Of a stretch of 64,000 bases of DNA, positions 1-64,000 are shown piece by piece. Source of the DNA: an uncultured cyanobacterium (GTDB lineage Bacteria > Cyanobacteriota > Cyanobacteriia > Pseudanabaenales > Pseudanabaenaceae); assembly GCA_963703315.1 (NCBI GenBank), contig OY969811.1:1600001-1664000 (forward strand). The letters are read 5' to 3'. Below the pieces are notes generated by a model. That model made no database searches, was not told where the DNA came from, and saw only the letters and a list, made by a program, of their open reading frames with translations. Position 1 is the first letter of the stretch. The number at the start of each line of letters is the position of its first letter. The position numbers were made by a program, and so were the translations under genes.

Positions 1-471
1 GACAGGGTGATGGCGATCCATATAAGAAGAAATTTGCCATCCTTGCTGTTTGCAGATGGCGATCATCCCTGCGTGTTTACCAGAACAATTGTGCTGAAGT
101 GGACTTTTTTGACACTCTGGTACTGGACATTGCAAGGCACTTGGCTCAACGTCACACCGCCAGAGAATGCTAAAAACTTGTCTTGCTTGGGCGATCGTGC
201 CTTGGTGCGAACCGCAGATAATGGCGAGGTCAGTTTCTGAAAGGTTAAATCGCTGCTGTGCGCCAGATATCGAGATGGGTAACGCTTGAATTGGTTTGAG
301 ACAAGAACGGGCAAAAGTAGTTGTTTGCGGATCTCCTGCGGCAGAGAGAATCCTTCCCCGCGTATCAACGACCGCCGCTTGGCAAGAGTGGATAGACTCG
401 ACTATTCCCTCACGTAGTAATTGCACGGTAATTTTGTTAGCGGAAAAACGATTGCGCTTGCCAAGGTTCAT
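1..471 (-). CDS. Asparaginase II family protein (5' part; runs off the window start)
   Basis: Not in the ORF track. Manual minus-strand translation from ATG at 471 gives MNLGKRNRFSANKITVQLLREGIVESIH...ARSCLKPIQ...CGSHQG...QHNCSGKHAGM. RSxxKP, SH and NCSGKH are the class-3 (Rhizobium AnsA-type) asparaginase motifs. Confidence 0.85.
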   Translation of the reverse strand, partial: MNLGKRNRFSANKITVQLLREGIVESIHSCQAAVVDTRGRILSAAGDPQTTTFARSCLKPIQALPISISGAQQRFNLSETDLAIICGSHQGTIAQARQVFSILWRCDVEPSALQCPVPECQKSPLQHNCSGKHAGMIAICKQQGWQISSYMDRHHPV

Positions 472-561
472 AAGTTACTGCTTTAGGATCGCCATCATAA
501 TCCTACGGTAAGGTTAAGATATGTGTGAAGATATGTAACAATTATAGATATAAGTACATAT

Positions 562-1464
562 ATGGTTTTAGCAAGTACAGAAGCGATCGCTGGACAATAT
601 TGGCTTTGGCGCGATCAAAAAATTTATTTTGTCAAAGCGGGGAATAATTCTCAACGCCCCCCATTACTTTTAGTGCATGGTTTTGGTGCATCTACCGATC
701 ATTGGCGCAAGAATATTGCGGAACTCAGCCAAGAGTTTGAAGTATATGCGATCGATTTGTTAGGCTTTGGGCGATCGCAAAAACCCGCATGGCAATATAG
801 CGGCGATCTGTGGCGCAATCAACTCCATGATTTTATTAGCGAAAAAATTCAACGCCCGACCATAATCGCTGGCAACTCCCTCGGTGGTTACGCCTCGTTA
901 TGCGTTGCGGCTGAGCATCCTCAATCAGTGGCAGGGATTATCCTGCTCAATAGTGCAGGTCCCTTCACCGATACTAATCCTCTTGGCGCAAAAAAGGTAA
1001 ATCCCATCCAAAAAGCAATTAGTAAGACTCTTCAAGGAGTTTTGCGTCAACCTGGGGCAAACCAATTACTGTTTGCCTTTGTGCGTCAAAAATCACGCAT
1101 TCGTAGTACTTTGAAAAAAGTATATCTAGATCAATCTGCTGTCACTGAGCAATTAGTTGAAGATATTTATCGTCCTTCTTGCGATGAAGGGGCTGCCCAA
1201 GTTTTTGCATCAGTTTTTAGCACCCCTCAAGGCAAAAAAGTAGATGAATTACTAGGAGCGATGACCTGTCCCTTATTAGTAATTTGGGGTGAAGGTGATC
1301 CGTGGATGAATGCCCGTGCGAGGGGCGCGAAATTTCGAGAGTTCTATGCTTCTCTCACCGAACATTACATTCAATCTGGGCATTGTCCTCACGATGAAAG
1401 CCCAGAGGCGGTCAATGCACTAATCAGATCTTGGTACGCATCAACCTTCCTAGTGAATAATTAG
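562..1464 (+). CDS. Alpha/beta-fold hydrolase
   Basis: HGFGAS oxyanion motif, GNSLGG nucleophile elbow, C-terminal GHCPHDE. Confidence 0.9.
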   Translation: MVLASTEAIAGQYWLWRDQKIYFVKAGNNSQRPPLLLVHGFGASTDHWRKNIAELSQEFEVYAIDLLGFGRSQKPAWQYSGDLWRNQLHDFISEKIQRPTIIAGNSLGGYASLCVAAEHPQSVAGIILLNSAGPFTDTNPLGAKKVNPIQKAISKTLQGVLRQPGANQLLFAFVRQKSRIRSTLKKVYLDQSAVTEQLVEDIYRPSCDEGAAQVFASVFSTPQGKKVDELLGAMTCPLLVIWGEGDPWMNARARGAKFREFYASLTEHYIQSGHCPHDESPEAVNALIRSWYASTFLVNN

Positions 1465-1495
1465 AGTTGTGCGGCAAAGCCGCACAACTCTAATT
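1459..1495. repeat. Perfect palindrome with GC-AAA-GC apex (REP-like, possible terminator)
   Basis: AATTAGAGTTGTGCGGC-AAA-GCCGCACAACTCTAATT. Confidence 0.8.
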
Positions 1496-1516
1496 ATTTG
1501 ATTTATTAAGAAATAA

Positions 1517-1873
1517 ATGGCAACTTGGCAATGTATTAGTGGATGTGGGGCTTGTTGTAATCTCGATCCGAGCGATCGCCCTGATCTTGCAGATTACCTC
1601 ACCCCCGCAGAATTACAGCAGTATTTGAGCATGGTTGGTGTTGATGGTTGGTGTATTAACTTCGATCGCCTAAATCGCCAATGTTTAATTTACGAACAAC
1701 GTCCTCGCTTCTGTCGCGTAGAGACAGAGACTTTTTACGATATGTTTGGCATTGAGCCAGAAGAACTAGATGAATTTGCGATCGCCTGTTGTGAAGAACA
1801 CATCGAATCTATTTATGGCGAGAAATCATTGGAAATATTACGTTTTGAGCAAGCAATCACGAAAAAACTTTAG
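1517..1873 (+). CDS. YkgJ family CxxCxxCC cysteine-cluster protein
   Basis: CISGCGACC ... WCINFD ... [12 protein letters not shown]. Confidence 0.85.
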
Positions 1874-2855
1874 TTTTTAGAGGCTTGATATAAACCTCTT
1901 TTTTAGGATGTAAACCTAGACGATCAAAGCGATCTCGCTCTAGTTTGACAATCAATCTTTGATCGTCTTTGAGAACTAGTTCTGCTTGACCTTCCCAACC
2001 AAGGTTATAGGCATAGCTGACAGTCGCAGGAGCAAAACTGGTAGCGGGTTCTGATTGAATGACTAAATCATGGGGACGCAAGAATACTTGATGATGGTCT
2101 TCAATTTCGAGATGGGGGAAGTGGCGACGCGCACTCGAAATGATATTGGTTTCACCGATAAAGCGCATCACAAATTCGGAAGCAGGATGATCGTAGATTT
2201 CCGCAGGTGTGCCAATCTGCTCGACTTTACCATGATTCATAATCACCACGCGATCGGCAACTTCCATTGCTTCTTCTTGGTCGTGAGTCACAAAAATTGT
2301 CGTTACATGAACTTGATCATGAAGGTCACGGAGCCATGTGCGTAATTCTTTGCGAACCTTGGCATCTAAAGCACCAAATGGTTCATCTAGTAATAGAGTT
2401 TTCGGTTGAGCAGCTAGCGATCGCGCTAGGGCAACTCTCTGACGCTGACCACCTGAGAGTTGCGAAGGATAGCGATCGCCTAAGCCTCTAAGTTGAATCA
2501 GTTCTAGCAGTTCTTCAACTTTTTCTTTTACTTTCGATTTAGAAATTTTGCGAATGTTTAAACCAAAGGCAATATTTTGGCGAATGGTCAAATGCTTAAA
2601 CAAGGCATAGTGCTGAAATACAAAGCCAATTTGACGTTCTTGCACCGATCTAAAGGTGGCATCTTCATTCTCGATCCAGACCTGACCGCGATCGGGCGTT
2701 TCCAAACCTGCCATGATGCGTAATAGTGTCGATTTACCTGAACCAGAAGGACCTAGCAGTGCCACAAGAGAGTCGCTTTCCACTTCTAGACTAACGTGAT
2801 CAACTGCCTGAAAATCGCCAAATCTCTTAGAAATATCTTGAACCAGAATGCTCAT
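1857..2855 (-). CDS. cysA: Sulfate/thiosulfate ABC transporter ATP-binding protein
   Basis: [54 protein letters not shown]-terminal TOBE-like region. Confidence 0.9.
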
Positions 2856-2920
2856 TGTGCCTCACAGCATCAAAAATAAGTGACTTAAAATAGTCTTAAC
2901 ATTAAAAGTACTATATGTCT

Positions 2921-2947
2921 ATGTAATTACCGTAGATTATACGGTAA
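2921..2947. promoter_or_regulatory. Putative operator plus -10 box upstream of cysA
   Basis: Minus strand reads TATAAT-C-TACGGTAATTACAT. The same 14-mer occurs at 5955-5968. Palindrome TTACCGTA-N5-TACGGTAA at 2927-2947. Confidence 0.55.
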
Positions 2948-2963
2948 ACTACAGTTAATTAAC

Positions 2964-3893
2964 TTGATGAACCCACCAATGCAAGTACCTGAGATCAAAG
3001 CTGTGAATGATTTGCGATCGCCTCATGACCAAATAAATAGCCAAATTAGCAACCAAATAAATCGCAAAAGCGATCGCCAAAATGCTGACTTTGCCATGTT
3101 TCAGCTTGTAATGGCATTGATCTTATGCACCGCTTTTGTCTGTTGCTTTTTTGTGGTGGTGAATGCAGGGGAACGCGGCGTATTGATGCAATTTGGTAAA
3201 GTCCAGTTGCAAATTCTGGATGAGGGTATTCATCCGATTATCCCGATCGCCCAAACCGTGAAAAAGATGAGTGTACGGGTGCAGAAACAAGAAATTTCGG
3301 CTGAAGCTTCATCTAAGGATTTGCAAGAAGTATTTACGGATGTGGCGCTAAATTGGCACATTATTCCTGCACAAGCGAATGTAATTTTTCAAGAAATTGG
3401 CGATCAAGTGGCAATCATTGATCGGATTATTGATCCTGCGGTGGAAGAGGTTTTAAAAGCAGTGATGGCGGAATATACTGCCGAAGAAATCATTACTAAA
3501 CGTGGCAATGTCAAAAATGAGGTGGATACGCTGTTAACTTCGCGATTATCGGGCTATCACATTGCAGTTGATGATATTTCTCTAGTTCATGTGCATTTTT
3601 CGCAACGTTTTAGTGATGCGGTGGAAGCGAAACAAATCGCCGAGCAGGATGCGAAACGTGCCGATTTTATTGCCCTCAAAGCGATTAAAGAAGCAGAGGC
3701 GAAAGTCAATCTAGCGCGGGGTGAAGGTGAAGCTCAAAGAATTTTGCGAGAAACTTTATCTCCTGAGTTATTACAAAAACAGGCGATCGATAAGTGGAAT
3801 GGCAATTTGCCTTTAGTCGTTGGTGAAGGCAATAGAAGAGTATTAGATGTCAATCGTTTGATTGAGAGCAATATCCCTAAAGGTTTACCCTAA
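2964..3893 (+). CDS. Prohibitin/SPFH (band 7) family protein
   Basis: TM segment, then GERGVLMQFGKV, ASSKDLQ and AVEAKQIAEQ coiled coil. Start uncertain. Confidence 0.85.
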   Translation: MMNPPMQVPEIKAVNDLRSPHDQINSQISNQINRKSDRQNADFAMFQLVMALILCTAFVCCFFVVVNAGERGVLMQFGKVQLQILDEGIHPIIPIAQTVKKMSVRVQKQEISAEASSKDLQEVFTDVALNWHIIPAQANVIFQEIGDQVAIIDRIIDPAVEEVLKAVMAEYTAEEIITKRGNVKNEVDTLLTSRLSGYHIAVDDISLVHVHFSQRFSDAVEAKQIAEQDAKRADFIALKAIKEAEAKVNLARGEGEAQRILRETLSPELLQKQAIDKWNGNLPLVVGEGNRRVLDVNRLIESNIPKGLP

Positions 3894-4445
3894 ATCAACA
3901 CCTTCATAAATTGCGGCAATGGGAATCTCGATATTAATACTTTGGAATTCAATGGTTTCGCCTGTCGTATAGGTTTGTAATAGCCAGAATTTGCGATCGC
4001 GACGGCGAAATACTTCTACTCGTTGTTCCCATTGACTAACTAATACATATTCTTGTAAAGACTCAATAGTTTGATAATGGGCGAATTTCACACCACGATC
4101 TTTTGCTTCTGTCGATTCCGACAGCACCTCAATAATCAGGCATGGATAGTTTTTATGCTTTTTATTCAGGCGATCGCGTTCATCACAGGTCACTAGCAAA
4201 TCGGGATAGTAATAAATATTTTTTGTAGTTATCTCAACCTTCATATCTGAAGAAAAAGATCTACATTGACTACCTCGCAATTTAGGCACAAGAATCGTAG
4301 TGAAATTATCAGTGATCACAATATGACTTTCACTAGCTCCAGCCATTGCATAAATTAGTTCATTAACATACTCATGCTTTTCTTCTTGCTGTTCTTCCCA
4401 TTGCAAATATTCATCAGCAGAAAAATAGTTGGCGATCGCAATCAT
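3885..4445 (-). CDS. Uma2 family endonuclease
   Basis: YYPDLLVTCD, IIEVLSESTEAKDRGVKF, LQEYVLV. Confidence 0.9.
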   Translation of the reverse strand: MIAIANYFSADEYLQWEEQQEEKHEYVNELIYAMAGASESHIVITDNFTTILVPKLRGSQCRSFSSDMKVEITTKNIYYYPDLLVTCDERDRLNKKHKNYPCLIIEVLSESTEAKDRGVKFAHYQTIESLQEYVLVSQWEQRVEVFRRRDRKFWLLQTYTTGETIEFQSINIEIPIAAIYEGVDLG

Positions 4446-4564
4446 CGTTTTTCTCTGGTAACAGATAAGAATATTTTCTCATAAGGGTTCTGCAAAAGAA
4501 CCAGATTTTTTGTGGCATGGCTTTGCCATGCCACAAAAAATCTAAAAATCAAACTGTAATATTT

Positions 4565-4668
4565 TAAGTAGCTCAGCATAGTTAAAACTCAAAACCAGAG
4601 CTTGCGCCGCCTGCTACGCAGGCGGCACAAGCTTCTAGGTTTTAAGTTTACTTATGCCTAGCTACTTA
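4565..4668. repeat. MITE-like palindromic repeat, copy 1 (TAAGTAGCT...AGCTACTTA ends)
   Basis: Terminal inverted repeats and a central GC hairpin; near-identical copy at 5743-5848. Confidence 0.8.
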
Positions 4669-4764
4669 GGGGCAGTTCGGGATGATAGAATAAAAACTAC
4701 TGTATCTACACAGTAATATAGTAGATTAAGGCTGTCTAAGCTTTGTTCATTCCCCAAAAACACC

Positions 4765-5742
4765 ATGACCATGATCCGCAAAAACTCTAGAGCAAAGTCG
4801 CTCAGATTTAGGTTTAAACCTCTCGCCTTTATTGCCGCCGCCGTTATGTCTATTGTGGCGATCGCATTTTTCTCATTTTCTCCTCTCGCTGCTCAAAATT
4901 CAGCCACTAAAATCACCTTTGTTCCACCTAGTTGGGTCAGTGCCAATGCCAGCGATCCCAACCTCCGCATTTTAGATGTCAGATGGAATCCTCTCGACTA
5001 TTTCAAAGAACACTTGCCTAATGCCGTCAACTTTGCTGATAACTTAGTGCGAGTTCCTAAAGATGGCTTGCCAGTTCAACTACTTGATTCTGATAAGTTG
5101 GCAGATCTGCTAGCAAAAGCTGGTGTGACTGACAAAAGCAAAGTGCTAGTTTACTCCGAAGGCAATAATGTACTTGGTTCCAGTCAGATTGCCTATGCTC
5201 TAGAACGGATTGGCTTTAAAGGAGAAGTATCGATCCTTGATGGGGGCTTCAATGGTTATAAAGATGATAAGGCTCCCATTACCAAAGCTTTCCCAAAATA
5301 TAAGACAGGTAAGCTGAGTGTCAAAGATGACAAAAATATTCGTGTCACTCTATCTCAAGTAAAGGACTTAATTGGGAAGCCAAATGTAAGGTTTATTGAT
5401 CCTCGTCCTGCTAATGCCTTTGCTGGTGAAGTCGATCTCTTTGTTCGCAATGGTCACATTCCTGGTGCGCGGAATATCCCGTGGCCGACCTTTACCGATC
5501 TCCAAAATCCTCACAAACTCAAGCCTTTAAGCGAAATCGAAAAGATTCTTGCTGATAAGAAAATCAATAAATCACAGGACATTATTATTACTTGCACCAC
5601 AGGAAGAGAAGCTTCGTTGCAATATGTTGTCTTGAAGCATCTGCTGGGCTATCCCAAAGTAAGAGTATATGAAGGTTCTTGGACAGAATATAGTCAATCT
5701 GATTTGCCTGTAGAAACTGGTGCAGAACGTCCATTGACATAG
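4765..5742 (+). CDS. Exported tandem-domain rhodanese/sulfurtransferase (RhdA-like)
   Basis: Signal-peptide-like N-terminus, two rhodanese domains, GHIPGARNI, active-site loop CTTGREAS, VYEGSWTEYS. Confidence 0.88.
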   Translation: MTMIRKNSRAKSLRFRFKPLAFIAAAVMSIVAIAFFSFSPLAAQNSATKITFVPPSWVSANASDPNLRILDVRWNPLDYFKEHLPNAVNFADNLVRVPKDGLPVQLLDSDKLADLLAKAGVTDKSKVLVYSEGNNVLGSSQIAYALERIGFKGEVSILDGGFNGYKDDKAPITKAFPKYKTGKLSVKDDKNIRVTLSQVKDLIGKPNVRFIDPRPANAFAGEVDLFVRNGHIPGARNIPWPTFTDLQNPHKLKPLSEIEKILADKKINKSQDIIITCTTGREASLQYVVLKHLLGYPKVRVYEGSWTEYSQSDLPVETGAERPLT

Positions 5743-5848
5743 TAAGTAGCTCTCAGCATAGTTAAAACCCAAAACCAGAGCTTGTGCCGCCCGCGTAGCG
5801 GGCGGCACAAGCTTCTAGGTTTTAAGTTTACTTATGCCTAGCTACTTA
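5743..5848. repeat. MITE-like palindromic repeat, copy 2
   Basis: Direct repeat of 4565-4668. Confidence 0.8.
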
Positions 5849-5947
5849 TTTAGCATCTGCCGTTAATCCTAAAAACAGAAAAAGAGTCAGCCATTTGGTT
5901 GACTCTTATTTTTATTTGCAGTATTTGCTGCAAATATACAAAGCTAG

Positions 5948-5980
5948 TATAAAATACGGTAATTACATGATAATACCGTA
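5948..5980 (+). promoter_or_regulatory. Putative -10 box plus operator upstream of the hypothetical-TauE operon
   Basis: TATAAA-A-TACGGTAATTACAT, same 14-mer and spacing as upstream of cysA; inverted half-site TACCGTA at 5974-5980. Confidence 0.55.
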
Positions 5981-5985
5981 GATTT

Positions 5986-6453
5986 ATGCCAGCTTTAAAA
6001 AATCTTGAAACAACTACCGAGCCAAGTTTAGCGATCGCCCCATTATCAGATCTAAATCCTGTAAAACCTCTTTCTAAGAGCATTTCCCAAAAAATTAAGG
6101 GTGGAATTTTCCTAGCAGTGGGATATTTGCTGTCGCCTCTGTGCTGGTGGAATGACTTGATTATTAATTTGCCGATCGCCTATGGATTTGGCTATGTGAT
6201 TAGTCTTTGGCATTCAGAGTGGTTTTTCCCTGCGGCGATCGCGGGTTATTGGCTGTCAAATCTGGTTGGTATCGTGTTAATGCAGATAGGGGCAAAGGAT
6301 GTCCTGCAAAATACGGTAAAGAAGCGTAGTTTCAAGCAAGAAATTTTTTCGGGTGTCCTGACTTCGACGGCTTACACAGTTGCGATCGTGGCGCTAGTTT
6401 ATTTTCATGTCCTCGACCTGAGCGCGATTTTACCGATTGAGGTTCAACTATGA
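5986..6453 (+). CDS. Hypothetical membrane protein
   Basis: Several hydrophobic segments (LSPLCWWNDL motif); ATGA overlap with the next gene. Confidence 0.75.
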   Translation: MPALKNLETTTEPSLAIAPLSDLNPVKPLSKSISQKIKGGIFLAVGYLLSPLCWWNDLIINLPIAYGFGYVISLWHSEWFFPAAIAGYWLSNLVGIVLMQIGAKDVLQNTVKKRSFKQEIFSGVLTSTAYTVAIVALVYFHVLDLSAILPIEVQL

Positions 6454-7244
6454 ATTATTTTTTGCTCACAGGCTTTAGTTTTGTCGTCGGTACAGTCGTG
6501 GGTTTGACAGGAATTGGTGGTGCTTCTCTGATTACACCAATGTTGATTTTTGTGTTTAATGTCCCTGCGGCGATCGCGGTTGGTTCGGATATTGTTGCCG
6601 CCACGATGATGAAGGCTGTCGCCAGTGTCAGCCATTGGCGACAGGGAACTCTGGATTTTAAGGTAGTGAAATGGCTAGCCTTTGGCAGTGTTCCAGGGGC
6701 ATTGTTAGGAGTAATCATTCTCCATTTAATTCAGTCCTATGGATGGAGCTTGGATTCATTTTTGTTGCCTTCCATCGGCACAATGATTTTATTTGTGACG
6801 ATCGCAGGTTTATTCCAATTAGGACTATCTACTTTTGCGCCTAATCTATCTCTCCCCACATTTCCCACCTTTGATCTAGAAACCACCAATGGCAAAATTA
6901 AGACTGTGGCGATCGGCTTTGTTTTGGGCTGTATGGTGGGCTTAACTAGCGTTTCCTCTGGTTCTCTATTTGCGCTAGTGTTGATGACTTTCTTTAAGCT
7001 AGATTCGCGAAAATTGGTAGGAACTGACATCACCCAAGCCGCAATCTTACTAGGCTTCACATCCTTAGGTCATCTCAGTCTCGGTACTGTCGATTGGCAT
7101 ATTGTCATTCCCATTTGGATTGGTTCTGTCCCCGGAGTTCTCTTAGGCTCCAAGCTTTGTCAATTAGCACCACAAAAGGCTTTGCGCTATCTGATCTTTG
7201 TAATTTTACTCACCGTTAGCTGGAAATTAATCCATTCTGCTTAG
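6450..7244 (+). CDS. Sulfite exporter TauE/SafE family protein
   Basis: VGLTGIGGASLITPML, AVGSD, VGLTSVSSGS, LVGTD; about 8 TM helices. Confidence 0.9.
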   Translation: MNYFLLTGFSFVVGTVVGLTGIGGASLITPMLIFVFNVPAAIAVGSDIVAATMMKAVASVSHWRQGTLDFKVVKWLAFGSVPGALLGVIILHLIQSYGWSLDSFLLPSIGTMILFVTIAGLFQLGLSTFAPNLSLPTFPTFDLETTNGKIKTVAIGFVLGCMVGLTSVSSGSLFALVLMTFFKLDSRKLVGTDITQAAILLGFTSLGHLSLGTVDWHIVIPIWIGSVPGVLLGSKLCQLAPQKALRYLIFVILLTVSWKLIHSA

Positions 7245-7370
7245 AATTATCTTAGTTATGGCTTACGCAAATTTTGTGTAAGTCCTACTAGTGATATTTT
7301 AGGCGGCTAGTGTTAGTTTCTTGAGCAAGGTGAATGCTAAGCTATAGGTGATGCTCGTTGCGATAAGCCC

Positions 7371-8594
7371 ATGTTTACTGAAGTTCAAATCGAGAACTAC
7401 AAGTCAATCCAAAGTCTCAAGATAGGTTTGGGTCGGGTTAATGTGTTTATTGGTGAAAATGGTTGTGGTAAGAGCAATATTTTAGAGGCGATCGCTTTAG
7501 CTGGTGCGGCAGCAGGGAATAAGTTAGACAACGAATTTTTAGCTCCTAGAGGGATTAGAGTTACTGAACCAGAATTTATGCGATCGGCTTTTGATAAAGA
7601 GAATGTTACAAAAGCAATCAAGATAAATCTAAATATCAGCAATGATATTCCACTAAATGTTGAAATACAGAATGATAACCAAACTTATTCCAGTTGGCGT
7701 GTTGTCAATCAAAAATCGGTGAATCTCTTTCTACAATCACCTAAATCCGAAAGTTTTTTAATTGATATTAGTCCAGAATTTGAAAATAATATTAAACAAA
7801 TAGCTGAAGATACAATCAAAGCTCAATTAAAAGAGATGAACATAGATATTTCTAATAGACAAGAAATAATTGATTCATTCAAAAATAGTTTCAAAAATGT
7901 GGCTTTAAACTTTTTAAATATTGTAAGTCAAGAGAATTTAAAGCTAAGAGATTTTTTAATATTTACACCTGAATACTCCTCGCTGCGAACTTTTGAACAA
8001 GAAGGACAAATTCAACCACTAGGAAATAGTGGAGAAGGATTACTCAAGCTTTTACAAGTTTTAAATGATAATCCAGATAAAATCAATGAGATTAAGCAGA
8101 GACTTGAGCTTATTGATTGGTTTGATGATTTTAAAATACCTAATTCTGATTTGGAAAGGGTAATTAAAATTAAAGATAGATATTTAGATAAAGAATTACC
8201 TTATTTCAATCAGAGAAGCTCTAATGAAGGATTTTTGTTTTTGATGTTTTACTTTGCTTTGTTTGTCAGTGACGATACACCTAAATTCTTTGCAATTGAC
8301 AACATTGAAAATGCACTAAATCCTAAACTATGTACAAGACTAATCCAAGAATTAGTAGAACTTGCAAAAAAATATGATAAACAAGTTATATTCACAACTC
8401 ATAATCCTGCTATCTTAGATGGTCTAGATCTAAACGATGATGAGCAACGTCTTTTTGCAATTTATCGAAATATGGACGGTCATACCCAAGCTAAGCGTAT
8501 AGCTCCACTGGAACCTTTAGATGATGGTGAAATTGTGCCTTTGTCAGAGGCTTTTATAAATGGTTATATTGGCGGACTACCGAAAAATTTTTAA
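7371..8594 (+). CDS. AAA_15/AAA_21-type ABC ATPase (defence-associated)
   Basis: IENYKSI, Walker A GENGCGKSN, SSNEG signature, Walker B-like FFAIDNIENALNP, H-loop FTTHNP. Confidence 0.85.
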   Translation: MFTEVQIENYKSIQSLKIGLGRVNVFIGENGCGKSNILEAIALAGAAAGNKLDNEFLAPRGIRVTEPEFMRSAFDKENVTKAIKINLNISNDIPLNVEIQNDNQTYSSWRVVNQKSVNLFLQSPKSESFLIDISPEFENNIKQIAEDTIKAQLKEMNIDISNRQEIIDSFKNSFKNVALNFLNIVSQENLKLRDFLIFTPEYSSLRTFEQEGQIQPLGNSGEGLLKLLQVLNDNPDKINEIKQRLELIDWFDDFKIPNSDLERVIKIKDRYLDKELPYFNQRSSNEGFLFLMFYFALFVSDDTPKFFAIDNIENALNPKLCTRLIQELVELAKKYDKQVIFTTHNPAILDGLDLNDDEQRLFAIYRNMDGHTQAKRIAPLEPLDDGEIVPLSEAFINGYIGGLPKNF

Positions 8595-8595
8595 T

Positions 8596-9222
8596 ATGTA
8601 TACATTTGGCGCAATTGTAGAAGGGATAACTGATTATCCTATTATTAATAGTATTTTGATGGGATATTTTAATGACAGTAAAATTGATATTAACCTGATT
8701 AGTCCTATAAACTTTCAAGTGTCATCCAATTACGACAAAGTATTTAAAAGCTGTAAACCAGAAAAATTAAAACGAGCTTTTCTAGCAAACAAATATATTA
8801 TTATTCATGTCGATACTGATGTATCCGAAAGTTTTGGCGTTTCACATTACGAAGATAATCAACCACTTTCTCCGCAACAATTGATTGATAAAACAGTAGA
8901 TAAATTTAAACAAAAAATGGGGGAAGAATTTTATAATCAGTATGGACATCGAATTATTTTTGCGATCGCTGTGCATTCAATAGAATGTTGGTTATTTCCG
9001 CTATTGGCTTCTGATGACCAAAGTTCACAAACTGAGAATTGTTATAAAGTCTTAGAGAAAACAGTTCCAAGTTTCAGAAAAGACTATGGATATTATCAAG
9101 AAATCACCGAGAGATACCGCAATCACGATGCTTTATTAAAGCTCTATCCTAAAAATCCTAGCTTAAAGTTTTTTATTGAGCAACTTGCCAGCAAAAATAT
9201 TGAAATTTCTGAAGAATCGTGA
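8596..9222 (+). CDS. TOPRIM-like partner of the ATPase (RloB/DUF4276-like)
   Basis: IVEGITD, IHVDTD (DxD), SIECW; ATG 1 nt after the ATPase stop. Confidence 0.65.
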   Translation: MYTFGAIVEGITDYPIINSILMGYFNDSKIDINLISPINFQVSSNYDKVFKSCKPEKLKRAFLANKYIIIHVDTDVSESFGVSHYEDNQPLSPQQLIDKTVDKFKQKMGEEFYNQYGHRIIFAIAVHSIECWLFPLLASDDQSSQTENCYKVLEKTVPSFRKDYGYYQEITERYRNHDALLKLYPKNPSLKFFIEQLASKNIEISEES

Positions 9223-9235
9223 TTTAGAAATATAA

Positions 9236-9535
9236 TTATCCTTTCAACTCATTAGCCATAGAGCTAACTTGAGAAAACAAAGAAGAAGCTGCTTGCACTA
9301 ATTGCCCAAATCCTGTTATAACCAATTGCCCAAAATCAGTTAGGCTTTGCCAAATATCTACCCCAACATAAACCTTTAAGTAAATTGCCACCAATACCAG
9401 TGAAATAGCCGCGATCGCAAATTTACCGACTAACTTCGCTAGTAGTTCCAAAATTGCTGAGGTTGCCCAGATAGCGGCTCCAAGTGCGATCACACCAAGA
9501 ATTAAGCTAAGAGTTTGATTTGTTTCCATATACAA
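9236..9535 (-). CDS. Hypothetical membrane protein
   Basis: Two hydrophobic helices; fits an intergenic gap. Confidence 0.55.
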   Translation of the reverse strand: MYMETNQTLSLILGVIALGAAIWATSAILELLAKLVGKFAIAAISLVLVAIYLKVYVGVDIWQSLTDFGQLVITGFGQLVQAASSLFSQVSSMANELKG

Positions 9536-9601
9536 GATTCTCCAATTTAGGTAAGTATAGCGTTTTTGAATTTATCGTAGACATCAGCAAAAGTGCTATG
9601 C

Positions 9602-10228
9602 CTAATGAAACAAAGGAAGTAACTGATAAGTTTCGCTTTCGTAAATAATGTAAATTCCTAAAGCAATCAATACAAAAGGCACGATCGCATCACTATATTG
9701 TGAGAGAAATTTGGCGATCGCATGGTGACTGCTGATACTTTTGGCGGCATAACACCAAACCATGATCAGAATCAAAAAAGTAGCGATCGTGATCGAAAGA
9801 GAAATAGCATTGCTACTGGCAAATAAAGGAACATAAATGCCAATATTGTCCCCCCCATTCGCAAAGGTCACCGCCGCCACATGATAGCTCTGCGGCGCAA
9901 TCAAAGGTGATTTTCCCTGCTCAGGAATCGCGCAAGTTTGCACAGTTACTTCTTCTTGGTGCTTGAATAGATGTTTGATACCGATCGCGATCGGTAATAG
10001 TCCTAATAAACCAATCCATTTATGGTCAATAATTAAGCCGCCAAAGTACCCCGGTAAACTGGCGAGAATCAAAGCGACAAAGCCTAGATATTGACCAATG
10101 AGAATATGACGTGGACGAAATTTATCATCGACTTGAGCAAAAAAAATCGTGAGAATGAGAATATCATCGATATTAGTGGCGGTAAAAGCGGCGATCGCAA
10201 TTCCCACAGTACCGATGATCAATTCCAT
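9602..10228 (-). CDS. CadD-family (LysE superfamily) transporter, paralog 1
   Basis: ATNIDD, GQYLGF, ANGGDNIGIYVPLF. Confidence 0.9.
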   Translation of the reverse strand: MELIIGTVGIAIAAFTATNIDDILILTIFFAQVDDKFRPRHILIGQYLGFVALILASLPGYFGGLIIDHKWIGLLGLLPIAIGIKHLFKHQEEVTVQTCAIPEQGKSPLIAPQSYHVAAVTFANGGDNIGIYVPLFASSNAISLSITIATFLILIMVWCYAAKSISSHHAIAKFLSQYSDAIVPFVLIALGIYIIYESETYQLLPLFH

Positions 10229-10395
10229 ATTTTTACCTCAAGCTAATAGACAAGTAGAGTTCGTATTCATTTTATCGCTAGTTCAGCAACCTTTGAGATT
10301 GCAAGGCACAAACCCCTTATATAACGGTCAATTTGCGGTGTTTGAGAGTGCTGTAAGATTATTTTTCTGGACTTATTGATGTTTTTAGAGACCGC

Positions 10396-11328
10396 ATGAC
10401 GCTCGAACAATTACGCATTTTTTTAGCAGTTGCTGAACATTTACATTTCACCCGTGCCGCCGAAGAACTCTACATCACGCAACCTGCGGTCAGCGCTGCC
10501 GTTCAAAGTTTGGAAGAGAGTTATGGAGTCAGACTTTTTCATCGGATTGGTCGCCATATCGAAATCACGGAGGCGGGGATCTTGTTACAAGCAGAAGCGA
10601 AGGATATTCTCGATCGCGTCAAGTTGATGGAGAGAGGCTTGCGCGAGCTAAATGATTTGCAACGGGGAGAATTAAAACTAGGAACAAGTCTCACGATTGG
10701 TAACTATTGGCTACCTGCCAAAATCAGCCAATTTCAGGAGCGATATCCAAATATTAATATCAAATGTACTTTAGCGAATACTGAAGAAATTTGTGATGGA
10801 ACCGTTGCGGGTTTATTTGATATAGGTTTAGTGGAAGCAGAAGTCAAACCTTCGCTACAAAAAATCTTGGACAAAGAAGAAATTGGTAGCGATCGCCTAT
10901 TAATTGTGGTTGGGAAATCTCATCCTTGGTATAACCGCCAACAAATTACGGTTGATGAATTAACGGAAACTGCGTGGGTGATGCGGGAATCTGGATCAGG
11001 GACACAGCAAGTATTTGAACAGGCTTTGCAAAACTGGGGGATCGATCTTGCTCAGTTGAAGATTATGTTAGTGCTGAGCAGTGGCGAAATGGTGAAATCA
11101 GCGATCGAAAGTAGTCTGAGGGCGGCGGCAATTTCGGAACTCATGGTACAAAAAGAATTTCAATTAGGAACATTACGTCCTGTAAAAGTGGTGAATGGAG
11201 ATCGCACTAATCCCCTTGATATAGCGCCCCTTGAGATTGCACGAACATTTCTAAAACTCAAACATAACAAGCGTTTTCAAACAAGGATCGCCAAAGTCTT
11301 TGGCGAAATTTTACTGCAACAATCGTAG
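10396..11328 (+). CDS. LysR family transcriptional regulator (CysL/YeiE-like)
   Basis: HTH HFTRAAEELYITQPAVS, MRESGSGT in the substrate-binding domain. Confidence 0.92.
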   Translation: MTLEQLRIFLAVAEHLHFTRAAEELYITQPAVSAAVQSLEESYGVRLFHRIGRHIEITEAGILLQAEAKDILDRVKLMERGLRELNDLQRGELKLGTSLTIGNYWLPAKISQFQERYPNINIKCTLANTEEICDGTVAGLFDIGLVEAEVKPSLQKILDKEEIGSDRLLIVVGKSHPWYNRQQITVDELTETAWVMRESGSGTQQVFEQALQNWGIDLAQLKIMLVLSSGEMVKSAIESSLRAAAISELMVQKEFQLGTLRPVKVVNGDRTNPLDIAPLEIARTFLKLKHNKRFQTRIAKVFGEILLQQS

Positions 11329-11336
11329 CCAAACAT

Positions 11337-11999
11337 CTAGACAGGCAAGAGTAATTTGTAAGACTGAGCTTTAACGAAAATAGAGAGTCCTAAATAAATC
11401 AAGATTAAAGGACAAATCTTACTGCCATAGCGAGCGACCAAAGCCGAAATTCCGGGAAAACGGGTCAAGCTATAGGAGCAGCAACACCAGAAACCAACAG
11501 TCATGTAGCACATGGTCAAAATTACCCCAAGGCTAGGTAAGCTGCTGCTAGCAAACAACGGCACATAGACGGCAATATTGTTACCACCATTAGAGACATG
11601 GACGGCAGTAACTCGATGGGTTTTGGGATCGCGCAGGGTTGACCATAATGATTGCTTGATGCGAGGTCTACCAACTTCTGTATGTACTTTCTCTACTTCT
11701 TCAACAATATCGTGATCACCATCATCGCCTTTGCCGAGTAATTGATTGATGCCAATGATGATTGGTAAGCAACCAAGCAGACCGAGCCACATATCGGGAA
11801 TCACCAGACCGACGAAGAAGCCAATCATACTGATGCCAACTAAGATTGTGAATCCTAGAAATTCCCCAGCGACAACATGACGAGGACGAAAAGTACGACT
11901 TACTTTTCCAAAAAATGATGTGAGGTAAATATTATCGTCAAGGGTGGTTGCTACTGCTACTGCGATTCCTGTGGCGATCGTTCCTTCTAACCAACTCAT
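11337..11999 (-). CDS. CadD-family transporter, paralog 2 (divergent motifs)
   Basis: ATTLDD, GEFLGF, SNGGNNIAVYVPLF. Confidence 0.88.
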   Translation of the reverse strand: MSWLEGTIATGIAVAVATTLDDNIYLTSFFGKVSRTFRPRHVVAGEFLGFTILVGISMIGFFVGLVIPDMWLGLLGCLPIIIGINQLLGKGDDGDHDIVEEVEKVHTEVGRPRIKQSLWSTLRDPKTHRVTAVHVSNGGNNIAVYVPLFASSSLPSLGVILTMCYMTVGFWCCCSYSLTRFPGISALVARYGSKICPLILIYLGLSIFVKAQSYKLLLPV

Positions 12000-12059
12000 C
12001 TTGAATCTTTCCTTTTTGACTTCTTTTGTGTATTAATTTCATCCTATCTGTCTCTTCCA

Positions 12060-12105
12060 ATAGAAACAAATGTTCTTTTTTGTTGAAATGATAAACAAAG
12101 GTTAT
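12060..12105 (-). promoter_or_regulatory. LysR-type control element upstream of cadD paralog 2
   Basis: Contains ATAA-N7-TTAT (12091-12105); 34/46 identical to the reverse complement of 12318-12363. Confidence 0.6.
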
Positions 12106-12317
12106 GGATAAATTCTACGGATCAACAATATGTAGACATACTTTTTTAATACACAAATAAACCAGTCATGATTTAGCTGCTAATCAAAATTAAGTATTTG
12201 CTATAAACTTTACTGAATAAAGCTTTCAATAAGTGGTTACTATATTTAGTGGCGATCGCTTAATCATAAAAATTACAAAATTTAGATGTCATTCTTGTTG
12301 CTCAAATCACACAATCA

Positions 12318-12363
12318 ATTACTTAAAGTTATCGTTTTAAAAAGAAAGAACATTTGATTTTAT
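12318..12363 (+). promoter_or_regulatory. LysR-type control element upstream of cadD paralog 3
   Basis: ATTA-N7-TTAT plus AAAGAACATTTG; inverted counterpart of 12060-12105. Confidence 0.6.
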
Positions 12364-12461
12364 CGGTTGTAATCTCTATATTGATGACATCGCAAATACA
12401 GATTTTCCTAAAGAGAATTCCCCTCTTTTAACTGAAGGATTCCGTTAATTAGAAATAAATT

Positions 12462-13184
12462 ATGAATGCTCTACTAACCTCAATTCCCACCGCACTTACC
12501 GCCTTTACTGCCACCAATCTGGATGACGTGTTGATTCTGTTACTTTTTTTCTCCCAAGTCAGCACGTCATTTCGGAAACGGCATATTGTTCTCGGTCAGT
12601 ACCTCGGCTTTGGGGCGCTGGTAGTGGCTAGCCTCTCTGGATACTTTGGCGGCTTACTCATGCCTAGAGATTGGATTGGGATGTTAGGAATATTACCAAT
12701 TGCGATCGGGCTAAATCGCTTGTTTATTCCTGAATCTGAGGAGACAGAAGCAGAAAATCAACCTGAACCATCAAATTCTTGGTTATCTAATTTACTTTCT
12801 CCCCAAGTCTATAGTGTGGCTGCGGTCACCTTTGCCAATGGCGGTGACAATGTGGGGATTTATGTTCCTCTCTTTGCCAGTGCCACGTGGGAGAGCTTAC
12901 TCGTCATCCTCAGTGTCTTCTTCTCGATGGTGGGCGTGTGGTGCTATACGGCTTATCGATTAATCCAAGTTCCTGCGATCGCTGATGCACTCAACCGTTA
13001 TGGTAACTACCTTGTGCCATTTGTATTGATTGGTTTAGGCATCTTGATCATGATTGATAGTCATACCTTAGAAAATCGTGGTTTAGCTGTCCTTAGTCTC
13101 GTCATTGGTGGATTAGTTGTGCTGAATCTTGGTCGCAATATCTCTGAACTAAACACTAAAGATCCTCAACTAGATCGCATTTAA
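12462..13184 (+). CDS. CadD-family transporter, paralog 3
   Basis: ATNLDD, GQYLGF, ANGGDNVGIYVPLF. Confidence 0.9.
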   Translation: MNALLTSIPTALTAFTATNLDDVLILLLFFSQVSTSFRKRHIVLGQYLGFGALVVASLSGYFGGLLMPRDWIGMLGILPIAIGLNRLFIPESEETEAENQPEPSNSWLSNLLSPQVYSVAAVTFANGGDNVGIYVPLFASATWESLLVILSVFFSMVGVWCYTAYRLIQVPAIADALNRYGNYLVPFVLIGLGILIMIDSHTLENRGLAVLSLVIGGLVVLNLGRNISELNTKDPQLDRI

Positions 13185-13218
13185 TCAAATGTCCACTTAC
13201 TTTACCAATAGAAAAACC

Positions 13219-13779
13219 ATGAAACTCATTCAAACTCTACTCGTTACCTTAGTGGTGCTGTTTAATTTAGCGATCGCCCAACCATCTTTCGCCGATAAGC
13301 CACCTGTGACTCGCAATCCTGACTATATCTCAGTTACTGAAGAACTAGCCAAGGCAACCGATCCCACTGAAATTGCCAAACTTCAGTTTGAGAAATACAT
13401 CATCGAAACAGGTGAGTCCTTTGCGGAATGTCGTAATTTAACCAATGCGCCTCTAATTGTTTACGGCAAAAAATCTAAACTCGATCAGTCTACTTTTGAC
13501 AATGCCCTCTATGTGCTACCTGCTGGCAAAACCACGAATGAAGATTGGAACTGTCAAGGGATTTATCTAGCTAATGGCTTGAATAATGATGGTCAACCTG
13601 TTGCCGTCAAAATCGTGACTGGCACTCAATTAGTCGCCAAATCTAACCCTGAAACTGGAGCATTAGAACTAAATATTCCTGCTGCGAATATCTTCAAGTC
13701 TGGAGATGTTAATTGGTCAATTCCTGATACTGCTGAAGCCTTGGCAGCAGTGCAACCAACCCAAGCTCCATTAGACTAA
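13219..13779 (+). CDS. Exported hypothetical protein
   Basis: Signal peptide MKLIQTLLVTLVVLFNLAIAQPSFA; Cys pair; directly downstream of cadD paralog 3. Confidence 0.75.
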   Translation: MKLIQTLLVTLVVLFNLAIAQPSFADKPPVTRNPDYISVTEELAKATDPTEIAKLQFEKYIIETGESFAECRNLTNAPLIVYGKKSKLDQSTFDNALYVLPAGKTTNEDWNCQGIYLANGLNNDGQPVAVKIVTGTQLVAKSNPETGALELNIPAANIFKSGDVNWSIPDTAEALAAVQPTQAPLD

Positions 13780-13807
13780 TAATTTTTATACTGCTTTGCG
13801 CTCAAAC

Positions 13808-13931
13808 CTGAACCAAGAATTTTTGTAAAAGTGTTGCGAAGCAACACTTTTACAAAAATTCTTGGGGTTCATTTGATCGGAAATTGCTGTAAGAAAGGAA
13901 GTGCCGCGCTATGCGCGGCACTTCCTTTCGG
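13808..13931. repeat. Two adjacent REP-like palindromes (GCGAAGC and GCTATGC apices)
   Basis: AAGAATTTTTGTAAAAGTGTTGC-GAA-GCAACACTTTTACAAAAATTCTT and AAAGGAAGTGCCGCGC-TAT-GCGCGGCACTTCCTTT. Confidence 0.75.
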
Positions 13932-14086
13932 TTCTACATTCCACGCTTTATAACCGTCATTTAGATAAGCCTCTAATCTCCTGTAGGTAAGGATTTTTAA
14001 TCTTTTTACACAGGAGATTTTTCCTATATAATCTTGAGAAGAAATGCTTGCTAAACAAGAAATATAGAAGATCCCCAAGTCCTACG

Positions 14087-14515
14087 ATGCAGCTATTGTT
14101 CAAACCAAAAAAAGATATTGATGAGAAAACCCTTTTAGGTAAGCAAAACCCTAATCGTGTCCGCGATCATTTAGCAAATGAAAGAACTTATTTGTCATGG
14201 ATGCGAATGGCGATCGCCCTATTAGGGGTGGGTGTAATCGTCGTCCGTCTTCGCATTTTACGTCCACCGATGCTGCCTGCCCCCGGAAATGGTTGGCGAT
14301 TAGGATTAGCATTTGCGGTGATTGGACTTTTAACTGTATGGCTTTCCACACATCATTATTTTGCTGTCCGCCACGACATTGACGCAGACACATTTGATCC
14401 GCCCGATCGCTGGGTTGTCTTATTCAGTCTGGCAATCACTTTGATCGGTGCAGCCGTAATCTACTACGTTTTTGCGGCTCCCCTCGAACAAATGGGTTTA
14501 GTTATTCCCGATTGA
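14087..14515 (+). CDS. YidH/DUF202 family membrane protein
   Basis: RDHLANERTYLSWMR motif, three TM helices. Confidence 0.88.
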   Translation: MQLLFKPKKDIDEKTLLGKQNPNRVRDHLANERTYLSWMRMAIALLGVGVIVVRLRILRPPMLPAPGNGWRLGLAFAVIGLLTVWLSTHHYFAVRHDIDADTFDPPDRWVVLFSLAITLIGAAVIYYVFAAPLEQMGLVIPD

Positions 14516-15593
14516 ATGGAATCAAAATCGAGATCTTAGTCCCTAAATCTTCTTGGCTATGAATATCGATATGACCTCCATAAAACTCAACTAAGGTCTT
14601 GGCTAGTGATAAGCCTAGACCCATACCTTGCTGTTCGTAAAACTGGCGCTCAAATTGAATAAATGCGCCAATACTACTAATTTGCTGTTGATTCATGCCA
14701 CGCCCATGATCTTGGATGACAAAGCTCCATTGATTTTCCATTACATTACTCGTGACAACAACTTTGCTTCCTTTAGGGGAATATTTGAAAGCATTATCAA
14801 TTAACTCTTCCGTAATTTTAACTAAATCTTCTGAAGAAATATCGAGATCAAATTCTGTGAGACTTAACTCTAAGTCTTCTAGGCGATCGCCTTCTCTAGC
14901 TTTGCGATCGGCAATATTGCTAATCAGCATTTGACTATTGCACGGATAGCTAGCTGTAAATCTGGACTGACCCTGCGATCGCATGACCAATAACTTGGCA
15001 TAGAGCAAGTAGTTTTGGATGAGTCGATGGAGTCGCTGAGCAGAATGATGAATTCCTTGAGCATATTCATGAATTTCCGTAGGCAGCATCTCTTCACTTT
15101 GCATCACCATCAGTTCTGACAGACCCATAATGCCTGAGAGGGGAGTCTGTAACTCATGGGGCAGCGATAGAGTAATGCTACTCCGTAAGGCTTCCATCCT
15201 ATCTTCCATGTGTTGAGTGATCGCCTTTTGTTTACCTAGACGCACGGCGATCGCTTGGAGTAATTCATCTCTTGTGCAGGGCTTTTCTAAATAATCATCT
15301 GCACCCAGTGCCATGCCACGACGATTACTCCGACGATCCATCATCGAAGTCAAAAACAAAAAAGGTACAGTCTTTAGCTCTTTATCTTTCCGTACCTGCT
15401 CAAGGACTTCATAACCGTTCAGGATTGGCATCATCACATCACAAAGAATTAAATCGGGCTGTTTTTGACTTGCCAGATTGACACCTTTTTCACCATTTTC
15501 GGCAGTAATTACCTCAAATCCTTCTACCAAAAGCAGATCTTCTAAGGACTCACGAATTAAGTCTTCATCTTCGATAACTAATATGCGTGTCAT
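14502..15593 (-). CDS. Hybrid response regulator-histidine kinase (REC-HisKA-HATPase)
   Basis: ILVIEDE, CDVMMP, LPHELQTPL, DNAFKYS, DHGRGM, GMGLGL. Confidence 0.92.
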   Translation of the reverse strand: MTRILVIEDEDLIRESLEDLLLVEGFEVITAENGEKGVNLASQKQPDLILCDVMMPILNGYEVLEQVRKDKELKTVPFLFLTSMMDRRSNRRGMALGADDYLEKPCTRDELLQAIAVRLGKQKAITQHMEDRMEALRSSITLSLPHELQTPLSGIMGLSELMVMQSEEMLPTEIHEYAQGIHHSAQRLHRLIQNYLLYAKLLVMRSQGQSRFTASYPCNSQMLISNIADRKAREGDRLEDLELSLTEFDLDISSEDLVKITEELIDNAFKYSPKGSKVVVTSNVMENQWSFVIQDHGRGMNQQQISSIGAFIQFERQFYEQQGMGLGLSLAKTLVEFYGGHIDIHSQEDLGTKISILIPFNRE

Positions 15594-15685
15594 ACTTTTG
15601 TTTGCTTTTATTCATATATTACCCACTAATTATTCTTAGATTACTTAAGCTCAGATTAAATTTACATCTGTCGCCAGTCTTGTTA

Positions 15686-15771
15686 AGACACAAACCCCAG
15701 AAGTGAGTGGCGGCGCAAAGCGCCGCCACTCACTTCTGGGGTTTTGTGGTGCGGCTTTGCCGAACCACAAA
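15686..15771. repeat. REP-like palindromes with GCAAAGC/GCTTTGC apices
   Basis: ACAAAACCCCAGAAGTGAGTGGCGGCGC-AAA-GCGCCGCCACTCACTTCTGGGGTTTTGT followed by a smaller hairpin. Confidence 0.75.
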
Positions 15772-16872
15772 CTATCCTTTACGGTTATGGTCTAGCAAAA
15801 TTGTAAAAATTGCGCCTTTCGGTTGATTGTTCGTTACAGAAATTGAGCCTTGATGAGCCTCAATGATCATTTTGCAAAAAGATAGCCCTAAGCCTATTTG
15901 GGAAACTCCCAGTACAATATTACCGACTTCATACTTTTCAAAAATTACTTGTTTCTGCTCTGGGCTGACTCCCATTCCACTATCAATTACTTGAATTTGA
16001 ATTAAATCTTGGCGATCAGGATTTTGGGGTAAACGTTCTATTTTGATCATAATTGAACTTTGCTGCGGAGAGAACTTAATTGCGTTGTCCACTAAGTTGT
16101 CTAATACGCGGCGAATTAAAGGAATATCACCATAAATATAGGCTGGCTCTGGGGGGAATTCTCCTAGTAGTTGAATTTGCTTATTAATGGCTATTGGTTT
16201 CAAATCGTAGATGACCGATTTTGCCATTTCCGTAATATTGATCGCTGTACAATTGAGGATCAGTCTATTGGCTTCAATTCTACCTATGGTCAAAATATCA
16301 TCAATCAGCAGACGCATTTGCTCAATCGTATACTTAATCTGATTCATTCTCTTCTTAGCGCGTTCAGGCATCTCTAAACCCTTGAGAGAATCACAGCCTA
16401 GTAAGATCCCAATTAAAGGATTGCGAAGATCATGAACAATGGTTTGCATCATTTCTTCACGCAAAGTCATCGTATTTTGAATGAGATCATATTGAGCCTT
16501 GATTCGCAACATCGATCGCACACGGGCGCGGAGTTCAGTGCTATTAATCGGTTTGCTAATAAAATCATCGGCTCCTGCATCGAGACAACGGGCTAAATCT
16601 TCTTTGTCGGAGAGGGCAGTAATGATAATAATCGGAATATGTTGCCATTGACGATTATTTTTGAGATGCTGACAGACCTCAATGCCGTCCATTTCTGGCA
16701 TCATTACATCTAGTAAAATCAGGTCAGGGTTAATTGTGGCAAGAGACGCGATCGCATTTGCCCCATTGTTTTGATGATGAAGCACATATCCTTCTTTAAA
16801 TAGCAAAATTTCAATTACATCAAAATTAGCTGGTTCATCATCTACGACTAAAATAACTGGTTTATTTCCCAT
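15772..16872 (-). CDS. Hybrid response regulator-histidine kinase
   Basis: LVVDDE, LDVMMP, VHDLRNPL, DNAIKFS, DSGMG, GLGLSFC. Confidence 0.92.
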   Translation of the reverse strand: MGNKPVILVVDDEPANFDVIEILLFKEGYVLHHQNNGANAIASLATINPDLILLDVMMPEMDGIEVCQHLKNNRQWQHIPIIIITALSDKEDLARCLDAGADDFISKPINSTELRARVRSMLRIKAQYDLIQNTMTLREEMMQTIVHDLRNPLIGILLGCDSLKGLEMPERAKKRMNQIKYTIEQMRLLIDDILTIGRIEANRLILNCTAINITEMAKSVIYDLKPIAINKQIQLLGEFPPEPAYIYGDIPLIRRVLDNLVDNAIKFSPQQSSIMIKIERLPQNPDRQDLIQIQVIDSGMGVSPEQKQVIFEKYEVGNIVLGVSQIGLGLSFCKMIIEAHQGSISVTNNQPKGAIFTILLDHNRKG

Positions 16873-16998
16873 ACTTTTTATATATAAGCTAGGATTGCCT
16901 AACACTTGTCTAGTAGATCAACTCTAAAACCGATGACACAAGCTGCGCGATCGCCACAGGTGTTTGGGTTTTATATTTTAATTATGCCTACTCACTTA

Positions 16999-17093
16999 TA
17001 TAGCGCTTTTCAAGCAAGCGAGGTACAGAGGATTGTTTCCCCGCCGAAGGCGGGGAAACAATCCCGTACTTCACTAGACTGTGAAACGCTATA
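16999..17093. repeat. MITE-like element with TATAGCG...CGCTATA ends
   Basis: Terminal inverted repeats; central hairpin GATTGTTTCCCCGCC-GAA-GGCGGGGAAACAATC. Confidence 0.7.
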
Positions 17094-17174
17094 TAGACAT
17101 GGTTAACTGACTGCACTTTCTATTTTGACAGGTTTTCATTTACCATGACTTAAGATATTTCGCGGAATCAGCCC

Positions 17175-18761
17175 ATGACTTCAGATGTCAAAACCTTAGC
17201 AGCGATCGATGTTGGTACAAATTCCATTCACATGGTGATTGTGCAGATCCAGACTTCAATCCCTAGTTTTAGTGTAATTGAGTCCGAAAAGGCAACCGTG
17301 AGACTAGGGGAACGCTGCGCTCAAACAGGGAATTTGACTGAAGACGCAATGCGGCGATCGCTGGAAGCTTTAAAACGATGTCAGGAGATTTGTCGTACCT
17401 TTAAGGTTGAGGAGATCATCGCAGTTGCCACGAGTGCCACTCGCGAGGCTCCTAATGGTCATGATTTTATACGGCGCATTTCTGAAGAATTAGGCTTACA
17501 TATTGAAGTTATTTCTGGTCAAGAGGAAGCCCGCCGCATTTATTTGGGCGTAATTTCTGCGATGAATCTTAAAGATGAGCCACATCTATTAGTTGATATT
17601 GGTGGTGGTTCGACGGAAATTATTTTAGGGGATGGTCGCGATCCGATGTATCTCAGTAGTACGAAGATTGGCGCAGTCCGTTTAACAGATTTATTTGTGA
17701 AGAGCGATCCCATTTCGCCAACGGAATACGATCGCCTCTTGGGTTATATTTTGGGTTCGATTGAGCGTCCGACCGATGACTTGCGATTGTTACTTAAAGA
17801 TAAACTGGAAGGCAAGACCTTAAAGGCGATCGGCACATCAGGTACGATTGAGACTCTGGCAACTCTCCATGCTAAAGAAAAAACAGGTGTTGTTCCTAAT
17901 CCTCTCCAAGGTTATGAGATTCCTTTTGCAGATTTAGAAAATCTGGTCTGGCGCTTACGTCGGGCAACTTTGGAGGAACGCACGGCAATGGTACGGCAAA
18001 AGCGAGCCGAAATTATTTTAGCAGGGGCGTTAGTTCTCTTAGAAACGATGCGGCTCTTGGGAGTGCCGAAAATCACCCTCTGTCAGCGAGCTTTGCGTGA
18101 AGGATTGGTTGTCGATTGGATGATCCGTCATGGCTATATCGAGGATGGCTGGAAATATCAAAGCTCGATTCGCGATCGCAGCATTCTCAAGCTAGCGAAT
18201 AAATATGGCATTAATCTCCAATATGCGAACCAAGTAGCTGACCATGCTCTCAGTCTGTTTGACCAGACTAAGGGAATCTTTCATGAATGGGATGAGGAAG
18301 ATCGTCATTTGCTCTGGGCGGCGGCAATCTTACATAATTCAGGACATCATGTCAGTCATGATGCTCACCACAAGCATTCCTACTATCTGATTCGCAATGG
18401 TGAATTATTGGGTTATACCGAGTCAGAAATTGAGGCGATCGCCAATCTTGCCCGCTATCACCGTAAGAGTGAACCCAAGAAAAAGCATGACAATTTTCAA
18501 CGTCTAGACAGTGAGCGTCAAAAATCATTCATTCGTCAAGCCAGTACATTTTTACGTCTAGCCACAGCCCTAGATCGGCGGCAAATAGGGGCGATCGCCG
18601 CGATTCATGTAGTTTGCAATCCGCGCACCCGTGCCTGCTCCTTACAACTCACGCCCAAACAAGCTAACGATCCCTGTACCTTAGAGCTTTGGAGTCTTGA
18701 TTATAAAAAGCAACCCTTTGAAGCCCAATTTAACGTTACGCTGTCAGTATCCTTATGTTAG
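17175..18761 (+). CDS. ppx: Exopolyphosphatase Ppx/GppA
   Basis: AAIDVGTNSIH, VATSATREA, DIGGGSTE, ALREG, HD-like C-terminal domain. Confidence 0.93.
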   Translation: MTSDVKTLAAIDVGTNSIHMVIVQIQTSIPSFSVIESEKATVRLGERCAQTGNLTEDAMRRSLEALKRCQEICRTFKVEEIIAVATSATREAPNGHDFIRRISEELGLHIEVISGQEEARRIYLGVISAMNLKDEPHLLVDIGGGSTEIILGDGRDPMYLSSTKIGAVRLTDLFVKSDPISPTEYDRLLGYILGSIERPTDDLRLLLKDKLEGKTLKAIGTSGTIETLATLHAKEKTGVVPNPLQGYEIPFADLENLVWRLRRATLEERTAMVRQKRAEIILAGALVLLETMRLLGVPKITLCQRALREGLVVDWMIRHGYIEDGWKYQSSIRDRSILKLANKYGINLQYANQVADHALSLFDQTKGIFHEWDEEDRHLLWAAAILHNSGHHVSHDAHHKHSYYLIRNGELLGYTESEIEAIANLARYHRKSEPKKKHDNFQRLDSERQKSFIRQASTFLRLATALDRRQIGAIAAIHVVCNPRTRACSLQLTPKQANDPCTLELWSLDYKKQPFEAQFNVTLSVSLC

Positions 18762-18807
18762 ATAGGGTTGGCGCTTTGCGCCAACCCTATCTGTTGAGAT
18801 TTACATT

Positions 18808-20784
18808 ATGGAAGGGTCTCTGTCTTTAATCATAATCATTGCGATCGCCGCAGGTATTTTTGCCCGTGTCGTCGCGAATTTTTTTCGAGTGCCGAGCATT
18901 GTCTTTCTGCTGATTTTTGGGGTGGCTTTAGGGGGAAATGGTTTAAATCTAGTCCAGCCACGCCTATTAGGAGACGGTTTAGAAGCGATTGTATCGATTT
19001 CTGTTGCCCTAATTTTGTTCGATGGAGGACTAAATTTACAACTTAAAGAACTAGGCAAGGTTTCTGCGAGTTTACGCAATTTAATCACCATTGGCACGCT
19101 GATTACTTTAATTGGTGGGGGCATCGCTGCCTATTGGTTTAGTGAATTTCCTTGGACGATCGCCTTTTTATATGCGGCTTTAGTCGTAGTGACAGGACCC
19201 ACTGTCGTTAATCCGATCATTGAAGAAGTCGGACTTGATCGCCGCCTTGCCACAATTCTCGAAGGAGAGGGTGTACTCATCGATGCGATCGGTTCTGTAT
19301 TAGCCGTCGTGATTCTCGATGTCGCGTTAAAGCCAACTTCCAGTGCCTTTGAAGTTGTCACGGATTTGGGATTAAGGTTAGGTATCGGCGGTGTGCTAGG
19401 GGCGATCGCGGGATGGTTACTGGGCAAGTTTTTGCAACGTGCCACATTTCTGGCAGAAGATACTAAAAGCGCCGTAGTTGTAGCCGCAGTATTAGCACTA
19501 TTCGGAATCGCTCAAGAAATCCAAAGTGAATCAGGTTTAACCGCCGTAGTGATGATGGGACTGATTCTACGGGCTTCAGAAATCCCCAATAGTCGCGCCC
19601 TCCTCAAGTTTAAAAGTCAATTAGTAGCGCTGATCGTTTCGGTTCTATTTATCTTACTCTCCGCAAATCTCTCTATTCCCAGTATCTTTGCGCTGGGATG
19701 GGATGGGGTCAAAACCGTTCTCTTTTTGATGTTTGTGGTGCGACCGATTAATGTCATTGTCAGTACATGGAATAGTAGCTTTACATGGCGACAAAAGGCT
19801 TTCCTGTCATGGTGTGCGCCTAGAGGCATTGTGGCAGCATCGGTGGCTTCTCTCTTTTCGATTTTGTTAACCGAACGTGGTGTTAATGGTGGTGAATCCA
19901 TTAAAGCGCTAGTTTTTTTGACGATCGCCATGACCGTATTTTTGCAAGGACTTTCTGCAAAATTAGTGGCAAAGTTGTTAGGTCTAAATCAAGGTGATAT
20001 CTCTGGTTTGGTGATTGTGGGCAGTAATCCCATTGGCATTCTTGTCGCCCGACTCTTTCAAGCCAATGGTCAGCGCGTGGCGCTCATCGATACCAATGCC
20101 GAGCTTTGCAAGCAAGCGGCGGAATACGATATTCCTGCTTTCGTGAGTAATGGGCTGGATGCCAAGTCCTTAGCTGAGGCAGGATTAGATTCTGTAGGAA
20201 CCTTTGTTGCCTTGACGATTAATACCGATGTGAATATTGTGATTGCTCAAATCGCTGCCAAAGAGTTCAATCCACCCAAAGTTTTTGCGGTTTATATTAA
20301 AGATGCTGAGGGCGATCGCAATGAACCAACGGAAATTCAACAGGCTTTTAGTACTAGAGTTCCCATCAAAACATGGAATCAATATATTCTGCAACGCGAA
20401 GTTAGAGTTGGAGAGTTTCTGCTCACGGCGGCAGAAATAGAAGAACAATTAAATCGTTTTAATACGATGTTTAATTCAGGGATATTACTCCCATTGCTGT
20501 TTGAGCGTAAAGGTCAATTACAAATCGTATCGGCGGCTATGTCATGGGAAAAAGGCGATCGCATTGTCTATTTGCTGTATACACCTAAAGCTTTACCTCC
20601 TGCTCAATTTGAGGTTCTACCACCTAATACGCTAGACATTACGCCAGTTGTGCTATCGGATCTGGATATTGCTCAAAAGACAAATGATTTGTATGGCTCT
20701 GGTGTCAACAATAACAAAGATAATGAACTTACATCTAGTTCTGATTATTTCTTGAAAATGGCAAAGGAGATTCTTAAAAAGTGA
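18808..20784 (+). CDS. CPA1 cation:proton antiporter (NhaP-type) with TrkA-N domain
   Basis: ILFDGGL, VVTGPTV, LEGEGVLID, APRGIVAA; C-terminal Rossmann-like region. Confidence 0.9.
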   Translation: MEGSLSLIIIIAIAAGIFARVVANFFRVPSIVFLLIFGVALGGNGLNLVQPRLLGDGLEAIVSISVALILFDGGLNLQLKELGKVSASLRNLITIGTLITLIGGGIAAYWFSEFPWTIAFLYAALVVVTGPTVVNPIIEEVGLDRRLATILEGEGVLIDAIGSVLAVVILDVALKPTSSAFEVVTDLGLRLGIGGVLGAIAGWLLGKFLQRATFLAEDTKSAVVVAAVLALFGIAQEIQSESGLTAVVMMGLILRASEIPNSRALLKFKSQLVALIVSVLFILLSANLSIPSIFALGWDGVKTVLFLMFVVRPINVIVSTWNSSFTWRQKAFLSWCAPRGIVAASVASLFSILLTERGVNGGESIKALVFLTIAMTVFLQGLSAKLVAKLLGLNQGDISGLVIVGSNPIGILVARLFQANGQRVALIDTNAELCKQAAEYDIPAFVSNGLDAKSLAEAGLDSVGTFVALTINTDVNIVIAQIAAKEFNPPKVFAVYIKDAEGDRNEPTEIQQAFSTRVPIKTWNQYILQREVRVGEFLLTAAEIEEQLNRFNTMFNSGILLPLLFERKGQLQIVSAAMSWEKGDRIVYLLYTPKALPPAQFEVLPPNTLDITPVVLSDLDIAQKTNDLYGSGVNNNKDNELTSSSDYFLKMAKEILKK

Positions 20785-20801
20785 TAAGCACTTCCCAGTT
20801 A

Positions 20802-20904
20802 ATACCAAAACTAAAAATGGCTACGCCATTTTTAGTTTTAAAAACCCTTACTAGGTTTGGTTTTTAATTCACAAAAGTGTTGTCACACTTTCGTGAATTG
20901 GTAT
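20802..20904 (-). repeat. 103-bp MITE-like element (ATACCA...TGGTAT ends), copy 1
   Basis: Same-length copies at 23764-23866 and 43248-43350; two internal hairpins. Confidence 0.82.
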
Positions 20905-20908
20905 AAAC

Positions 20909-20962
20909 TACCCAAACGCGTAAAGTTGCGCCCCACAGGGGCGCAACTTTACGCGTTTGGGT
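20909..20962. repeat. Long palindrome adjoining the MITE
   Basis: ACCCAAACGCGTAAAGTTGCGCCCC-ACA-GGGGCGCAACTTTACGCGTTTGGGT. Confidence 0.75.
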
Positions 20963-20975
20963 TTGGTCTATCTAC

Positions 20976-21776
20976 TTACTTCTTCAAGACTAATCCTAAA
21001 ATCAATAATATGGAACCTACTGACAAGCAACCAACCATTCCATAGAAAAACCCTTTCACTGCATTTGCCGTAGACTTCGCCAGTTCCTCTTCACTCTTGA
21101 GAGAAATAATAAACTTCTTATCTGATTGCATCGGTTTACGAAGTGTGACTTGACCGCCATCATCTGCCGCCGTGCCAATCACCAACACCTCGCGATCGCA
21201 GGGCAAAATTGACTCCGTATAACGATAACCGAGCGTACGTCTACCACCACCCATACCCGCGCCGATCGCTAAACTAAAGCCCCCAAACGATATCGATGAG
21301 CCGCCAGAATGCTCTTGGCGAAACTCATCTAATACTGGTACTGTGTCAATATTGCCGCCATCAGGATTCACTAAAAGGTCGCCCGAATTGTCTTGCAAAG
21401 TAAAGGGAATTGATTGGCTATTGCTAGAAACCGTTTCGGAACTACGCCGAGTTTCGGTGCGGGTTTTGCCTTCGCTATCCGTAGTTGTTTGTTGCTCCTC
21501 GTATTCCCTGACAACGCGCATCGTGTAATGGACACAGGGTTGTTGCTTCAATTCAGAAATCAAAGGGCGATCGCTACGAATAATGCCACGGACTTTCACA
21601 TATTCCCGCAAATTCCCACTGCCGATTTCACCAGCGATTTCCCTCGCAATTCTTTGCAAATCCGATACAGTTGAGGAAGTTGCTAAACGGATACTTTGTA
21701 ACTTTGTGCTGTAGTTCTGTTGGACAAAAAAGAAAATGATGCCAATCACAATGAGAATACCGCCAAAAATTGCCAT
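20976..21776 (-). CDS. GIDE (E3 ubiquitin ligase-associated) domain membrane protein
   Basis: N- and C-terminal TM helices; V.G.I....PL.SEL..QPCV.Y, F.L.D.SG..LVNP, GYRYTESILP. Confidence 0.75.
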   Translation of the reverse strand: MAIFGGILIVIGIIFFFVQQNYSTKLQSIRLATSSTVSDLQRIAREIAGEIGSGNLREYVKVRGIIRSDRPLISELKQQPCVHYTMRVVREYEEQQTTTDSEGKTRTETRRSSETVSSNSQSIPFTLQDNSGDLLVNPDGGNIDTVPVLDEFRQEHSGGSSISFGGFSLAIGAGMGGGRRTLGYRYTESILPCDREVLVIGTAADDGGQVTLRKPMQSDKKFIISLKSEEELAKSTANAVKGFFYGMVGCLSVGSILLILGLVLKK

Positions 21777-22398
21777 AATCTTGCAGAATTGATATGTTTT
21801 TGCGATCGCTTTAAAATTAACACATAGCGGTTTTCATTTTGCCCTAGACAAAATAAAAACTCCCAAGTCTTTACTGTAATTAGTTTTTTGTTTTATACCT
21901 GTCGCCCTGTGTACTAGCTAACTCTTGCCTTACTATAAAATTCTAAAATCTGTAGCGTGGGTCACAGGTTTTAAATCTGATTTTTAAATGTGGCGAGGTA
22001 CTTCTAGTAATTCTATATTTAGTGAAATACACATAATTTTTACACTCTTTTAGGAAATAAGTAAGACTTCAGCTATGGTGATCTGACTTTATCAGCGATC
22101 GCTTTATACGCTGGAGTTGCATCATTGCGAAGCTTGTATTATCTATACATCTTAACTAACTAGTGACCCCGCTCCGCACAGCACTTTTTTATAGATTCTA
22201 TAAATATTGTCCTATAGCTGATGTATAACATTTATATAACCTCTATATATCTTTTTGATAACTAAACCGTCCTCAAGATTGGTTTCTAAACAATTAAAAA
22301 CGTGAATAATATCTATACAGTACTTCACTAAGATTTCTTAGTAAGAACTCGTATTTTTTAGGTACTGCTATTTAATACTTTAATAAAAGGAAATTGTT

Positions 22399-23706
22399 AT
22401 GTTTTGGACAGCAGATCGCATTTACTCTCAAGGTATTGAGCAAGCACAGCAAAGAATTTACGAGTTCTTTTTAGAGATAGTACGTCGTAAATCACCAGAA
22501 AAAGTTCTCGAAGATTTCAAACATTTATTTATTAATTTTAGTGATAGTCATAATCTGGAAATTACTCAAGCACTTGACCAGATTTTGACCTCCTATGATG
22601 AAAAAGAATTCTTTTATACCCTAAGGCGTTGCTGCTATATTCTGATCAATAACTGGACAGTTACTAATAATCGAATTCATATCCAATCTCTAATTGATAT
22701 TTGCAAACATCCTTCAATCTATCGTAAGACAACCTCTATCAAAATTAGAACCCTGAGAGCTTGGTTGCAGCTATTTATCAAGAGTGAAGACTTTCAAGCA
22801 TTAAAACTGTTTGTTCTGCATACCGATGAGCATAACTATCAAGATCAGAATTGGAGTAATCGTTTTGCGTCCTACCTGTTAGCTTATCAGTACACAAATC
22901 CAACTAGTTCTCTGGAGCAGAGGCAAGCAGCAAACCTGTTATCTCAAAAGATGAAAGAGAAATTCAAGTTTGATTTGGCTATGTATACTGCTCGTCTAGG
23001 TACACCATCTCCTCACTCAAATCAACAAAAGAATCCCACTAGTCTCAACAACAATATCCTGAATCTTGTGACATTAATGCTTACCAAAAAAAGCATTCTC
23101 AACTGCCAAGAGTTAGCTACTAATCTTCTTAACAATATCCATAGTCTATCCTATCGCGATTTCAAGATGAAGTTTCTGGAGTATCTTGATTTTGCGATCG
23201 CTGATTCAGAAATATCTGAGACAGTGCAAATTAAGCTGCATGATGGCTTATTAAAATTAGAGCCAAATCGTCATCATGATCTTGTTAGTACTCCTTTAAT
23301 GTTTAAATCTGCTAAGTATGTACTCAGTGAAGTTACGATCAATGATCATGGACAGCCTACAGAGTTATTTAATATTTTGCTGCACCATACAAATCCTCTT
23401 AACTTTGTAGTGTTGCTACTCAAGCTCTCATTAATGCATGAGTCTTTTCGTCCACATTTAGAACTCAGAGTTGCCACCATTATCAAGTACTACAGTCAAT
23501 ATAGTGAATCAAAATGTAAATCGGTGATTGCCTTTATCGATATGCTCAACATTGCGTTGGCAGTTTATGCTGGTGAAACTCGCTACAACATTGTCCGCAT
23601 GAACTCCTATACATCAACAACTGTAAAAGAGAGCGATAATCAATTAGATTCCCAGATTTCTAAATTCAATACTAAAGAATATCGAATTTTTTCACAGGTT
23701 CGATAA
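22399..23706 (+). CDS. Conserved cyanobacterial hypothetical protein
   Basis: 435-aa ORF with SD-like AAAGGA; RRCCYILINNW and NPT motifs; function unknown. Confidence 0.75.
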   Translation: MFWTADRIYSQGIEQAQQRIYEFFLEIVRRKSPEKVLEDFKHLFINFSDSHNLEITQALDQILTSYDEKEFFYTLRRCCYILINNWTVTNNRIHIQSLIDICKHPSIYRKTTSIKIRTLRAWLQLFIKSEDFQALKLFVLHTDEHNYQDQNWSNRFASYLLAYQYTNPTSSLEQRQAANLLSQKMKEKFKFDLAMYTARLGTPSPHSNQQKNPTSLNNNILNLVTLMLTKKSILNCQELATNLLNNIHSLSYRDFKMKFLEYLDFAIADSEISETVQIKLHDGLLKLEPNRHHDLVSTPLMFKSAKYVLSEVTINDHGQPTELFNILLHHTNPLNFVVLLLKLSLMHESFRPHLELRVATIIKYYSQYSESKCKSVIAFIDMLNIALAVYAGETRYNIVRMNSYTSTTVKESDNQLDSQISKFNTKEYRIFSQVR

Positions 23707-23763
23707 TTTCGATAATTTTTATCTATAACCCCTCCCTAGACCGCCCCTTTGCAAGGGTGAATT

Positions 23764-23866
23764 ATACCAATTCACAAAAGTGTCGTCACACTTTTGTGAA
23801 TTGAAAGCCAAACCCAGTAAGGTTTTTAAAAACACGAAATGGCTACGCCATTTTGTGTTTTGGTAT
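23764..23866 (+). repeat. 103-bp MITE-like element, copy 2 (nested in a CCCCTTT..AAGGGG-type repeat)
   Basis: ATACCAATTCACAAAAGTGT...TTTGGTAT. Confidence 0.82.
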
Positions 23867-24051
23867 TAAAGGGGGGTTTTTGAGACTTGTGTCTTAGTAC
23901 AGGACAAATATCCTTGTGTTGTTCAAAAAGATCTAGACTGTGGGCTGGCTTAGCGGCTAGATTTGGTTGATAGTGCTAAAGTTGATACGGTCAGCCTAAA
24001 GCGCCGCCTGTTCCAGTATGTAGATCTAAGGTTTGTAGGGTTTATAAAATA

Positions 24052-25977
24052 ATGTTGCAAGAGATTCAATTACCTGTCGTTGCCGATGCCAAAAAGTGGA
24101 CTATTCAAGACAGTGAGACACTTTATCGCATCAATGGCTGGGGAGAACCTTATTTCAGTATTAATGAAGCTGGTCATGTAACTGTATCTCCTAAGGGCGA
24201 TCGCGGTGGTTGTATTGACCTGTTTGAATTGGTAAATGATCTTAAGCAAAGGGGATTGCGATCGCCGATCTTAGTCAGATTTTCGGATATTCTCGCCGAT
24301 CGCATTGAGCGTTTAAATTCAACTTTTGCTAAGGCGATCGCCCGCTATAACTATAATGGCGTTTATCGTGGCGTTTTTCCTGTCAAGGTCAATCAGCAAA
24401 GGCAATTGGTGGAAGAAATTGCCAAGTATGGGAAACCTTTCCAATTTGGTCTGGAAGCAGGTTCTAAACCCGAATTATTGATTGCGCTTGCCACCTTACG
24501 CACCCCCGGTTCACTGCTGATTTGTAACGGTTACAAAGATGCTGAGTATATTGAGACTGCCCTATTAGCAAGAAAGTTGGGACAAAATACGATCATTGTG
24601 ATCGAGCAGTTGGAAGAAGTGGAGATGATCATCCGTGCCGCGACTAAGCTGGGAATTGCGCCTGTGGTTGGTGTTCGCGCTAAACTCAGTGCGAAAGGTC
24701 TAGGACATTGGGAAGACTCCACAGGCGATCGCGCTAAGTTTGGGCTAAGTATGTGGGAAATCTTGGAAACCGTTGAACAATTGGAAGCGGCAAATATGCT
24801 GGATTCACTCAAATTGTTGCATTTCCATATCGGTTCTCAAATTAGTAATATCAGCACGATCAAAGATGCCTTAAGAGAGGCAGGACAAATCTATGTGCAG
24901 CTTACAGCAATGGGCGCACCGATGGGACATCTTGATGTTGGTGGTGGTTTGGGTGTGGATTACGATGGTTCCAAAACTAATTTCTACGCTTCCAAAAACT
25001 ACAGTATGCAGAACTATGCCTACGATATCGTTGCGGCGATTAAGGATGCTTGTACTGAAAAGGGAATCCCTGTACCTACATTAACTAGTGAAAGTGGTCG
25101 GGCGATCGCTTCCCATCAATCGGTCTTGATTTTTGATGTAGTGGGCATTAGTGGTACTCCTAACCAACCCATTGAACCATTAAAAGAAGATGAGCATTTA
25201 ATTGTGCGGAATCTTTTTGAAGCCTTGGAAAACATCAATGAGAATAACTATCAAGAGATTTATCATGATGCTGTCCAGTTCAATCAGGAGGCAATTAGTT
25301 TATTCACTTTTGGCTATCTCACCCTGAAACAACGCGCCAGAGTTGAGCGACTTTTCTGGGAATGTTGCGATCGCATTCTCAAGGTGACTCGCAAACTAAA
25401 CTATGTGCCTGACGATCTCGAAGACTTAGAGAGAGCAATGGCACTGACCTACTATTGCAATTTCTCGGTATTTCAATCTGCACCCGACAGTTGGGCGATC
25501 GATCAACTCTTCCCCATCATGCCGATTCATCGCCTTAATGAGGAACCAGTCTGTCGTGGCACGATTGCTGATCTCACCTGTGACAGTGATGGCAAAATTG
25601 ATCGCTTTATCGATTTGCGCGATGTTAAGTCTGTTCTCGAACTACATCCGTTTATCGCTGAAGAACCTTACTTTCTTGCCCTCTTCCTCGGTGGAGCCTA
25701 TCAAGAAATTCTTGGCGATTTGCATAATCTCTTTGGCGATACTGATGCCGTACATATTCATGCAACGCCCACAGGCTATAAGGTTGAACACGTAATCAAA
25801 GGCGATTCGATGACTGAAGTTCTCGAATATGTGCAGTACAATCGTGATGCCATGCTAGAGAATATTCGGCAAGAAACCGAGCGTGCGCTCCAAGAGAAAC
25901 AAATCACTCTTGATGAAGCAAGATTATTTCTCCAAAAATACGAGCATTGCCTAAATGGATATACCTATCTCAGCTAA
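24052..25977 (+). CDS. speA: Biosynthetic arginine decarboxylase
   Basis: FPVKVNQ (PLP Lys), GLEAGSKPEL, HFHIGSQI, DVGGGLGVDYDGS, DLTCDSDG, GAYQEILGDLHNLFG. Confidence 0.97.
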   Translation: MLQEIQLPVVADAKKWTIQDSETLYRINGWGEPYFSINEAGHVTVSPKGDRGGCIDLFELVNDLKQRGLRSPILVRFSDILADRIERLNSTFAKAIARYNYNGVYRGVFPVKVNQQRQLVEEIAKYGKPFQFGLEAGSKPELLIALATLRTPGSLLICNGYKDAEYIETALLARKLGQNTIIVIEQLEEVEMIIRAATKLGIAPVVGVRAKLSAKGLGHWEDSTGDRAKFGLSMWEILETVEQLEAANMLDSLKLLHFHIGSQISNISTIKDALREAGQIYVQLTAMGAPMGHLDVGGGLGVDYDGSKTNFYASKNYSMQNYAYDIVAAIKDACTEKGIPVPTLTSESGRAIASHQSVLIFDVVGISGTPNQPIEPLKEDEHLIVRNLFEALENINENNYQEIYHDAVQFNQEAISLFTFGYLTLKQRARVERLFWECCDRILKVTRKLNYVPDDLEDLERAMALTYYCNFSVFQSAPDSWAIDQLFPIMPIHRLNEEPVCRGTIADLTCDSDGKIDRFIDLRDVKSVLELHPFIAEEPYFLALFLGGAYQEILGDLHNLFGDTDAVHIHATPTGYKVEHVIKGDSMTEVLEYVQYNRDAMLENIRQETERALQEKQITLDEARLFLQKYEHCLNGYTYLS

Positions 25978-26001
25978 CCCTAATACAGACTTGCTGTAGC
26001 T

Positions 26002-26133
26002 GTAGGATGTGTTAGCGATCGCGTAACGCATCATTCCATCATTGGCAGTGATTGAGTAGCTGAATAATGTGTTAGCGATTGTGTAACGTATTGCGGTTAT
26101 TGAGTGCGTTACGCTGACGCTAACACACCCTAC
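26002..26133. repeat. GTAG-class REP inverted pair (REPIN-like) with a degenerate middle copy
   Basis: GTAGGATGTGTTAGCGATCGCGTAACGCATC ... TGCGTTACGCTGACGCTAACACACCCTAC. Confidence 0.75.
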
Positions 26134-26510
26134 GCTCGATTGCTGAGATTACTGATCGTTTGATTTAGTGTTTTTAATTCTTGCAAAATCTCTCGCAATA
26201 GCCGATTAGTCTCATTTTGAACTGGCTCTTGTACTTGAATTGTCACTTGCTTCATTTTCAAGACATCCCGCGCAAATCTTGAAACTTCCGTAGGGTGAAA
26301 TAACAACGGTTCGCGATCGCTTTGCCGCAGTTCTGGATTTAGCCTTTGCGGATCGTAGGGCAGATTTAGCTGACCTTGATTAGGGTCAGTATTGGCATAC
26401 CGATATACCGAAGCACGCGATCGCCCCAAAGCCTTTTGGATAGCTTCTACATCCATTAACTCATAGGTTTTATCAGTACTAAGATCAGATGCAGAAAATG
26501 GTAGGCTCAT
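26130..26510 (-). CDS. Conserved cyanobacterial HTH protein
   Basis: VEAIQKALGRSRASVYRY HTH; C-terminal coiled coil. Confidence 0.75.
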   Translation of the reverse strand: MSLPFSASDLSTDKTYELMDVEAIQKALGRSRASVYRYANTDPNQGQLNLPYDPQRLNPELRQSDREPLLFHPTEVSRFARDVLKMKQVTIQVQEPVQNETNRLLREILQELKTLNQTISNLSNRA

Positions 26511-26659
26511 AGCAAATTTCTAGAGATTTAGCTCTTAATTATAGTCTTATTTAGAGTCTACTAGTCTCAAATTCTTGATGCCTATCAAGAATTTGGTTGT
26601 TATGTCATTGAAAACCCTAAAACCTGTGGCGCACGCGCAGCGTGCGCCACAGGTTTCTG

Positions 26660-27016
26660 CTATTTTTTCGATAATAATTCGGTAATAAACAACTCAACTG
26701 CTTTCAGATTTTCCCGCATATCATCCGTTATTTCTAACATTGAGTCTGAATGCTGCTCAGGATGCAAATCTTCGAGTTGAACTGCTAAAGCCTTGATGGG
26801 AATTGCGCCCACATTACTGCTTGATCCCTTAATATGATGCGCTTCAGCCATTATTTGGGGGCGATCGCTAAGGGCGATCGCCTCACGAATTATCGTGATT
26901 CTTTGCAAGACATCCTCTACATATACCTGCAAAACCTCAATCTCAAACTCAATATCGCCCTCTGATATTTGGTTGAGTTGTACGAGGTCAATGGCATGGT
27001 TTAGTTGCTGACTCAT
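26660..27016 (-). CDS. Hpt (histidine phosphotransfer) domain protein
   Basis: EAHHIKGSSSNVGA. Confidence 0.9.
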   Translation of the reverse strand: MSQQLNHAIDLVQLNQISEGDIEFEIEVLQVYVEDVLQRITIIREAIALSDRPQIMAEAHHIKGSSSNVGAIPIKALAVQLEDLHPEQHSDSMLEITDDMRENLKAVELFITELLSKK

Positions 27017-27185
27017 ATAGATTTACAGCTTTACATCACTGGATGAGGCTAGTTTAAGCTTGTATTTGGCTAATCTTACAGGCGATCGCATTATCAATGT
27101 TAGAATACAGGTAAATGTAAAGATTTGCAAAGCTCCTATTTATTAAAAATTTACTAACAACTAAACAAGACGAGTCATATCGACC

Positions 27186-28367
27186 ATGCGTATCATTTTA
27201 ATGACAGGAAAAGGCGGAGTTGGTAAAACTTCCGTAGCAGCAGCCACAGGACTACGCTGTGCTGAATTGGGTTATAAAACTCTAGTTTTAAGTACCGATC
27301 CTGCCCACTCCCTTGCTGATAGCTTTATGGTTGAGTTAGGTCATGATCCTAAAGAAGTCCGTCCCAATCTCTGGGGTGCAGAACTAGACGCATTACGAGA
27401 GCTAGAGGGGAACTGGGGTGCTGTTAAACGCTATATCAGTGAAGTTTTACAAGCACGTGGACTAGAGGGTGTACAGGCGGAAGAGCTAGCAATTTTGCCG
27501 GGGATGGATGAGATTTTTGGCTTGGTACGTGTCAAACGTCACTATGACGAAAAAGAATTTGATGTACTAGTGATTGACTCAGCGCCAACAGGAACCGCTC
27601 TACGTCTACTTTCTCTCCCTGAAGTGGCAGGTTGGTATATGCGGAAATTTTATAAACCACTGCAAGGCATGGCACAGGTTTTAAACCCTGTATTTGAGCC
27701 TATTTTTAAGCGTGTGACTGGATTCTCTTTGCCAAATAAAGAAGTCATGGACGCGCCCTACGAGTTTTATGAAGAACTAGAAGCTCTTGAGAAAATTCTC
27801 ACAGACAATACCACTACTACCGTCAGACTGGTGACCAATCCCGAAAAGATGGTGATCAATGAGTCCTTGAGAGCGCATTCCTATCTCAGTCTCTACAATG
27901 TCGCCACAGACATGGTAATTGCCAATCGGATTATTCCTGAAGAGGTACAAGATCCGTTCTTTAAGGCTTGGAAAGATAATCAGAAGCAATATTGCGAACA
28001 AATCCACCGTGATTTTCATCCTCTACCCATCAAACAAATTCCTCTCTATGCAGAGGAAATGTGCGGAATTGAGGCTTTAGAGCGTCTGAAAGAAACTCTC
28101 TATGGCAATGAAGATCCTTCGCAGGTTTACTACAAAGAAAATACGATGCGGGTAGTGGAAGAGAATAAACAGTATCGTCTAGAACTCTATCTACCCGGTG
28201 TGCCGAAAGAGAAGATTGAGTTAACGAAGACTGGTGATGAGCTAAACATTCGCATTGGCAATCATCGCCGTAATTTAGTATTGCCTCAAGCGCTATCTGT
28301 CCTCCAAACTTCTGGCGCAAAAATGGAAGATGATTATCTCAAGATCCGTTTTTCCACTCCTGTCTAA
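27186..28367 (+). CDS. ArsA/GET3/TRC40 family ATPase with C-terminal HSP20-like domain
   Basis: [22 protein letters not shown]; alpha-crystallin-like tail. Confidence 0.92.
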
Positions 28368-28406
28368 TATCCCATTACGAAAAAGTGCCGCGCAGAGCGC
28401 GGCACT

Positions 28407-28499
28407 ACCGATCGCACTCACATATTTTAAATCAGGTATATCGGCAATATAGGCTTCGTCTTCTTCGCTATAAAAAATGTTGATGTGATAATCTTTCAT
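28407..28499 (-). pseudogene. Truncated duplicate of the HicB antitoxin 5' end
   Basis: MKDYHINIFYSEEDEAYIADIPDLKYVSAIG is near-identical to the gene at 29055 and is cut off by a palindromic repeat at about 28384-28406. Confidence 0.8.
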
Positions 28500-28501
28500 A
28501 G

Positions 28502-28750
28502 TTACAATCCTAGCTCTTGAGCATTTACCCATTCACTTCTGGGGCTGGTCATGACCTCTTGGAGTGAGTCGATATATCCATGTATGGAGTTAAGATAGAT
28601 GGTCTCTTCGATCGCTGCCCAGTCTTCTTTGGAAATTACAACCACGTCATTTTCTGAGCCTTTAATCATGACTGGTTTATGGTTTGCGCTGACTTGATTA
28701 ATTAAGTTATTCAAGTTTGCAGTTGCTTCTTGAAGTAGCAAGTAATCCAT
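28502..28750 (-). CDS. Phd/YefM family antitoxin (orphan)
   Basis: ANLNNLINQVSANHKPVMI...VVISKEDWAAIEETIYL. Confidence 0.85.
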   Translation of the reverse strand: MDYLLLQEATANLNNLINQVSANHKPVMIKGSENDVVVISKEDWAAIEETIYLNSIHGYIDSLQEVMTSPRSEWVNAQELGL

Positions 28751-28833
28751 AATGCTTCTCTATATAATCTATCAATTGATAGATTATATATCATTCGATT
28801 GATAAAGCTAAAATGCCTACGCTGTGATAGTTT

Positions 28834-29055
28834 TTAAGCCACAATTTGATAAATGACGAGGCGATAACGGGGTTTTGGAATTGTTTTGTTTTCTGCTGTA
28901 GCGGCTTCTAGCCATGCAGTTTTGGCAAGAATTACTTCATGGAGTGCTTGTTGTGGAGTTTCACCGATCGCTGAGCAGTATTTTAAGTCAGGGATATCGG
29001 CAATATAGGCTTCGTCGTCTTCGCTGTAGAAAATGTTGATGTGATAGTCTTTCAT
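28834..29055 (-). CDS. HicB family antitoxin (orphan)
   Basis: YIADIPDLKYCSAIGETPQQAL...WLEAA...IPKP. Confidence 0.88.
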   Translation of the reverse strand: MKDYHINIFYSEDDEAYIADIPDLKYCSAIGETPQQALHEVILAKTAWLEAATAENKTIPKPRYRLVIYQIVA

Positions 29056-29075
29056 GGTTTTTGTTCTACAAGAAT

Positions 29076-29480
29076 TTACGATGTCACCCAGTTTTCAAGT
29101 GCTAGGGCTTGAACTCGATTAAATTCTTTGGTGTTGTTGGTGACTAGGGTTAGGTTTAAACTCAGGGCGTGAGCTGCTATGAGCAAATCCATTGCGCCGA
29201 TGATTTTGCCTGATCGCTCTAGGGTTGCGCGAATGTTTCCGTAAATGGTTGCGGCTTGTTCGTCAAACTGGACAATTTCTAATGGGATTAGGAATTGGTT
29301 AAGGGCGGCGCGATTGCGATCGGGAAATTGGCTTTTGGCGGCTCCATATTCTAGTTCGGCTACGGTGATAGATGAGATGCCGATGTCAAAAGGAGCGATG
29401 GTTTGAAATTTTTCTAAAACGTCTTTGGGCTTGCGTTTGATGATGTAAATGCAAGTATTGGTATCGAGCATATATCTCAT
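29076..29480 (-). CDS. vapC: VapC PIN-domain toxin
   Basis: YMLDTNTCI, ITVAEL, MDLLIAAHA, LVTNNTKEF. Confidence 0.93.
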   Translation of the reverse strand: MRYMLDTNTCIYIIKRKPKDVLEKFQTIAPFDIGISSITVAELEYGAAKSQFPDRNRAALNQFLIPLEIVQFDEQAATIYGNIRATLERSGKIIGAMDLLIAAHALSLNLTLVTNNTKEFNRVQALALENWVTS

Positions 29481-29710
29481 GAGAATAGCTCCTCTCTTTC
29501 TTGCAATGGAGGCTGTTCTCTAGTTTCCATAAAGTCATCTGAGAAGAGATCGAGGCTATTCCAGAGGGTTTGCCAAGGGTTGTTTTTGGGGATGAGGATG
29601 ATCGCATTACCGACTTTTTTGATATAGACTTCTTCGCCGACTAGTTGAAAACCGTCTGGCAATATGGCTAGTTGTTCGTTGCCTTGCATTCTGAGTTTGG
29701 CTGTGTTCAT
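29477..29710 (-). CDS. vapB: VapB (AbrB-type) antitoxin
   Basis: TAKL...EQLAILP...EVYIKKVGNAIILIP...FSDDFM; ATGA overlap with vapC. Confidence 0.9.
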   Translation of the reverse strand: MNTAKLRMQGNEQLAILPDGFQLVGEEVYIKKVGNAIILIPKNNPWQTLWNSLDLFSDDFMETREQPPLQEREELFS

Positions 29711-29722
29711 GGGTTTGTCCTC

Positions 29723-32700
29723 CTAGTTGTATTCTAAGTCAATTCTTCTAAGCCAAGTTTTTACTTCATTTGTGAGTTGTTCACTGGTTTTTTCTCCTGT
29801 GAATGGGCGCATTTGGATTGACTCTGTTAGGCTTTGGCAAAGTTGGTTGATCGCCTCATTAGCACTTTTGCCATAAAGGGCGATCGCTAATTTCTCAAAA
29901 CCAAGCTCAAACTTTAGATTAAGTAATTCACGCTCTAAACAAGCGACATCTTGAACTACTGGAATCCTACGACCGATAGAATTAAAAATTTTGTTGGTTA
30001 ATTTCTTCGCAATTACATTAGGATCGCTTTCTTGTTCGAGATGGCGGATATCGACAACTAAACAGCGTATTTCGGGATGGTCAGCATGACGATCAATTTG
30101 TTCTTGAACTTTATCTATATCAATAAATTGAGAATAAAGATAGCTAATATCTTCTGCTGAACTTAATTTTAATAGACCTAAATTGCTACTACAGGCTTGG
30201 CATATATCATTAAACGTAACGTAGTTAATATTGTCTGTAGTAGCGAGCAAATATTCATATATTCTTTTCATATCAGACTTACAGTAAATAAAATCTGGAT
30301 CTAACATCCCTAATAAATATTCACGCACAAAACATTTTGTTAGTTCTATCCAGTTTTCATCACTAGCAAATTCTTCCAGAAGAAAAAGTATGCGATATCT
30401 ATCTACTTTATCTATATCGGAAATCTTCCAAACTTCATCTAACAATTTCATGAGTTTTTCCAAGATCTCAAGATCACTCATACCTCTTTCTCTTAGTTGA
30501 TAGCAAATATCGACAGTAAATTTATCAGGAGTAATTAAGTCTAAAAGTTCTTGTGTTGTTAAGCTGTCAAGTGACTGATTTTGAATAATGTTTACATTAA
30601 AGCCTAGATCAAATATTGAAGTATGTTTCCAAGGTGTTCTATCAAATTGGATATCTATATGTTTATATGAAGCATCTATAATTGCTAATGTCTGTCCAAG
30701 CTCATTTATATATAATTTTATATTGTTGATAGCCTCTATTTTTTGATTCTTGATTTTTGGAAGATCATTTGTGTTTTCTTCTTCGTTTTTTAAAGCTAAA
30801 TCTAATTCATTTTCATGTCTGCTCAAAATCTCCTCATAAATGGATATCTTGTTTTTTAGCGCTTTAATAGCTAATGGATTTTCTAAACAATTTTTCTTGT
30901 ATAGATTTAGCAAATCATATGTTGATACATTATGTCCAATTAGCATATAGTCGTATGCTAATTGGAAAATCAGTCTTTCCACTATGATTGGATGCTTAGG
31001 ATCTATATTTCCAGCAATCTCAAGAATCATAAATTCTTGAACCATAAGACACTTCAGATAATCTTTCAGATTAGGCGACCAACTTGTATATGAGATTAAA
31101 TCCAATTTATTGTCATCCAAAAACCTCTGACATCTTTTCATTAAATCATTATGTAATTCCTCTAGTTCTAGCCATACGAAATATGAATCCATCTGATAGA
31201 GTATGTTAGATTTTTTCTTTAATTGATAATAAGGAATCAATTTTTCAATCCAATCACACTCAGATCCGTTAAAATAGCTAAATACTTTATTGACAACCTT
31301 TTGAATAAAATCAACTATTTCATCAAAATCATAGAACTCTGATGTCCCCTTCGCTACGAGTACAAATGCTTTTTCCTCATATAAACCATAACAGTCATCT
31401 TTAAAATTAATCAAACTATGTATCAAAGATTGCTTCTGGTTCAGTAAATGTTCTTCGTTTCTACCTAACCAGAAAAGAAAAACTTCAGTCCACTTACCAT
31501 AGAATATACGATAATTTCCTTGAGATATATGATTAGGGTTATGAATCAAGAAGTATGACTGATCATCAATTGCCAAAGCAGCAAAATACTCTTGAAAAGA
31601 TGGATGATAAAAAGCATAAACAGTCTCTAGAGGATTTTCTGCGGCAACACCAATTTCATTTAACCAATTGAGTTTAAGCGCAAGATCGAATAAATCAATA
31701 TCAAACTCTCTGAAAACATTCTCAATAAAAGTCTTAGTCAAACGAAATCGCGAATTTTCGCCATCTATAGCCCGTTTTGCTAATTCTCCCAAAGCTTGAT
31801 TTAGCTGCTCTTCCTGACTGCGAGAAAGTTCAATCTGAGCTTTGCCCTTATTCCATTTATAAAATGCCTCTACAAACCACTCATAAAGCCCTGCCTTAGT
31901 TTCAGGTAGTTCCCCTTGCTTCAACTGCCAACTATAACAAAGCAAAGTCAACCGCAAAGGATTTTTCACCATATCGCGGATACGTTCTTTCCCAGACTGT
32001 TCCAAAGCTTGCGTTAAACTCCCAGCTAACTCTGGAGTGTGAGCAAACCACTTACCAATAAATTTGTATACATCATTAGGATAATCAAAATCTAAATTTC
32101 GATAGACATCAAAACCTGTTAGCGCATTTTTGCCACCATCCCAAACATTCACCCGACAAGTCAAAACAACTCGTACATTCTTGAGCCAGCTTTCTTTTAA
32201 TTGACTTGCCAGATAAGAAAGCGGATTGCTAACCGTCATCTCATCAACACCATCAAGCAATAACCAAACCTTTCCAGACTTGATCGCATCTCCTAGCGAA
32301 TCTTTCCATGCTTGCGGAGCAGCCTCAATCTCACCCGATGCCTCACGCACCCAATTTTCTAATAGATATTCCTTTAGACTTTTTGCTCCCAAATCCGTCA
32401 AAGAAATCCAGACTGGAATATCATCACTTTCTTCCAGCAACCAAGAACCAATTTTTTGTAACTGCGTAGTTTTCCCTGCTCCCGCCTCCCCAATCACCGC
32501 AATTCTCTTACCATTGCTAATTTTGGTATTACCCCGCAAAAGCACATCTTCAAAAAACTCATCATGAGTAATCGGTGTTACCTTTTCTTCATACAACTCA
32601 GATCCGCGATCGGGCGCACCATCATCTTCATTCCGTTTAGTTTTTTGTTGACGCTCCACCACACCCAAAGGCACAAAAACATCATCAAAGTCAAAGCGAA

Positions 32701-33091
32701 TCCCATCCCCAGCAGTTAAAGCCTCAGTAGTCAGTTTCTTCCAATCTTCTAGCAAATTCTTACTCGCACTTCTCAAATCAATCTCATTAGCACTCACTTC
32801 TCTTGCATTAGTAGTACTATTTTCAAAAAGTGGTTCTTCTACTAAGTCATTTGGATTTAACCCTAGTAAATTAGCGATAAGAAGTATATTTTTCTTCTGT
32901 GGAGGACGTTGAAAACTTAAATATTTACATAGTGACTCGTAAATACTTGAATCATCTTTTCGATTTTTTTTCGTAGCATCAATTTCATTAGCTAAATCTT
33001 CTTCAATCCAACCTTTCTGTTGCATTGCTGCTCGAATTAGATCAACACCCTGAGATGTAAAGTACCTGCTGCGATCGCGTAGTTGTCCCAT
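29723..33091 (-). CDS. NACHT (STAND) NTPase with N-terminal HTH-like region and C-terminal alpha/beta domain
   Basis: Walker A GEAGAGKT, Walker B LLLDGVDE, LTCR, NPLRL, FYHPSFQEYFAA winged-helix motif. Start set at MGQLRD. Confidence 0.9.
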   Translation of the reverse strand: MGQLRDRSRYFTSQGVDLIRAAMQQKGWIEEDLANEIDATKKNRKDDSSIYESLCKYLSFQRPPQKKNILLIANLLGLNPNDLVEEPLFENSTTNAREVSANEIDLRSASKNLLEDWKKLTTEALTAGDGIRFDFDDVFVPLGVVERQQKTKRNEDDGAPDRGSELYEEKVTPITHDEFFEDVLLRGNTKISNGKRIAVIGEAGAGKTTQLQKIGSWLLEESDDIPVWISLTDLGAKSLKEYLLENWVREASGEIEAAPQAWKDSLGDAIKSGKVWLLLDGVDEMTVSNPLSYLASQLKESWLKNVRVVLTCRVNVWDGGKNALTGFDVYRNLDFDYPNDVYKFIGKWFAHTPELAGSLTQALEQSGKERIRDMVKNPLRLTLLCYSWQLKQGELPETKAGLYEWFVEAFYKWNKGKAQIELSRSQEEQLNQALGELAKRAIDGENSRFRLTKTFIENVFREFDIDLFDLALKLNWLNEIGVAAENPLETVYAFYHPSFQEYFAALAIDDQSYFLIHNPNHISQGNYRIFYGKWTEVFLFWLGRNEEHLLNQKQSLIHSLINFKDDCYGLYEEKAFVLVAKGTSEFYDFDEIVDFIQKVVNKVFSYFNGSECDWIEKLIPYYQLKKKSNILYQMDSYFVWLELEELHNDLMKRCQRFLDDNKLDLISYTSWSPNLKDYLKCLMVQEFMILEIAGNIDPKHPIIVERLIFQLAYDYMLIGHNVSTYDLLNLYKKNCLENPLAIKALKNKISIYEEILSRHENELDLALKNEEENTNDLPKIKNQKIEAINNIKLYINELGQTLAIIDASYKHIDIQFDRTPWKHTSIFDLGFNVNIIQNQSLDSLTTQELLDLITPDKFTVDICYQLRERGMSDLEILEKLMKLLDEVWKISDIDKVDRYRILFLLEEFASDENWIELTKCFVREYLLGMLDPDFIYCKSDMKRIYEYLLATTDNINYVTFNDICQACSSNLGLLKLSSAEDISYLYSQFIDIDKVQEQIDRHADHPEIRCLVVDIRHLEQESDPNVIAKKLTNKIFNSIGRRIPVVQDVACLERELLNLKFELGFEKLAIALYGKSANEAINQLCQSLTESIQMRPFTGEKTSEQLTNEVKTWLRRIDLEYN

Positions 33092-33220
33092 AGTTGCCGT
33101 AGAAATTAACAAACTAAATCAATAATCAAAGCTTGTCACAAGTGACTTAAACATGGAAGGACGAATAACGACAGTTAAGGACAAATAAGCAATCAACTTA
33201 TAACCATCAAACTCTTCTTG

Positions 33221-33481
33221 CTATCTATAAGCTTCTTTACGATGAGCAATCAAAAAAATCGCAATATTCTTTTTCTCCTCCTCAACATAATAAATAACCC
33301 TGTAATTGCCAATACGATATCGCCAATATCCCAAATAATTGCCCTTTAGCTTTTTAATATCAGCACCCTTGTAAGGGTTTTGACTCAAGTTATCAATACA
33401 ATCATCTATTTGAACAGCTAACTCATCACTAGCTTTTTCGTAAAACTTTTGAGCCTTACGAGTCATTGATACCTCATACAT
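33221..33481 (-). CDS. RelE/ParE family toxin
   Basis: IKKLKG..GYWRYRIGNYRVIY...HRKEAYR. Confidence 0.9.
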   Translation of the reverse strand: MYEVSMTRKAQKFYEKASDELAVQIDDCIDNLSQNPYKGADIKKLKGNYLGYWRYRIGNYRVIYYVEEEKKNIAIFLIAHRKEAYR

Positions 33482-33716
33482 GGCGGCGAATGCTCTTAAA
33501 AGAAACTACATCGCCATTTTCAAAATCTTGCAAAGCCTCTTGAAAATCTTCCTTAAAATTAGGAATGCTCAGCAACTCCTCTGTTGCATCATTGCTTTCT
33601 CTTTCATCAAGATAAGCCATAAAGTCAGCCGCCACCCGTAACCTCTCAGGTGACAACCTTTGTAAAATCGCCTCAATTTTCTGCACAGTATGGAGATTTT
33701 CAGCAATAGCTTCCAT
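33474..33716 (-). CDS. Antitoxin upstream of RelE
   Basis: Small acidic protein (LSPERLRVAADFMAYL...ATEELLSIP) overlapping the toxin start. Confidence 0.8.
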   Translation of the reverse strand: MEAIAENLHTVQKIEAILQRLSPERLRVAADFMAYLDERESNDATEELLSIPNFKEDFQEALQDFENGDVVSFKSIRRHV

Positions 33717-33763
33717 ATGAATCACCCGAAAAATATACTGCAAACATTTTACAAGAAATTTAG

Positions 33764-34072
33764 TTAACTCGGTTTAACCGTTACCGTCAGTCTTAACCCC
33801 AAACTATCCAACCACGCCGCTAAATCATACACCGCTTGACTTTTATCACTTACGCCAAAATCTCTCACCCATTGCCGATCGCCTTCACCACCCAATGAGA
33901 TCGCCACATCATCAAGCGCCGAAGCCAACAACTCAGGCTCAGGATCAGCTTCCTCCAAAATTGCCGCAATATAGCCAGCCGCCCTTTCAGGTTCTTTGAG
34001 CGAATTAACTAAATATTCTTGATAATCTCTACTGGTCGAGATTTTGGGGATTTTCTGGGATTGTGACTCCAT
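33764..34072 (-). CDS. Addiction-module antidote-like protein (orphan)
   Basis: YQEYLVNSLKEPERAAGYIAAILEE...LGLRLTV. Confidence 0.7.
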   Translation of the reverse strand: MESQSQKIPKISTSRDYQEYLVNSLKEPERAAGYIAAILEEADPEPELLASALDDVAISLGGEGDRQWVRDFGVSDKSQAVYDLAAWLDSLGLRLTVTVKPS

Positions 34073-34192
34073 AGAACAAATTCTTGAGTAGGGACAGATA
34101 ACGACAATTAAGACAGATATTATCTTCCCTCAAATGTCCTTCACTTCCACAAATACAAACGCTAAGTTAAGCACATCGAATCTAACTTAGTT

Positions 34193-34353
34193 ATGAACAC
34201 CCACAAACAAATCCAACAAATCGCCGCCATCGACGAACTCCTCGATCAAGCGATCGCTCTTACCCCCATCCGCAAACCCAAAGACCTCAACCACCTCCAA
34301 CGCCGCCAACAACAACGCGCCATCAGCAACGACATGATCCGCGTCGCGATCGC
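34193..34353 (+). pseudogene. Truncated DUF4258-like (RelE-fold) gene, cut at a HIP1 site
   Basis: HLQRRQQQRAISNDMI motif; the sequence switches at GCGATCGC (34346-34353) to a copy of 33899-34004. Confidence 0.55.
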
Positions 34354-34454
34354 CACATCATCAAGCGCCGAAGCCAACAACTCAGGCTCAGGATCGGATT
34401 CCTCCAAAATAGCCGCAATATAGCCAGCCGCCCTTTCAGGATCTTTGAGCGAAT
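34348..34454 (-). pseudogene. Partial duplicate of the antidote gene at 33764-34072
   Basis: About 105-bp direct repeat of 33899-34004 (SLKDPERAAGYIAAILEESDPEPELLASALDDVAI). Confidence 0.8.
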
Positions 34455-34487
34455 GATTTACGCAGAGCTTCCTTAATCGACACTTGC

Positions 34488-34715
34488 TTGCAGAATGCAC
34501 GTTTGAATGGTGCAAATTTGGCGGGGGTAGACTTGCGGACAGCCAATCTCACTGATGCAGATTTTGAACAGTTTGAAAGTATTGCAGGGGCAGATTTTAC
34601 CTATGTTGTCGGTTTGACTGACCAAATGCGATCGCGCCTACTCAGTCATCCGCAACAAGATCTAGAAACGCTTAATCCTTTAACTCTGAAGACAACATTA
34701 GCCAGTTTGTCTTAG
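34488..34715 (+). pseudogene. 3' remnant of a pentapeptide-repeat protein
   Basis: ARLNGANLAGVDLRTANLTDADF repeats; no convincing start. Confidence 0.65.
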
Positions 34716-34785
34716 ATGGTCTCTCGTTCAAGTAATCCAAAAGCTAAAAATGGCGTTGCCATTTTTAGCTTTTGAAATCCTTACT

Positions 34786-35409
34786 CTAAGCTGGACGTAC
34801 AAACCAGAGACTCCTTTTGCCATCGTGGGAGATGCAATCAAGGATCAGATTTTTGACTTGAATTGGTAATTTACCAGTCCTACGCGCACGACGTAAACTA
34901 CTAGGCGAACATTCCAAAATTTTAGCGATCTCTGCCGTTGTCCACAGTCGTGTAAACAAATCATCGGGAAAAGAAGATATGCTCTGAGCCAGTTCTTTCC
35001 ATGCTTGGACATATACCTCAGTGGCATCATGATGCTGAATGATCGTTTCACTATCAATATTGCTAGCATCCACTTCTACTAGTGCGGGAGGTCGTGGATC
35101 TAATTCACCAAAAATCTCAGTATCAATATAAACTTGAACATTAAATATATCGTCCCAACTTTTAAGAAATTCTTCTTCGTTTTCTGCGTCCAAATCACGT
35201 GGATAGTTGTTTAAAGTCGGAGGTTTTCCCAATGAGTTATCAGTGACATTTTTAGCACGAGCAATCAGATCTTTTAAAGAATCAATAATATTAAGTTGAT
35301 CATGATATTTATAGAGTCTGATGATTTCTTGGATTGATACGGCAAGATCCTTGGGTACGGCTAGCATCTCCGTATCTGATTGCTGTGTTGACTGCGAGGT
35401 ATCGACCAC
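34786..35409 (-). CDS. Hypothetical protein with C-terminal HTH
   Basis: WTTAEIAKILECSPSSLRRAR. Confidence 0.7.
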   Translation of the reverse strand: MVDTSQSTQQSDTEMLAVPKDLAVSIQEIIRLYKYHDQLNIIDSLKDLIARAKNVTDNSLGKPPTLNNYPRDLDAENEEEFLKSWDDIFNVQVYIDTEIFGELDPRPPALVEVDASNIDSETIIQHHDATEVYVQAWKELAQSISSFPDDLFTRLWTTAEIAKILECSPSSLRRARRTGKLPIQVKNLILDCISHDGKRSLWFVRPA

Positions 35410-35540
35410 GGGAAAACCCTAAGTAAAATTGCTATGGAGCTATAAAAAGATTTCCAATAAACCCCTAATTTTAAAAGTATAACGCTAGTCTCTATGGAGG
35501 CAACAACTATTCACCAATTTCTAGATAAGCCAAAGCACGT

Positions 35541-36512
35541 ATGTTTTCCAACACTGTTTCCAATACATCACTATCCATTCATAAATTTCCGATTATCTAT
35601 TCTGATACTTTTCTAGAACATGATACGGGTACTTATCATCCTGAGAAAGCAGGTCGGCTAACGGCGATCGTTAATGCTTTAAAAAACTCAGCGATCGCCC
35701 CACAATTAAACTGGCAAGAACCAACTTCCATCAAATCGCATCAGCGATCGGGCTTGGATATCTTGCAAGAAGTACGCCGCTTTCATACGCAAGAGTATAT
35801 CGAGGCTCTGCGGAACTTAACTAATCAAGGTGGCGGCTATATTGACGGAGATACGATCGCTTCTGGGCAAACTTACGATGTGGCACTTTTAGCAGTCAGT
35901 GCATGGCTCGATGGTGTGGATGTTGTCTTAAATTCTGGTCGTCCTGCCTTTGTGCTAGCGCGTCCCCCCGGACATCATGCCCGCGCTCATTCAGGGATGG
36001 GCTTTTGTATTTTTGGGAATGCGGCGATCGCGGCAATGTCAGCTTGCGATCGCTTAAATCTAGATCGTGTCGCCATCCTTGATTGGGATGTGCATCATGG
36101 TAATGGCACACAGGAGGCAGTCTGGGATCGCCATGATATTGCCTACATCTCTACGCATCAATCGCCCTTTTATCCGATGACAGGTCGCGCCGATGAGACA
36201 GGCACACATGACAATATTTTGAATATTCCGATGCGAGCAAATTCGACAATTGCCGAATATTTACCCGTATTTGAGAATCAGATTATGCCATTTTTAAGAA
36301 AATTCAATCCTGATCTATTAATCGTCAGTGCAGGATTTGACGCAAATGCTGATGATCCTTTAGCGAGTATTTTGCTAAAACCAGAAGATTTTGGGACTTT
36401 GACTAAATTATGTTTAGAACTAACACCCAAAATTTTATTTGGTTTAGAAGGCGGCTATGACTTTAACAGTCTGTCGCGATCGGTTATTAGTGTGATTGAG
36501 CAATGCCTATAA
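35541..36512 (+). CDS. Histone deacetylase (HDAC/AcuC) family protein
   Basis: HPE, RPPGHHA, GFCIF, DWDVHHGNGT, SAGFD, LEGGY. Confidence 0.93.
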   Translation: MFSNTVSNTSLSIHKFPIIYSDTFLEHDTGTYHPEKAGRLTAIVNALKNSAIAPQLNWQEPTSIKSHQRSGLDILQEVRRFHTQEYIEALRNLTNQGGGYIDGDTIASGQTYDVALLAVSAWLDGVDVVLNSGRPAFVLARPPGHHARAHSGMGFCIFGNAAIAAMSACDRLNLDRVAILDWDVHHGNGTQEAVWDRHDIAYISTHQSPFYPMTGRADETGTHDNILNIPMRANSTIAEYLPVFENQIMPFLRKFNPDLLIVSAGFDANADDPLASILLKPEDFGTLTKLCLELTPKILFGLEGGYDFNSLSRSVISVIEQCL

Positions 36513-36574
36513 AAAAATAGAGAGACGCAAAGCGTCTCTCTATTTTTTATCAAAGACGCTTTGCGTCTTTTTTC

Positions 36575-36802
36575 CTAGCCTTCTTTGTTGATGAATGGCA
36601 ACAAAGCAACTACACGAGCTTGCTTAATCGCTGTTGTCAATGCCCGTTGCTGCTTTGCGGTTAAACCTGTAATACGGCGGGGTAAAATTTTTCCACGCTC
36701 GGTAATGTATTTACGCAGTAATTCGACATCTTTGTAGTCGATTTTGGCAGCAGGCGCGATCGGAGAGAGGCGCTTACGATAAAAAGAGGAGTTCATTGCC
36801 AT
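36575..36802 (-). CDS. rpsR: 30S ribosomal protein S18
   Basis: [26 protein letters not shown]...ALLPF. Confidence 0.98.
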
Positions 36803-36840
36803 GATTGGGATTACGCGGTTTTAGTGATTGGGTTAATGGA

Positions 36841-37035
36841 CTATTTGATTTCTTTGTGAACGGTGTGAGAGTTGCAATGGGGGCAGAACTTTTTGAGTTC
36901 TAATCTTGCAGTGGTATTACGGCGATTTTTCATGGTCGTATAACGAGATACACCAGGCGATCGCTTATTGGCATTGGTGCGACATTCGGTGCACTCTAGC
37001 GTAATAACGAGACGGACACCTTTGTTTTTAGCCAT
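36841..37035 (-). CDS. rpmG: 50S ribosomal protein L33
   Basis: ITLECTECR...[10 protein letters not shown]...[10 protein letters not shown]...HKEIK. Confidence 0.98.
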
Positions 37036-37321
37036 TTTTGTTAGTTGTGAGATTACTTAAAAGTGCGATCTACAATTGTTACACAAAACTAATCAAAAGC
37101 CCAAGTTAAATTTCAAAAAATCCAAAAAATAAATCAAACTTATAGATGTCCTATCCAATCCCCCATCAACAGCAATCATCTATTCAGTCCATATAGCCAG
37201 TAAAAAACACATCAACCAGCGATCGCCTATCCAATCCCCATAACTAGTGAAGGTTTTCTAAGTCTGCTAAGTCTTGCAGTCTGCCAGATGCTAGTTTGTT
37301 TTTCTTGAGATTATCAAGATC

Positions 37322-37397
37322 GTTGATAGAGTTTGTAAACTAAGCGATCGCACTCCTTTTCTAACTCGCTCGTATCAGCATGGTGATCGCCTTTTTT
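37322..37397 (-). repeat. RM-gene 3'-end repeat, copy A (truncated)
   Basis: Encodes KKGDHHADTSELEKECDRLVYKLYQ. Confidence 0.85.
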
Positions 37398-37527
37398 GAT
37401 GTTCATCGCTAAATCGGTAAGTACCTCAATCGAATTGAAACATCGCTTACGGACATAATCACGCCGTTTGTAAGTTCTGTGGCATAGTCATTTAAAATTG
37501 CTAACAAATGACGGTTAACTACTTCTC

Positions 37528-38594
37528 GGCACTGGTCATTGAATTAGTGGTATGAGAAAATAGAGGCAGAGGAAAGGAGAAAGCTATGGAATGCCCCCAC
37601 TGCCAGAGCCAAAAGATCATCAAAAATGGCAAACATCATCACCAAGATGGCAAAGCTATCCAGAACTATTTGTGTAAAGGATGCGGCAAGAGATTTAGTG
37701 AAAGGACAGGAACGCCAATGTCAAGGCTGAGAACACCAGCGAGTGTCGTATCCTTAGCGCTAAAGATGAGGAGTGAAGGGATGGGAATCAGAGCCAGTGG
37801 CAGAGTCCTCGAAAAATCCCATGTCAGCATCATGAGATGGGAGCAAAAATTGGCAACCCAGTCACAGCAATGGAGTCCAGATGCCCCAGCAGGAGGAGAT
37901 ATAACAGTCGAGGGAGATGAGGTTTACACTCGCGTAGGCGAGAACCTTCCCCCCCTCAAAGTCAAAAGGATGGACAGTGACATTCATTGAGCGTAAGAGT
38001 CGCTATTGGATTGAGGCAAGGGTAGGACTCAAAACCACTGAATTATTTACTAAAGCAACCAAAACAGCATGGCAATGGGCAAAGGCAAGTCAATACATCC
38101 GATGGTTTACCGATGGCGAAAGACGCTATGCCCAACAACTATGGCAAATGGCAAGTGTGCGCCTCAAATCCACTGAAGTAAGTCGTGAGTATAGACATCG
38201 CAAGGTATGGCGACATGGCTTAGAAGTTGCGATCAAAATTAAAAGTTCACAGGGAAATCGTCGGGTCGAATGGCTCAAACCTGAGCATCCCTATACGGCT
38301 ATTAGCGACAAGTGTGACATTCATGCCAATCACAATGAAGCTAACAACAGTGCTTTGAGAAGGAGATGTAGTGCTTATCGTCGCAGACAAAACCTATATG
38401 CGAAGAATACCGAAGGATTACAACGAGCAGTCACTGTGCAAAGATTAGTTCACAACTGGGTGAGACCTCATGTGGGCTTAGGGAAGAATAAGACTCCAGT
38501 TATGGCGATCGGGCTATATCATCGACCGCTTTCCATGCTGGAGTTGCTTTCACTACGAGGCTTTCACTCCCTCACGATTTAACTGACCAGTGCC
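37528..38594 (+). mobile_element. IS1-family insertion sequence
   Basis: Terminal IRs GGCACTGGTCA...TGACCAGTGCC; 8-bp target duplication TACTTCTC at 37520-37527 and 38595-38602. Confidence 0.93.
37586..38582 (+). CDS. IS1 transposase in two frames (InsA-like Zn ribbon/HTH plus DDE domain) joined at a C7 run
   Basis: CPHCQ..CKGCG, EGMGIRASGR, VEGDEVYT, frame change at CTTCCCCCCCTCA (~37946-37958), WFTDGE, NHNEANNSALRRR. Confidence 0.88.
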
Positions 38595-38842
38595 TACTTC
38601 TCGGCTTACATTTCCTAAACGAAATAAAATAACGCTGGGTAGGCTTTCACCACTAATTGCTAATAGCTGGGCAAAGTCTAAATCTACGGTCAGTAATATT
38701 CGTTCTTCTTGGCGAGCTTTTTCTAAAATATTGGGATCTGTCATCTTTTCTAGATTCTCTTCAATCAGGTGGATTGCGTCATAACCTTGTTCTCTCAAGA
38801 GTGCAATTGTGCGGGGAGAGATGCCCATATCGCCTAAGAATT

Positions 38843-39091
38843 TCATACTGCTTGAGGGATTTGCCAAAAGATGACTCGCTCTTGGGTGAGCCAAGCGGCA
38901 TATCTAAGCGCTTGCTGGATGTCTTCTAGTTCGAGATAGGGATAGTCTTCGATGATTTCTGCTGTTGATAAGCCGTTGGCGATGAGGTTGATGACTACGG
39001 ATACGGGTATCCGCATTCCGCGAATGCAAGCTTGACCTGCCATGATTTTTGGGTCAAAGGTTATGCGATCTAGTCCTGCTATTGCTTTCAT
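38843..39091 (-). CDS. DUF433 antitoxin
   Basis: RITFDPKIMAGQACIRGMRIPV...YPYLELEDIQQAL.YAA. Confidence 0.92.
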   Translation of the reverse strand: MKAIAGLDRITFDPKIMAGQACIRGMRIPVSVVINLIANGLSTAEIIEDYPYLELEDIQQALRYAAWLTQERVIFWQIPQAV

Positions 39092-39103
39092 TGTTTTTGC
39101 CTC

Positions 39104-39262
39104 TTATTCTATTTTAATGGCTGTGTATTCTTGTTCTGTTAGTTCAAATTCTGGGTCGATCACTTTTACTTCGTCAGAGGTGAGTTGATAGAGTTTGTAA
39201 ACTAAGCGATCGCATTCTTTTTCTAGTTCGCTCGTATCAGCATGGCGATCGCCTTTTTTAGC
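39104..39262 (-). repeat. RM-gene 3'-end repeat, copy B
   Basis: Encodes AKKGDRHADTSELEKECDRLVYKLYQLTSDEVKVIDPEFELTEQEYTAIKIE*, followed by GAGG and the DUF433 ATG. Confidence 0.9.
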
Positions 39263-39291
39263 GGGTGAGAATTTTTATTATCCAGTTTAAA

Positions 39292-39628
39292 TTAACTTTG
39301 TTGTTGATATTCTGTGATGATATCCCTAATCTCGTCAGCTTCAATGTCTGACTGTTCAGACTTAGGATAAATAGTTAGTAAAACTATTCCTGTTAATGTT
39401 TTGAGATAATAAATTAGGCGATAACCTCCACTTTTTCCTTTCTTAATATCACTATTTTTAACTCTTAGTTTAAACACAGGATAGCCAATCCCTGATATTT
39501 GATTCTCCTTGCTCTAGTTGGTTGATAACTGGTTGGAGGTCTTGACGAATGTTTCGATATTTTTTGGCAAGAGTGCGTATATTTTTCTGAAAAGCTGGTG
39601 AGGCTTCAATTTGGATTGGGTTAGTCAT
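39292..39628 (-). pseudogene. RelE/HigB-like toxin, frameshifted
   Basis: MTNPIQIEASPAFQKNIRTLAKKYRNIRQDLQPVINQLEQGE, frame change near 39500, then QISGIGYPVFKLRVKNSDIKKGKSGGYRLIYY. Confidence 0.82.
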
Positions 39629-39854
39629 TTTCTAGCCCTTCCCAAAGTTGAGATAGTGGAATTGTTTGACCTGTCATCGCTTCGTGCCATGCTTGGCGAA
39701 AGTCAGATATTATTTCTTCTTTAGTGAAGTCTTCTGGTGATTCTGGAATCAGTACGATGATTTCTACTCGACTATTTTTGTTTTTCAGTAGTGGACTGTC
39801 TAGGGTTATTTGCCCTTGTTCGTTGATGGTTGCCATTGCTTTAAGTGCTTTCAT
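39621..39854 (-). CDS. RelN-like antitoxin
   Basis: ATINEQGQITLDSPL...RVEIIVLIPE...FRQAWHEAMTGQTIPLSQLW; overlaps the toxin start. Confidence 0.82.
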   Translation of the reverse strand: MKALKAMATINEQGQITLDSPLLKNKNSRVEIIVLIPESPEDFTKEEIISDFRQAWHEAMTGQTIPLSQLWEGLEND

Positions 39855-39878
39855 GTTTTTATTCCTTAGTTAGAAGTT

Positions 39879-40025
39879 TTACTTTGTTTTAATTACTGTG
39901 TATTCTTGTTCTGTTAGTTCAAATTCTGGGTCGATCGCTTTTACTTCGTCAATAGGTGAGTTGATAGAGTTTGTAAACTAAATTATCGATCACCTTTTCT
40001 AGTTCGCTCGTATCAGCATTAGGAT
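39879..40025 (-). repeat. RM-gene 3'-end repeat, copy C
   Basis: Encodes NPNADTSELEKVIDNLVYKLYQLT / DEVKAIDPEFELTEQEYTVIKTK* with a 1-nt frame slip. Confidence 0.88.
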
Positions 40026-40031
40026 TAATGT

Positions 40032-40397
40032 TTACCTCTTTCTGATTCTAAATTTATTCTGATCGACAATTACAGTTGCACCAATTATCTCTGGCAAATT
40101 AACTTGACTAATAAATTGCTCTAATACTTGCCGAATTTCTATAGCGATCGCTTCAAAGGGAAATCTTAAAATAATTAAACCTCAATGTGTATTTGGTGGA
40201 TAGTTTTTAATGTTTGACCATCCGAGATCGCGGCTAATGATTATTCTTTGTTCTGTTTGGGCGAATATAAATATTTCAGGATCTTTTGTGCCGCTAAGTC
40301 CAGATGTTTTGATGTGAATGGCATCATGCCCTTTGTCGTTGAGTAAAGTTTCTAAAATAAGTGGACAATCTTCATCGATTAGAAAACGTAATTTCAA
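40032..40397 (-). pseudogene. DUF5615 PIN-like toxin with an in-frame nonsense codon
   Basis: RFLIDEDCP...ISRDLGW...PPNTH-TGA-GLIILRFP...VIVDQNKFRIRKR*; the frame continues past TGA at 40182-40184. Confidence 0.85.
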
Positions 40398-40636
40398 CTT
40401 ACTTTCTCCATTGAATAGACTGTTTCATAGTTTAAAAGCTCGGAAAAGTAAGCAAGTGAGGCAAGAATCTGTTCGTGGGTAACTGCATATTCTTGAATTA
40501 CTTCGTCATAGGTCATGCCACCAGCGAGGGAGCCGATAATTATGGCGATCGGAAGACGAGTTCCTTTTAGTACGGGTTTACCATGTTGGATTTCGTTGTC
40601 AATGGTAATTACATCAGTTAGTATACTTTTTTTCAT
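40394..40636 (-). CDS. DUF433 antitoxin
   Basis: ITIDNEIQHGKPVLKGTRLPI...GMTYDEVIQEY. Confidence 0.9.
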   Translation of the reverse strand: MKKSILTDVITIDNEIQHGKPVLKGTRLPIAIIIGSLAGGMTYDEVIQEYAVTHEQILASLAYFSELLNYETVYSMEKVS

Positions 40637-40699
40637 AATCTATATTCCTTATAAAAGCTAAACATTTTTACAAAAATCTACACCTTATCTTTTCCCTTG

Positions 40700-40816
40700 T
40701 CACCTCTCTCCTTCTACTATTTTAATCTCTTCTTCTGTCAATCCGTAAAGTTGATAGACTAAACGATCGCACTCCTTTTCTAATTCGCTCGTATCAGCAT
40801 GGCGATCGCCTTTTTT
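40700..40816 (-). repeat. RM-gene 3'-end repeat, copy D (alternative terminus)
   Basis: Encodes KKGDRHADTSELEKECDRLVYQLYGLTEEEIKIVEGER*. Confidence 0.88.
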
Positions 40817-40825
40817 AGTAGTTTG

Positions 40826-41098
40826 TCATGGTTTAAGCAAATTGACTGGATAAGCTCGAACTGCTTCGTCTACTGTCGCGATCGCCATATTATTTTGTAT
40901 AGCTTGACAAATAAGCATTCTGTCAAAGGGATCACGATGTAAAGATGGGAGTTTGGCTAGTTGAGTTACACTGGCTTGATCGAGGTCAAGATTAAGAATT
41001 TGATGGCGATCGCAGTGTTTAGGGAAATATATTTCAGGTGATTCTGGTAATGGTAATTTGCCTAGCTGATATTTAACAATGGCTTCCCAAGTTGACAC
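40826..41098 (-). pseudogene. PIN/VapC toxin lacking its N-terminus
   Basis: STWEAIVK...HRDPFDRMLICQA..IATVD present, but the N-terminal LLDT segment is absent; fused out of frame to the upstream antitoxin. Confidence 0.8.
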
Positions 41099-41343
41099 AA
41101 CATTTCTTCTGGTAGCGGTGCATCAAAGTCTTCAGGGACGACAAATTCTCCAACACATAAACCAAATGGGCGTTGTTTTTTATTCTTTGTTGTAACTGCT
41201 TTGGATGAGTTTTGATCTTTTAAGGTTTCTGTTGTCTGGATGTCTTCGAGTGTATCTAGGTCTTCTGCAAGAATCCGAATTAGTTTAACTTTTTCCGTTA
41301 CAGTGAGTTTTCGGGCGGCGGGTAGTAGTTCGGCGAGTGTCAT
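41062..41343 (-). CDS. Antitoxin-like protein with DUF2281-type C-terminus (probably chimeric)
   Basis: MTLAELLPAARKLTVTEKVKLIRILAEDL + RPFGLCVGEFVVPEDFDAPLPEE. Confidence 0.7.
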   Translation of the reverse strand: MTLAELLPAARKLTVTEKVKLIRILAEDLDTLEDIQTTETLKDQNSSKAVTTKNKKQRPFGLCVGEFVVPEDFDAPLPEEMLCQLGKPLLNIS

Positions 41344-41354
41344 TGTTTTACCTC

Positions 41355-41905
41355 TTACTCTGTTTTAATTGCTATATATTCTTGTTCTGTTAGTTCAAAT
41401 TCTGGGTCGATGACAGAGGCAATCGCAGGTTCCGCAATTTGTTTATAAAAGAAATCTGTCTTCTTGCCACTCAGCCGCCCATCTTCAAAATCCTTAAACT
41501 TCTTAACTAAAGCCTTATCGCTAAAAAACAACTCCTCAAATATCTTCGCATCAAAAATAAACCACTCATAAATATTGGTCACCACCAAATGCTTAACCCC
41601 AATATTTCCATGCTTCTCCTTTTCACGCAAAAAATATAAAACCAACTGCTGCAACGCCTTAGCATTGAGATTGTCAACTTTCGGCATTTCCGCGCTATTA
41701 GTTTTAGATAGCGATCGCCGTAATAGGTCTTTTTGAGAAACTCAATCAGCAAATTTTTATTAAATTCTTCATCCTTTTTGCTGTCACAAAGCTCAAGCAT
41801 CCGCCCCAAATTAGCCTTAAACCCCTGAATATTCTCAGCATCAGGTTTGATTTTTAAGTCAGTCCTGTTTAACGCTTGCTTAGGTTCGAGCTTATTGACG
41901 ATCAT
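41355..41905 (-). pseudogene. Gutted type IIG (Eco57I-like) restriction-modification gene: N-terminal fragments fused to the extreme C-terminus (repeat copy E, 41355-41414)
   Basis: KQALNR..LKIKP...EEFNKNL..EFLKKTYY, frameshift next to HIP1 at 41711, EMP...NLNAKALQQLVLYFLRE...KHLVVTNIYEWFIFDA...TDFFYKQIA, then directly VIDPEFELTEQEYIAIKTE*. No methyltransferase motifs remain. Confidence 0.75.
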
Positions 41906-42130
41906 CAAACTTTATATTTAGCGAAATTATTGGCTAGTCCCATTATGCCTAATTTTGCAACCAGCGATCGCCCCCAATTGGTTGGTAAATCTACTCGCGC
42001 CCATTTACAATGCGATCGCCACACTCATAAACCTATCAACAAGCAAGCGGCGATCGCTTATTGGCATTGTTTCGACATTCTGAAGAAATTTTTTGCGTTA
42101 ATTCAACTGAATAACAAAGAAACTAGATTC

Positions 42131-42172
42131 GTGCAAAGTTATACAGAATAAAACTTTGGTGCGTTGTAACGT
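42131..42172 (+). promoter_or_regulatory. Possible NtcA-activated promoter
   Basis: GTG-N8-TAC (42131-42144), 22 nt, then TAACGT (TAN3T); one mismatch to GTA-N8-TAC. Confidence 0.4.
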
Positions 42173-42206
42173 CAATTTTATAGAACTAGACACAAGAGTG
42201 ATATTT

Positions 42207-43244
42207 ATGGTAGCAACCAAAGAAGTCTCTTTGCCGCGCAATTGTACGTTCAGCGCAACTGACTGGCAAGCGCTTGCACCCTTCTGGTATCCCGTTGCAT
42301 TCTCCCATGAAATCACAGCCGAGAAGCCCTATGGCACGCATCTCTTAGACGAGAGATTGGTGATTTACCGAGTTTCCGATGGTACGATTATCGTTGCCAA
42401 AGATCTATGCTTGCATCGTGGCGCACCCCTGAGTTTAGGTTGGATTGAAAACGATCGCCTCGTTTGTCCTTACCACGGAGTGCAGTACGACTGCGATGCT
42501 AAATGTGTTCACATTCCCGCTCAGCCCGAAGCCACAATTCCATCAAGACTGAAGCTCAAAACCTATCCAGTGATGGAACGCTATGGATTAGTCTGGACAA
42601 GATTGATAGACAATGGTGCAGTTCCATTTCCTGAATTGGCTGAATGGGAAGACCCAGATTATATTCAGGTGTTACCCAATTCTGTAGATTTGAATGCGGC
42701 AGCAGGTCGGCAAGTGGAAGGATTCTTAGATGTCAGTCACTTTGCTTTTATTCATGCTAAATCTTTTGGAGAGCAGGATAATCCTGAAGTTCCAGATTAT
42801 ACCATTGAGCAAACTACCTCTGGATTCAGAGCCGACTATATCAGTACTGTTAGTAACTATGCTCATGGTATGAAGCATTTAGCTCCACCCGATTTTTTGT
42901 GGAGAAGGCTATTTGAGTTGTTTGTTCCATTTACTGCCAAGTTGACTGTTTTCTTCCCTCATGGCAAACTGCACGTTCTCAACGCCGCTTCGCCGATGTC
43001 GGCACGGAAAACGCGATTGTTTGTACCGATTTGTCGAAACTTTGATAAAGATGCGCCTCTACAAGACACGCTCGATTTTAATGATCAGGTATTTTATGAA
43101 GACAAGGCGATCGTTGAGGAGCAATGGCCAGAGGATTTACCTATATGTCTCGCTGACGAGGTACATATTGCTGGAGATAAAAGCTCGATCACTTTCCGTA
43201 AAAAGCTGGCAGCGATCGGCTTAGGCAAATCTTTCACTTCGTGA
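42207..43244 (+). CDS. Rieske non-heme iron oxygenase (VanA/methylxanthine demethylase-like)
   Basis: CLHRG...CPYHG Rieske ligands; EGFLDVSHFAFIH iron motif; EDK. Confidence 0.9.
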   Translation: MVATKEVSLPRNCTFSATDWQALAPFWYPVAFSHEITAEKPYGTHLLDERLVIYRVSDGTIIVAKDLCLHRGAPLSLGWIENDRLVCPYHGVQYDCDAKCVHIPAQPEATIPSRLKLKTYPVMERYGLVWTRLIDNGAVPFPELAEWEDPDYIQVLPNSVDLNAAAGRQVEGFLDVSHFAFIHAKSFGEQDNPEVPDYTIEQTTSGFRADYISTVSNYAHGMKHLAPPDFLWRRLFELFVPFTAKLTVFFPHGKLHVLNAASPMSARKTRLFVPICRNFDKDAPLQDTLDFNDQVFYEDKAIVEEQWPEDLPICLADEVHIAGDKSSITFRKKLAAIGLGKSFTS

Positions 43245-43247
43245 TTA

Positions 43248-43350
43248 ATACCAATTCACGAAAGTGTAACAACACTTTCGTGAATTAAAAATCAAACCCA
43301 GTAAGGGTTTTTAAATCTAAAAATAGCGTAGCCATTTTTAGATTTGGTAT
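43248..43350 (+). repeat. 103-bp MITE-like element, copy 3
   Basis: ATACCAATTCACGAAAGTGT...TTTGGTAT; an isolated left-end remnant also lies at about 44087-44099. Confidence 0.82.
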
Positions 43351-43357
43351 ATACGCA

Positions 43358-43975
43358 TTATTTACCTGAATAAGGTAATGAGGAGTGGTGAACAATAATG
43401 CGTAGCTTACCAGTATCGTCCTTAAAGAACTGCCAAGTCTTGTCTACGGTGATCACATTGCCATCTTTATCGGTAAGGGTCACTTTACCCATAGAAGTAG
43501 CCGTATCGCCAGAAATAAAGATTCCAATATTCTTACTCTCTACTTTTCGCCAACCATTCAAAGCAAAACCCTTATCTTTTGGAAATGCAGGATCATCCCC
43601 GACAAAATAAGCCAAAGCGCTTGCACTGGTAGTTCGGAATGTCTGGGGAGCTGTAGTGAGTGTTGGCTTGAAAAGAACAAGTCCAAATTGGTAACCATAG
43701 GCTTCGTCAATTACCTTTCTAGCTAATGCTTTAGCAGCATTTTTCCCCTCTTTATCATATGTCGTGGAAATAGCTACCAATGCGTCTCCCCAAGCTTTTT
43801 GGGCTGCTAAAACCTCGCTTTCAGTAATTGCTCTGTTGACAATAGTTGTCTTCAGACTTGAAGGAGCAGTTGTGCTACTAGATTGGGCAACAGATGTCTG
43901 GGCTACTAATAGAGTCCCAGAGGCAAATGTAACTGAAGCAAACAATGCTGAAATGCTAGTCTTCCAAAACTTCAT
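43358..43975 (-). CDS. Exported COG4337-type (NTF2-like) protein, probable iota-class carbonic anhydrase
   Basis: Signal peptide; VLFKPT, ALAYF, GFAL.GW, VDKTW, C-terminal HHSSLPY. Confidence 0.72.
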   Translation of the reverse strand: MKFWKTSISALFASVTFASGTLLVAQTSVAQSSSTTAPSSLKTTIVNRAITESEVLAAQKAWGDALVAISTTYDKEGKNAAKALARKVIDEAYGYQFGLVLFKPTLTTAPQTFRTTSASALAYFVGDDPAFPKDKGFALNGWRKVESKNIGIFISGDTATSMGKVTLTDKDGNVITVDKTWQFFKDDTGKLRIIVHHSSLPYSGK

Positions 43976-44111
43976 GATTGTTATAAGTTGCAAATATTAT
44001 CTAAATAATATTCTCATAAGTTTTGTACTTATAAACAGTAAAAGATTATTGATTCACAATTCATTTTGCCTTAGCAATATTGCCCGTAATACCAATTCAT
44101 AAGAATATTAC

Positions 44112-45140
44112 TTATACCCGTAAATTTTGAGGATTAATTCCCGATTTGATAGCGACTAAAACCCCGATCGCTTCCCAATAATTTTCAACTTGAATCCCCT
44201 TTAAACCCAACATTTCAGGTGTGACATTCAGGGCAGTTTGATTTTCCTTAACAAAAATAGTTTGCACATGAGGCAGTGGATTAAGCGCTAGCAAACCTGC
44301 ACCACCACAAGCACTATAAGGTGTAACGATCGCATTGATATCATCAGCAGTAATATCTTCGGGCTTAAGTAAATTGCGATGGGCAATAATTTTTGGAGCG
44401 CGACTTAACCCAACTAATACACAGGGCAAGAATGTATAGCCTAATTCTTCCGCCGCCGCACGGGGCGACACGCTCGGATCGAGGGGCAACGGTTGCAAAG
44501 CAGGAGCATGGGCGCAAGGTATGGCAAATTCGCGGACGATCGCATGACTAATTACGGCTTCGGCTCCTGCGAGAGCATCAACGCCTTTACCTTGACGATA
44601 GTTTTGCAAAGCTTCACTATCAGGATCATCAGGAAATCTAGCGACAACCGCGATCGCTTCTACTTGAGAAACTTTAATTAACTTCTCGGCGGCTCTCAGT
44701 AAACTATCGAGATTAGCGATCGTTCCCCATGTTGCCCCTGATTCACCAGATCGCAGTTCTACGCCCAGATCGTGATCGGTAACTAAAACATCAGTAATGT
44801 TTAATCCCAATGTCGCTTGTGCTGCGGCGATCGCTTGACGGTGACGCAGTTCTAAATCTGGTTCCATGCCGCGATCGAGAATTACGCCAATGCGATTAGA
44901 GCGCACAGGACGCAATCCCCAATCACCGTTTGCCATGCGATCAATTGCATAACCCTCTGTATATAAAACATTCGGCATCGACCAGTATAAACTCGCGCCA
45001 TTTAAAACATTGGGATGGGTAATTACATGATCAGCCATTGAGGCGATCGCTCTCGCCACTGGCAAGGCATCCCCCGCATAGCCACCAATAGATGCATTAA
45101 TGCCCGTCGGCACAAGTAGCAATACATTGAAATTTGGCAT
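44112..45140 (-). CDS. DUF3326 family protein
   Basis: VPTGINASIGGYAGDA, ITHPNVLNGA, GVDALAGAEAVISH, AAEELGYTFLPCVL. Confidence 0.85.
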   Translation of the reverse strand: MPNFNVLLLVPTGINASIGGYAGDALPVARAIASMADHVITHPNVLNGASLYWSMPNVLYTEGYAIDRMANGDWGLRPVRSNRIGVILDRGMEPDLELRHRQAIAAAQATLGLNITDVLVTDHDLGVELRSGESGATWGTIANLDSLLRAAEKLIKVSQVEAIAVVARFPDDPDSEALQNYRQGKGVDALAGAEAVISHAIVREFAIPCAHAPALQPLPLDPSVSPRAAAEELGYTFLPCVLVGLSRAPKIIAHRNLLKPEDITADDINAIVTPYSACGGAGLLALNPLPHVQTIFVKENQTALNVTPEMLGLKGIQVENYWEAIGVLVAIKSGINPQNLRV

Positions 45141-45281
45141 AAAGGTTTTGCGATTTAATAAAGAGCCAGATTTTCTGGGGTACGGCTTCGCTATGCCACA
45201 AAAATCTGGCTCTTTATTTTACTGCGCGTCCCTAAGTTTCTAAATTTATTTCTTTAGAGGGACGCATTTTTGTTAGACTAG

Positions 45282-46379
<1,098 letters not shown>

Positions 46380-46401
46380 ATTTTCTTGGGCTTTTTCATC
46401 C

Positions 46402-46527
46402 TAAAAACCAAGAAGAGAGTTGCGGCGCTTCGCGCCGCAACTCTCTTCTTGGTTTTTGTGTACTAAGCAAGGGGCTTAAGCCCCTTGCCTTAAAAAAAGA
46501 GAGCGTGCTTTGCACGCTCTCTTTTTT
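46402..46527. repeat. Cluster of three palindromes between convergent ilvC and mrdA (REP-like, bidirectional terminator)
   Basis: Apices GCTTCGC, GCTTAAGC and GCTTTGC with long stems and A/T tails. Confidence 0.7.
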
Positions 46528-48356
46528 TAGTTTTGAACTGGTGCAGGAATTGGGGGGTTATTCGGGGAGTTGGGTTGTTTCTTGATTTGCATATAAGCTT
46601 CTACAGTTTGGACGGCTAATGGTGCAGCGATCGCGCTACCACCACCACCACCTGCATTTTCAGCAAACACCGTAACGACAATTTCAGGCTTTTCGTAGGG
46701 CGCATAAACCGTGAACCAAGCATGGTTTGGACGTGGCGGATCTTGGGCAGTTCCAGACTTACCTGCCATGACAGTTTCTGCGGAATTTAACGATGCTGCT
46801 GTTCCAAAATCAAATACAGATCTTAAAGCCTTCTGTACAGCCTCTAAGTTGGCTGGAGATATATTCAGAGACTGCCGCCATTCCCTTGCATCGTTATCTT
46901 CTAGAAGCAAATGCGGTTTAATTTTAAAGCCACCATTAGCTACAGCAGCAGTCATCATTGAGACTTGGACAAGATTGGCTTGCACATCACCCTGTCCAAT
47001 CGACATATTCAAGGTATTCCCAACATACCAAGGCTCGCCAACTACTTTCTGTTTCCATTCTGGATCAGGAACCGTACCTTTAGTTTCTTCCTCTTTAATT
47101 TCGATGCCCGAATACTCACCATAGCCATATTTGCGTGACCATGCAGCAAGATCCTTTTCGCCCACACGCATACCTACTTGCCCGAAGAAAGTATTACTGC
47201 TGTATGCCATCGCCTCAGAAAATCCAATCGTGCCAAATCCCGCTTTGTTGTGATCCCAAAATTGAAAACCTCCCACATCAAGATAGGGGTAGGTAGCAAG
47301 GACATCATTAATGCCAAATTTTTTGGTTTCTAAACCTGCGGTCATGGTGACAACCTTAAAGGTACTAGCGGGTGGATATACCTGTAAGACCCGATTAACA
47401 AAAGGATGGTCTTTTTCTTGCAAGCGTTTCCATGTTGCCTCAGAAATCTTGCCCGAAAAAAGGTTGGGATCAAAGGCAGGATGGCTAACCATAGCAAGGA
47501 TTTCGCCATTATTAGGATTCATCGCGATAATCCCGCCCTGCTGATCACTTAAAATCTTTTCAACAGCTTTTTCTAGATCTAGGTCAATCGTCATTTTGAC
47601 AGCATTGCCTGCTTTAGGGGGCTTTTGACCTAAAACTCGCAGCACCTTACCAAAAGCATCGACTTCTACCTGCTGTCCCCCCCATTCTCCACGAAGCTGA
47701 TTTTCAAAGGCATATTCTACCCCTGCCTTGCCAATCACATCTCCAGGGCGATAGCCTTTCTCGCGTAATTTGGGTAAATCTTCAGCAGTTAGCTCCCCTG
47801 TATAGCCCAGTACATGAGCAGCAACATCACCATTGGGATAATAGCGCACCGCTTCTGGCTCAACCTTGACTCCAGGTAGTTCCAGACTATGCTCGGAGAG
47901 AATTGTTACTAGTTTGGGACTAATCGCTGTTGATACTCGTACTAAGTTAGGGGAGTTATAGCCTTCCTGTTCTAGTTTATCGGTGATCGTTTGTGCGGAA
48001 ACACCAATTAATCCAGCTAAACGATTAATGATTGGCTCCCATTTTTCCTTTGGTTGGGCGATCGGCCATAGGTAAACCACATGGGCTAATCGGCTAGAGG
48101 CAAGAATATTACCTTTACGATCAAATAACCGACCTCTCTCAGGAGGCTTAGCAATTAGTCTGATTCGATTATTTTCGGCAAGTTGTTGATTGCGATCGCC
48201 TTCGATCAGTTGTAAATAAAATAATCTTCCGCCTAAAATCCCAATTAATACCAATACGCCCAACAAAAATAAAATCGCCGCACGCATCCCTTTACCCATC
48301 GTGCGCGTGTTTTCAGTCGGATTGAAAGGTGAAATTTGTCGTTGCGTAAAAGTCAT
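46527..48356 (-). CDS. mrdA: Penicillin-binding protein 2
   Basis: TM anchor, RGRLFDRKG, STFK (SxxK), SSN (SxN), KSGT. Confidence 0.92.
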   Translation of the reverse strand: MTFTQRQISPFNPTENTRTMGKGMRAAILFLLGVLVLIGILGGRLFYLQLIEGDRNQQLAENNRIRLIAKPPERGRLFDRKGNILASSRLAHVVYLWPIAQPKEKWEPIINRLAGLIGVSAQTITDKLEQEGYNSPNLVRVSTAISPKLVTILSEHSLELPGVKVEPEAVRYYPNGDVAAHVLGYTGELTAEDLPKLREKGYRPGDVIGKAGVEYAFENQLRGEWGGQQVEVDAFGKVLRVLGQKPPKAGNAVKMTIDLDLEKAVEKILSDQQGGIIAMNPNNGEILAMVSHPAFDPNLFSGKISEATWKRLQEKDHPFVNRVLQVYPPASTFKVVTMTAGLETKKFGINDVLATYPYLDVGGFQFWDHNKAGFGTIGFSEAMAYSSNTFFGQVGMRVGEKDLAAWSRKYGYGEYSGIEIKEEETKGTVPDPEWKQKVVGEPWYVGNTLNMSIGQGDVQANLVQVSMMTAAVANGGFKIKPHLLLEDNDAREWRQSLNISPANLEAVQKALRSVFDFGTAASLNSAETVMAGKSGTAQDPPRPNHAWFTVYAPYEKPEIVVTVFAENAGGGGGSAIAAPLAVQTVEAYMQIKKQPNSPNNPPIPAPVQN

Positions 48357-48539
48357 ACTGCTTAAGAAAGATTTTAGGAAAGATTTTTTCGCTAGAATAG
48401 TTATAGATAAATCTATTGTATGGCGATCGTGAATTTAATTAATTCCATTGCGTGTTTGGTAAATGGTTTTACTTGTAGTTTTACTTTTTATCACCCAGCA
48501 ATGCAGGCTATAGCAGTTAATCAGAGGAGTTAAAAGGAC

Positions 48540-48977
48540 GTGATTGTGACACCTGTTCGTCCTGTAGGACGTAAGTGGAGTAATCTTAGTTTTACTTCAA
48601 CTCTCTATCTTGCCCCAGTCCTAGACCTGTTGCTAGACGAAGTGCCGTCAGAGTGGCAACCAGAGATACGATTGGGTTTGCAAGAAGCGTTAGTTAATGC
48701 CGTAAAACATGGTAATTCCCTCGATCCATGTAAGCAAATCACTGTTAAATTCTCGATAGTTTCGCAAATGTACTGGTGGGTGATCACCGATCAAGGGAGT
48801 GATCTGCAATCTTCTGGTGGTTCAAAAGACGATCCTACACCTTGTCATGATCTAGAATGCGGCAGGGGATTTTATATATTACGCAAGATTTTTGACAATG
48901 TGCATTGGGATAGCACCACCCATCGTTTGACTTTGTGCAAACGTATTGAGCGATTTAGCAAACCAATGATTTTTTAG
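48540..48977 (+). CDS. pmgA: Anti-sigma-factor-like ATP-binding protein PmgA
   Basis: SFTSTLYL.PVLDLLL...RLGLQEALVNAVKHGN.LDP, DQG, ECGRGF. Confidence 0.78.
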   Translation: MIVTPVRPVGRKWSNLSFTSTLYLAPVLDLLLDEVPSEWQPEIRLGLQEALVNAVKHGNSLDPCKQITVKFSIVSQMYWWVITDQGSDLQSSGGSKDDPTPCHDLECGRGFYILRKIFDNVHWDSTTHRLTLCKRIERFSKPMIF

Positions 48978-49039
48978 GCTTAATTAATTGACAGAAACGA
49001 CCGCGACAGCAGGACTAGCTCACTTGGCAACATCACTAT

Positions 49040-49816
49040 TCATCGTTTCATGCTCTTCGGCATAATATCGATAGTTGTCACCGTATAGGGTTGACCATTC
49101 AAACACCTACGCATTTCTCCACTTGCTGCCAGACCACTATGCCAATTGATCTTCGCGACGGATTTACCAGCCATCTCCACTTTAAAAACCTGAACATTTT
49201 TCATGTTAGACAAAGCCGCATCTATAGTCGGAACCGCAAAAACAATCGCCCCAAATGGCATATTAGGAGGCGAGTAATTGAATGCTTGCGTTGTTACAGC
49301 AGGTTCATCGTCTTGAGTAAGGGTGACTTTTACCACTTCCATCTTGTCAGGCTTGGGAATATCTGCTGACATAAATGTGAGCAACGCCCCTTTATAGTCG
49401 CCACCAGGTCCTGACAAAGTGAGCATCACCCCATTTCTTGAGAAGAAAGCACTACAAAACTCGCCCGATTTTTGACCTTGAGGAGTTGGGAATAGTCGCC
49501 AATGCCCCGATAGATACAGAATATACTCAGGATTATTGAGCAGTTCTATTTGCTGTTGCACAATCGATGTGGCTGAGAGAAGGCTTGCCTCTAGTCTCAG
49601 GGCATCTCGGTCAACATAGCCTTCACCCAAAAGTTTACTAGGTCTAGCCCTAATCTCCTCAACTTTCTGGGCATCGCCCCTCCAACTTTGCCACGTATTG
49701 TAAGCTTGACCAAAAAGAACATCCATTGACTGAGCATTAACTGATTTAGCCCCAGATAGTGCGATCGCTACTGTCACACCACACAATAAAAAATGGCTCA
49801 AGTTAATTCTCTGCAT
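49040..49816 (-). CDS. Exported hypothetical protein
   Basis: Signal peptide ending VNA; Cys pair; SGPGGDYKGALLTF. Confidence 0.7.
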   Translation of the reverse strand: MQRINLSHFLLCGVTVAIALSGAKSVNAQSMDVLFGQAYNTWQSWRGDAQKVEEIRARPSKLLGEGYVDRDALRLEASLLSATSIVQQQIELLNNPEYILYLSGHWRLFPTPQGQKSGEFCSAFFSRNGVMLTLSGPGGDYKGALLTFMSADIPKPDKMEVVKVTLTQDDEPAVTTQAFNYSPPNMPFGAIVFAVPTIDAALSNMKNVQVFKVEMAGKSVAKINWHSGLAASGEMRRCLNGQPYTVTTIDIMPKSMKR

Positions 49817-49939
49817 TTAAAACCTCACAACCTCAAAATATCTGTTTAGTTTACGTTTTCAACCTACACCTCTGACTTTTATCATAAAAGTTATGTTCCT
49901 GAATAATTTTTGTGATAATTATCGAACTTACGTTGGATG

Positions 49940-49997
49940 AGGACATAAAACTAGAAGGCGAGTTGCAGCGCAACTCGCCTTCTAGTTTTATGTCCTA
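49940..49997. repeat. REP-like palindrome
   Basis: AGGACATAAAACTAGAAGGCGAGTTGC-AGC-GCAACTCGCCTTCTAGTTTTATGTCCT. Confidence 0.75.
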
Positions 49998-50199
49998 ACA
50001 AGAATGGCGACTGCTATAATAACTGTCTTTAAAGTTGGAATCATCTCCTCTCTTTCATGCTTCAAGGGCTTGAGCTACAATTCCCTCCCAATTCTTCATA
50101 ATGCGAATTGCTGGAGACAAAACTGCATATTTGACATAAAGTTTAAAATAAGGTTATGAGAATCTTAATAACTATCTTTGCTAAGGCGAAATTAAACGT

Positions 50200-52473
50200 A
50201 TGACTCCGATGACATTATTAGCTGAAGCTCCAGTAGAACGTCTAGGTCAGTCGCTAGATTATGAACAAGCACGAAAATGTGATGTAGTAGTAGATGCGTG
50301 GATACCTGACTGGTTAAGAAGTAGTTGGGAAAAGTCACAGAGGGGAGAAAATTTAGATGACGAAGATGTAGTTTGTCGGGCTTTAGATTTTGCCTACCGA
50401 TTGCATGATGGGCAATGTCGAGCATCGGGGGAACCTTACATACTACATCCGATCGCGGTGGCGGCAATTTTGAAAGATTTAGGTGGCAGTAATGCGATGA
50501 TTGCCGCAGGATTTTTACACGATATTGTCGAAGATACGGAGGTGTCTTGCGATCAAATTGAAGAAATGTTTGGGAAAGAAGTGCGTCAACTGGTGGAAGG
50601 GGTCACCAAGTTATCGAAACTGAGTTTTGAGAGTAAAACTGAAAGCCAAGCCGAAAATTTTCGGCGGATGTTTCTGGCGATGGCACAGGACATTCGCGTG
50701 ATTATCGTCAAGCTTGCCGATCGCTTGCACAATATGCGAACGCTGCAACATTTACGACCAGAGAAACAAGTTCTAATTTCCAGAGAAACAAGAGAGATTT
50801 TTGCACCTTTAGCAAACCGTTTGGGTTTAGGGCAGATTAAATGGGAACTGGAAGATATTGCTTTTAAATATATTGAACCAGAGCAGTATCAAATGATGGA
50901 GTCTCTCGTAGCTGAGACCCATGAAAGTCGCCACGAACAATTGACGGAAGTGACGCGGGTGTTAGCCGATCGCCTAGAGTCGATGGGTATTGAAGACTTT
51001 GATATTAGCGGTCGTCCAAAGCATTTGTATGGCATTTATCGCAAGATGGAACGCCAGAAGAAACAGTATAACGAGATTTACGATATTCAAGCCGTTAGAG
51101 TCATCGTCAATAGTAAAGAAGAATGTTATCGAGTTCTGGCAGTTGTTCATGATCATTTCTGTCCGATCCCTGGACGCTTTAAAGATTACATCGGCTTACC
51201 GAAACCTAATCGCTATCAGTCCTTACATACGGCGGTAATTGGTCCCAAGGGTCAACCTGTGGAGGTGCAAATTCGCACATGGGAAATGCATCACATTGCC
51301 GATTATGGGATTGCGGCTCACTGGAAATATAAAGAGAGTAACTCCGTTAGTAAGCCACTGAAGGGGGATGATCAAAAGTTTACTTGGTTGCGTCAGTTGG
51401 TGGAATGGCAGCGTGAACTGAAAGATCCTCAAGAATATCTTGATAGCGTTAAAGAGGATTTATTTGATAGTGAAGTTTATGTATTTAGTCCTAAAGGAGA
51501 TGTGTACTGCTTACCACGCGGCGCAACCCCTGTAGACTTTGCCTATCGTGTGCATACTGAAGTTGGCAATCACTGCTCAGGAGCATTGGTCAATAATGTG
51601 ATGGTTCCTTTGCAGCGTCCCCTGAAACATGGTGATATTGTCACGATCCTGACTCAAAATAATGCTCATCCAAGTACTGACTGGATTAACTTTGTTGCTA
51701 CCAATTCGGCAAAAGCAAGGATTCGGCAATGGTTTAAGCGATCGCGCCGTGATGAGAATCTCGCCCTCGGTCGCAGCGCTCTAGAGCGTGAACTGGGTAA
51801 AAGTGGCTTAGAAGCATTGCTCAAGTCTGATCAGATGCTGAAGCTGGCGGAGAAATGTAATTACCATAATGTTGAGGATCTGATTGCAGGCATTGGTTAT
51901 GGCGAAACTTCGGTTAACGCCGTTGTCAATAAGCTGCGAGAACATCAGCATAGTGAGCGTTATTTCAATCCTCAGAAGTATGAAGCCCGCCATGAACCTA
52001 ATCACAACCATAATTCTAAATCACCAATTTTGGGTCTAGAGGGAATGGTTTACTCGATCGCAGGTTGTTGCGCTCCTCTTCCAGGAGAACCGATTACGGG
52101 AGTTGTCGCGTTAGGAAGTAATCGTGGCATCACCATCCATCGTAATGATTGCAGTAATTTAGCGAGTATTCCTAGCGATCGCCTGCTCCATGTGGCTTGG
52201 AATCAACACAAAGAAAACGATCATGTCCAAACCTATCCCATCGATATTCGGGTGGAAACCATTGATCGAGTTGGTGTTTTGCGAGATATCTTGACCCGTC
52301 TCTCCGACAACAAGGTAAATGTGCGCCGCGCTAATGTCCAGACCAAAAAAGGTAAAGCCGCCATTATTGATTTAAGTATAGATATCAGCGATCGCAACCA
52401 ATTTGAGCGCGTTTGTAATCAAATCAAGAAAATGTGTGACACCCTCTCTGTAAGTCGAGTTGTGGCGGAATAA
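50200..52473 (+). CDS. spoT: Bifunctional (p)ppGpp synthetase/hydrolase (long RSH)
   Basis: HD motif FLHDIVEDT, VKLADRLHNMRTL, RPKHLYGI, YQSLHT, EVQIRT, TGS and ACT domains. Confidence 0.96.
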   Translation: MTPMTLLAEAPVERLGQSLDYEQARKCDVVVDAWIPDWLRSSWEKSQRGENLDDEDVVCRALDFAYRLHDGQCRASGEPYILHPIAVAAILKDLGGSNAMIAAGFLHDIVEDTEVSCDQIEEMFGKEVRQLVEGVTKLSKLSFESKTESQAENFRRMFLAMAQDIRVIIVKLADRLHNMRTLQHLRPEKQVLISRETREIFAPLANRLGLGQIKWELEDIAFKYIEPEQYQMMESLVAETHESRHEQLTEVTRVLADRLESMGIEDFDISGRPKHLYGIYRKMERQKKQYNEIYDIQAVRVIVNSKEECYRVLAVVHDHFCPIPGRFKDYIGLPKPNRYQSLHTAVIGPKGQPVEVQIRTWEMHHIADYGIAAHWKYKESNSVSKPLKGDDQKFTWLRQLVEWQRELKDPQEYLDSVKEDLFDSEVYVFSPKGDVYCLPRGATPVDFAYRVHTEVGNHCSGALVNNVMVPLQRPLKHGDIVTILTQNNAHPSTDWINFVATNSAKARIRQWFKRSRRDENLALGRSALERELGKSGLEALLKSDQMLKLAEKCNYHNVEDLIAGIGYGETSVNAVVNKLREHQHSERYFNPQKYEARHEPNHNHNSKSPILGLEGMVYSIAGCCAPLPGEPITGVVALGSNRGITIHRNDCSNLASIPSDRLLHVAWNQHKENDHVQTYPIDIRVETIDRVGVLRDILTRLSDNKVNVRRANVQTKKGKAAIIDLSIDISDRNQFERVCNQIKKMCDTLSVSRVVAE

Positions 52474-52520
52474 GCATAAATTTTCGTTTTCTCAAACATT
52501 TCATGGAAGTAGCAAAAATC

Positions 52521-53117
52521 ATGAATTTTCAAACCCTCGACCTCAGTTCAGTGATCACCCTGACTCGCGAAGAGTTTGTGAAAATCTGTGCGGCAAATCC
52601 TGAAATGAAACTTGAACGTACAGCTAAAGGAGAATTGATCGTTATGTCCCCAACGGGTGGTGAAACTGGCAGTTTTAATTCTGAACTAAATTACGAACTA
52701 GTGTCATGGAATCGATCTTCACCAATGAGTAAAACCATCGGCAAAACCTTTGATTCTTCCACAGGCTTCAGTTTGCCCAAGGGTGGCGATCGCTCTCCTG
52801 ATGCTGCATGGATACCTTTAGCCAAATGGGAATCGCTCACTCCCGAGCAACGTCGCGGATTTTTGCCAATCTGTCCTGAATTTCTGATTGAGCTTTTATC
52901 ACCTAGTGATTCATGGAAACAGGGACAGGCAAAGATGGAGGAATATATGGATAATGGCTGTCTTTTAGGATGGTTAATCGATCCGAAAAACAAGCGTGTA
53001 GCTATCTATCGTCAAGGACAACCTGTGGAAATTTTAGAAAATCCCAAAACACTTTCAGGGGAAGAAGTACTACCAAATTTTGTTTTAGATGTCAGTAGTA
53101 TATTTAGCTGGGGCTAA
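52521..53117 (+). CDS. Uma2 family endonuclease
   Basis: ERTAKGELIVMSP, FDSSTGF.LP, RSPDAAW, PEFLIELLSPSD. Confidence 0.92.
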   Translation: MNFQTLDLSSVITLTREEFVKICAANPEMKLERTAKGELIVMSPTGGETGSFNSELNYELVSWNRSSPMSKTIGKTFDSSTGFSLPKGGDRSPDAAWIPLAKWESLTPEQRRGFLPICPEFLIELLSPSDSWKQGQAKMEEYMDNGCLLGWLIDPKNKRVAIYRQGQPVEILENPKTLSGEEVLPNFVLDVSSIFSWG

Positions 53118-53131
53118 GTAGATTGTTGCGG

Positions 53132-54316
53132 TTACGATCGCGTGAGACTGACTGTTTCTGGATCGTATTGAAATTGGTTAAGCGTTCCTTCTTTAATTTT
53201 TTCAACCACCGCTTCAATTATTTCTAGGGGAACAAGAAACCATTCCCTTGGTTGTACTGGTATGCCAAAGCGATCGGGTAGAGCTAATTCCAATCGAGCG
53301 CTGTCGAAAAACTTGTGCAGCAAAGCCTCAAGTTTTTTGGGATTAATATTTGCTAATTTGAAGGTGACGACAATTTCCACATCGGCGAGTAGGTAGGTGG
53401 GATCTTTTTTGGCGTTAGCAATTCGCTTTTTCACGTCGCCAGATGTCACGCCGATCTTGTGGATGACAGAACGATTTTCGATAATAAAGGGATGATCGCA
53501 TTGGCTTCTCAGCACATAAATGTAACCCGTTGGCAAGTCATCTGCGGCTTCAGTACTGAGAAAAAGTGGTCCCAGATCGGGAGTGGTGATGCGGCGACTG
53601 GTTTTGTCTTTATTTAGAGCGCGTTGCAGCGATCGCAATAATAAATCACTCTCAGTACCATTGTCATAAACAACTCGTAAGCGAGAGTTAGGCAGACCAT
53701 AATCACTGGTAAACCATTCTCCCATTTCGGCAACGATGACTTTCTGCCCATCAAGGATAAACAGATCGTTGAGGTTAATGGTGGCATTGTCTTGATATTT
53801 GATGGTTTGCCGATCGCCTGTTTTTAACTGGTGCTGCACTTGATCAAAGATTGGCTTGAACTGCTCGAAGTCTTGGCAGGGATTACGTTGGGCGATTTCT
53901 TCGGCGGCTTTAATTTCTTGGCGCGATCGCACATAGGTAAGACGGGTAATATCTTGGGCTGAATCGGTTTCAACTTTAAGAGCAGCAAGTAGCTCTTCAT
54001 CTGAGATCTTTTCAGCAGTTAGCTCGACATCTTTATCAGCATCCAATAGACCGTGAGAGTCTAGCGGTTTCAGGATGGCACGACATTCTTCCGATTCCCG
54101 CAGGCGATCAAGCCTCACGGCATAGATCCGCTCGAAGATATCGCAGTCTTCCCTGTGCTGGGGCAGTCTGCCCTGTTCTTCCACAAATCGCTCGATTTCC
54201 TCAAAGCCTGCGACAATGCGTTCCTCTGTAGCCGACCGACCATTATTTTGGGGAGACTGAGCAAAGCCGTCAAGTTCTGACCTTAGTTCATCGAGATCTA
54301 TATCACTATTACTCAT
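53132..54316 (-). CDS. YeeC-like GIY-YIG (T5orf172) nuclease
   Basis: GYIYVLRS...HKIGVT...RIANA..DPTYL...LEALLHKFF...PREWF. Start set at MSNSDID, overlapping the helicase stop. Confidence 0.88.
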   Translation of the reverse strand: MSNSDIDLDELRSELDGFAQSPQNNGRSATEERIVAGFEEIERFVEEQGRLPQHREDCDIFERIYAVRLDRLRESEECRAILKPLDSHGLLDADKDVELTAEKISDEELLAALKVETDSAQDITRLTYVRSRQEIKAAEEIAQRNPCQDFEQFKPIFDQVQHQLKTGDRQTIKYQDNATINLNDLFILDGQKVIVAEMGEWFTSDYGLPNSRLRVVYDNGTESDLLLRSLQRALNKDKTSRRITTPDLGPLFLSTEAADDLPTGYIYVLRSQCDHPFIIENRSVIHKIGVTSGDVKKRIANAKKDPTYLLADVEIVVTFKLANINPKKLEALLHKFFDSARLELALPDRFGIPVQPREWFLVPLEIIEAVVEKIKEGTLNQFQYDPETVSLTRS

Positions 54317-56447
54317 AACGTCCTTCATCCTTAAAGCGAACAAATGCGGCAGCACCTTCAGCCATACGCTTTTCCCAAGCATCGGGTGAATTAGCCGATG
54401 GTAGCCTTCCTCTTTCCTTTTTGAATTTGAAAGCTCGTACAGCAAGTTCTTTGGCTTCTTCGGGAGTCAGACTCGTGCGCTTGGCGGCAATTACTTCAGC
54501 GATCTGTTTGAGTCGTTCTTCGGTCATCGACTTGGCGAGGATGGCGTAGGCTTCGCCGAAGGGATTGATGCGATCGATTAAATCAATATCTAGTTCAGTG
54601 ACGGAGAAGGCGAACTGACGCACACCGTCAATCAAAGCTGTGTTTGGAGATGGCTCTTGATCTGGTTGATCTAATTGACGCTCTGATTGATCGAGAGAAT
54701 CGGTGGATTCAGGGAAAGCGATCGCACTGGGATTAAGCGTGTAGCCGTTACCTAACTCATTTAGGGATTTCTTGGCTTGTTGAATGACGTTTAGAGCGGC
54801 GATCGCGTGTTGACGCACTGCTTCTTGATCCTGTTCTTCGAGGATGGGAAACTTCTCTTTGACGATTTTGCCCATGCGGACTTGGGTTAATTCTTCGGGA
54901 ACCAACTCCTCATCGAATAGACCACGCTCGATTGCCTGTTTATCTTGGACAAAGGCTGTCACCAGTTCTGTTAAATCTTCGCGACAAATCCGTTTTGCTT
55001 CTTTACTTTTGGGTTCTGCTAGTCCCTTAATTTCTAATTGAATCTGACCCGTCTCTGGATTAATCCCCACATTACATTTATTGGGATCGTAGCCCTCTGC
55101 ACCATAGTCATAGCCTTCTGTCGGTTGATTGTCAGGGCGTTTGGGTTTGAACTCGAAGCGCGGCGCAAGAACTTGTTCCATTAATAGACTGGCGGCGATC
55201 GCTTTCAAGGTGTCATTTACGGCTTCGGTGACGGCTTCTTCACTGGCATCGGGTTCGGCGATGAGATTGGTGAAACGGGCGCGATATTTATTGGGTGCGT
55301 CACGAGTGGCGCGTCCGATGATCTGGATAATTTCGGTGAGGCTGGAGCGATAGCCAATGGTGAGAGCGTGTTCGCACCAAATCCAATCGAAGCCTTCCTT
55401 TGCCATGCCGAGGGCGATGATGATATCCACATGAGCGCGGTTATGTTTTTGGGTGGGATCTTTGAGCGCCGATGTCACTTTGTCCCGTTTAGCGGGATCA
55501 TCATCGACTAAATCCGCAATTTTTAAGATTGTCCCATCGGCAGTTTTGACTAGTTGAAAGCCTGTCTCTGGATCGGCTCCTTGCCATTCTCCTAATTCTT
55601 CAATAATATGTTCCACTTCGCGAATTTTGTCCTTAGTGCTTTCGCGAGAGTTGACATTGGGAATATGCAGAATCGTTTTCTCTTTGGGATTGAGAACCTG
55701 CATAATTTCATCGGCATAGCTACCCGCATAAAAGTAATAGCCTATGTCCAGTTGCTTGAGATATTGGTAGCCGTTGAGTTGTTCGTAATAGGTGTATTTA
55801 ACGGGTTCAAATTTGGCTTCGTCTTCGGGGTGCAGTACGGCGATCGCATCACCACGAAAGTAAGAGCCAGTCATGGCGACAATGTGGGTTTTGTCCCTTG
55901 CCATCAGTTGACCGACATATTCACCTAGTTTGTTATTGGGATTTGCGGAAACATGGTGAAATTCATCAATGGCGATCAAGCGCTGATCAAATGCCTCAAT
56001 GCCAAATTTATCAACGGCAAAGCGGAAGGTGGCATGGGTACAGATCAAAATCTTGACTGCACTATCGAGAAATTTCTGCACCGATTCGACTTTGCCGCCA
56101 TCGTTGCCAGCCGCATCGCAAAGGTTCCATTTGGGTTCTACTTGCCAATCTGCCCAAAAGCCATACTGAGTAAGTGTCTCGTTGTGAAAACTAGCACCAA
56201 TGGATTTTTCAGGAACGACGACGATCGCCTGTTTGAGTCCCTGATTTTCGAGTTTGTCGAGGGCGATAAACATCAGGGCGCGACTTTTGCCAGAGGCGGG
56301 GGGAGATTTGATTAATAAATATTGTTCGCCGCGTTTTTGGTAAGCGCGTTCTTGCATGGGGCGCATACCGAGGGCGTTGGGTTGGGTGGATGTGCCGTTG
56401 TGGGCGTAGGTGACGGAGACGGAGGGGATGGCTTTGGGTTTACTCAT
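54309..56447 (-). CDS. YeeB-like SF2 (DEAD/DEAH) helicase
   Basis: SPPASGKS, DEFHH, MTGSYFRGD, GMAKEGFDW, QIIGRATRD. Confidence 0.9.
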   Translation of the reverse strand: MSKPKAIPSVSVTYAHNGTSTQPNALGMRPMQERAYQKRGEQYLLIKSPPASGKSRALMFIALDKLENQGLKQAIVVVPEKSIGASFHNETLTQYGFWADWQVEPKWNLCDAAGNDGGKVESVQKFLDSAVKILICTHATFRFAVDKFGIEAFDQRLIAIDEFHHVSANPNNKLGEYVGQLMARDKTHIVAMTGSYFRGDAIAVLHPEDEAKFEPVKYTYYEQLNGYQYLKQLDIGYYFYAGSYADEIMQVLNPKEKTILHIPNVNSRESTKDKIREVEHIIEELGEWQGADPETGFQLVKTADGTILKIADLVDDDPAKRDKVTSALKDPTQKHNRAHVDIIIALGMAKEGFDWIWCEHALTIGYRSSLTEIIQIIGRATRDAPNKYRARFTNLIAEPDASEEAVTEAVNDTLKAIAASLLMEQVLAPRFEFKPKRPDNQPTEGYDYGAEGYDPNKCNVGINPETGQIQLEIKGLAEPKSKEAKRICREDLTELVTAFVQDKQAIERGLFDEELVPEELTQVRMGKIVKEKFPILEEQDQEAVRQHAIAALNVIQQAKKSLNELGNGYTLNPSAIAFPESTDSLDQSERQLDQPDQEPSPNTALIDGVRQFAFSVTELDIDLIDRINPFGEAYAILAKSMTEERLKQIAEVIAAKRTSLTPEEAKELAVRAFKFKKERGRLPSANSPDAWEKRMAEGAAAFVRFKDEGRYE

Positions 56448-56459
56448 GGATATTTTTGA

Positions 56460-56867
56460 CTAGATCTGGTTGAGGATTTCTGTTGGGGAGTAAACAGGGA
56501 GGCTGCTACCGATGAAGTCTTTACGATCGCGGATTACGATCGCATCAAGCTGGGCAATAGTAGCACAGGCAAGTTGAATACTGTCTTCAAAGTCTTTCAG
56601 TCCAAGAGTAAGAGCCGTTGTAACAGTTTGGTGATCGACGGCACAAAATTGGAGTCCTATCAAGAGTTGATTAATGGCGGCAATAGCAACTTCACGACCT
56701 TCAGTTTTACGAATGATGTAGAAAATATTGGTGATGGTGGTTGCCGCAATATACCCTGCCAAATTACCTCTTTCAATTTGTTCAAAGAGGGCAATCGCAC
56801 TTGTGGCAAATGGTTCTCTTTCTAGGAGTAGATCGAGAACAACGTTGGTATCGATGAGAATTTTCAT
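56460..56867 (-). CDS. PIN-domain toxin (PIN_3-like)
   Basis: ILIDTNVVLDLL, DFEDSIQ, IRDRKDF. Confidence 0.88.
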   Translation of the reverse strand: MKILIDTNVVLDLLLEREPFATSAIALFEQIERGNLAGYIAATTITNIFYIIRKTEGREVAIAAINQLLIGLQFCAVDHQTVTTALTLGLKDFEDSIQLACATIAQLDAIVIRDRKDFIGSSLPVYSPTEILNQI

Positions 56868-56875
56868 AGACAGGC

Positions 56876-57118
56876 TTACAGGTATTTTTGGGTGAGATAG
56901 TCTGTATATTCGGATTGCAGATCTTGATCGCTAGGTGTTGAGTCAGCACGTTTGGCAATACCAAGAAGTCCAGTGAGTGTACCAAGGGGAATCACTTGGG
57001 ATGGATTGTGCTGTTTTTGGTGGAGAGACTCAGCGAAGTAAAAAATTTGGTTGATTTGGTCTTCTGGAAGGGTTTGGATAAGTTGATAGAGCTTTTCAGT
57101 AGTTGTCATGATCTTCAT
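56876..57118 (-). CDS. Putative antitoxin (DUF2281-like N-terminus)
   Basis: Small gene directly upstream of the PIN gene; LYQLIQTLPEDQINQIFYFAESL, LTGLLGIAK, YLTQKY. Confidence 0.72.
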   Translation of the reverse strand: MKIMTTTEKLYQLIQTLPEDQINQIFYFAESLHQKQHNPSQVIPLGTLTGLLGIAKRADSTPSDQDLQSEYTDYLTQKYL

Positions 57119-57145
57119 GGGGTAGGGATGTTTTATATTGACTAA

Positions 57146-57988
57146 TTAATTATCCAAAATATCGGGATTTTTAATAGATTTTTTCTCGTCTGAGGCAAGC
57201 CGCCGCTCAACTTTTTTGACATCTTCAGCAGGGGGCAAAGATTCTGGACGAATCCCCCTTTCTAGTAATGTCTTGCGAACTGCTTGATTATTTGTGATGT
57301 GTTCGCTAGAAATTTCTGGCTCTGTCGTCATTTGGTTTTGCTGTGCATTAAAGATCGTAATTTCGGCAGCAAAATCTTTAGCTTTGAGGATAATTGTGGG
57401 TGCAAAGTCTGCAAGAGGTTTGCTATCAGGTACTTTCCACTGAGCTTTCATGGCTTGTGTCGATTTTCCAAATAGGGCGGTGTCTCCTTTACTGCGAATT
57501 GAGGCAAAATTGCGATCGCTACCTGTTTGTTCGTAAATGACTCTCGAAAGTTCTTTTTCGGTTTCTGAAAGTTTTTTTCTAGCAGAAACTCGCTCAACTT
57601 CTAGCAAGCGTTGCTCAATTAACTCGGCTTTTCTGGTTTGAACTGCAAAATATGTCTGAGCAAAGGCAATTTCTTGTTTGCGCGGATCGCCATTTTGGGC
57701 AATCAGGTAACAGGCATAGCGGGTAAGCATGATGTCATCGACCTCTCTTTGACTGCCAGAGCCAAGATCGACCATTTTCCCGACGTTAGCAAAATGGTCA
57801 GCCACGTCATGATCTGAAACTTCGCAAGCCGTTTTTGCTTTGGAAACAACATTTAAAAAGTTATCCCATTTTGTATAGCCTAAAAGATGTTGGAGGTCAC
57901 GGGCAAGCCAATATTCGATGCCATTTTCAGTCTGTTGAGCGTGGGCTTCAAAGTTGTCGGTTAGAGAGTTGATCGTGTCTTTTTGCAT
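57146..57988 (-). CDS. dinD: DNA-damage-inducible protein D (BRO-N domain)
   Basis: EYWLARDLQHLLGY.KWDNF, LTRYACYLIAQNGDPRK, AQTYFAVQTR, PESLPPAEDVKK. Confidence 0.9.
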   Translation of the reverse strand: MQKDTINSLTDNFEAHAQQTENGIEYWLARDLQHLLGYTKWDNFLNVVSKAKTACEVSDHDVADHFANVGKMVDLGSGSQREVDDIMLTRYACYLIAQNGDPRKQEIAFAQTYFAVQTRKAELIEQRLLEVERVSARKKLSETEKELSRVIYEQTGSDRNFASIRSKGDTALFGKSTQAMKAQWKVPDSKPLADFAPTIILKAKDFAAEITIFNAQQNQMTTEPEISSEHITNNQAVRKTLLERGIRPESLPPAEDVKKVERRLASDEKKSIKNPDILDN

Positions 57989-58136
57989 GGTCTTGTTTAA
58001 ATTGTGTTTTTATTTTAGGTTTAGTATATTTTTTGTAAATCTGGCTGTCTGGTGATTTTTCTAATCTTTCTGTGTCGCTGATAGCTTGCGATCGCGCTCA
58101 AGTACATCTCAAATAGTATAAACATAATTAATTTGG

Positions 58137-58205
58137 TAGGGGCAGAGCATTCCTGCAACTATTTATTTGGATCACTAGGTTTTATATACAGGAATGCTCT
58201 GCCCT
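58137..58205. repeat. GTAG-class REP-like inverted repeat
   Basis: GTAGGGGCAGAGCATTCCTG ... CAGGAATGCTCTGCCC. Confidence 0.7.
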
Positions 58206-58275
58206 GAATTTAGCGCGATCGCTGATTAATTCTCAACTGCGGAAAGGGTAATAATCCGCACGATCATCTACAAGA

Positions 58276-58374
58276 CCCTCACCCCTAGCCCCTCTCCCAA
58301 AAGGGGAGAGGGGAACAAGAAATTAGTCTTGCTCCCCCTCTCCCTTAATGGGAGAGGGGGCTGGGGGGTGAGGG
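58276..58374 (+). repeat. 99-bp double-hairpin repeat (CCCTCACCCC...GGGGTGAGGG), intergenic copy
   Basis: Same length and family as the three intragenic copies at 60416-61099, in opposite orientation. Confidence 0.88.
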
Positions 58375-58380
58375 CGATAT

Positions 58381-61300
58381 TTATGACTTGGGTTTTCGTT
58401 TGCTAGAAGGTTTCCCTGTCTCTTGTTTACTGGTCATTTTGCTGTACATCTCAAACAACTTCTCTAATCGCTCGGTGTCATTTTTAAACCGCCGCCCGAT
58501 GTAAATCCGTTCAATTATTTCGTCATTTCTCTCGTGGGCTTGTCTGACTAATGGGAATTCGCTGTCCATTCTGTCGCGATCGTACATATCGGCAATGGTG
58601 GCAGGAAAGTAATGCTCTCTGGCTAACAATATGTCTTCGGCGCAACGGGTGAGGTCGGTTTTGTTTTGTTCGGTGAGGGTGGGGACGGGGAAGGTGTTCC
58701 AGCCGAGGGTGTTGGAGTAGCGAAAGCTGGTTCCCATTCTTCCACAGACGGTGGCGATCCAGACTAAATGTAATCGTGAGGCGATCAGTGCCATGTTCCA
58801 AAGTGGATCATCGTAAAGAGCAAAAGCAAGATTGCTAACAATAGTTCCTGCTGGACAATAGCCTACAGGCAGATATTCACGACTCTCCGATGAAACACTT
58901 GGTACAATTAGTAATGTTTCAGTTCCAGTTTGACGGACTTCATCAAATCGATGTGGATATTTTGCTCCTTCACGAGTTGCGAGCTTTGAACTAGATAAGC
59001 GCATCATACGAACAGCTTCGATACGTTTATTAATTGCTGGAATCTCATTTGCTTTTGTAGCAGCTTCGTCAGAAATCCATAAACAAAATCTCTGTAAACC
59101 TCTTATAAATTCGACAGATCCCAGAAAAGAACGAACAAGAAGTAACTTTTGATTCATGGAAAGGTTGATTCCTTTTAATTCTTCTGATGATAAAAGTAGA
59201 TTTCCACCATCAACAGGCTTACTGCCAAAACTCATTTCAGAGATATCACTTAATGGCTTTGCTGATTTTTCAACGATTACATTTACTCCACTTACCAAAT
59301 AAGCATTAATATTTATCGCTTCCTTAGCTATTGTTTGTCCTTTATCTTCAACAGAAAATAAACATTTTGCCCTATCCCATTGCTGAGAAATTCCCACCAT
59401 CACCACTATCACCCCAGCGTTATGAGTTGCTAGATTTGCCCATTTGAAAGAAGTATGAGCAAAAGCAATTTCATGACCAGTTGCAAAAATTAGTGACCAG
59501 AGAATTGATACTTGTTGCCCCTGACAAATAGAATTAGTCGAAACAAACGCCGCCGCCGATTGGGTTTGGGTTCCATAATCAGCAGCCTTCATAAACCAAC
59601 CCGCCACATAATCTAGCGACTTCCATAACTTAGTACGTCCATCAAAAATTTGTTTTAAATCATCCTTCTGTTCCTTCGATTGCCAAGTAGAACCCAAATA
59701 AGGCGGATTTCCACAAATATAAGTTTCTCCTCCCTCATTTTTAAAATCAATCTCAGCCTCATCCCGCGTCTCTTGCCACAAATCCAAATCCTCACGCTGC
59801 ACAGTTACACCCTTACCCGTTGGCGGACACAAACTCAACCAATCCAACCGCAACGCATTCCCACAAGTAATCCAATTATCACTCTTTAACGGCAAAAACT
59901 CCGCCAGCGCCAACATTTGCCCCCGATACAACACATCACACTGATACTCCGCAATAATCAACGCCAACCGCGCCACCTCCACCGCAAAATGCCGAATTTC
60001 AATCCCCCGAAAATTGGTTAACGGAATATCTGACTTGCGATCGCCCTCACCCCGCCGCCGATTGATTTCCGCCTCAAGCGATCGCATCTCCTTATAAGCA
60101 ATCACCAAAAAATTCCCCGACCCACAAGCAGGATCAAACACCCGAATCTTCGCCATCCGTAGCCGCAAATTCAACAACTTCCGCCCATTGTCTCCCGCCG
60201 CATCTAACTGAGCGCGAAGATCATCCAAAAACAACGGATTCAGCACCTTCAAGATATTCGGCACACTCGTATAGTGCATCCCCAACGTGCCGCGCTCCTC
60301 ATCATCAGCGATCGCCTGAATCATCGACCCAAAAATGTCAGGATTAATCCGCTTCCAGTCCAAATTGCCAATATGCAACAAATACGATCGCGCAATCTTA
60401 CTAAAACGGGGTATACCCTCACCCCCAGCCCCTCTCCCAGAACGGGAGAGGGGAGTAAGAGATTTTTCTTGTCCCCCTTCTCCCTCCTTGGGAGAAGGGG
60501 CTAGGGGATGAGGGCGATTTACAAACTTAAGACCCTCACCCCCAGCCCCTCTCCCAGTAGGGGAGAGGGGAGTAAGAGGAGATTCTTGTCCCCCTTCTCC
60601 CTCCTTGGGAGAAGGGGTTAGGGGATGAGGGTTAAACCCCTGCCGTACAAGAGTTAATGCTTGATCTAAATTTGTCTCGACTAATTCACTAGATACACGA
60701 ACCACCCTCAAGCCCAAGGATTCAAGTAGCTCTTGTCGTTGACGATCTGCTGCTTGCTGTGAGTCATGCACACCGCCATCAACTTCAACAATTAGTCGTT
60801 CTGCCCCACAGAAAAAATCAACAATGAACGCTCCGATTGACTGTTGTCGCCTGAATTTGCGTCCTTCTAGCTTGCGTCCGCGCAGAGCTTGCCAAAGAAT
60901 ATTTTCACTGGGAGTAGGTTCTTTGCGAAATTGACGAGCCACCTCAGTCATTTTTTGCTTAAGTTCAGGAGGAATTGACCAGTACTCGCCTGAATCAATA
61001 CCCTCACCCCCAGCCCCTCGCCCAAAGGGGGAGAGGGGAGTAAGAGATTTTTCTTGTTCCCTCTCTCCCTTCTTGGGAGAGGGGGCTAGGGGGTGAGGGC
61101 GATCCACAGGATGAGAGCTAAACAACCCTCCATTCACATAAGGAAAAACATTTGCCCAATTGCGAATCCCTAACGCCTCGCGCTCCTGTAATGGTGTCGC
61201 CATCGCCCGAAACAACTCCGCCAAAATCTCATGGGTATTTTCACCATCACTCATCTGCGCGATCGCCTGTGTAAACAACCCATCGCCACTAAAAATATTC

Positions 61301-61869
61301 GTATCTTCCGCAAAAAAACAGAAAATCAACCGCGCCATAAAATGATTAAAATCTTCACGGCGATCGCCCTGATCCCAATCAGGATTATCCTTCAACAACT
61401 CCACATAAAGCCGATTTAGCCGCCCCGTCGCCTTAATATCAAAGGCATTTTCCCGAATTTGCTTAACCGTCGTAATCCCTGCCAACGGCAAGAAAAAGCC
61501 AAAATGATCCGCAAATTTTGGGTATGCACAGGCGATCGTCTCCCCATCCACCAGATTTTCTGCCTCAAAGCTCTCGCCATCCGTCGCCAGAATAAACTTT
61601 GCCTTGTGCTTAGTCGTGGCTGAACTCTCCCGCAAAGCCGTCAAAGTTGCCGATACATCCCCCTCAGCGCAAACCTTCAGATGAATATTATTCCGTTGCA
61701 GCACTCCACCCACATCAGACTGATTCGAGCTACCCTGCTCACTCCTGAGCCGCTTGAGCGTAGTCGCCTTATTGCCAAAAGCCTCTAAAAACGCAAAAGG
61801 AAACTCCGATCCATCAAAAGGTGCTTCCGCCAACCGAGAAACCGCTTCTTCAATTTCGACTGCATTCAT
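58381..61869 (-). CDS. YeeA/MmeI-like (type IIL) N6-adenine DNA methyltransferase with an in-frame DUF559 insertion
   Basis: FMARLIFCFFAEDT, FPYVNGGLF, INPDIFGSMIQ, GMHYTS, motif I FDPACGSGNF, motif IV GNPPY, AFVSTNSICQG, C-terminal TRD. Confidence 0.92.
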   Translation of the reverse strand: MNAVEIEEAVSRLAEAPFDGSEFPFAFLEAFGNKATTLKRLRSEQGSSNQSDVGGVLQRNNIHLKVCAEGDVSATLTALRESSATTKHKAKFILATDGESFEAENLVDGETIACAYPKFADHFGFFLPLAGITTVKQIRENAFDIKATGRLNRLYVELLKDNPDWDQGDRREDFNHFMARLIFCFFAEDTNIFSGDGLFTQAIAQMSDGENTHEILAELFRAMATPLQEREALGIRNWANVFPYVNGGLFSSHPVDRPHPLAPSPKKGEREQEKSLTPLSPFGRGAGGEGIDSGEYWSIPPELKQKMTEVARQFRKEPTPSENILWQALRGRKLEGRKFRRQQSIGAFIVDFFCGAERLIVEVDGGVHDSQQAADRQRQELLESLGLRVVRVSSELVETNLDQALTLVRQGFNPHPLTPSPKEGEGGQESPLTPLSPTGRGAGGEGLKFVNRPHPLAPSPKEGEGGQEKSLTPLSRSGRGAGGEGIPRFSKIARSYLLHIGNLDWKRINPDIFGSMIQAIADDEERGTLGMHYTSVPNILKVLNPLFLDDLRAQLDAAGDNGRKLLNLRLRMAKIRVFDPACGSGNFLVIAYKEMRSLEAEINRRRGEGDRKSDIPLTNFRGIEIRHFAVEVARLALIIAEYQCDVLYRGQMLALAEFLPLKSDNWITCGNALRLDWLSLCPPTGKGVTVQREDLDLWQETRDEAEIDFKNEGGETYICGNPPYLGSTWQSKEQKDDLKQIFDGRTKLWKSLDYVAGWFMKAADYGTQTQSAAAFVSTNSICQGQQVSILWSLIFATGHEIAFAHTSFKWANLATHNAGVIVVMVGISQQWDRAKCLFSVEDKGQTIAKEAININAYLVSGVNVIVEKSAKPLSDISEMSFGSKPVDGGNLLLSSEELKGINLSMNQKLLLVRSFLGSVEFIRGLQRFCLWISDEAATKANEIPAINKRIEAVRMMRLSSSKLATREGAKYPHRFDEVRQTGTETLLIVPSVSSESREYLPVGYCPAGTIVSNLAFALYDDPLWNMALIASRLHLVWIATVCGRMGTSFRYSNTLGWNTFPVPTLTEQNKTDLTRCAEDILLAREHYFPATIADMYDRDRMDSEFPLVRQAHERNDEIIERIYIGRRFKNDTERLEKLFEMYSKMTSKQETGKPSSKRKPKS
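60416..61099 (-). mobile_element. In-frame insert: 99-bp repeat, DUF559 endonuclease, two 99-bp repeats
   Basis: Repeats at 61001-61099, 60533-60631 and 60416-60514 flank ARQFRKEPTPSENILWQALR...KFRRQ..IG.FIVDF.C...VEVDGGVH. Total 684 bp = 228 codons. Confidence 0.8.
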
Positions 61870-61972
61870 ACGCTAACCATCTTCAGGTTTTATTCCTTAA
61901 GCAAATCTTGCCTCGCTATGTTACCAAAAAATTCATGTTAAAATCGAGCCAATGTATCTCTAGAGAGCTACT

Positions 61973-62160
61973 ATGCAAACCACCGAAGCGCTAGTTAAAA
62001 CTTCTGACTTCTCCCCCGTTCCCACAAATCCAAGCGGAATCCCCCGACTGGTTTTATGTTCCCAATGTCTCGCCGCTTCTTGATGGTGAATATCGCCGTT
62101 CATACGTGCTATGGAAAGAGTTTGTCGCACCCTTACTTAATTGCGATTGAATTTGTGTAG
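61973..62160 (+). pseudogene. Uma2-family endonuclease remnant
   Basis: An alternative frame reads ESPDWFYVPNVSPLLDGEYRRSYVLWKEFVAPL; frameshifted and truncated. Confidence 0.65.
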
Positions 62161-62270
62161 TGAAGTCAAGATTTTGTGAATCACTGTAAATTTACATTTA
62201 TATTCCCTTAGATTCATAATAGCTGTACAATCCCGTGTATTTAGTACTTTTGTAACTTTCGTCAGCAGCT

Positions 62271-62810
62271 ATGTCCCAAGTCGAAATGGTTTTGAATATG
62301 TTGCGTCCAGTCGTGGCTTCGATGTCTGCGGCTGATAAGTCTGATTTACTTGCAAAAGTGAGCCAATTACTAGAGGCAAGTGACAGTAAACCTACTGCTT
62401 CTGGACAAAGCCAAAGCAACACCTTGAGCGGGATTAATTTTAGCGGTGGTGCTAATAATGCGCTCAACTTTGCGCCTGTGCAGAATCAAGGCGGCAATGT
62501 CAATGTCGCGTCTAACTTTAATCAGAGTTATGTGGTCAATCCAGAGGTCAAAAAGGTTCTAGAAGACCTCAGCCAACTCAAGGCAAGCATTGCTGAGAGT
62601 CAAGAAATTAATCCTTTACTAAAGGAACCTGTCAAACTGGAAGTCCAGAAACTGGAAGAGGAATTGCAGAAACCTGAACCAAATCCCACTTTTGTAGAAA
62701 GTACGGTTGCTACGATCAAGAAAGGATTAGAAGGAGTGATTACTTTGGCAGAACCCACTGTGAAAATCGCCTCTTTTGTAGCCAAGCTATACGGATTTCC
62801 AGTTCCATAG
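62271..62810 (+). CDS. Hypothetical protein: short N-terminal helix, N/Q/G-rich motif, C-terminal amphipathic helical domain
   Basis: 179-aa ORF; central SQSNTLSGINFSGGANNALNFAPVQNQGGNVNVASNFNQS. Confidence 0.8.
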   Translation: MSQVEMVLNMLRPVVASMSAADKSDLLAKVSQLLEASDSKPTASGQSQSNTLSGINFSGGANNALNFAPVQNQGGNVNVASNFNQSYVVNPEVKKVLEDLSQLKASIAESQEINPLLKEPVKLEVQKLEEELQKPEPNPTFVESTVATIKKGLEGVITLAEPTVKIASFVAKLYGFPVP

Positions 62811-62819
62811 CATTCATCT

Positions 62820-62848
62820 AAAAAAGCGCGGCTTCGCCGCGCTTTTTT
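62820..62848. terminator. Hairpin with A/T tails (GCTTCGC apex) between the two genes
   Basis: AAAAAAGCGCGGC-TTC-GCCGCGCTTTTTT. Confidence 0.6.
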
Positions 62849-62875
62849 AATTTATCTATTCTATTTAATAAATCA

Positions 62876-64000
62876 ATGACTGAAAGCAAAGACACTTATA
62901 ACGTCTCTCAGAGCCAAGAAAATGTCCTTCAGGATATTAATATTCAAGGCAGCAGCAATATTATTACCTTTGCGCCCACTCAAAATACGGTTATTGAAAC
63001 CCAAGTCATTCAGATTTCCGTCCAAAAGGTGACGCAGCAACAACTGATTAAAGCATCTCCCTACAAAGGTTTAAATCGTTTTAATGCCGCCGATCGCGAT
63101 CGCTTTTATGGACGCGATAAATTAATTAGAAGGATCTTAGAAGCGATTAATGCCAGTGGCTTAACCCTTGTCACAGGCGCATCGGGAAGCGGTAAGTCTT
63201 CCGTAATTCGTGCAGGCGTAATTCCTGAACTCAAGCAGTCTTTGTCGAGTCAGGCAATTAAAGATTTCATTTTCACACCTAGCCAAGATCCCTTTGAATC
63301 GCTTTATCGGTGCTTATTGAGTGAAGAGAAGGATTATCAGTTTAGTGAAAGTGATGCTCAAGTTGTTTTGACCAAAAAAGCTGATGCGATCACACAGGTA
63401 ATCGATCGCCTCAAGGAAAAGGATGAGCGCTGGTTATGGTTTATCGATCAGTTTGAAGAATTATTCACCAACTGCGGTGATGAGAGCATCAGGCAGAATT
63501 TTATTGATGGCATTGTCAAAATCGTGAAGTCTGGCAATGGCTCGGTACGGATTATTTTAGGGATGCGGGCAGATTTTCTGGAGCAGTTTAGCTTCTATCC
63601 TGCTTTAGGAACGATTTTGGATAAGGATAATATTCATCTGGTAACGGAGATGCACCCTGATGAACTACGGCAAGCGATCGAGCAGCCCGCAGCCAAACAT
63701 GGCGTGGTGTTTGAAACAGGGCTAGTTGAACAAATCATTCAGGATGTGCAAGGACAGAGGGGATATTTGCCTTTGTTGCAATACAGCCTTAATCTGTTGT
63801 GGGAAACGGAATGTAAAACCCAAGCTGCCGATGGTCGTGCGGAAATCGAAAATCGGGTTCTCAATATTTCCACCTATAATCTATTGGAAGGTGTTAGAGG
63901 TGCTTTACAGACTCGCGTTGACAAGCTTTATCGGAATTTATCTTCAGACCAGCGATCGCTTACCAAACAAATATTTTTAAAATTAGTCAATATTGTCGAT
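62876..64000 (+). CDS. STAND NTPase (nSTAND1-like), 3' end outside the window
   Basis: Not in the ORF track (no stop in window). Manual translation: MTESKDTYNV...SPYKGL..F...DRDRFYGRD, Walker A GASGSGKSS, Walker B FIDQFEELFT, MRADF, AIEQPA, GYLPLLQYSL..LW, GGVRGAL. Confidence 0.9.
   Translation, partial: MTESKDTYNVSQSQENVLQDINIQGSSNIITFAPTQNTVIETQVIQISVQKVTQQQLIKASPYKGLNRFNAADRDRFYGRDKLIRRILEAINASGLTLVTGASGSGKSSVIRAGVIPELKQSLSSQAIKDFIFTPSQDPFESLYRCLLSEEKDYQFSESDAQVVLTKKADAITQVIDRLKEKDERWLWFIDQFEELFTNCGDESIRQNFIDGIVKIVKSGNGSVRIILGMRADFLEQFSFYPALGTILDKDNIHLVTEMHPDELRQAIEQPAAKHGVVFETGLVEQIIQDVQGQRGYLPLLQYSLNLLWETECKTQAADGRAEIENRVLNISTYNLLEGVRGALQTRVDKLYRNLSSDQRSLTKQIFLKLVNIVD

Follow-up and report, generated by a model that had tools for sequence, protein, structure and literature searches.

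Copies of a type IIG restriction-modification gene end between shuffled toxin-antitoxin-like cassettes in the Pseudanabaenaceae

How does a row of small toxin-antitoxin (TA) gene pairs come to be separated by copies of the end of a restriction-modification (RM) gene? This question is raised by a locus of an uncultured cyanobacterium (Pseudanabaenaceae; contig OY969811.1), which we examined within a stretch of 64,000 nucleotides (here named the window). TA "cassettes" and PIN-COG2442 (DUF433) pairs are known to be abundant and clustered in cyanobacteria (Makarova et al. 2009, PMC2701414); that study leaves the cause of this clustering open and, in its passages on the subject, names neither a repeat nor a link to RM genes. 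No description of TA arrays built on RM gene ends was found in the literature searched, mostly open-access main texts.

A decaying array in the window

All five repeats (A to E) claimed by the original prediction are present on the minus strand where they had been placed. They correspond to the last ~45 codons of an RM gene (here named the tail) and bracket four TA pairs, listed here in the direction of transcription:

41415..41908, minus: RM 5' remnant (DUF7149; Pfam E-values 3e-13 and 3e-39, PADLOC IIG E-value 2e-17, blastn against intact RM genes)
41355-41414, minus: repeat E, right part of the long RM tail, then stop, GAGG and the next ATG
40826..41343, minus: cassette s1, antitoxin-like gene and PIN toxin (Pfam PIN; alignment to an intact copy)
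40700-40818, minus: repeat D, short RM tail ending in ...EEEIKIVEGER and a stop (...LVYQLYGLTEEEIKIVEGER and stop), HIP1 at site 1
40032..40636, minus: cassette s4, DUF433 (intact) and DUF5615 (Pfam; ORF lengths against intact copies)
39879-40019, minus: repeat C, long RM tail with a +1 frameshift
39292..39854, minus: cassette s8, antitoxin-like gene of 77 aa and RelE-family toxin (Pfam RelE)
39104-39262, minus: repeat B, complete long RM tail ending in ...VIDPEFELTEQEYTAIKIE and a stop, two HIP1 sites, then GAGG and the next ATG
37402..39091, minus: cassette s0, DUF433 (38843-39091, intact) and DUF5615 interrupted by an insertion sequence (IS) (Pfam; two-piece match to an intact copy)
37528..38594, plus: IS of 1067 bp in the last DUF5615 gene, with an 8-bp target duplication; incidental
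37322-37397, minus: repeat A, left tail part only, cut at tail column 58
37254..37321, minus: remnant of a fifth cassette, its 3' end, from class s12 (DUF6036 nucleotidyltransferase, by Pfam on an intact copy; 68 bp matched at 88%)

The repeats show 76 to 93% identity to a reference copy, with copy-to-copy blastn E-values of 1e-8 to 1e-46 in the 4.57-Mb genome. Both the stop-GAGG-ATG arrangement after B and E and the HIP1 octamers in A, B and D can be read directly in the letters. The only other DNA copies in the genome (n = 2) lie at a second RM locus (C1:1077152-1078027), and since the copies are thus confined to two RM loci, the reading of the repeat as a dispersed element was ruled out. 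A third RM gene of the same genome has a diverged tail and no array. The tail matched nothing in the plasmid and phage collections searched and is covered by none of the solved structures; for the array, an Rfam search gave no match, and promoter and terminator scans gave no signal above shuffled sequences.

That the repeat is a type IIG RM tail, as predicted, is borne out by full-length relatives, which match PADLOC REase_MTase_IIG (E-value 7e-236) and carry the Pfam domains Eco57I, N6_Mtase and TaqI_C in the single-chain layout of type IIG enzymes; the window holds the 5' remnant only. Judged by predicted domains, RM genes with this tail belong to the Eco57I-like type IIG group, with a nuclease-side region, an N6 methyltransferase and a TaqI-like target-recognition domain (TRD). 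The first repeat forms the end of 15 RM reading frames of more than 1000 aa, and the TRD sits upstream of it. Allelic TRD diversity is known for type IIG genes (PMC2853133). Here, RM alleles are 8 to 36% identical over residues ~900 to 1200 and mostly 50 to 98% identical elsewhere, and the specificity region therefore appears to be swapped just 5' of the tail.

The RM remnant lacks 94 nt internally, at 41707/41708, and a further deletion, of 3.1 kb or more, joins it to repeat E at a microhomology of 7 nt (41407-41413). Pfam identified the cargo as predicted, namely a PIN fragment, DUF433/DUF5615 twice and RelE, and the second gene (toxin) is broken in all four cassettes. In s1, a class with 15 copies in 15 genomes, a deletion of ~130 bp takes out the toxin start and fuses the two genes. 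The DUF5615 gene of s4 has a premature stop at 40182, and the RelE toxin of s8, whose 77-aa antitoxin-like gene (a putative RelN in the original prediction) gave no Pfam hit, is broken by a short deletion (Pfam RelE E-value of 8e-6 here and 1e-7 in an intact copy). The IS in s0, which carries an InsA-type zinc ribbon (weak hit) and is presumably IS1-like, is absent from the joint in three other runs, where contigs skip 1075 bases. After repeat A, a deletion left the 68-bp remnant of s12. The window is best explained as holding a decaying example of such an array. The IS, the four broken second genes, the RM deletions and the s12 remnant all go beyond the original prediction.

We consider an assembly artefact or chance repeats extremely improbable. 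Although the best run (X1, which may be the source sample) has no contig across a whole repeat, so that exact matches cover the cassettes and not the full array order, its contigs match each cassette and the unique junctions without differences. Moreover, the copies are diverged, and the same architecture was found in 39 of 42 fetched loci, single-contig genomes included. Joints at which run contigs "go back" fit other cassette orders and, being from contigs and not reads, give no evidence of circles. Contigs over the cassettes also occur in four RNA-library runs; DNA may be present in those libraries.

Cassette pool, cassette unit and exchange zone

The tail was matched in 40 of 71 genomes of the family. 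Our survey comprised 161 tail copies at 42 loci in 32 genomes, with one genome per species; locus L043 was excluded from the column analysis, locus L002 is without a DNA match, 35 of the 161 copies lack one anchor, and 24 were unscored for the middle segment. Relatives have, as had been expected, an intact RM gene followed by units of tail plus TA pair in variable number and order. Thirteen two-gene cassette classes recur with a median identity of 91 to 96%, mostly at different chromosomal sites and with different RM alleles; the array flanks, too, are mostly different loci. By pair, the pool comprises four DUF433/DUF5615, four PIN, two RelE/YafQ, two MNT-HEPN and one DUF6036 class, and the first genes of 7 of the 13 classes gave no Pfam hit. 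Going by these family assignments, the cargo consists of adjacent small genes of known type II or MNT-HEPN TA families.

Arrays are short (up to 9 repeats) with exclusively TA-like cargo, and the cassettes between the repeats are co-oriented, with starts 6 to 14 nt past the stop of a tail among them. Apart from one divergent array, nearly all internal units stem from the 13 classes, i.e., the pool is closed, which would be unexpected if capture were easy. Cassette order is random, with 70 distinct junctions out of 89 compared to 69.5 ± 2.9 after shuffling, and how similar one class is between two genomes says little about the similarity of another (rho = 0.10, p = 0.065, 363 pairs). Duplicate cassettes within the same array (99.9% and 99.0% identical) have different neighbors and non-adjacent positions. 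Furthermore, cassettes in another genus and in another family are 86 to 97% identical to pool members. The gene rpmG was ruled out as the target: none of the 20 relatives fetched (of 37 hits), two of which are short contig ends, has an RM gene or array there, and in 6 of the 20 the region upstream of rpmG reaches the Rieske gene within 0.04 to 0.95 kb.

Of 124 copies, 122 have the tail type of the cassette downstream. Agreement with the upstream cassette (64 of 91) does not exceed what guessing "long" every time would give. Wherever a pool cassette follows an RM-attached tail, the tail has the terminus type of this first cassette (18/18). As predicted, each unit brings its own terminus. Since tail type follows the downstream cassette, RM gene included, the cassette unit consists of the right part of a tail, two genes and the left part of the next tail. 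The RM gene thereby gets its last ~25 to 35 codons, in frame, from whichever cassette is first; frame shifts between anchors occur in 0 of 20 RM-attached tails versus 17 of 106 orphans (p = 0.07).

The exchange zone comprises ~40 bp between two GCGATC sites. Columns to the left of the first GCGATC track the upstream cassette (0.31 versus 0.62 mismatch) and columns 30 to 36 the downstream one (0.29 versus 0.43). The middle 30 bp tracks neither neighboring cassette (5.78 and 5.63 versus 5.69 mismatches); it tracks the array (4.34 mismatches versus 5.65 ± 0.2 permuted, 0/1000), and adjacent copies are closer in this segment (4.05 versus 4.62 ± 0.21 mismatches, p = 0.008). Array-level likeness also covers the right part of the tail. 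In recent near-identical pairs, the 5' cassette boundary lies, by eye, at columns ~28 to 45, and 11 of 126 copies show a shift of ±4 nt at the second GCGATC site.

Recombination between tails and the alternatives

We think that the RM-tail copies delimiting this shuffled TA pool probably serve as homology handles for homologous recombination by the host, independent of an integrase. A unit would first arise when foreign DNA joins an RM tail and part of the tail is duplicated. Once placed between two tails, it could move by crossover with any other tail, located presumably on the sister copy of the chromosome, on a circle that was excised or on DNA acquired by transformation, and cassettes would in this way be added, swapped, duplicated and deleted. 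A ComEC-family gene is present, a candidate for the DNA uptake route. HIP1 sites would likely increase the exchange rate without being essential. As sequence flanked by direct repeats is readily lost, the pairs that persist would be addictive ones, and a cassette would become deletable once its toxin breaks. That addiction keeps the TA cargo is likely, as suggested indirectly by the bias of decay: among 116 internal cassettes, gene 1 is intact and gene 2 broken in 31 and the reverse holds in 2, under a length-and-motif rule that scored the fused s1 antitoxin of the window as intact and with gene 2 being longer than gene 1.

A diffuse exchange zone together with homogenization is as expected of homologous recombination. 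Stretches of 40 to 140 bp at 76 to 93% identity are short for recombination of the RecA type, and the 5' boundary at columns ~28 to 45 is tighter than free crossing-over predicts, which, along with the ±4-nt shifts, may point to a preference for certain sites. A rival reading concerns HIP1, whose two tail sites (GCGATCGC/CGATCG) could be crossover points of a host activity on methylated HIP1. An insert that enters at site 2 and leaves at site 1 would each time duplicate the middle 30 bp already in place. HIP1 increases integration in Synechococcus PCC 7002 (10.1101/2024.09.10.611283), and site-specific as well as illegitimate recombination at HIP1 is cited in PMC4390886. HIP1 reaches a density of 17 per kb in the repeat core, against 0.6 for RM bodies and cassettes and 1.8 for the genome as a whole; of 137 copies, 94 carry a full HIP1 at site 1 and 81 have CGATCG at site 2. 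Site 1 is where several cassettes have their 3' junction, two of the three junctions with a +4 shift are, by eye, out-of-register joins of the two site-2 alleles, and the tracking of the array by the middle segment would fit as well. At empty sites, whose flanks are too diverged, one case is suggestive of HIP1. However, the enrichment largely reflects one ancestral sequence in many copies, the -4 junctions equally fit slippage in GATCGATC, and homogenization includes the HIP1-free right part of the tail. At array ends, a role of HIP1 that was convincing by eye was rejected upon automated counting, as only 3 of the 17 terminal truncations stop at site 2 (p = 0.13). The array of genome G014 has almost no HIP1, and among 67 other loci, 14 have orphan tails, none of which contains HIP1, indicating from these sequences that HIP1 is not required elsewhere. 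We therefore regard exchange directed by HIP1 as unlikely.

The original prediction had new units landing at the RM 3' end and pushing older ones downstream. Such a polarity, with each event at the tail of the intact RM gene and perhaps joined by a TRD swap, would account for the shared terminus of RM gene and first cassette, for the swapped specificity region just upstream of the tail and for the loss of likeness with distance between repeats (3.99 to 5.21). It should leave gradients along the array, but neither toxin integrity (12/17, 7/11, 5/8, 5/6, 2/3 and 4/7 by position) nor mismatches to the RM gene's own tail (3.8, 5.1, 4.0 and 4.5) show one; nor is there the excess of shared neighbors that shared old trailer ends would give, and orphan units are without a TRD. 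Newest-first insertion is thus not supported, and we consider polarized displacement quite improbable. Still less probable is a dedicated recombinase (integron-type, other tyrosine or serine) acting in trans on the tail as an att site. Uniform orientation, closed pool and random order are integron-like, an integron integrase is present in 23 of the 48 genus genomes, and the complete genome of the window (G000) encodes a conserved double-domain tyrosine recombinase ~113 kb away. But integrase and arrays do not co-occur: the integron integrase (TIGR02249) is far below cut-off in G000 (best E-value 2e-7), was not found in the array-bearing genomes G007, G078, G020, G005 and G023, and exceeds the cut-off in G079, G012, G004 and G083, all without a tail match. 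G000 has only two tyrosine-recombinase loci, of which the conserved one also occurs in array-free genomes. No crossover base is fixed, six folds of repeats B and D gave no attC-like hairpin (z = -1.76 to +0.14), and among 197 neighboring ORFs of the 42 loci neither a recombinase motif nor a recurrent recombinase was found. The claim that no integrase is in view therefore holds, with none linked in G000 or at the 42 loci.

Relation to known systems and implications

Host recombination between tails invites comparison with Rhs arrays, in which copies of the conserved 3' part of a gene trail in a row behind its intact version and a common pool is exchanged across loci and species (Jackson et al. 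2009, PMC2935791). The proposed resemblance to Rhs stands in so far as both have an intact gene with 3' copies, and homologous recombination, proposed circles and no integrase are also described there (PMC2935791). It does not extend to the displaced piece: the rhs tip is variable and part of the protein, with orphans as silent alternatives (PMC2935791), whereas here an invariant tail of ~45 codons in two length variants accompanies separate two-gene TA operons. No orphan carries a variable C-terminal domain, only two homologous tail variants; furthermore, the repeats are only 100 to 160 bp long and polarity was not observed. RM-linked, integrase-free insertions with direct repeats of tens of bases are known, including in Microcystis (Furuta, Abe, Kobayashi 2010, PMC2853133), and inserts flanked by direct repeats of >30 bp with no mobility gene occur in our arrays. 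In those long-target-duplication insertions, however, RM genes are the insert, which enters any target sequence once (PMC2853133), while in our arrays the end of the RM gene serves repeatedly as the target and TA pairs are what is inserted. The words "toxin," "tandem" and "integron" are absent from the main text of PMC2853133.

In sedentary chromosomal integrons and integrase-less arrays, TA cassettes penalize excision (Richard et al. 2024, PMC13108822). The likeness to integrons drawn originally is upheld in that cassettes of both kinds share one orientation, vary in order and lie between repeated recombination sites (PMC13108822); it fails in that IntI and an attC hairpin are missing, the repeats are protein-coding RM sequence, and the arrays are short with TA-like cargo. 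With the TA clusters of cyanobacteria, the arrays share cargo families and clustering (PMC2701414).

Tentatively, the arrays might even form an analogue of integrons that works without an integrase: a TA library circulating in a cyanobacterial genus and its neighbors, with att sites built from the coding ends of type IIG RM genes and two HIP1 sites directing crossover and duplicating the resident core with every insertion. If true, each RM gene with the tail would serve as a docking site without losing function, swaps of RM specificity and acquisition of TA pairs would share one joint, and the array would be a natural assay for what HIP1 does. More generally, the end of a defense gene as a reusable recombination handle would be a route to integron-like shuffling without a dedicated enzyme. 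The two HIP1 sites 30 bp apart, with many alleles and scorable junctions, may provide a small natural substrate that tests the long-open function of HIP1. For cyanobacteria, these arrays may offer one concrete cause for the clustering of TA genes and for defense islands growing behind RM genes.

Arrays and stray cassettes in G000

The DNA under study (C1:1600001-1664000) is part of a 4.57-Mb single-contig cyanobacterial genome, here named G000. Its minus strand carries, in the order originally described, a 5' remnant of a type IIG restriction-modification (RM) gene, repeat E, antitoxin/PIN, D, DUF433/DUF5615, C, antitoxin/RelE, B, DUF433/DUF5615 and A. Repeats A to E indeed encode the C-terminal tail of type IIG RM proteins, which occurs as a long and as a short variant. 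A dispersed element, the alternative named in the prediction, does not agree with G000, where the only two DNA copies besides the window array both lie at a second RM locus. The array is genuine, not an assembly artefact, and decayed: deletions of 94 nt and of at least 3.1 kb have hit its RM gene, none of the four toxins is intact (an insertion sequence [IS] interrupts one), and a 68-bp remnant of a fifth cassette lies past repeat A. The IS at window positions 37528-38594 has about three copies in G000 (six end matches), and a matching end also breaks tails in loci L035 and L049. Elsewhere in the window (33221-34515), a ParE-family toxin-antitoxin (TA) pair and duplicated small genes with two direct repeats of 107 bp (96%) adjoin a 1129-aa NACHT protein, forming a second defence-like cluster beyond rpsR.

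Two further type IIG loci were found in G000:
L001:8147-12028 (G000:C1:1074146-1078027), second RM locus, a 1045-aa type IIG frame without the N-terminal DUF7149 region
L002 (G000:C1:462225-462308), third gene, type IIG-like and of 1296 aa, whose tail has diverged and which lacks an array

The RM gene of L001 is followed by one cassette of class s2 (toxin broken) and a half repeat. An intact s12 cassette (G000:C1:1187045-1188189, 92% identical) has no RM gene near it; it follows another TA-like pair and is preceded by just the last ~20 bp of a long tail.

A shared cassette pool

As protein, the tail matched in 24 of 36 genomes of the genus; as DNA, it matched in 40 of 71 genomes of the family. 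Forty regions picked from a subset of the tail matches, plus the two G000 loci, gave 42 loci in 32 genomes with 161 tail copies; 39 loci have at least two copies and the maximum is nine. The same cassettes are present in named Pseudanabaena records, which makes Pseudanabaena the likely genus of G000. The inter-repeat units form 13 classes of 7 to 16 members each, namely four DUF433/DUF5615, four PIN, two RelE/YafQ, two MNT-HEPN and one DUF6036 pair by Pfam, plus three private units of one divergent array. Within the genus, cassettes have a median identity of 91 to 96%, whereas two neighbouring core genes give 83 to 87% and 81 to 91% against the window. Cassette copies from a different genus and a different family reach 86 to 97%. 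In a cyanobacterium of another family, an s12-like pair (78%) directly follows an RM tail (L110:1799-2372).

Cassette order is random, with 70 distinct among 89 junctions versus 69.5 ± 2.9 after shuffling. In two arrays one cassette occurs in duplicate (99.9% and 99.0% identity), the two copies having different neighbours. Chimeric and fused units show that arrays undergo internal recombination and deletion. RM frames of >1000 aa run into the first tail copy at 15 loci; their specificity regions (residues ~900 to 1200) share 8 to 36% identity, one pair excepted at ~90%, and three of these alleles belong to a distant IIG family. RM residues ~840 to 1200 of L034 and L059, from two genera, are 88 to 93% alike versus 8 to 36% among other alleles, likely reflecting transfer of the target-recognition domain.

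Arrays mostly occupy different loci between genomes, and the proposed comparison beside rpmG found the array block there in none of 20 fetched relatives. One chromosomal site (G000:C1 ~789380), empty in G000 and with HIP1 close by, flanks arrays in L035, L060, L062, L065 and L070, in opposite orientations between genomes. In L038 and L051, one and the same downstream flank and terminal half repeat follow RM genes of two distant IIG families. Long shared-pool arrays occurred in 10 of 77 loci of a wider survey, all cyanobacterial and some probably duplicates of the 32 genomes. A phylum sample had the tail in 77 of 401 genomes; beyond the genus, closely spaced copies were few among the matches listed.

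Exchange at the tails

Of 124 copies, 122 have the tail type of their downstream cassette, and the other two are both from the divergent array; tail type does not follow the upstream cassette (64 of 91). In all 18 cases where an RM-attached tail precedes a pool cassette, the two agree in type. Alignment columns left of the first GCGATC track the upstream cassette and those from ~32 the downstream one, while the 30 bp between track neither but the array, adjacent copies being most alike. This array-level likeness reaches into the right tail part as well. The joint is therefore a zone rather than a single base, with copying between repeats. Frame shifts affect 0 of 20 RM-attached versus 17 of 106 orphan tails (p 0.07; the p-values of the tail analyses overstate significance, kin genomes not being independent).

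HIP1 density is 17 per kb in the repeat core versus 0.6 in cassettes and RM bodies. The first GCGATC (HIP1-type) site is where several cassette ends join, and the second has a ±4 shift in 11 of 126 copies. Two results speak against HIP1 being required: array-terminal truncations fall at the second site in only 3 of 17 events, and 14 of 67 loci beyond the pool, from several phyla, carry a second tail copy that lacks HIP1 (three of the 14 rate as weak or as internal tandems). The cargo there is mixed, defence-like or mobile, and is TA in one cyanobacterial case. As to an enzyme, no integron integrase is encoded in the complete genome G000, which has tyrosine recombinases at two loci, the closer of them ~113 kb from the array. 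Integron integrases over the cut-off are common in the genus (23 of 48 genomes), and their presence does not track the arrays among the genus genomes compared. The 197 ORFs lying up to 4 kb from the 42 loci include none with a recombinase motif, and no gene family recurs among them except locus neighbours and RM fragments. No attC-like folding was found in the repeats. G000 has a ComEC-family gene.

TA cargo and relation to known arrays

In a TA pair the toxin must be lost first, so that an intact gene 1 (antitoxin side) beside a broken gene 2 (toxin side) is expected. Among 116 internal cassettes, both genes are intact in 75, gene 1 alone in 31 and gene 2 alone in 2, with MNT assumed to be the antitoxin of MNT-HEPN pairs. 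DNA flanked by direct repeats is prone to loss, and addictive cargo would therefore be enriched; in integrons, TA cassettes penalise excision (PMC13108822). A phage-defence benefit may exist as well. The predicted pushing of older cassettes downstream found no support: neither toxin decay nor likeness to the RM gene's own tail forms a gradient, and shared neighbours are not in excess.

RM-tail arrays work like Rhs displacement arrays (PMC2935791), but depart from them in one defining test; they also resemble, in how they work, insertion with long target duplication (PMC2853133) that happens repeatedly. They look similar to integron arrays and differ in two defining tests. In the openly accessible literature searched, no description of RM-tail TA arrays was found. 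This case contributes a TA pool that is closed, shared across 32 genomes and random in order, a map of the exchange zone, and a complete genome in which the integrase test was negative. We read RM-tail arrays as a new form of known recombination-built arrays; the mechanism proposed for them is an inference.

Follow-up and report, generated by a model that had tools for sequence, protein, structure and literature searches.

A DUF559 nuclease domain bracketed by BoxC-type palindromes and inserted in frame in a cyanobacterial DnmA/YeeA-type methyltransferase gene: a candidate selfish nuclease-repeat unit

Knowledge of BoxC repeats goes back to the 1990s. The motif, also described as PIT or TM motif, folds as an intrastrand triplex in vitro when studied with E. 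coli oligonucleotides; it occurs in large numbers in cyanobacteria and is associated with local instability, which has been ascribed to replication and repair (PMC4666352). In the part of that study available to us, a stable triplex was not found in vivo, no mobility gene was reported beside the motifs, and their mechanism and origin were called unanswered in 2015 (PMC4666352). Other palindromes do come with an enzyme or inside genes. REP/REPIN sequences are extragenic repeats accompanied by RAYTs, tyrosine transposases related to IS200/IS605 that are single-copy and apparently not self-mobile (PMC3116915), and Rickettsia palindromic elements and intragenic REPs are in-frame palindromes translated into short peptides, frequently within proteins that handle DNA (PMC3733652). 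Among nucleases, the EDxHD homing endonuclease I-Bth0305I is a selfish insertion into conserved genes, with empty and filled alleles (PMC3239194), and the Caulobacter DUF559 protein VsrA has been interpreted as acting in mismatch repair and shows a genetic link to a methyltransferase phenotype (PMC12907096).

The window analysed here is a stretch of 64,000 nt from an uncultured Pseudanabaenaceae cyanobacterium (GCA_963703315.1, contig OY969811.1, positions 1,600,001-1,664,000 of the forward strand). In it, a DUF559 domain and three in-frame 99-bp palindromes lie inside a DnmA/YeeA-type methyltransferase, and they are a genuine insertion. The features are as follows.

53132..54445, minus strand: YeeC-like T5orf172 protein (host system context; ORF and domain search)
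54309..56447, minus strand: YeeB-like SF2 helicase (host system context; ORF and domain search)
58276..58374, no strand assigned: repeat R4, of the same family but of a dispersed subfamily with a flipped centre, not a cassette arm; 6 bp beyond the stop codon
58381..61869, minus strand: host gene, DnmA/YeeA-type MmeI-family N6-adenine methyltransferase, 1162 aa including the insert
60416..60514, minus strand: repeat R3, an in-frame copy of 99 bp that forms the insert's right end
60515..60532, minus strand: linker, 18 bp, which together with one repeat makes a 117-bp tandem unit of allele-dependent copy number
60533..60631, minus strand: repeat R2, 99 bp, in frame
60632..61000, minus strand: predicted nuclease domain, DUF559 (YcjD-type, Vsr fold), 123 codons
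61001..61099, minus strand: repeat R1, an in-frame copy of 99 bp made of two BoxC/triplex-type arms in inverted orientation
61100..61117, minus strand: broken repeat-arm remnant and linker tail (codons SHPVDR), the true start of the foreign sequence; also in the repeat-only alleles G020 and G022

A domain search of the host ORF gave MmeI_N, MmeI_hel, DUF559 (aa 306-408), MmeI_Mtase, TRD and C domains. The methyltransferase motifs DPACGSG (aa 579) and NPPY (aa 721) are intact, and the host was assigned as an N6-adenine enzyme because of the latter. The insert falls between MmeI residues 264 and 270, in the link between the helical spacer and the methyltransferase domain, and the first 88 host residues did not align to MmeI. 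In the B. subtilis DnmA cluster the methyltransferase gene is followed by genes for a YeeB helicase and a YeeC T5orf172 protein, and DnmA-type enzymes are described as lacking the endonuclease motif in the part of the source available (PMC9973331). The same arrangement was found here: an MmeI-like methyltransferase without endonuclease motif, then a helicase and a T5orf172 protein. A dinD gene and a toxin-antitoxin pair are interposed within this YeeA-YeeB-YeeC-type cluster.

The initial annotation had counted 228 extra codons in the methyltransferase. The insertion was confirmed but not its size: the interval from GLF to PRF spans 236 codons, compared with 6 in empty alleles, giving a net gain of 230, and the foreign sequence begins about 18 bp ahead of R1 (61100-61117). 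The length of 99 bp from arm to arm was borne out for each of R1-R4, as was the stop-free translation of R1-R3 (PHPL.PSPK.GE...GRGAGGEG). Folding of all four was far beyond that of shuffled sequences (z of -5.3 to -8.5; 0 of 200 shuffles as good). The double hairpin within terminal arms ascribed to every repeat was recovered as the minimum-energy fold for R2 only, whereas R1, R3 and R4 fold as one long rod. R4 had also been thought to lie in the opposite orientation; its gapless match to R1-R3 covers 79-86 of 99 positions in the same orientation vs. 56-57 reversed, and only the central spacer is flipped. The closest relatives of R4 are dispersed genomic copies (alignment scores of 97 and 95 vs. 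at most 86 for R1-R3).

The resemblance to BoxC stood as well. All eight arms of R1-R4 align along the TM motif printed in Table 1 of PMC4666352, as purine/pyrimidine-segregated hairpins with a third G-rich tract near the TM consensus, and five E. coli sites in that source are inverted pairs like the 99-bp units. According to the available part of the same source, however, the E. coli motif is always intergenic, whereas R1-R3 lie in frame inside an open reading frame and bracket a predicted nuclease (PMC4666352). In addition, in contrast to the lack of a mobility gene in that account, E. coli ycjD was seen here to end in or beside a BoxC-type arm, with more copies downstream. In some phylogroups, ycjD occupies the place of the eef operon (PMC12817139).

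Genome-wide, BLAST defined 64 copies or fragments of the repeat, and copies occurred inside 20 ORFs of at least 200 aa. Among full-length copies, 18 of 29 measured 99 bp. Divisibility by three did not distinguish genes from spacers: it held for 16 of 21 intergenic copies and for 5 of 8 in ORFs. An exact 99-bp design that preserves the frame, as first proposed, is therefore not supported, since in-ORF lengths are no more often multiples of 3 and the intergenic copies are carried by a MITE. This MITE of approximately 150 bp is represented by 41 short elements, 21 of them with duplications of at least 4 bp and 10 of them holding the repeat. Four full 1131-bp IS copies in the genome encode an IS701-family transposase, and the related MITE makes 5-bp duplications. 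Because intergenic copies ride an IS701-type MITE, their uniform length is best read as a founder effect, and because the MITE carries many of them, the repeat could spread through the genome without need for DUF559.

These observations bear on a reading in which DUF559 parasitises the repeats: BoxC-type repeats would be spread by the MITE and by template switching, and the nuclease would home into, or between, copies of its cognate subtype. Besides the ride on the MITE, this reading draws on the tandem expansion of repeats in nuclease-free genes too, for example priA, and on five genomes that have no match to the DUF559 alignment, in a search that had no positive control, and still hold 7-35 type-A arms. 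The in-frame repeat copies, which have neither MITE ends nor duplications, speak against it.

Regarding the nuclease domain, the putative catalytic residues are intact (E322, D351, E362, D364, H368, and D375), and their spacing matches that of VsrA and Vsr (PMC12907096). The putative catalytic D, E and D were invariant in 186 of 186 DUF559 domains and the H was present in 185, a conservation that is inflated by the loci being best-scoring matches. The domain is under strong purifying selection, with dN/dS values of 0.02-0.08, as low as those of the methyltransferase host. An alignment-based model gave a pLDDT of about 90 for the domain and below 35 for the linkers; with a pTM of 0.40 it is reliable per domain only, and a single-sequence prediction reached a pLDDT of 38. 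The model's nearest folds were 3HRL (TM 0.80), then I-Bth0305I (3R3P; TM 0.76), and then Vsr. The Pro/Gly peptides encoded by the repeats had been proposed as tolerated linkers; a role as flexible linkers agrees with the model, in which they are predicted to be disordered and the nuclease is predicted to fold on its own.

With I-Bth0305I, the domain shares the catalytic fold and the D/H/D active-site pattern, in addition to the habit of selfish insertion into conserved genes that leaves empty and filled alleles (PMC3239194). Unlike that enzyme, the cassette has neither an N-terminal NUMOD/HTH DNA-binding region nor an intron or intein carrier, and it has structured DNA-repeat ends; the space between R1 and R2 amounts to 123 codons, nearly all of them DUF559. 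The likeness to Vsr and VsrA (1VSR, 3HRL) comprises the DUF559 domain, the matching active-site spacing and the frequency of methyltransferases as neighbours (PMC12907096). Here, however, the host is an adenine rather than a cytosine methyltransferase, and the domain is a repeat-bounded, dispensable insertion.

The state of the insertion site was scored in 109 homologue rows, drawn from the top matches of two protein searches and restricted to rows with 150 residues on each side: 41 were empty, 33 repeat-only, 31 DUF559-bearing, and 4 scars, the nuclease-bearing P0046 being wrongly scored as repeat-only. Homologues without the insert thus exist, contrary to the possibility, raised at the outset, of an ancestral domain carried by all close relatives; the unit is foreign to this site. 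The commonest empty-site sequence is SGGVEVPR. Short A/GGEGQV alleles hold the terminal 11 bp of the repeat and, from their sequence, are best read as excision scars. In filled alleles, 1-4 host codons are replaced and a target duplication is absent; the in-frame copies in priA show the same replacement pattern, likewise without target duplication. This evidence pertains to the methyltransferase site and priA (a comparison at menE parsed 3 of 25 loci, none of them empty), and it sets the in-frame cassette apart from DDE insertion sequences and their MITEs.

The alleles also differ among themselves. Junction residues and insert lengths vary widely, and repeat arrays extend to as many as 619 residues in some homologues. 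The repeat-only alleles G020 and G022 retain the left remnant of the window allele and are mosaics of the first and last repeats, which fits deletion between direct repeats. On the host tree, occupancy is patchy: empty vs. occupied required 13 changes, of which 5 are forced by starred branches, indicating more than one event of filling or exchange at the site. Within occupied alleles 19 changes were counted, and the nuclease domain was lost repeatedly. The unit is accordingly mobile and subject to turnover at this site. No signal of co-conversion was detected in the host flanks of the methyltransferase alleles, and host and nuclease distances were modestly correlated (Mantel r 0.36, p 0.008); both results weigh against simple homing and together imply that much of the inheritance at the site is vertical.

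Inteins are likewise in-frame, endonuclease-bearing insertions in conserved proteins. The insert of the window differs from them in having no Hint domain or conserved splice residues, and it is predicted to stay in the protein. Removal of the insert from RNA or protein, restoring the host enzyme, would be favoured by the strong pairing that the flanking palindromes can form and by the presence of such inserts in essential genes. As anticipated in the initial annotation, intein motifs are absent: no intein (Hint) family matched the host ORF at E<=0.01, and the junctions vary between alleles. The suggestion of removal at the RNA level fared less well. No group I or II intron RNA was matched in Rfam up to E=1 in 58000-62000, and the scan of the same interval gave nothing above gathering score, only sub-threshold hairpin look-alikes; moreover, the reading frame is kept throughout, which would be needless if the insert were excised from RNA. 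We regard removal at either level as highly improbable.

The association between nuclease and repeat was not confined to this locus. The genome has a second YcjD-type DUF559, which likewise interrupts an MmeI-like gene in frame, but a different gene and with a different arm subtype, and all 6 genomic arms of that subtype are in that gene. Arms were found within 250 bp of DUF559 at 73 of 76 loci (72 of them from the genus), compared with 33 of 457 control windows. Among GTDB loci, the best 80 of 597 confirmed, from about 15 phyla, 67 had hairpins within 200 bp, 43 of these on both sides, and in 13 of the 80 the hairpin was absent; at phylum-level loci (n = 30) the corresponding numbers were 29 and 25, and control windows had a hairpin in 32 of 1326 cases. 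The hairpin detector, too strict in its first version, was rewritten on genus flanks and loosened on L094-L123, so the 80 GTDB loci are the only test set not tuned on its own flanks. The pairing thus recurs over phyla, and the concern that DUF559 genes might show no link to the repeat elsewhere did not materialise.

Ends are matched within loci. Left and right arms matched at 0.79 within a locus vs. 0.58 between loci at the 43 GTDB loci, and at 0.85 vs. 0.75 in the methyltransferase alleles (13 loci), although the right repeat of the same locus gave the best match in just 19 of 43 and 7 of 13 cases, respectively. The arm subtype follows the nuclease clade, with 9 changes on the nuclease tree vs. 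33.9 when shuffled, a count that rests on few columns and many near-copies. Type-B arms were located within approximately 2.5 kb of a type-B DUF559 in 73 of 79 cases in 48 genomes, the type-B set being one inherited gene. Satellite hairpins in GTDB loci were denser in the nuclease-bearing ORF than outside (0.25 vs. 0.075 per kb), and satellites resembled the arms of their own locus in 23 of 31 cases there and in 74 of 75 in the genus. Type-A arms numbered 35.9 in genomes that have a type-A cassette (n = 19) and 18.0 in those without (n = 29), kin among them not being independent.

The view that DUF559 parasitises the repeats is compatible with the tracking of subtype and with the resemblance of the fold to a homing endonuclease. 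The scarcity of type-B arms away from the nuclease and the clustering of cognate-subtype satellites in the nuclease-bearing ORF count against it, and we consider it unlikely. Less probable still, at a little under one chance in ten, is a passive history in which one ancient arm-bounded cassette was moved by host recombination and natural transformation and the activity of the nuclease is irrelevant. No dedicated enzyme is needed for expansion and deletion, which direct repeats can explain, the nuclease partly shares its descent with the host, and instability at the motif has been ascribed to replication and repair (PMC4666352). Such a history is contradicted by the near invariance of the putative catalytic residues, by dN/dS values as low as those of the host enzyme, and by a pairing that spans about 15 phyla.

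The hosts of the fused domain are many and unrelated. A Pfam scan of 54 of 61 fused ORFs, leaving out 7 look-alikes of others, assigned 20 to restriction-modification, 12 to class I tRNA synthetases, 14 to other enzymes and 8 to unnamed proteins; fused hosts included MetH, PurL and IspE-like kinases. DUF559 domains 79-85% identical to that of the window are in a different methyltransferase family. It is conceivable that the domain benefits its host, by repairing mismatches, resolving a triplex or hairpin, or adding cutting to the methyltransferase, with the repeats as by-products. The strong purifying selection on DUF559 is in line with this, as are the share of restriction-modification proteins among the scanned hosts, the genetic tie of Caulobacter VsrA to a methyltransferase phenotype (PMC12907096), the described lack of an endonuclease motif in DnmA-type enzymes (PMC9973331), and the host's unaligned first 88 residues. 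On the other hand, the domain was repeatedly lost at the site (19 changes among occupied alleles) and is also present in tRNA synthetases, MetH, PurL and IspE-like kinases, as well as in one MmeI-like gene whose own D...ExK motif appears to be retained; matched ends and subtype tracking would remain unexplained. A host benefit is therefore quite unlikely in our view, and a useful graft of a nuclease onto a YeeA-type methyltransferase, as entertained in the initial annotation, is likewise unlikely given the repeated loss and the equal presence in housekeeping enzymes.

Compared with the described families, the element departs from each in a defining property. As with REP/REPIN and RAYTs, the nuclease gene is flanked by its own palindromes, dispersed inverted doublets occur and adjoin the enzyme gene, and the repeat type co-varies with the enzyme clade (PMC3116915). 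Unlike RAYTs, DUF559 has a Vsr-type fold and occupies many unrelated sites, often fused in frame. The in-frame palindromes recall those of Rickettsia, which, in the part of the source available, have no nuclease cassette and belong to a different sequence family (PMC3733652). By analogy, the element might be pictured as a hybrid of three: a REP-RAYT pair, a homing endonuclease, and in-frame palindromes like those of Rickettsia. Repeat and domain are each known; their pairing is new relative to the literature searched, in which it was not found, and its mechanism is putative. Cyanobacterial SDR families and the supplementary flanking-gene table of PMC4666352, which may list ycjD, lie outside this comparison.

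We favour, with moderate confidence, the interpretation that the insert is a selfish, splicing-free unit of nuclease and repeats that probably acts near its own gene and is tolerated in protein loops, the nuclease activity being putative. Of the frame-preserving mobile unit originally put forward, the mobile DUF559-plus-repeat unit tolerated in frame is retained, given the empty alleles and the cross-phylum pairing, and the 99-bp frame design is abandoned. Because the insert is present, reduced or absent at the site among relatives and the pairing recurs in many phyla, DUF559 is the likely, putative driver of the repeats, and we infer that it moves them itself. The nuclease probably nicks its own arms, after which repair would copy the cassette or the arms into new sites. 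Arms would extrude from DNA that is supercoiled or briefly single-stranded, taking the form of a hairpin or an intrastrand triplex, and the nuclease, whether produced within the host protein or separately, would nick chiefly in the vicinity of its gene. Template switching, or strand invasion with an arm as template, may then seed nearby arms and move the cassette to empty alleles or other loops. Recombination between direct repeats would expand the array or remove the nuclease, so that a single repeat or a short scar is left behind. In genes, only in-frame events in tolerant loops would survive, and the insert would be retained unspliced, as a domain that folds by itself between disordered linkers.

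More broadly, and at slightly less than even chances, YcjD-type DUF559 proteins may be structure-specific nucleases, each recognising the triplex-forming ends of its own unit. They would then represent a new class of selfish element and the missing generator of BoxC, spreading by nick and repair without target duplication and near their own gene, and persisting unspliced in essential proteins, like a folded bead held by disordered linkers that the element itself encodes. If true, this would define a class of mobile elements that invade genes without splicing, explain why many tRNA synthetases and restriction enzymes are mis-annotated as "DUF559 domain-containing", and provide a natural map of insertion-tolerant loops; a nuclease reading DNA triplexes or hairpins may also be gained. 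The idea of a cognate nuclease, including the uncharacterised ycjD of E. coli K-12, makes the origin of BoxC testable. To this the locus contributes an allele series that spans four states and includes scars, together with estimates of selection, a pattern of cognate arms seeded locally, and a MITE that accounts for the 99-bp uniformity.

Variation of the insert was also seen among sequenced contigs. One is identical to the window except for one missing 117-bp unit, either a real difference or an assembly collapse, and a contig from another sequencing run spans the site with a scar-type allele.

Besides the cassette in the methyltransferase gene of the window, the source genome (G000) carried a second MmeI-like gene (L297; G000:C1:2472278-2475700) that was interrupted by another, distinct DUF559 cassette. 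The arms of this cassette were of type B, and satellite arms occurred in frame at two more sites of the ORF. Two DUF559 cassettes were found within one ORF in locus L095 and in proteins P0001 and P0004; part of the host sequence was duplicated along with the cassette in P0001. Some DUF559 copies, in genomes G160, G170, G229, and G304, contained internal stop codons, which suggests that free-standing copies decay. A weak C-terminal DUF559-like match was also present in a 1991-aa helicase of the source genome (G000:C1:1791596-1797571). No adjoining arm was detected at this helicase, and its DUF559-like part is a separate branch of the family, without repeats.

In L019 (genome G001), the type-A solo repeat at the methyltransferase site had a type-C repeat nested within it, with the reading frame kept. 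In priA of G062 (L278), a 33-bp part of the repeat was expanded in tandem and in frame to approximately six units, with no nuclease nearby. The start of Escherichia coli ycjD was overlapped by a short perfect palindrome (L052:1477-1520; in L053, upstream of ycjD), whose ends and core resembled the 99-bp unit minus both side hairpins.

An IS701-family element (1131 bp, encoding 340 aa, with 5-bp duplications) was present in the source genome at:

G000:C1:1677974, copy of the IS701-family element
G000:C1:1886411, copy of the IS701-family element
G000:C1:3011889, copy of the IS701-family element
G000:C1:4448684, copy of the IS701-family element

A family of MITEs (approximately 85–150 bp; about 41 short elements across this genome) had the same ends as this element, and carried as cargo at least four unrelated palindromes, including the BoxC pair.

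The methyltransferase gene had the following neighbours in the window:

56460-57988, dinD (matching PADLOC PDC-S13) and a DUF2281/PIN-domain toxin-antitoxin pair, between the methyltransferase and the YeeB-like helicase gene
62271-64000, a 179-aa ORF, for which no Pfam match was found, followed by an nSTAND1 NTPase extending past the window edge

Elsewhere in the window, two direct-repeat families (73–76 bp, spaced by approximately 775–780 bp) occupied positions 37322-41427, one of them containing HIP1. An additional dispersed palindromic family of approximately 105–120 bp occurred in both orientations at 20794-20913, 23755-23874, 43241-43350, and 34733-34785.
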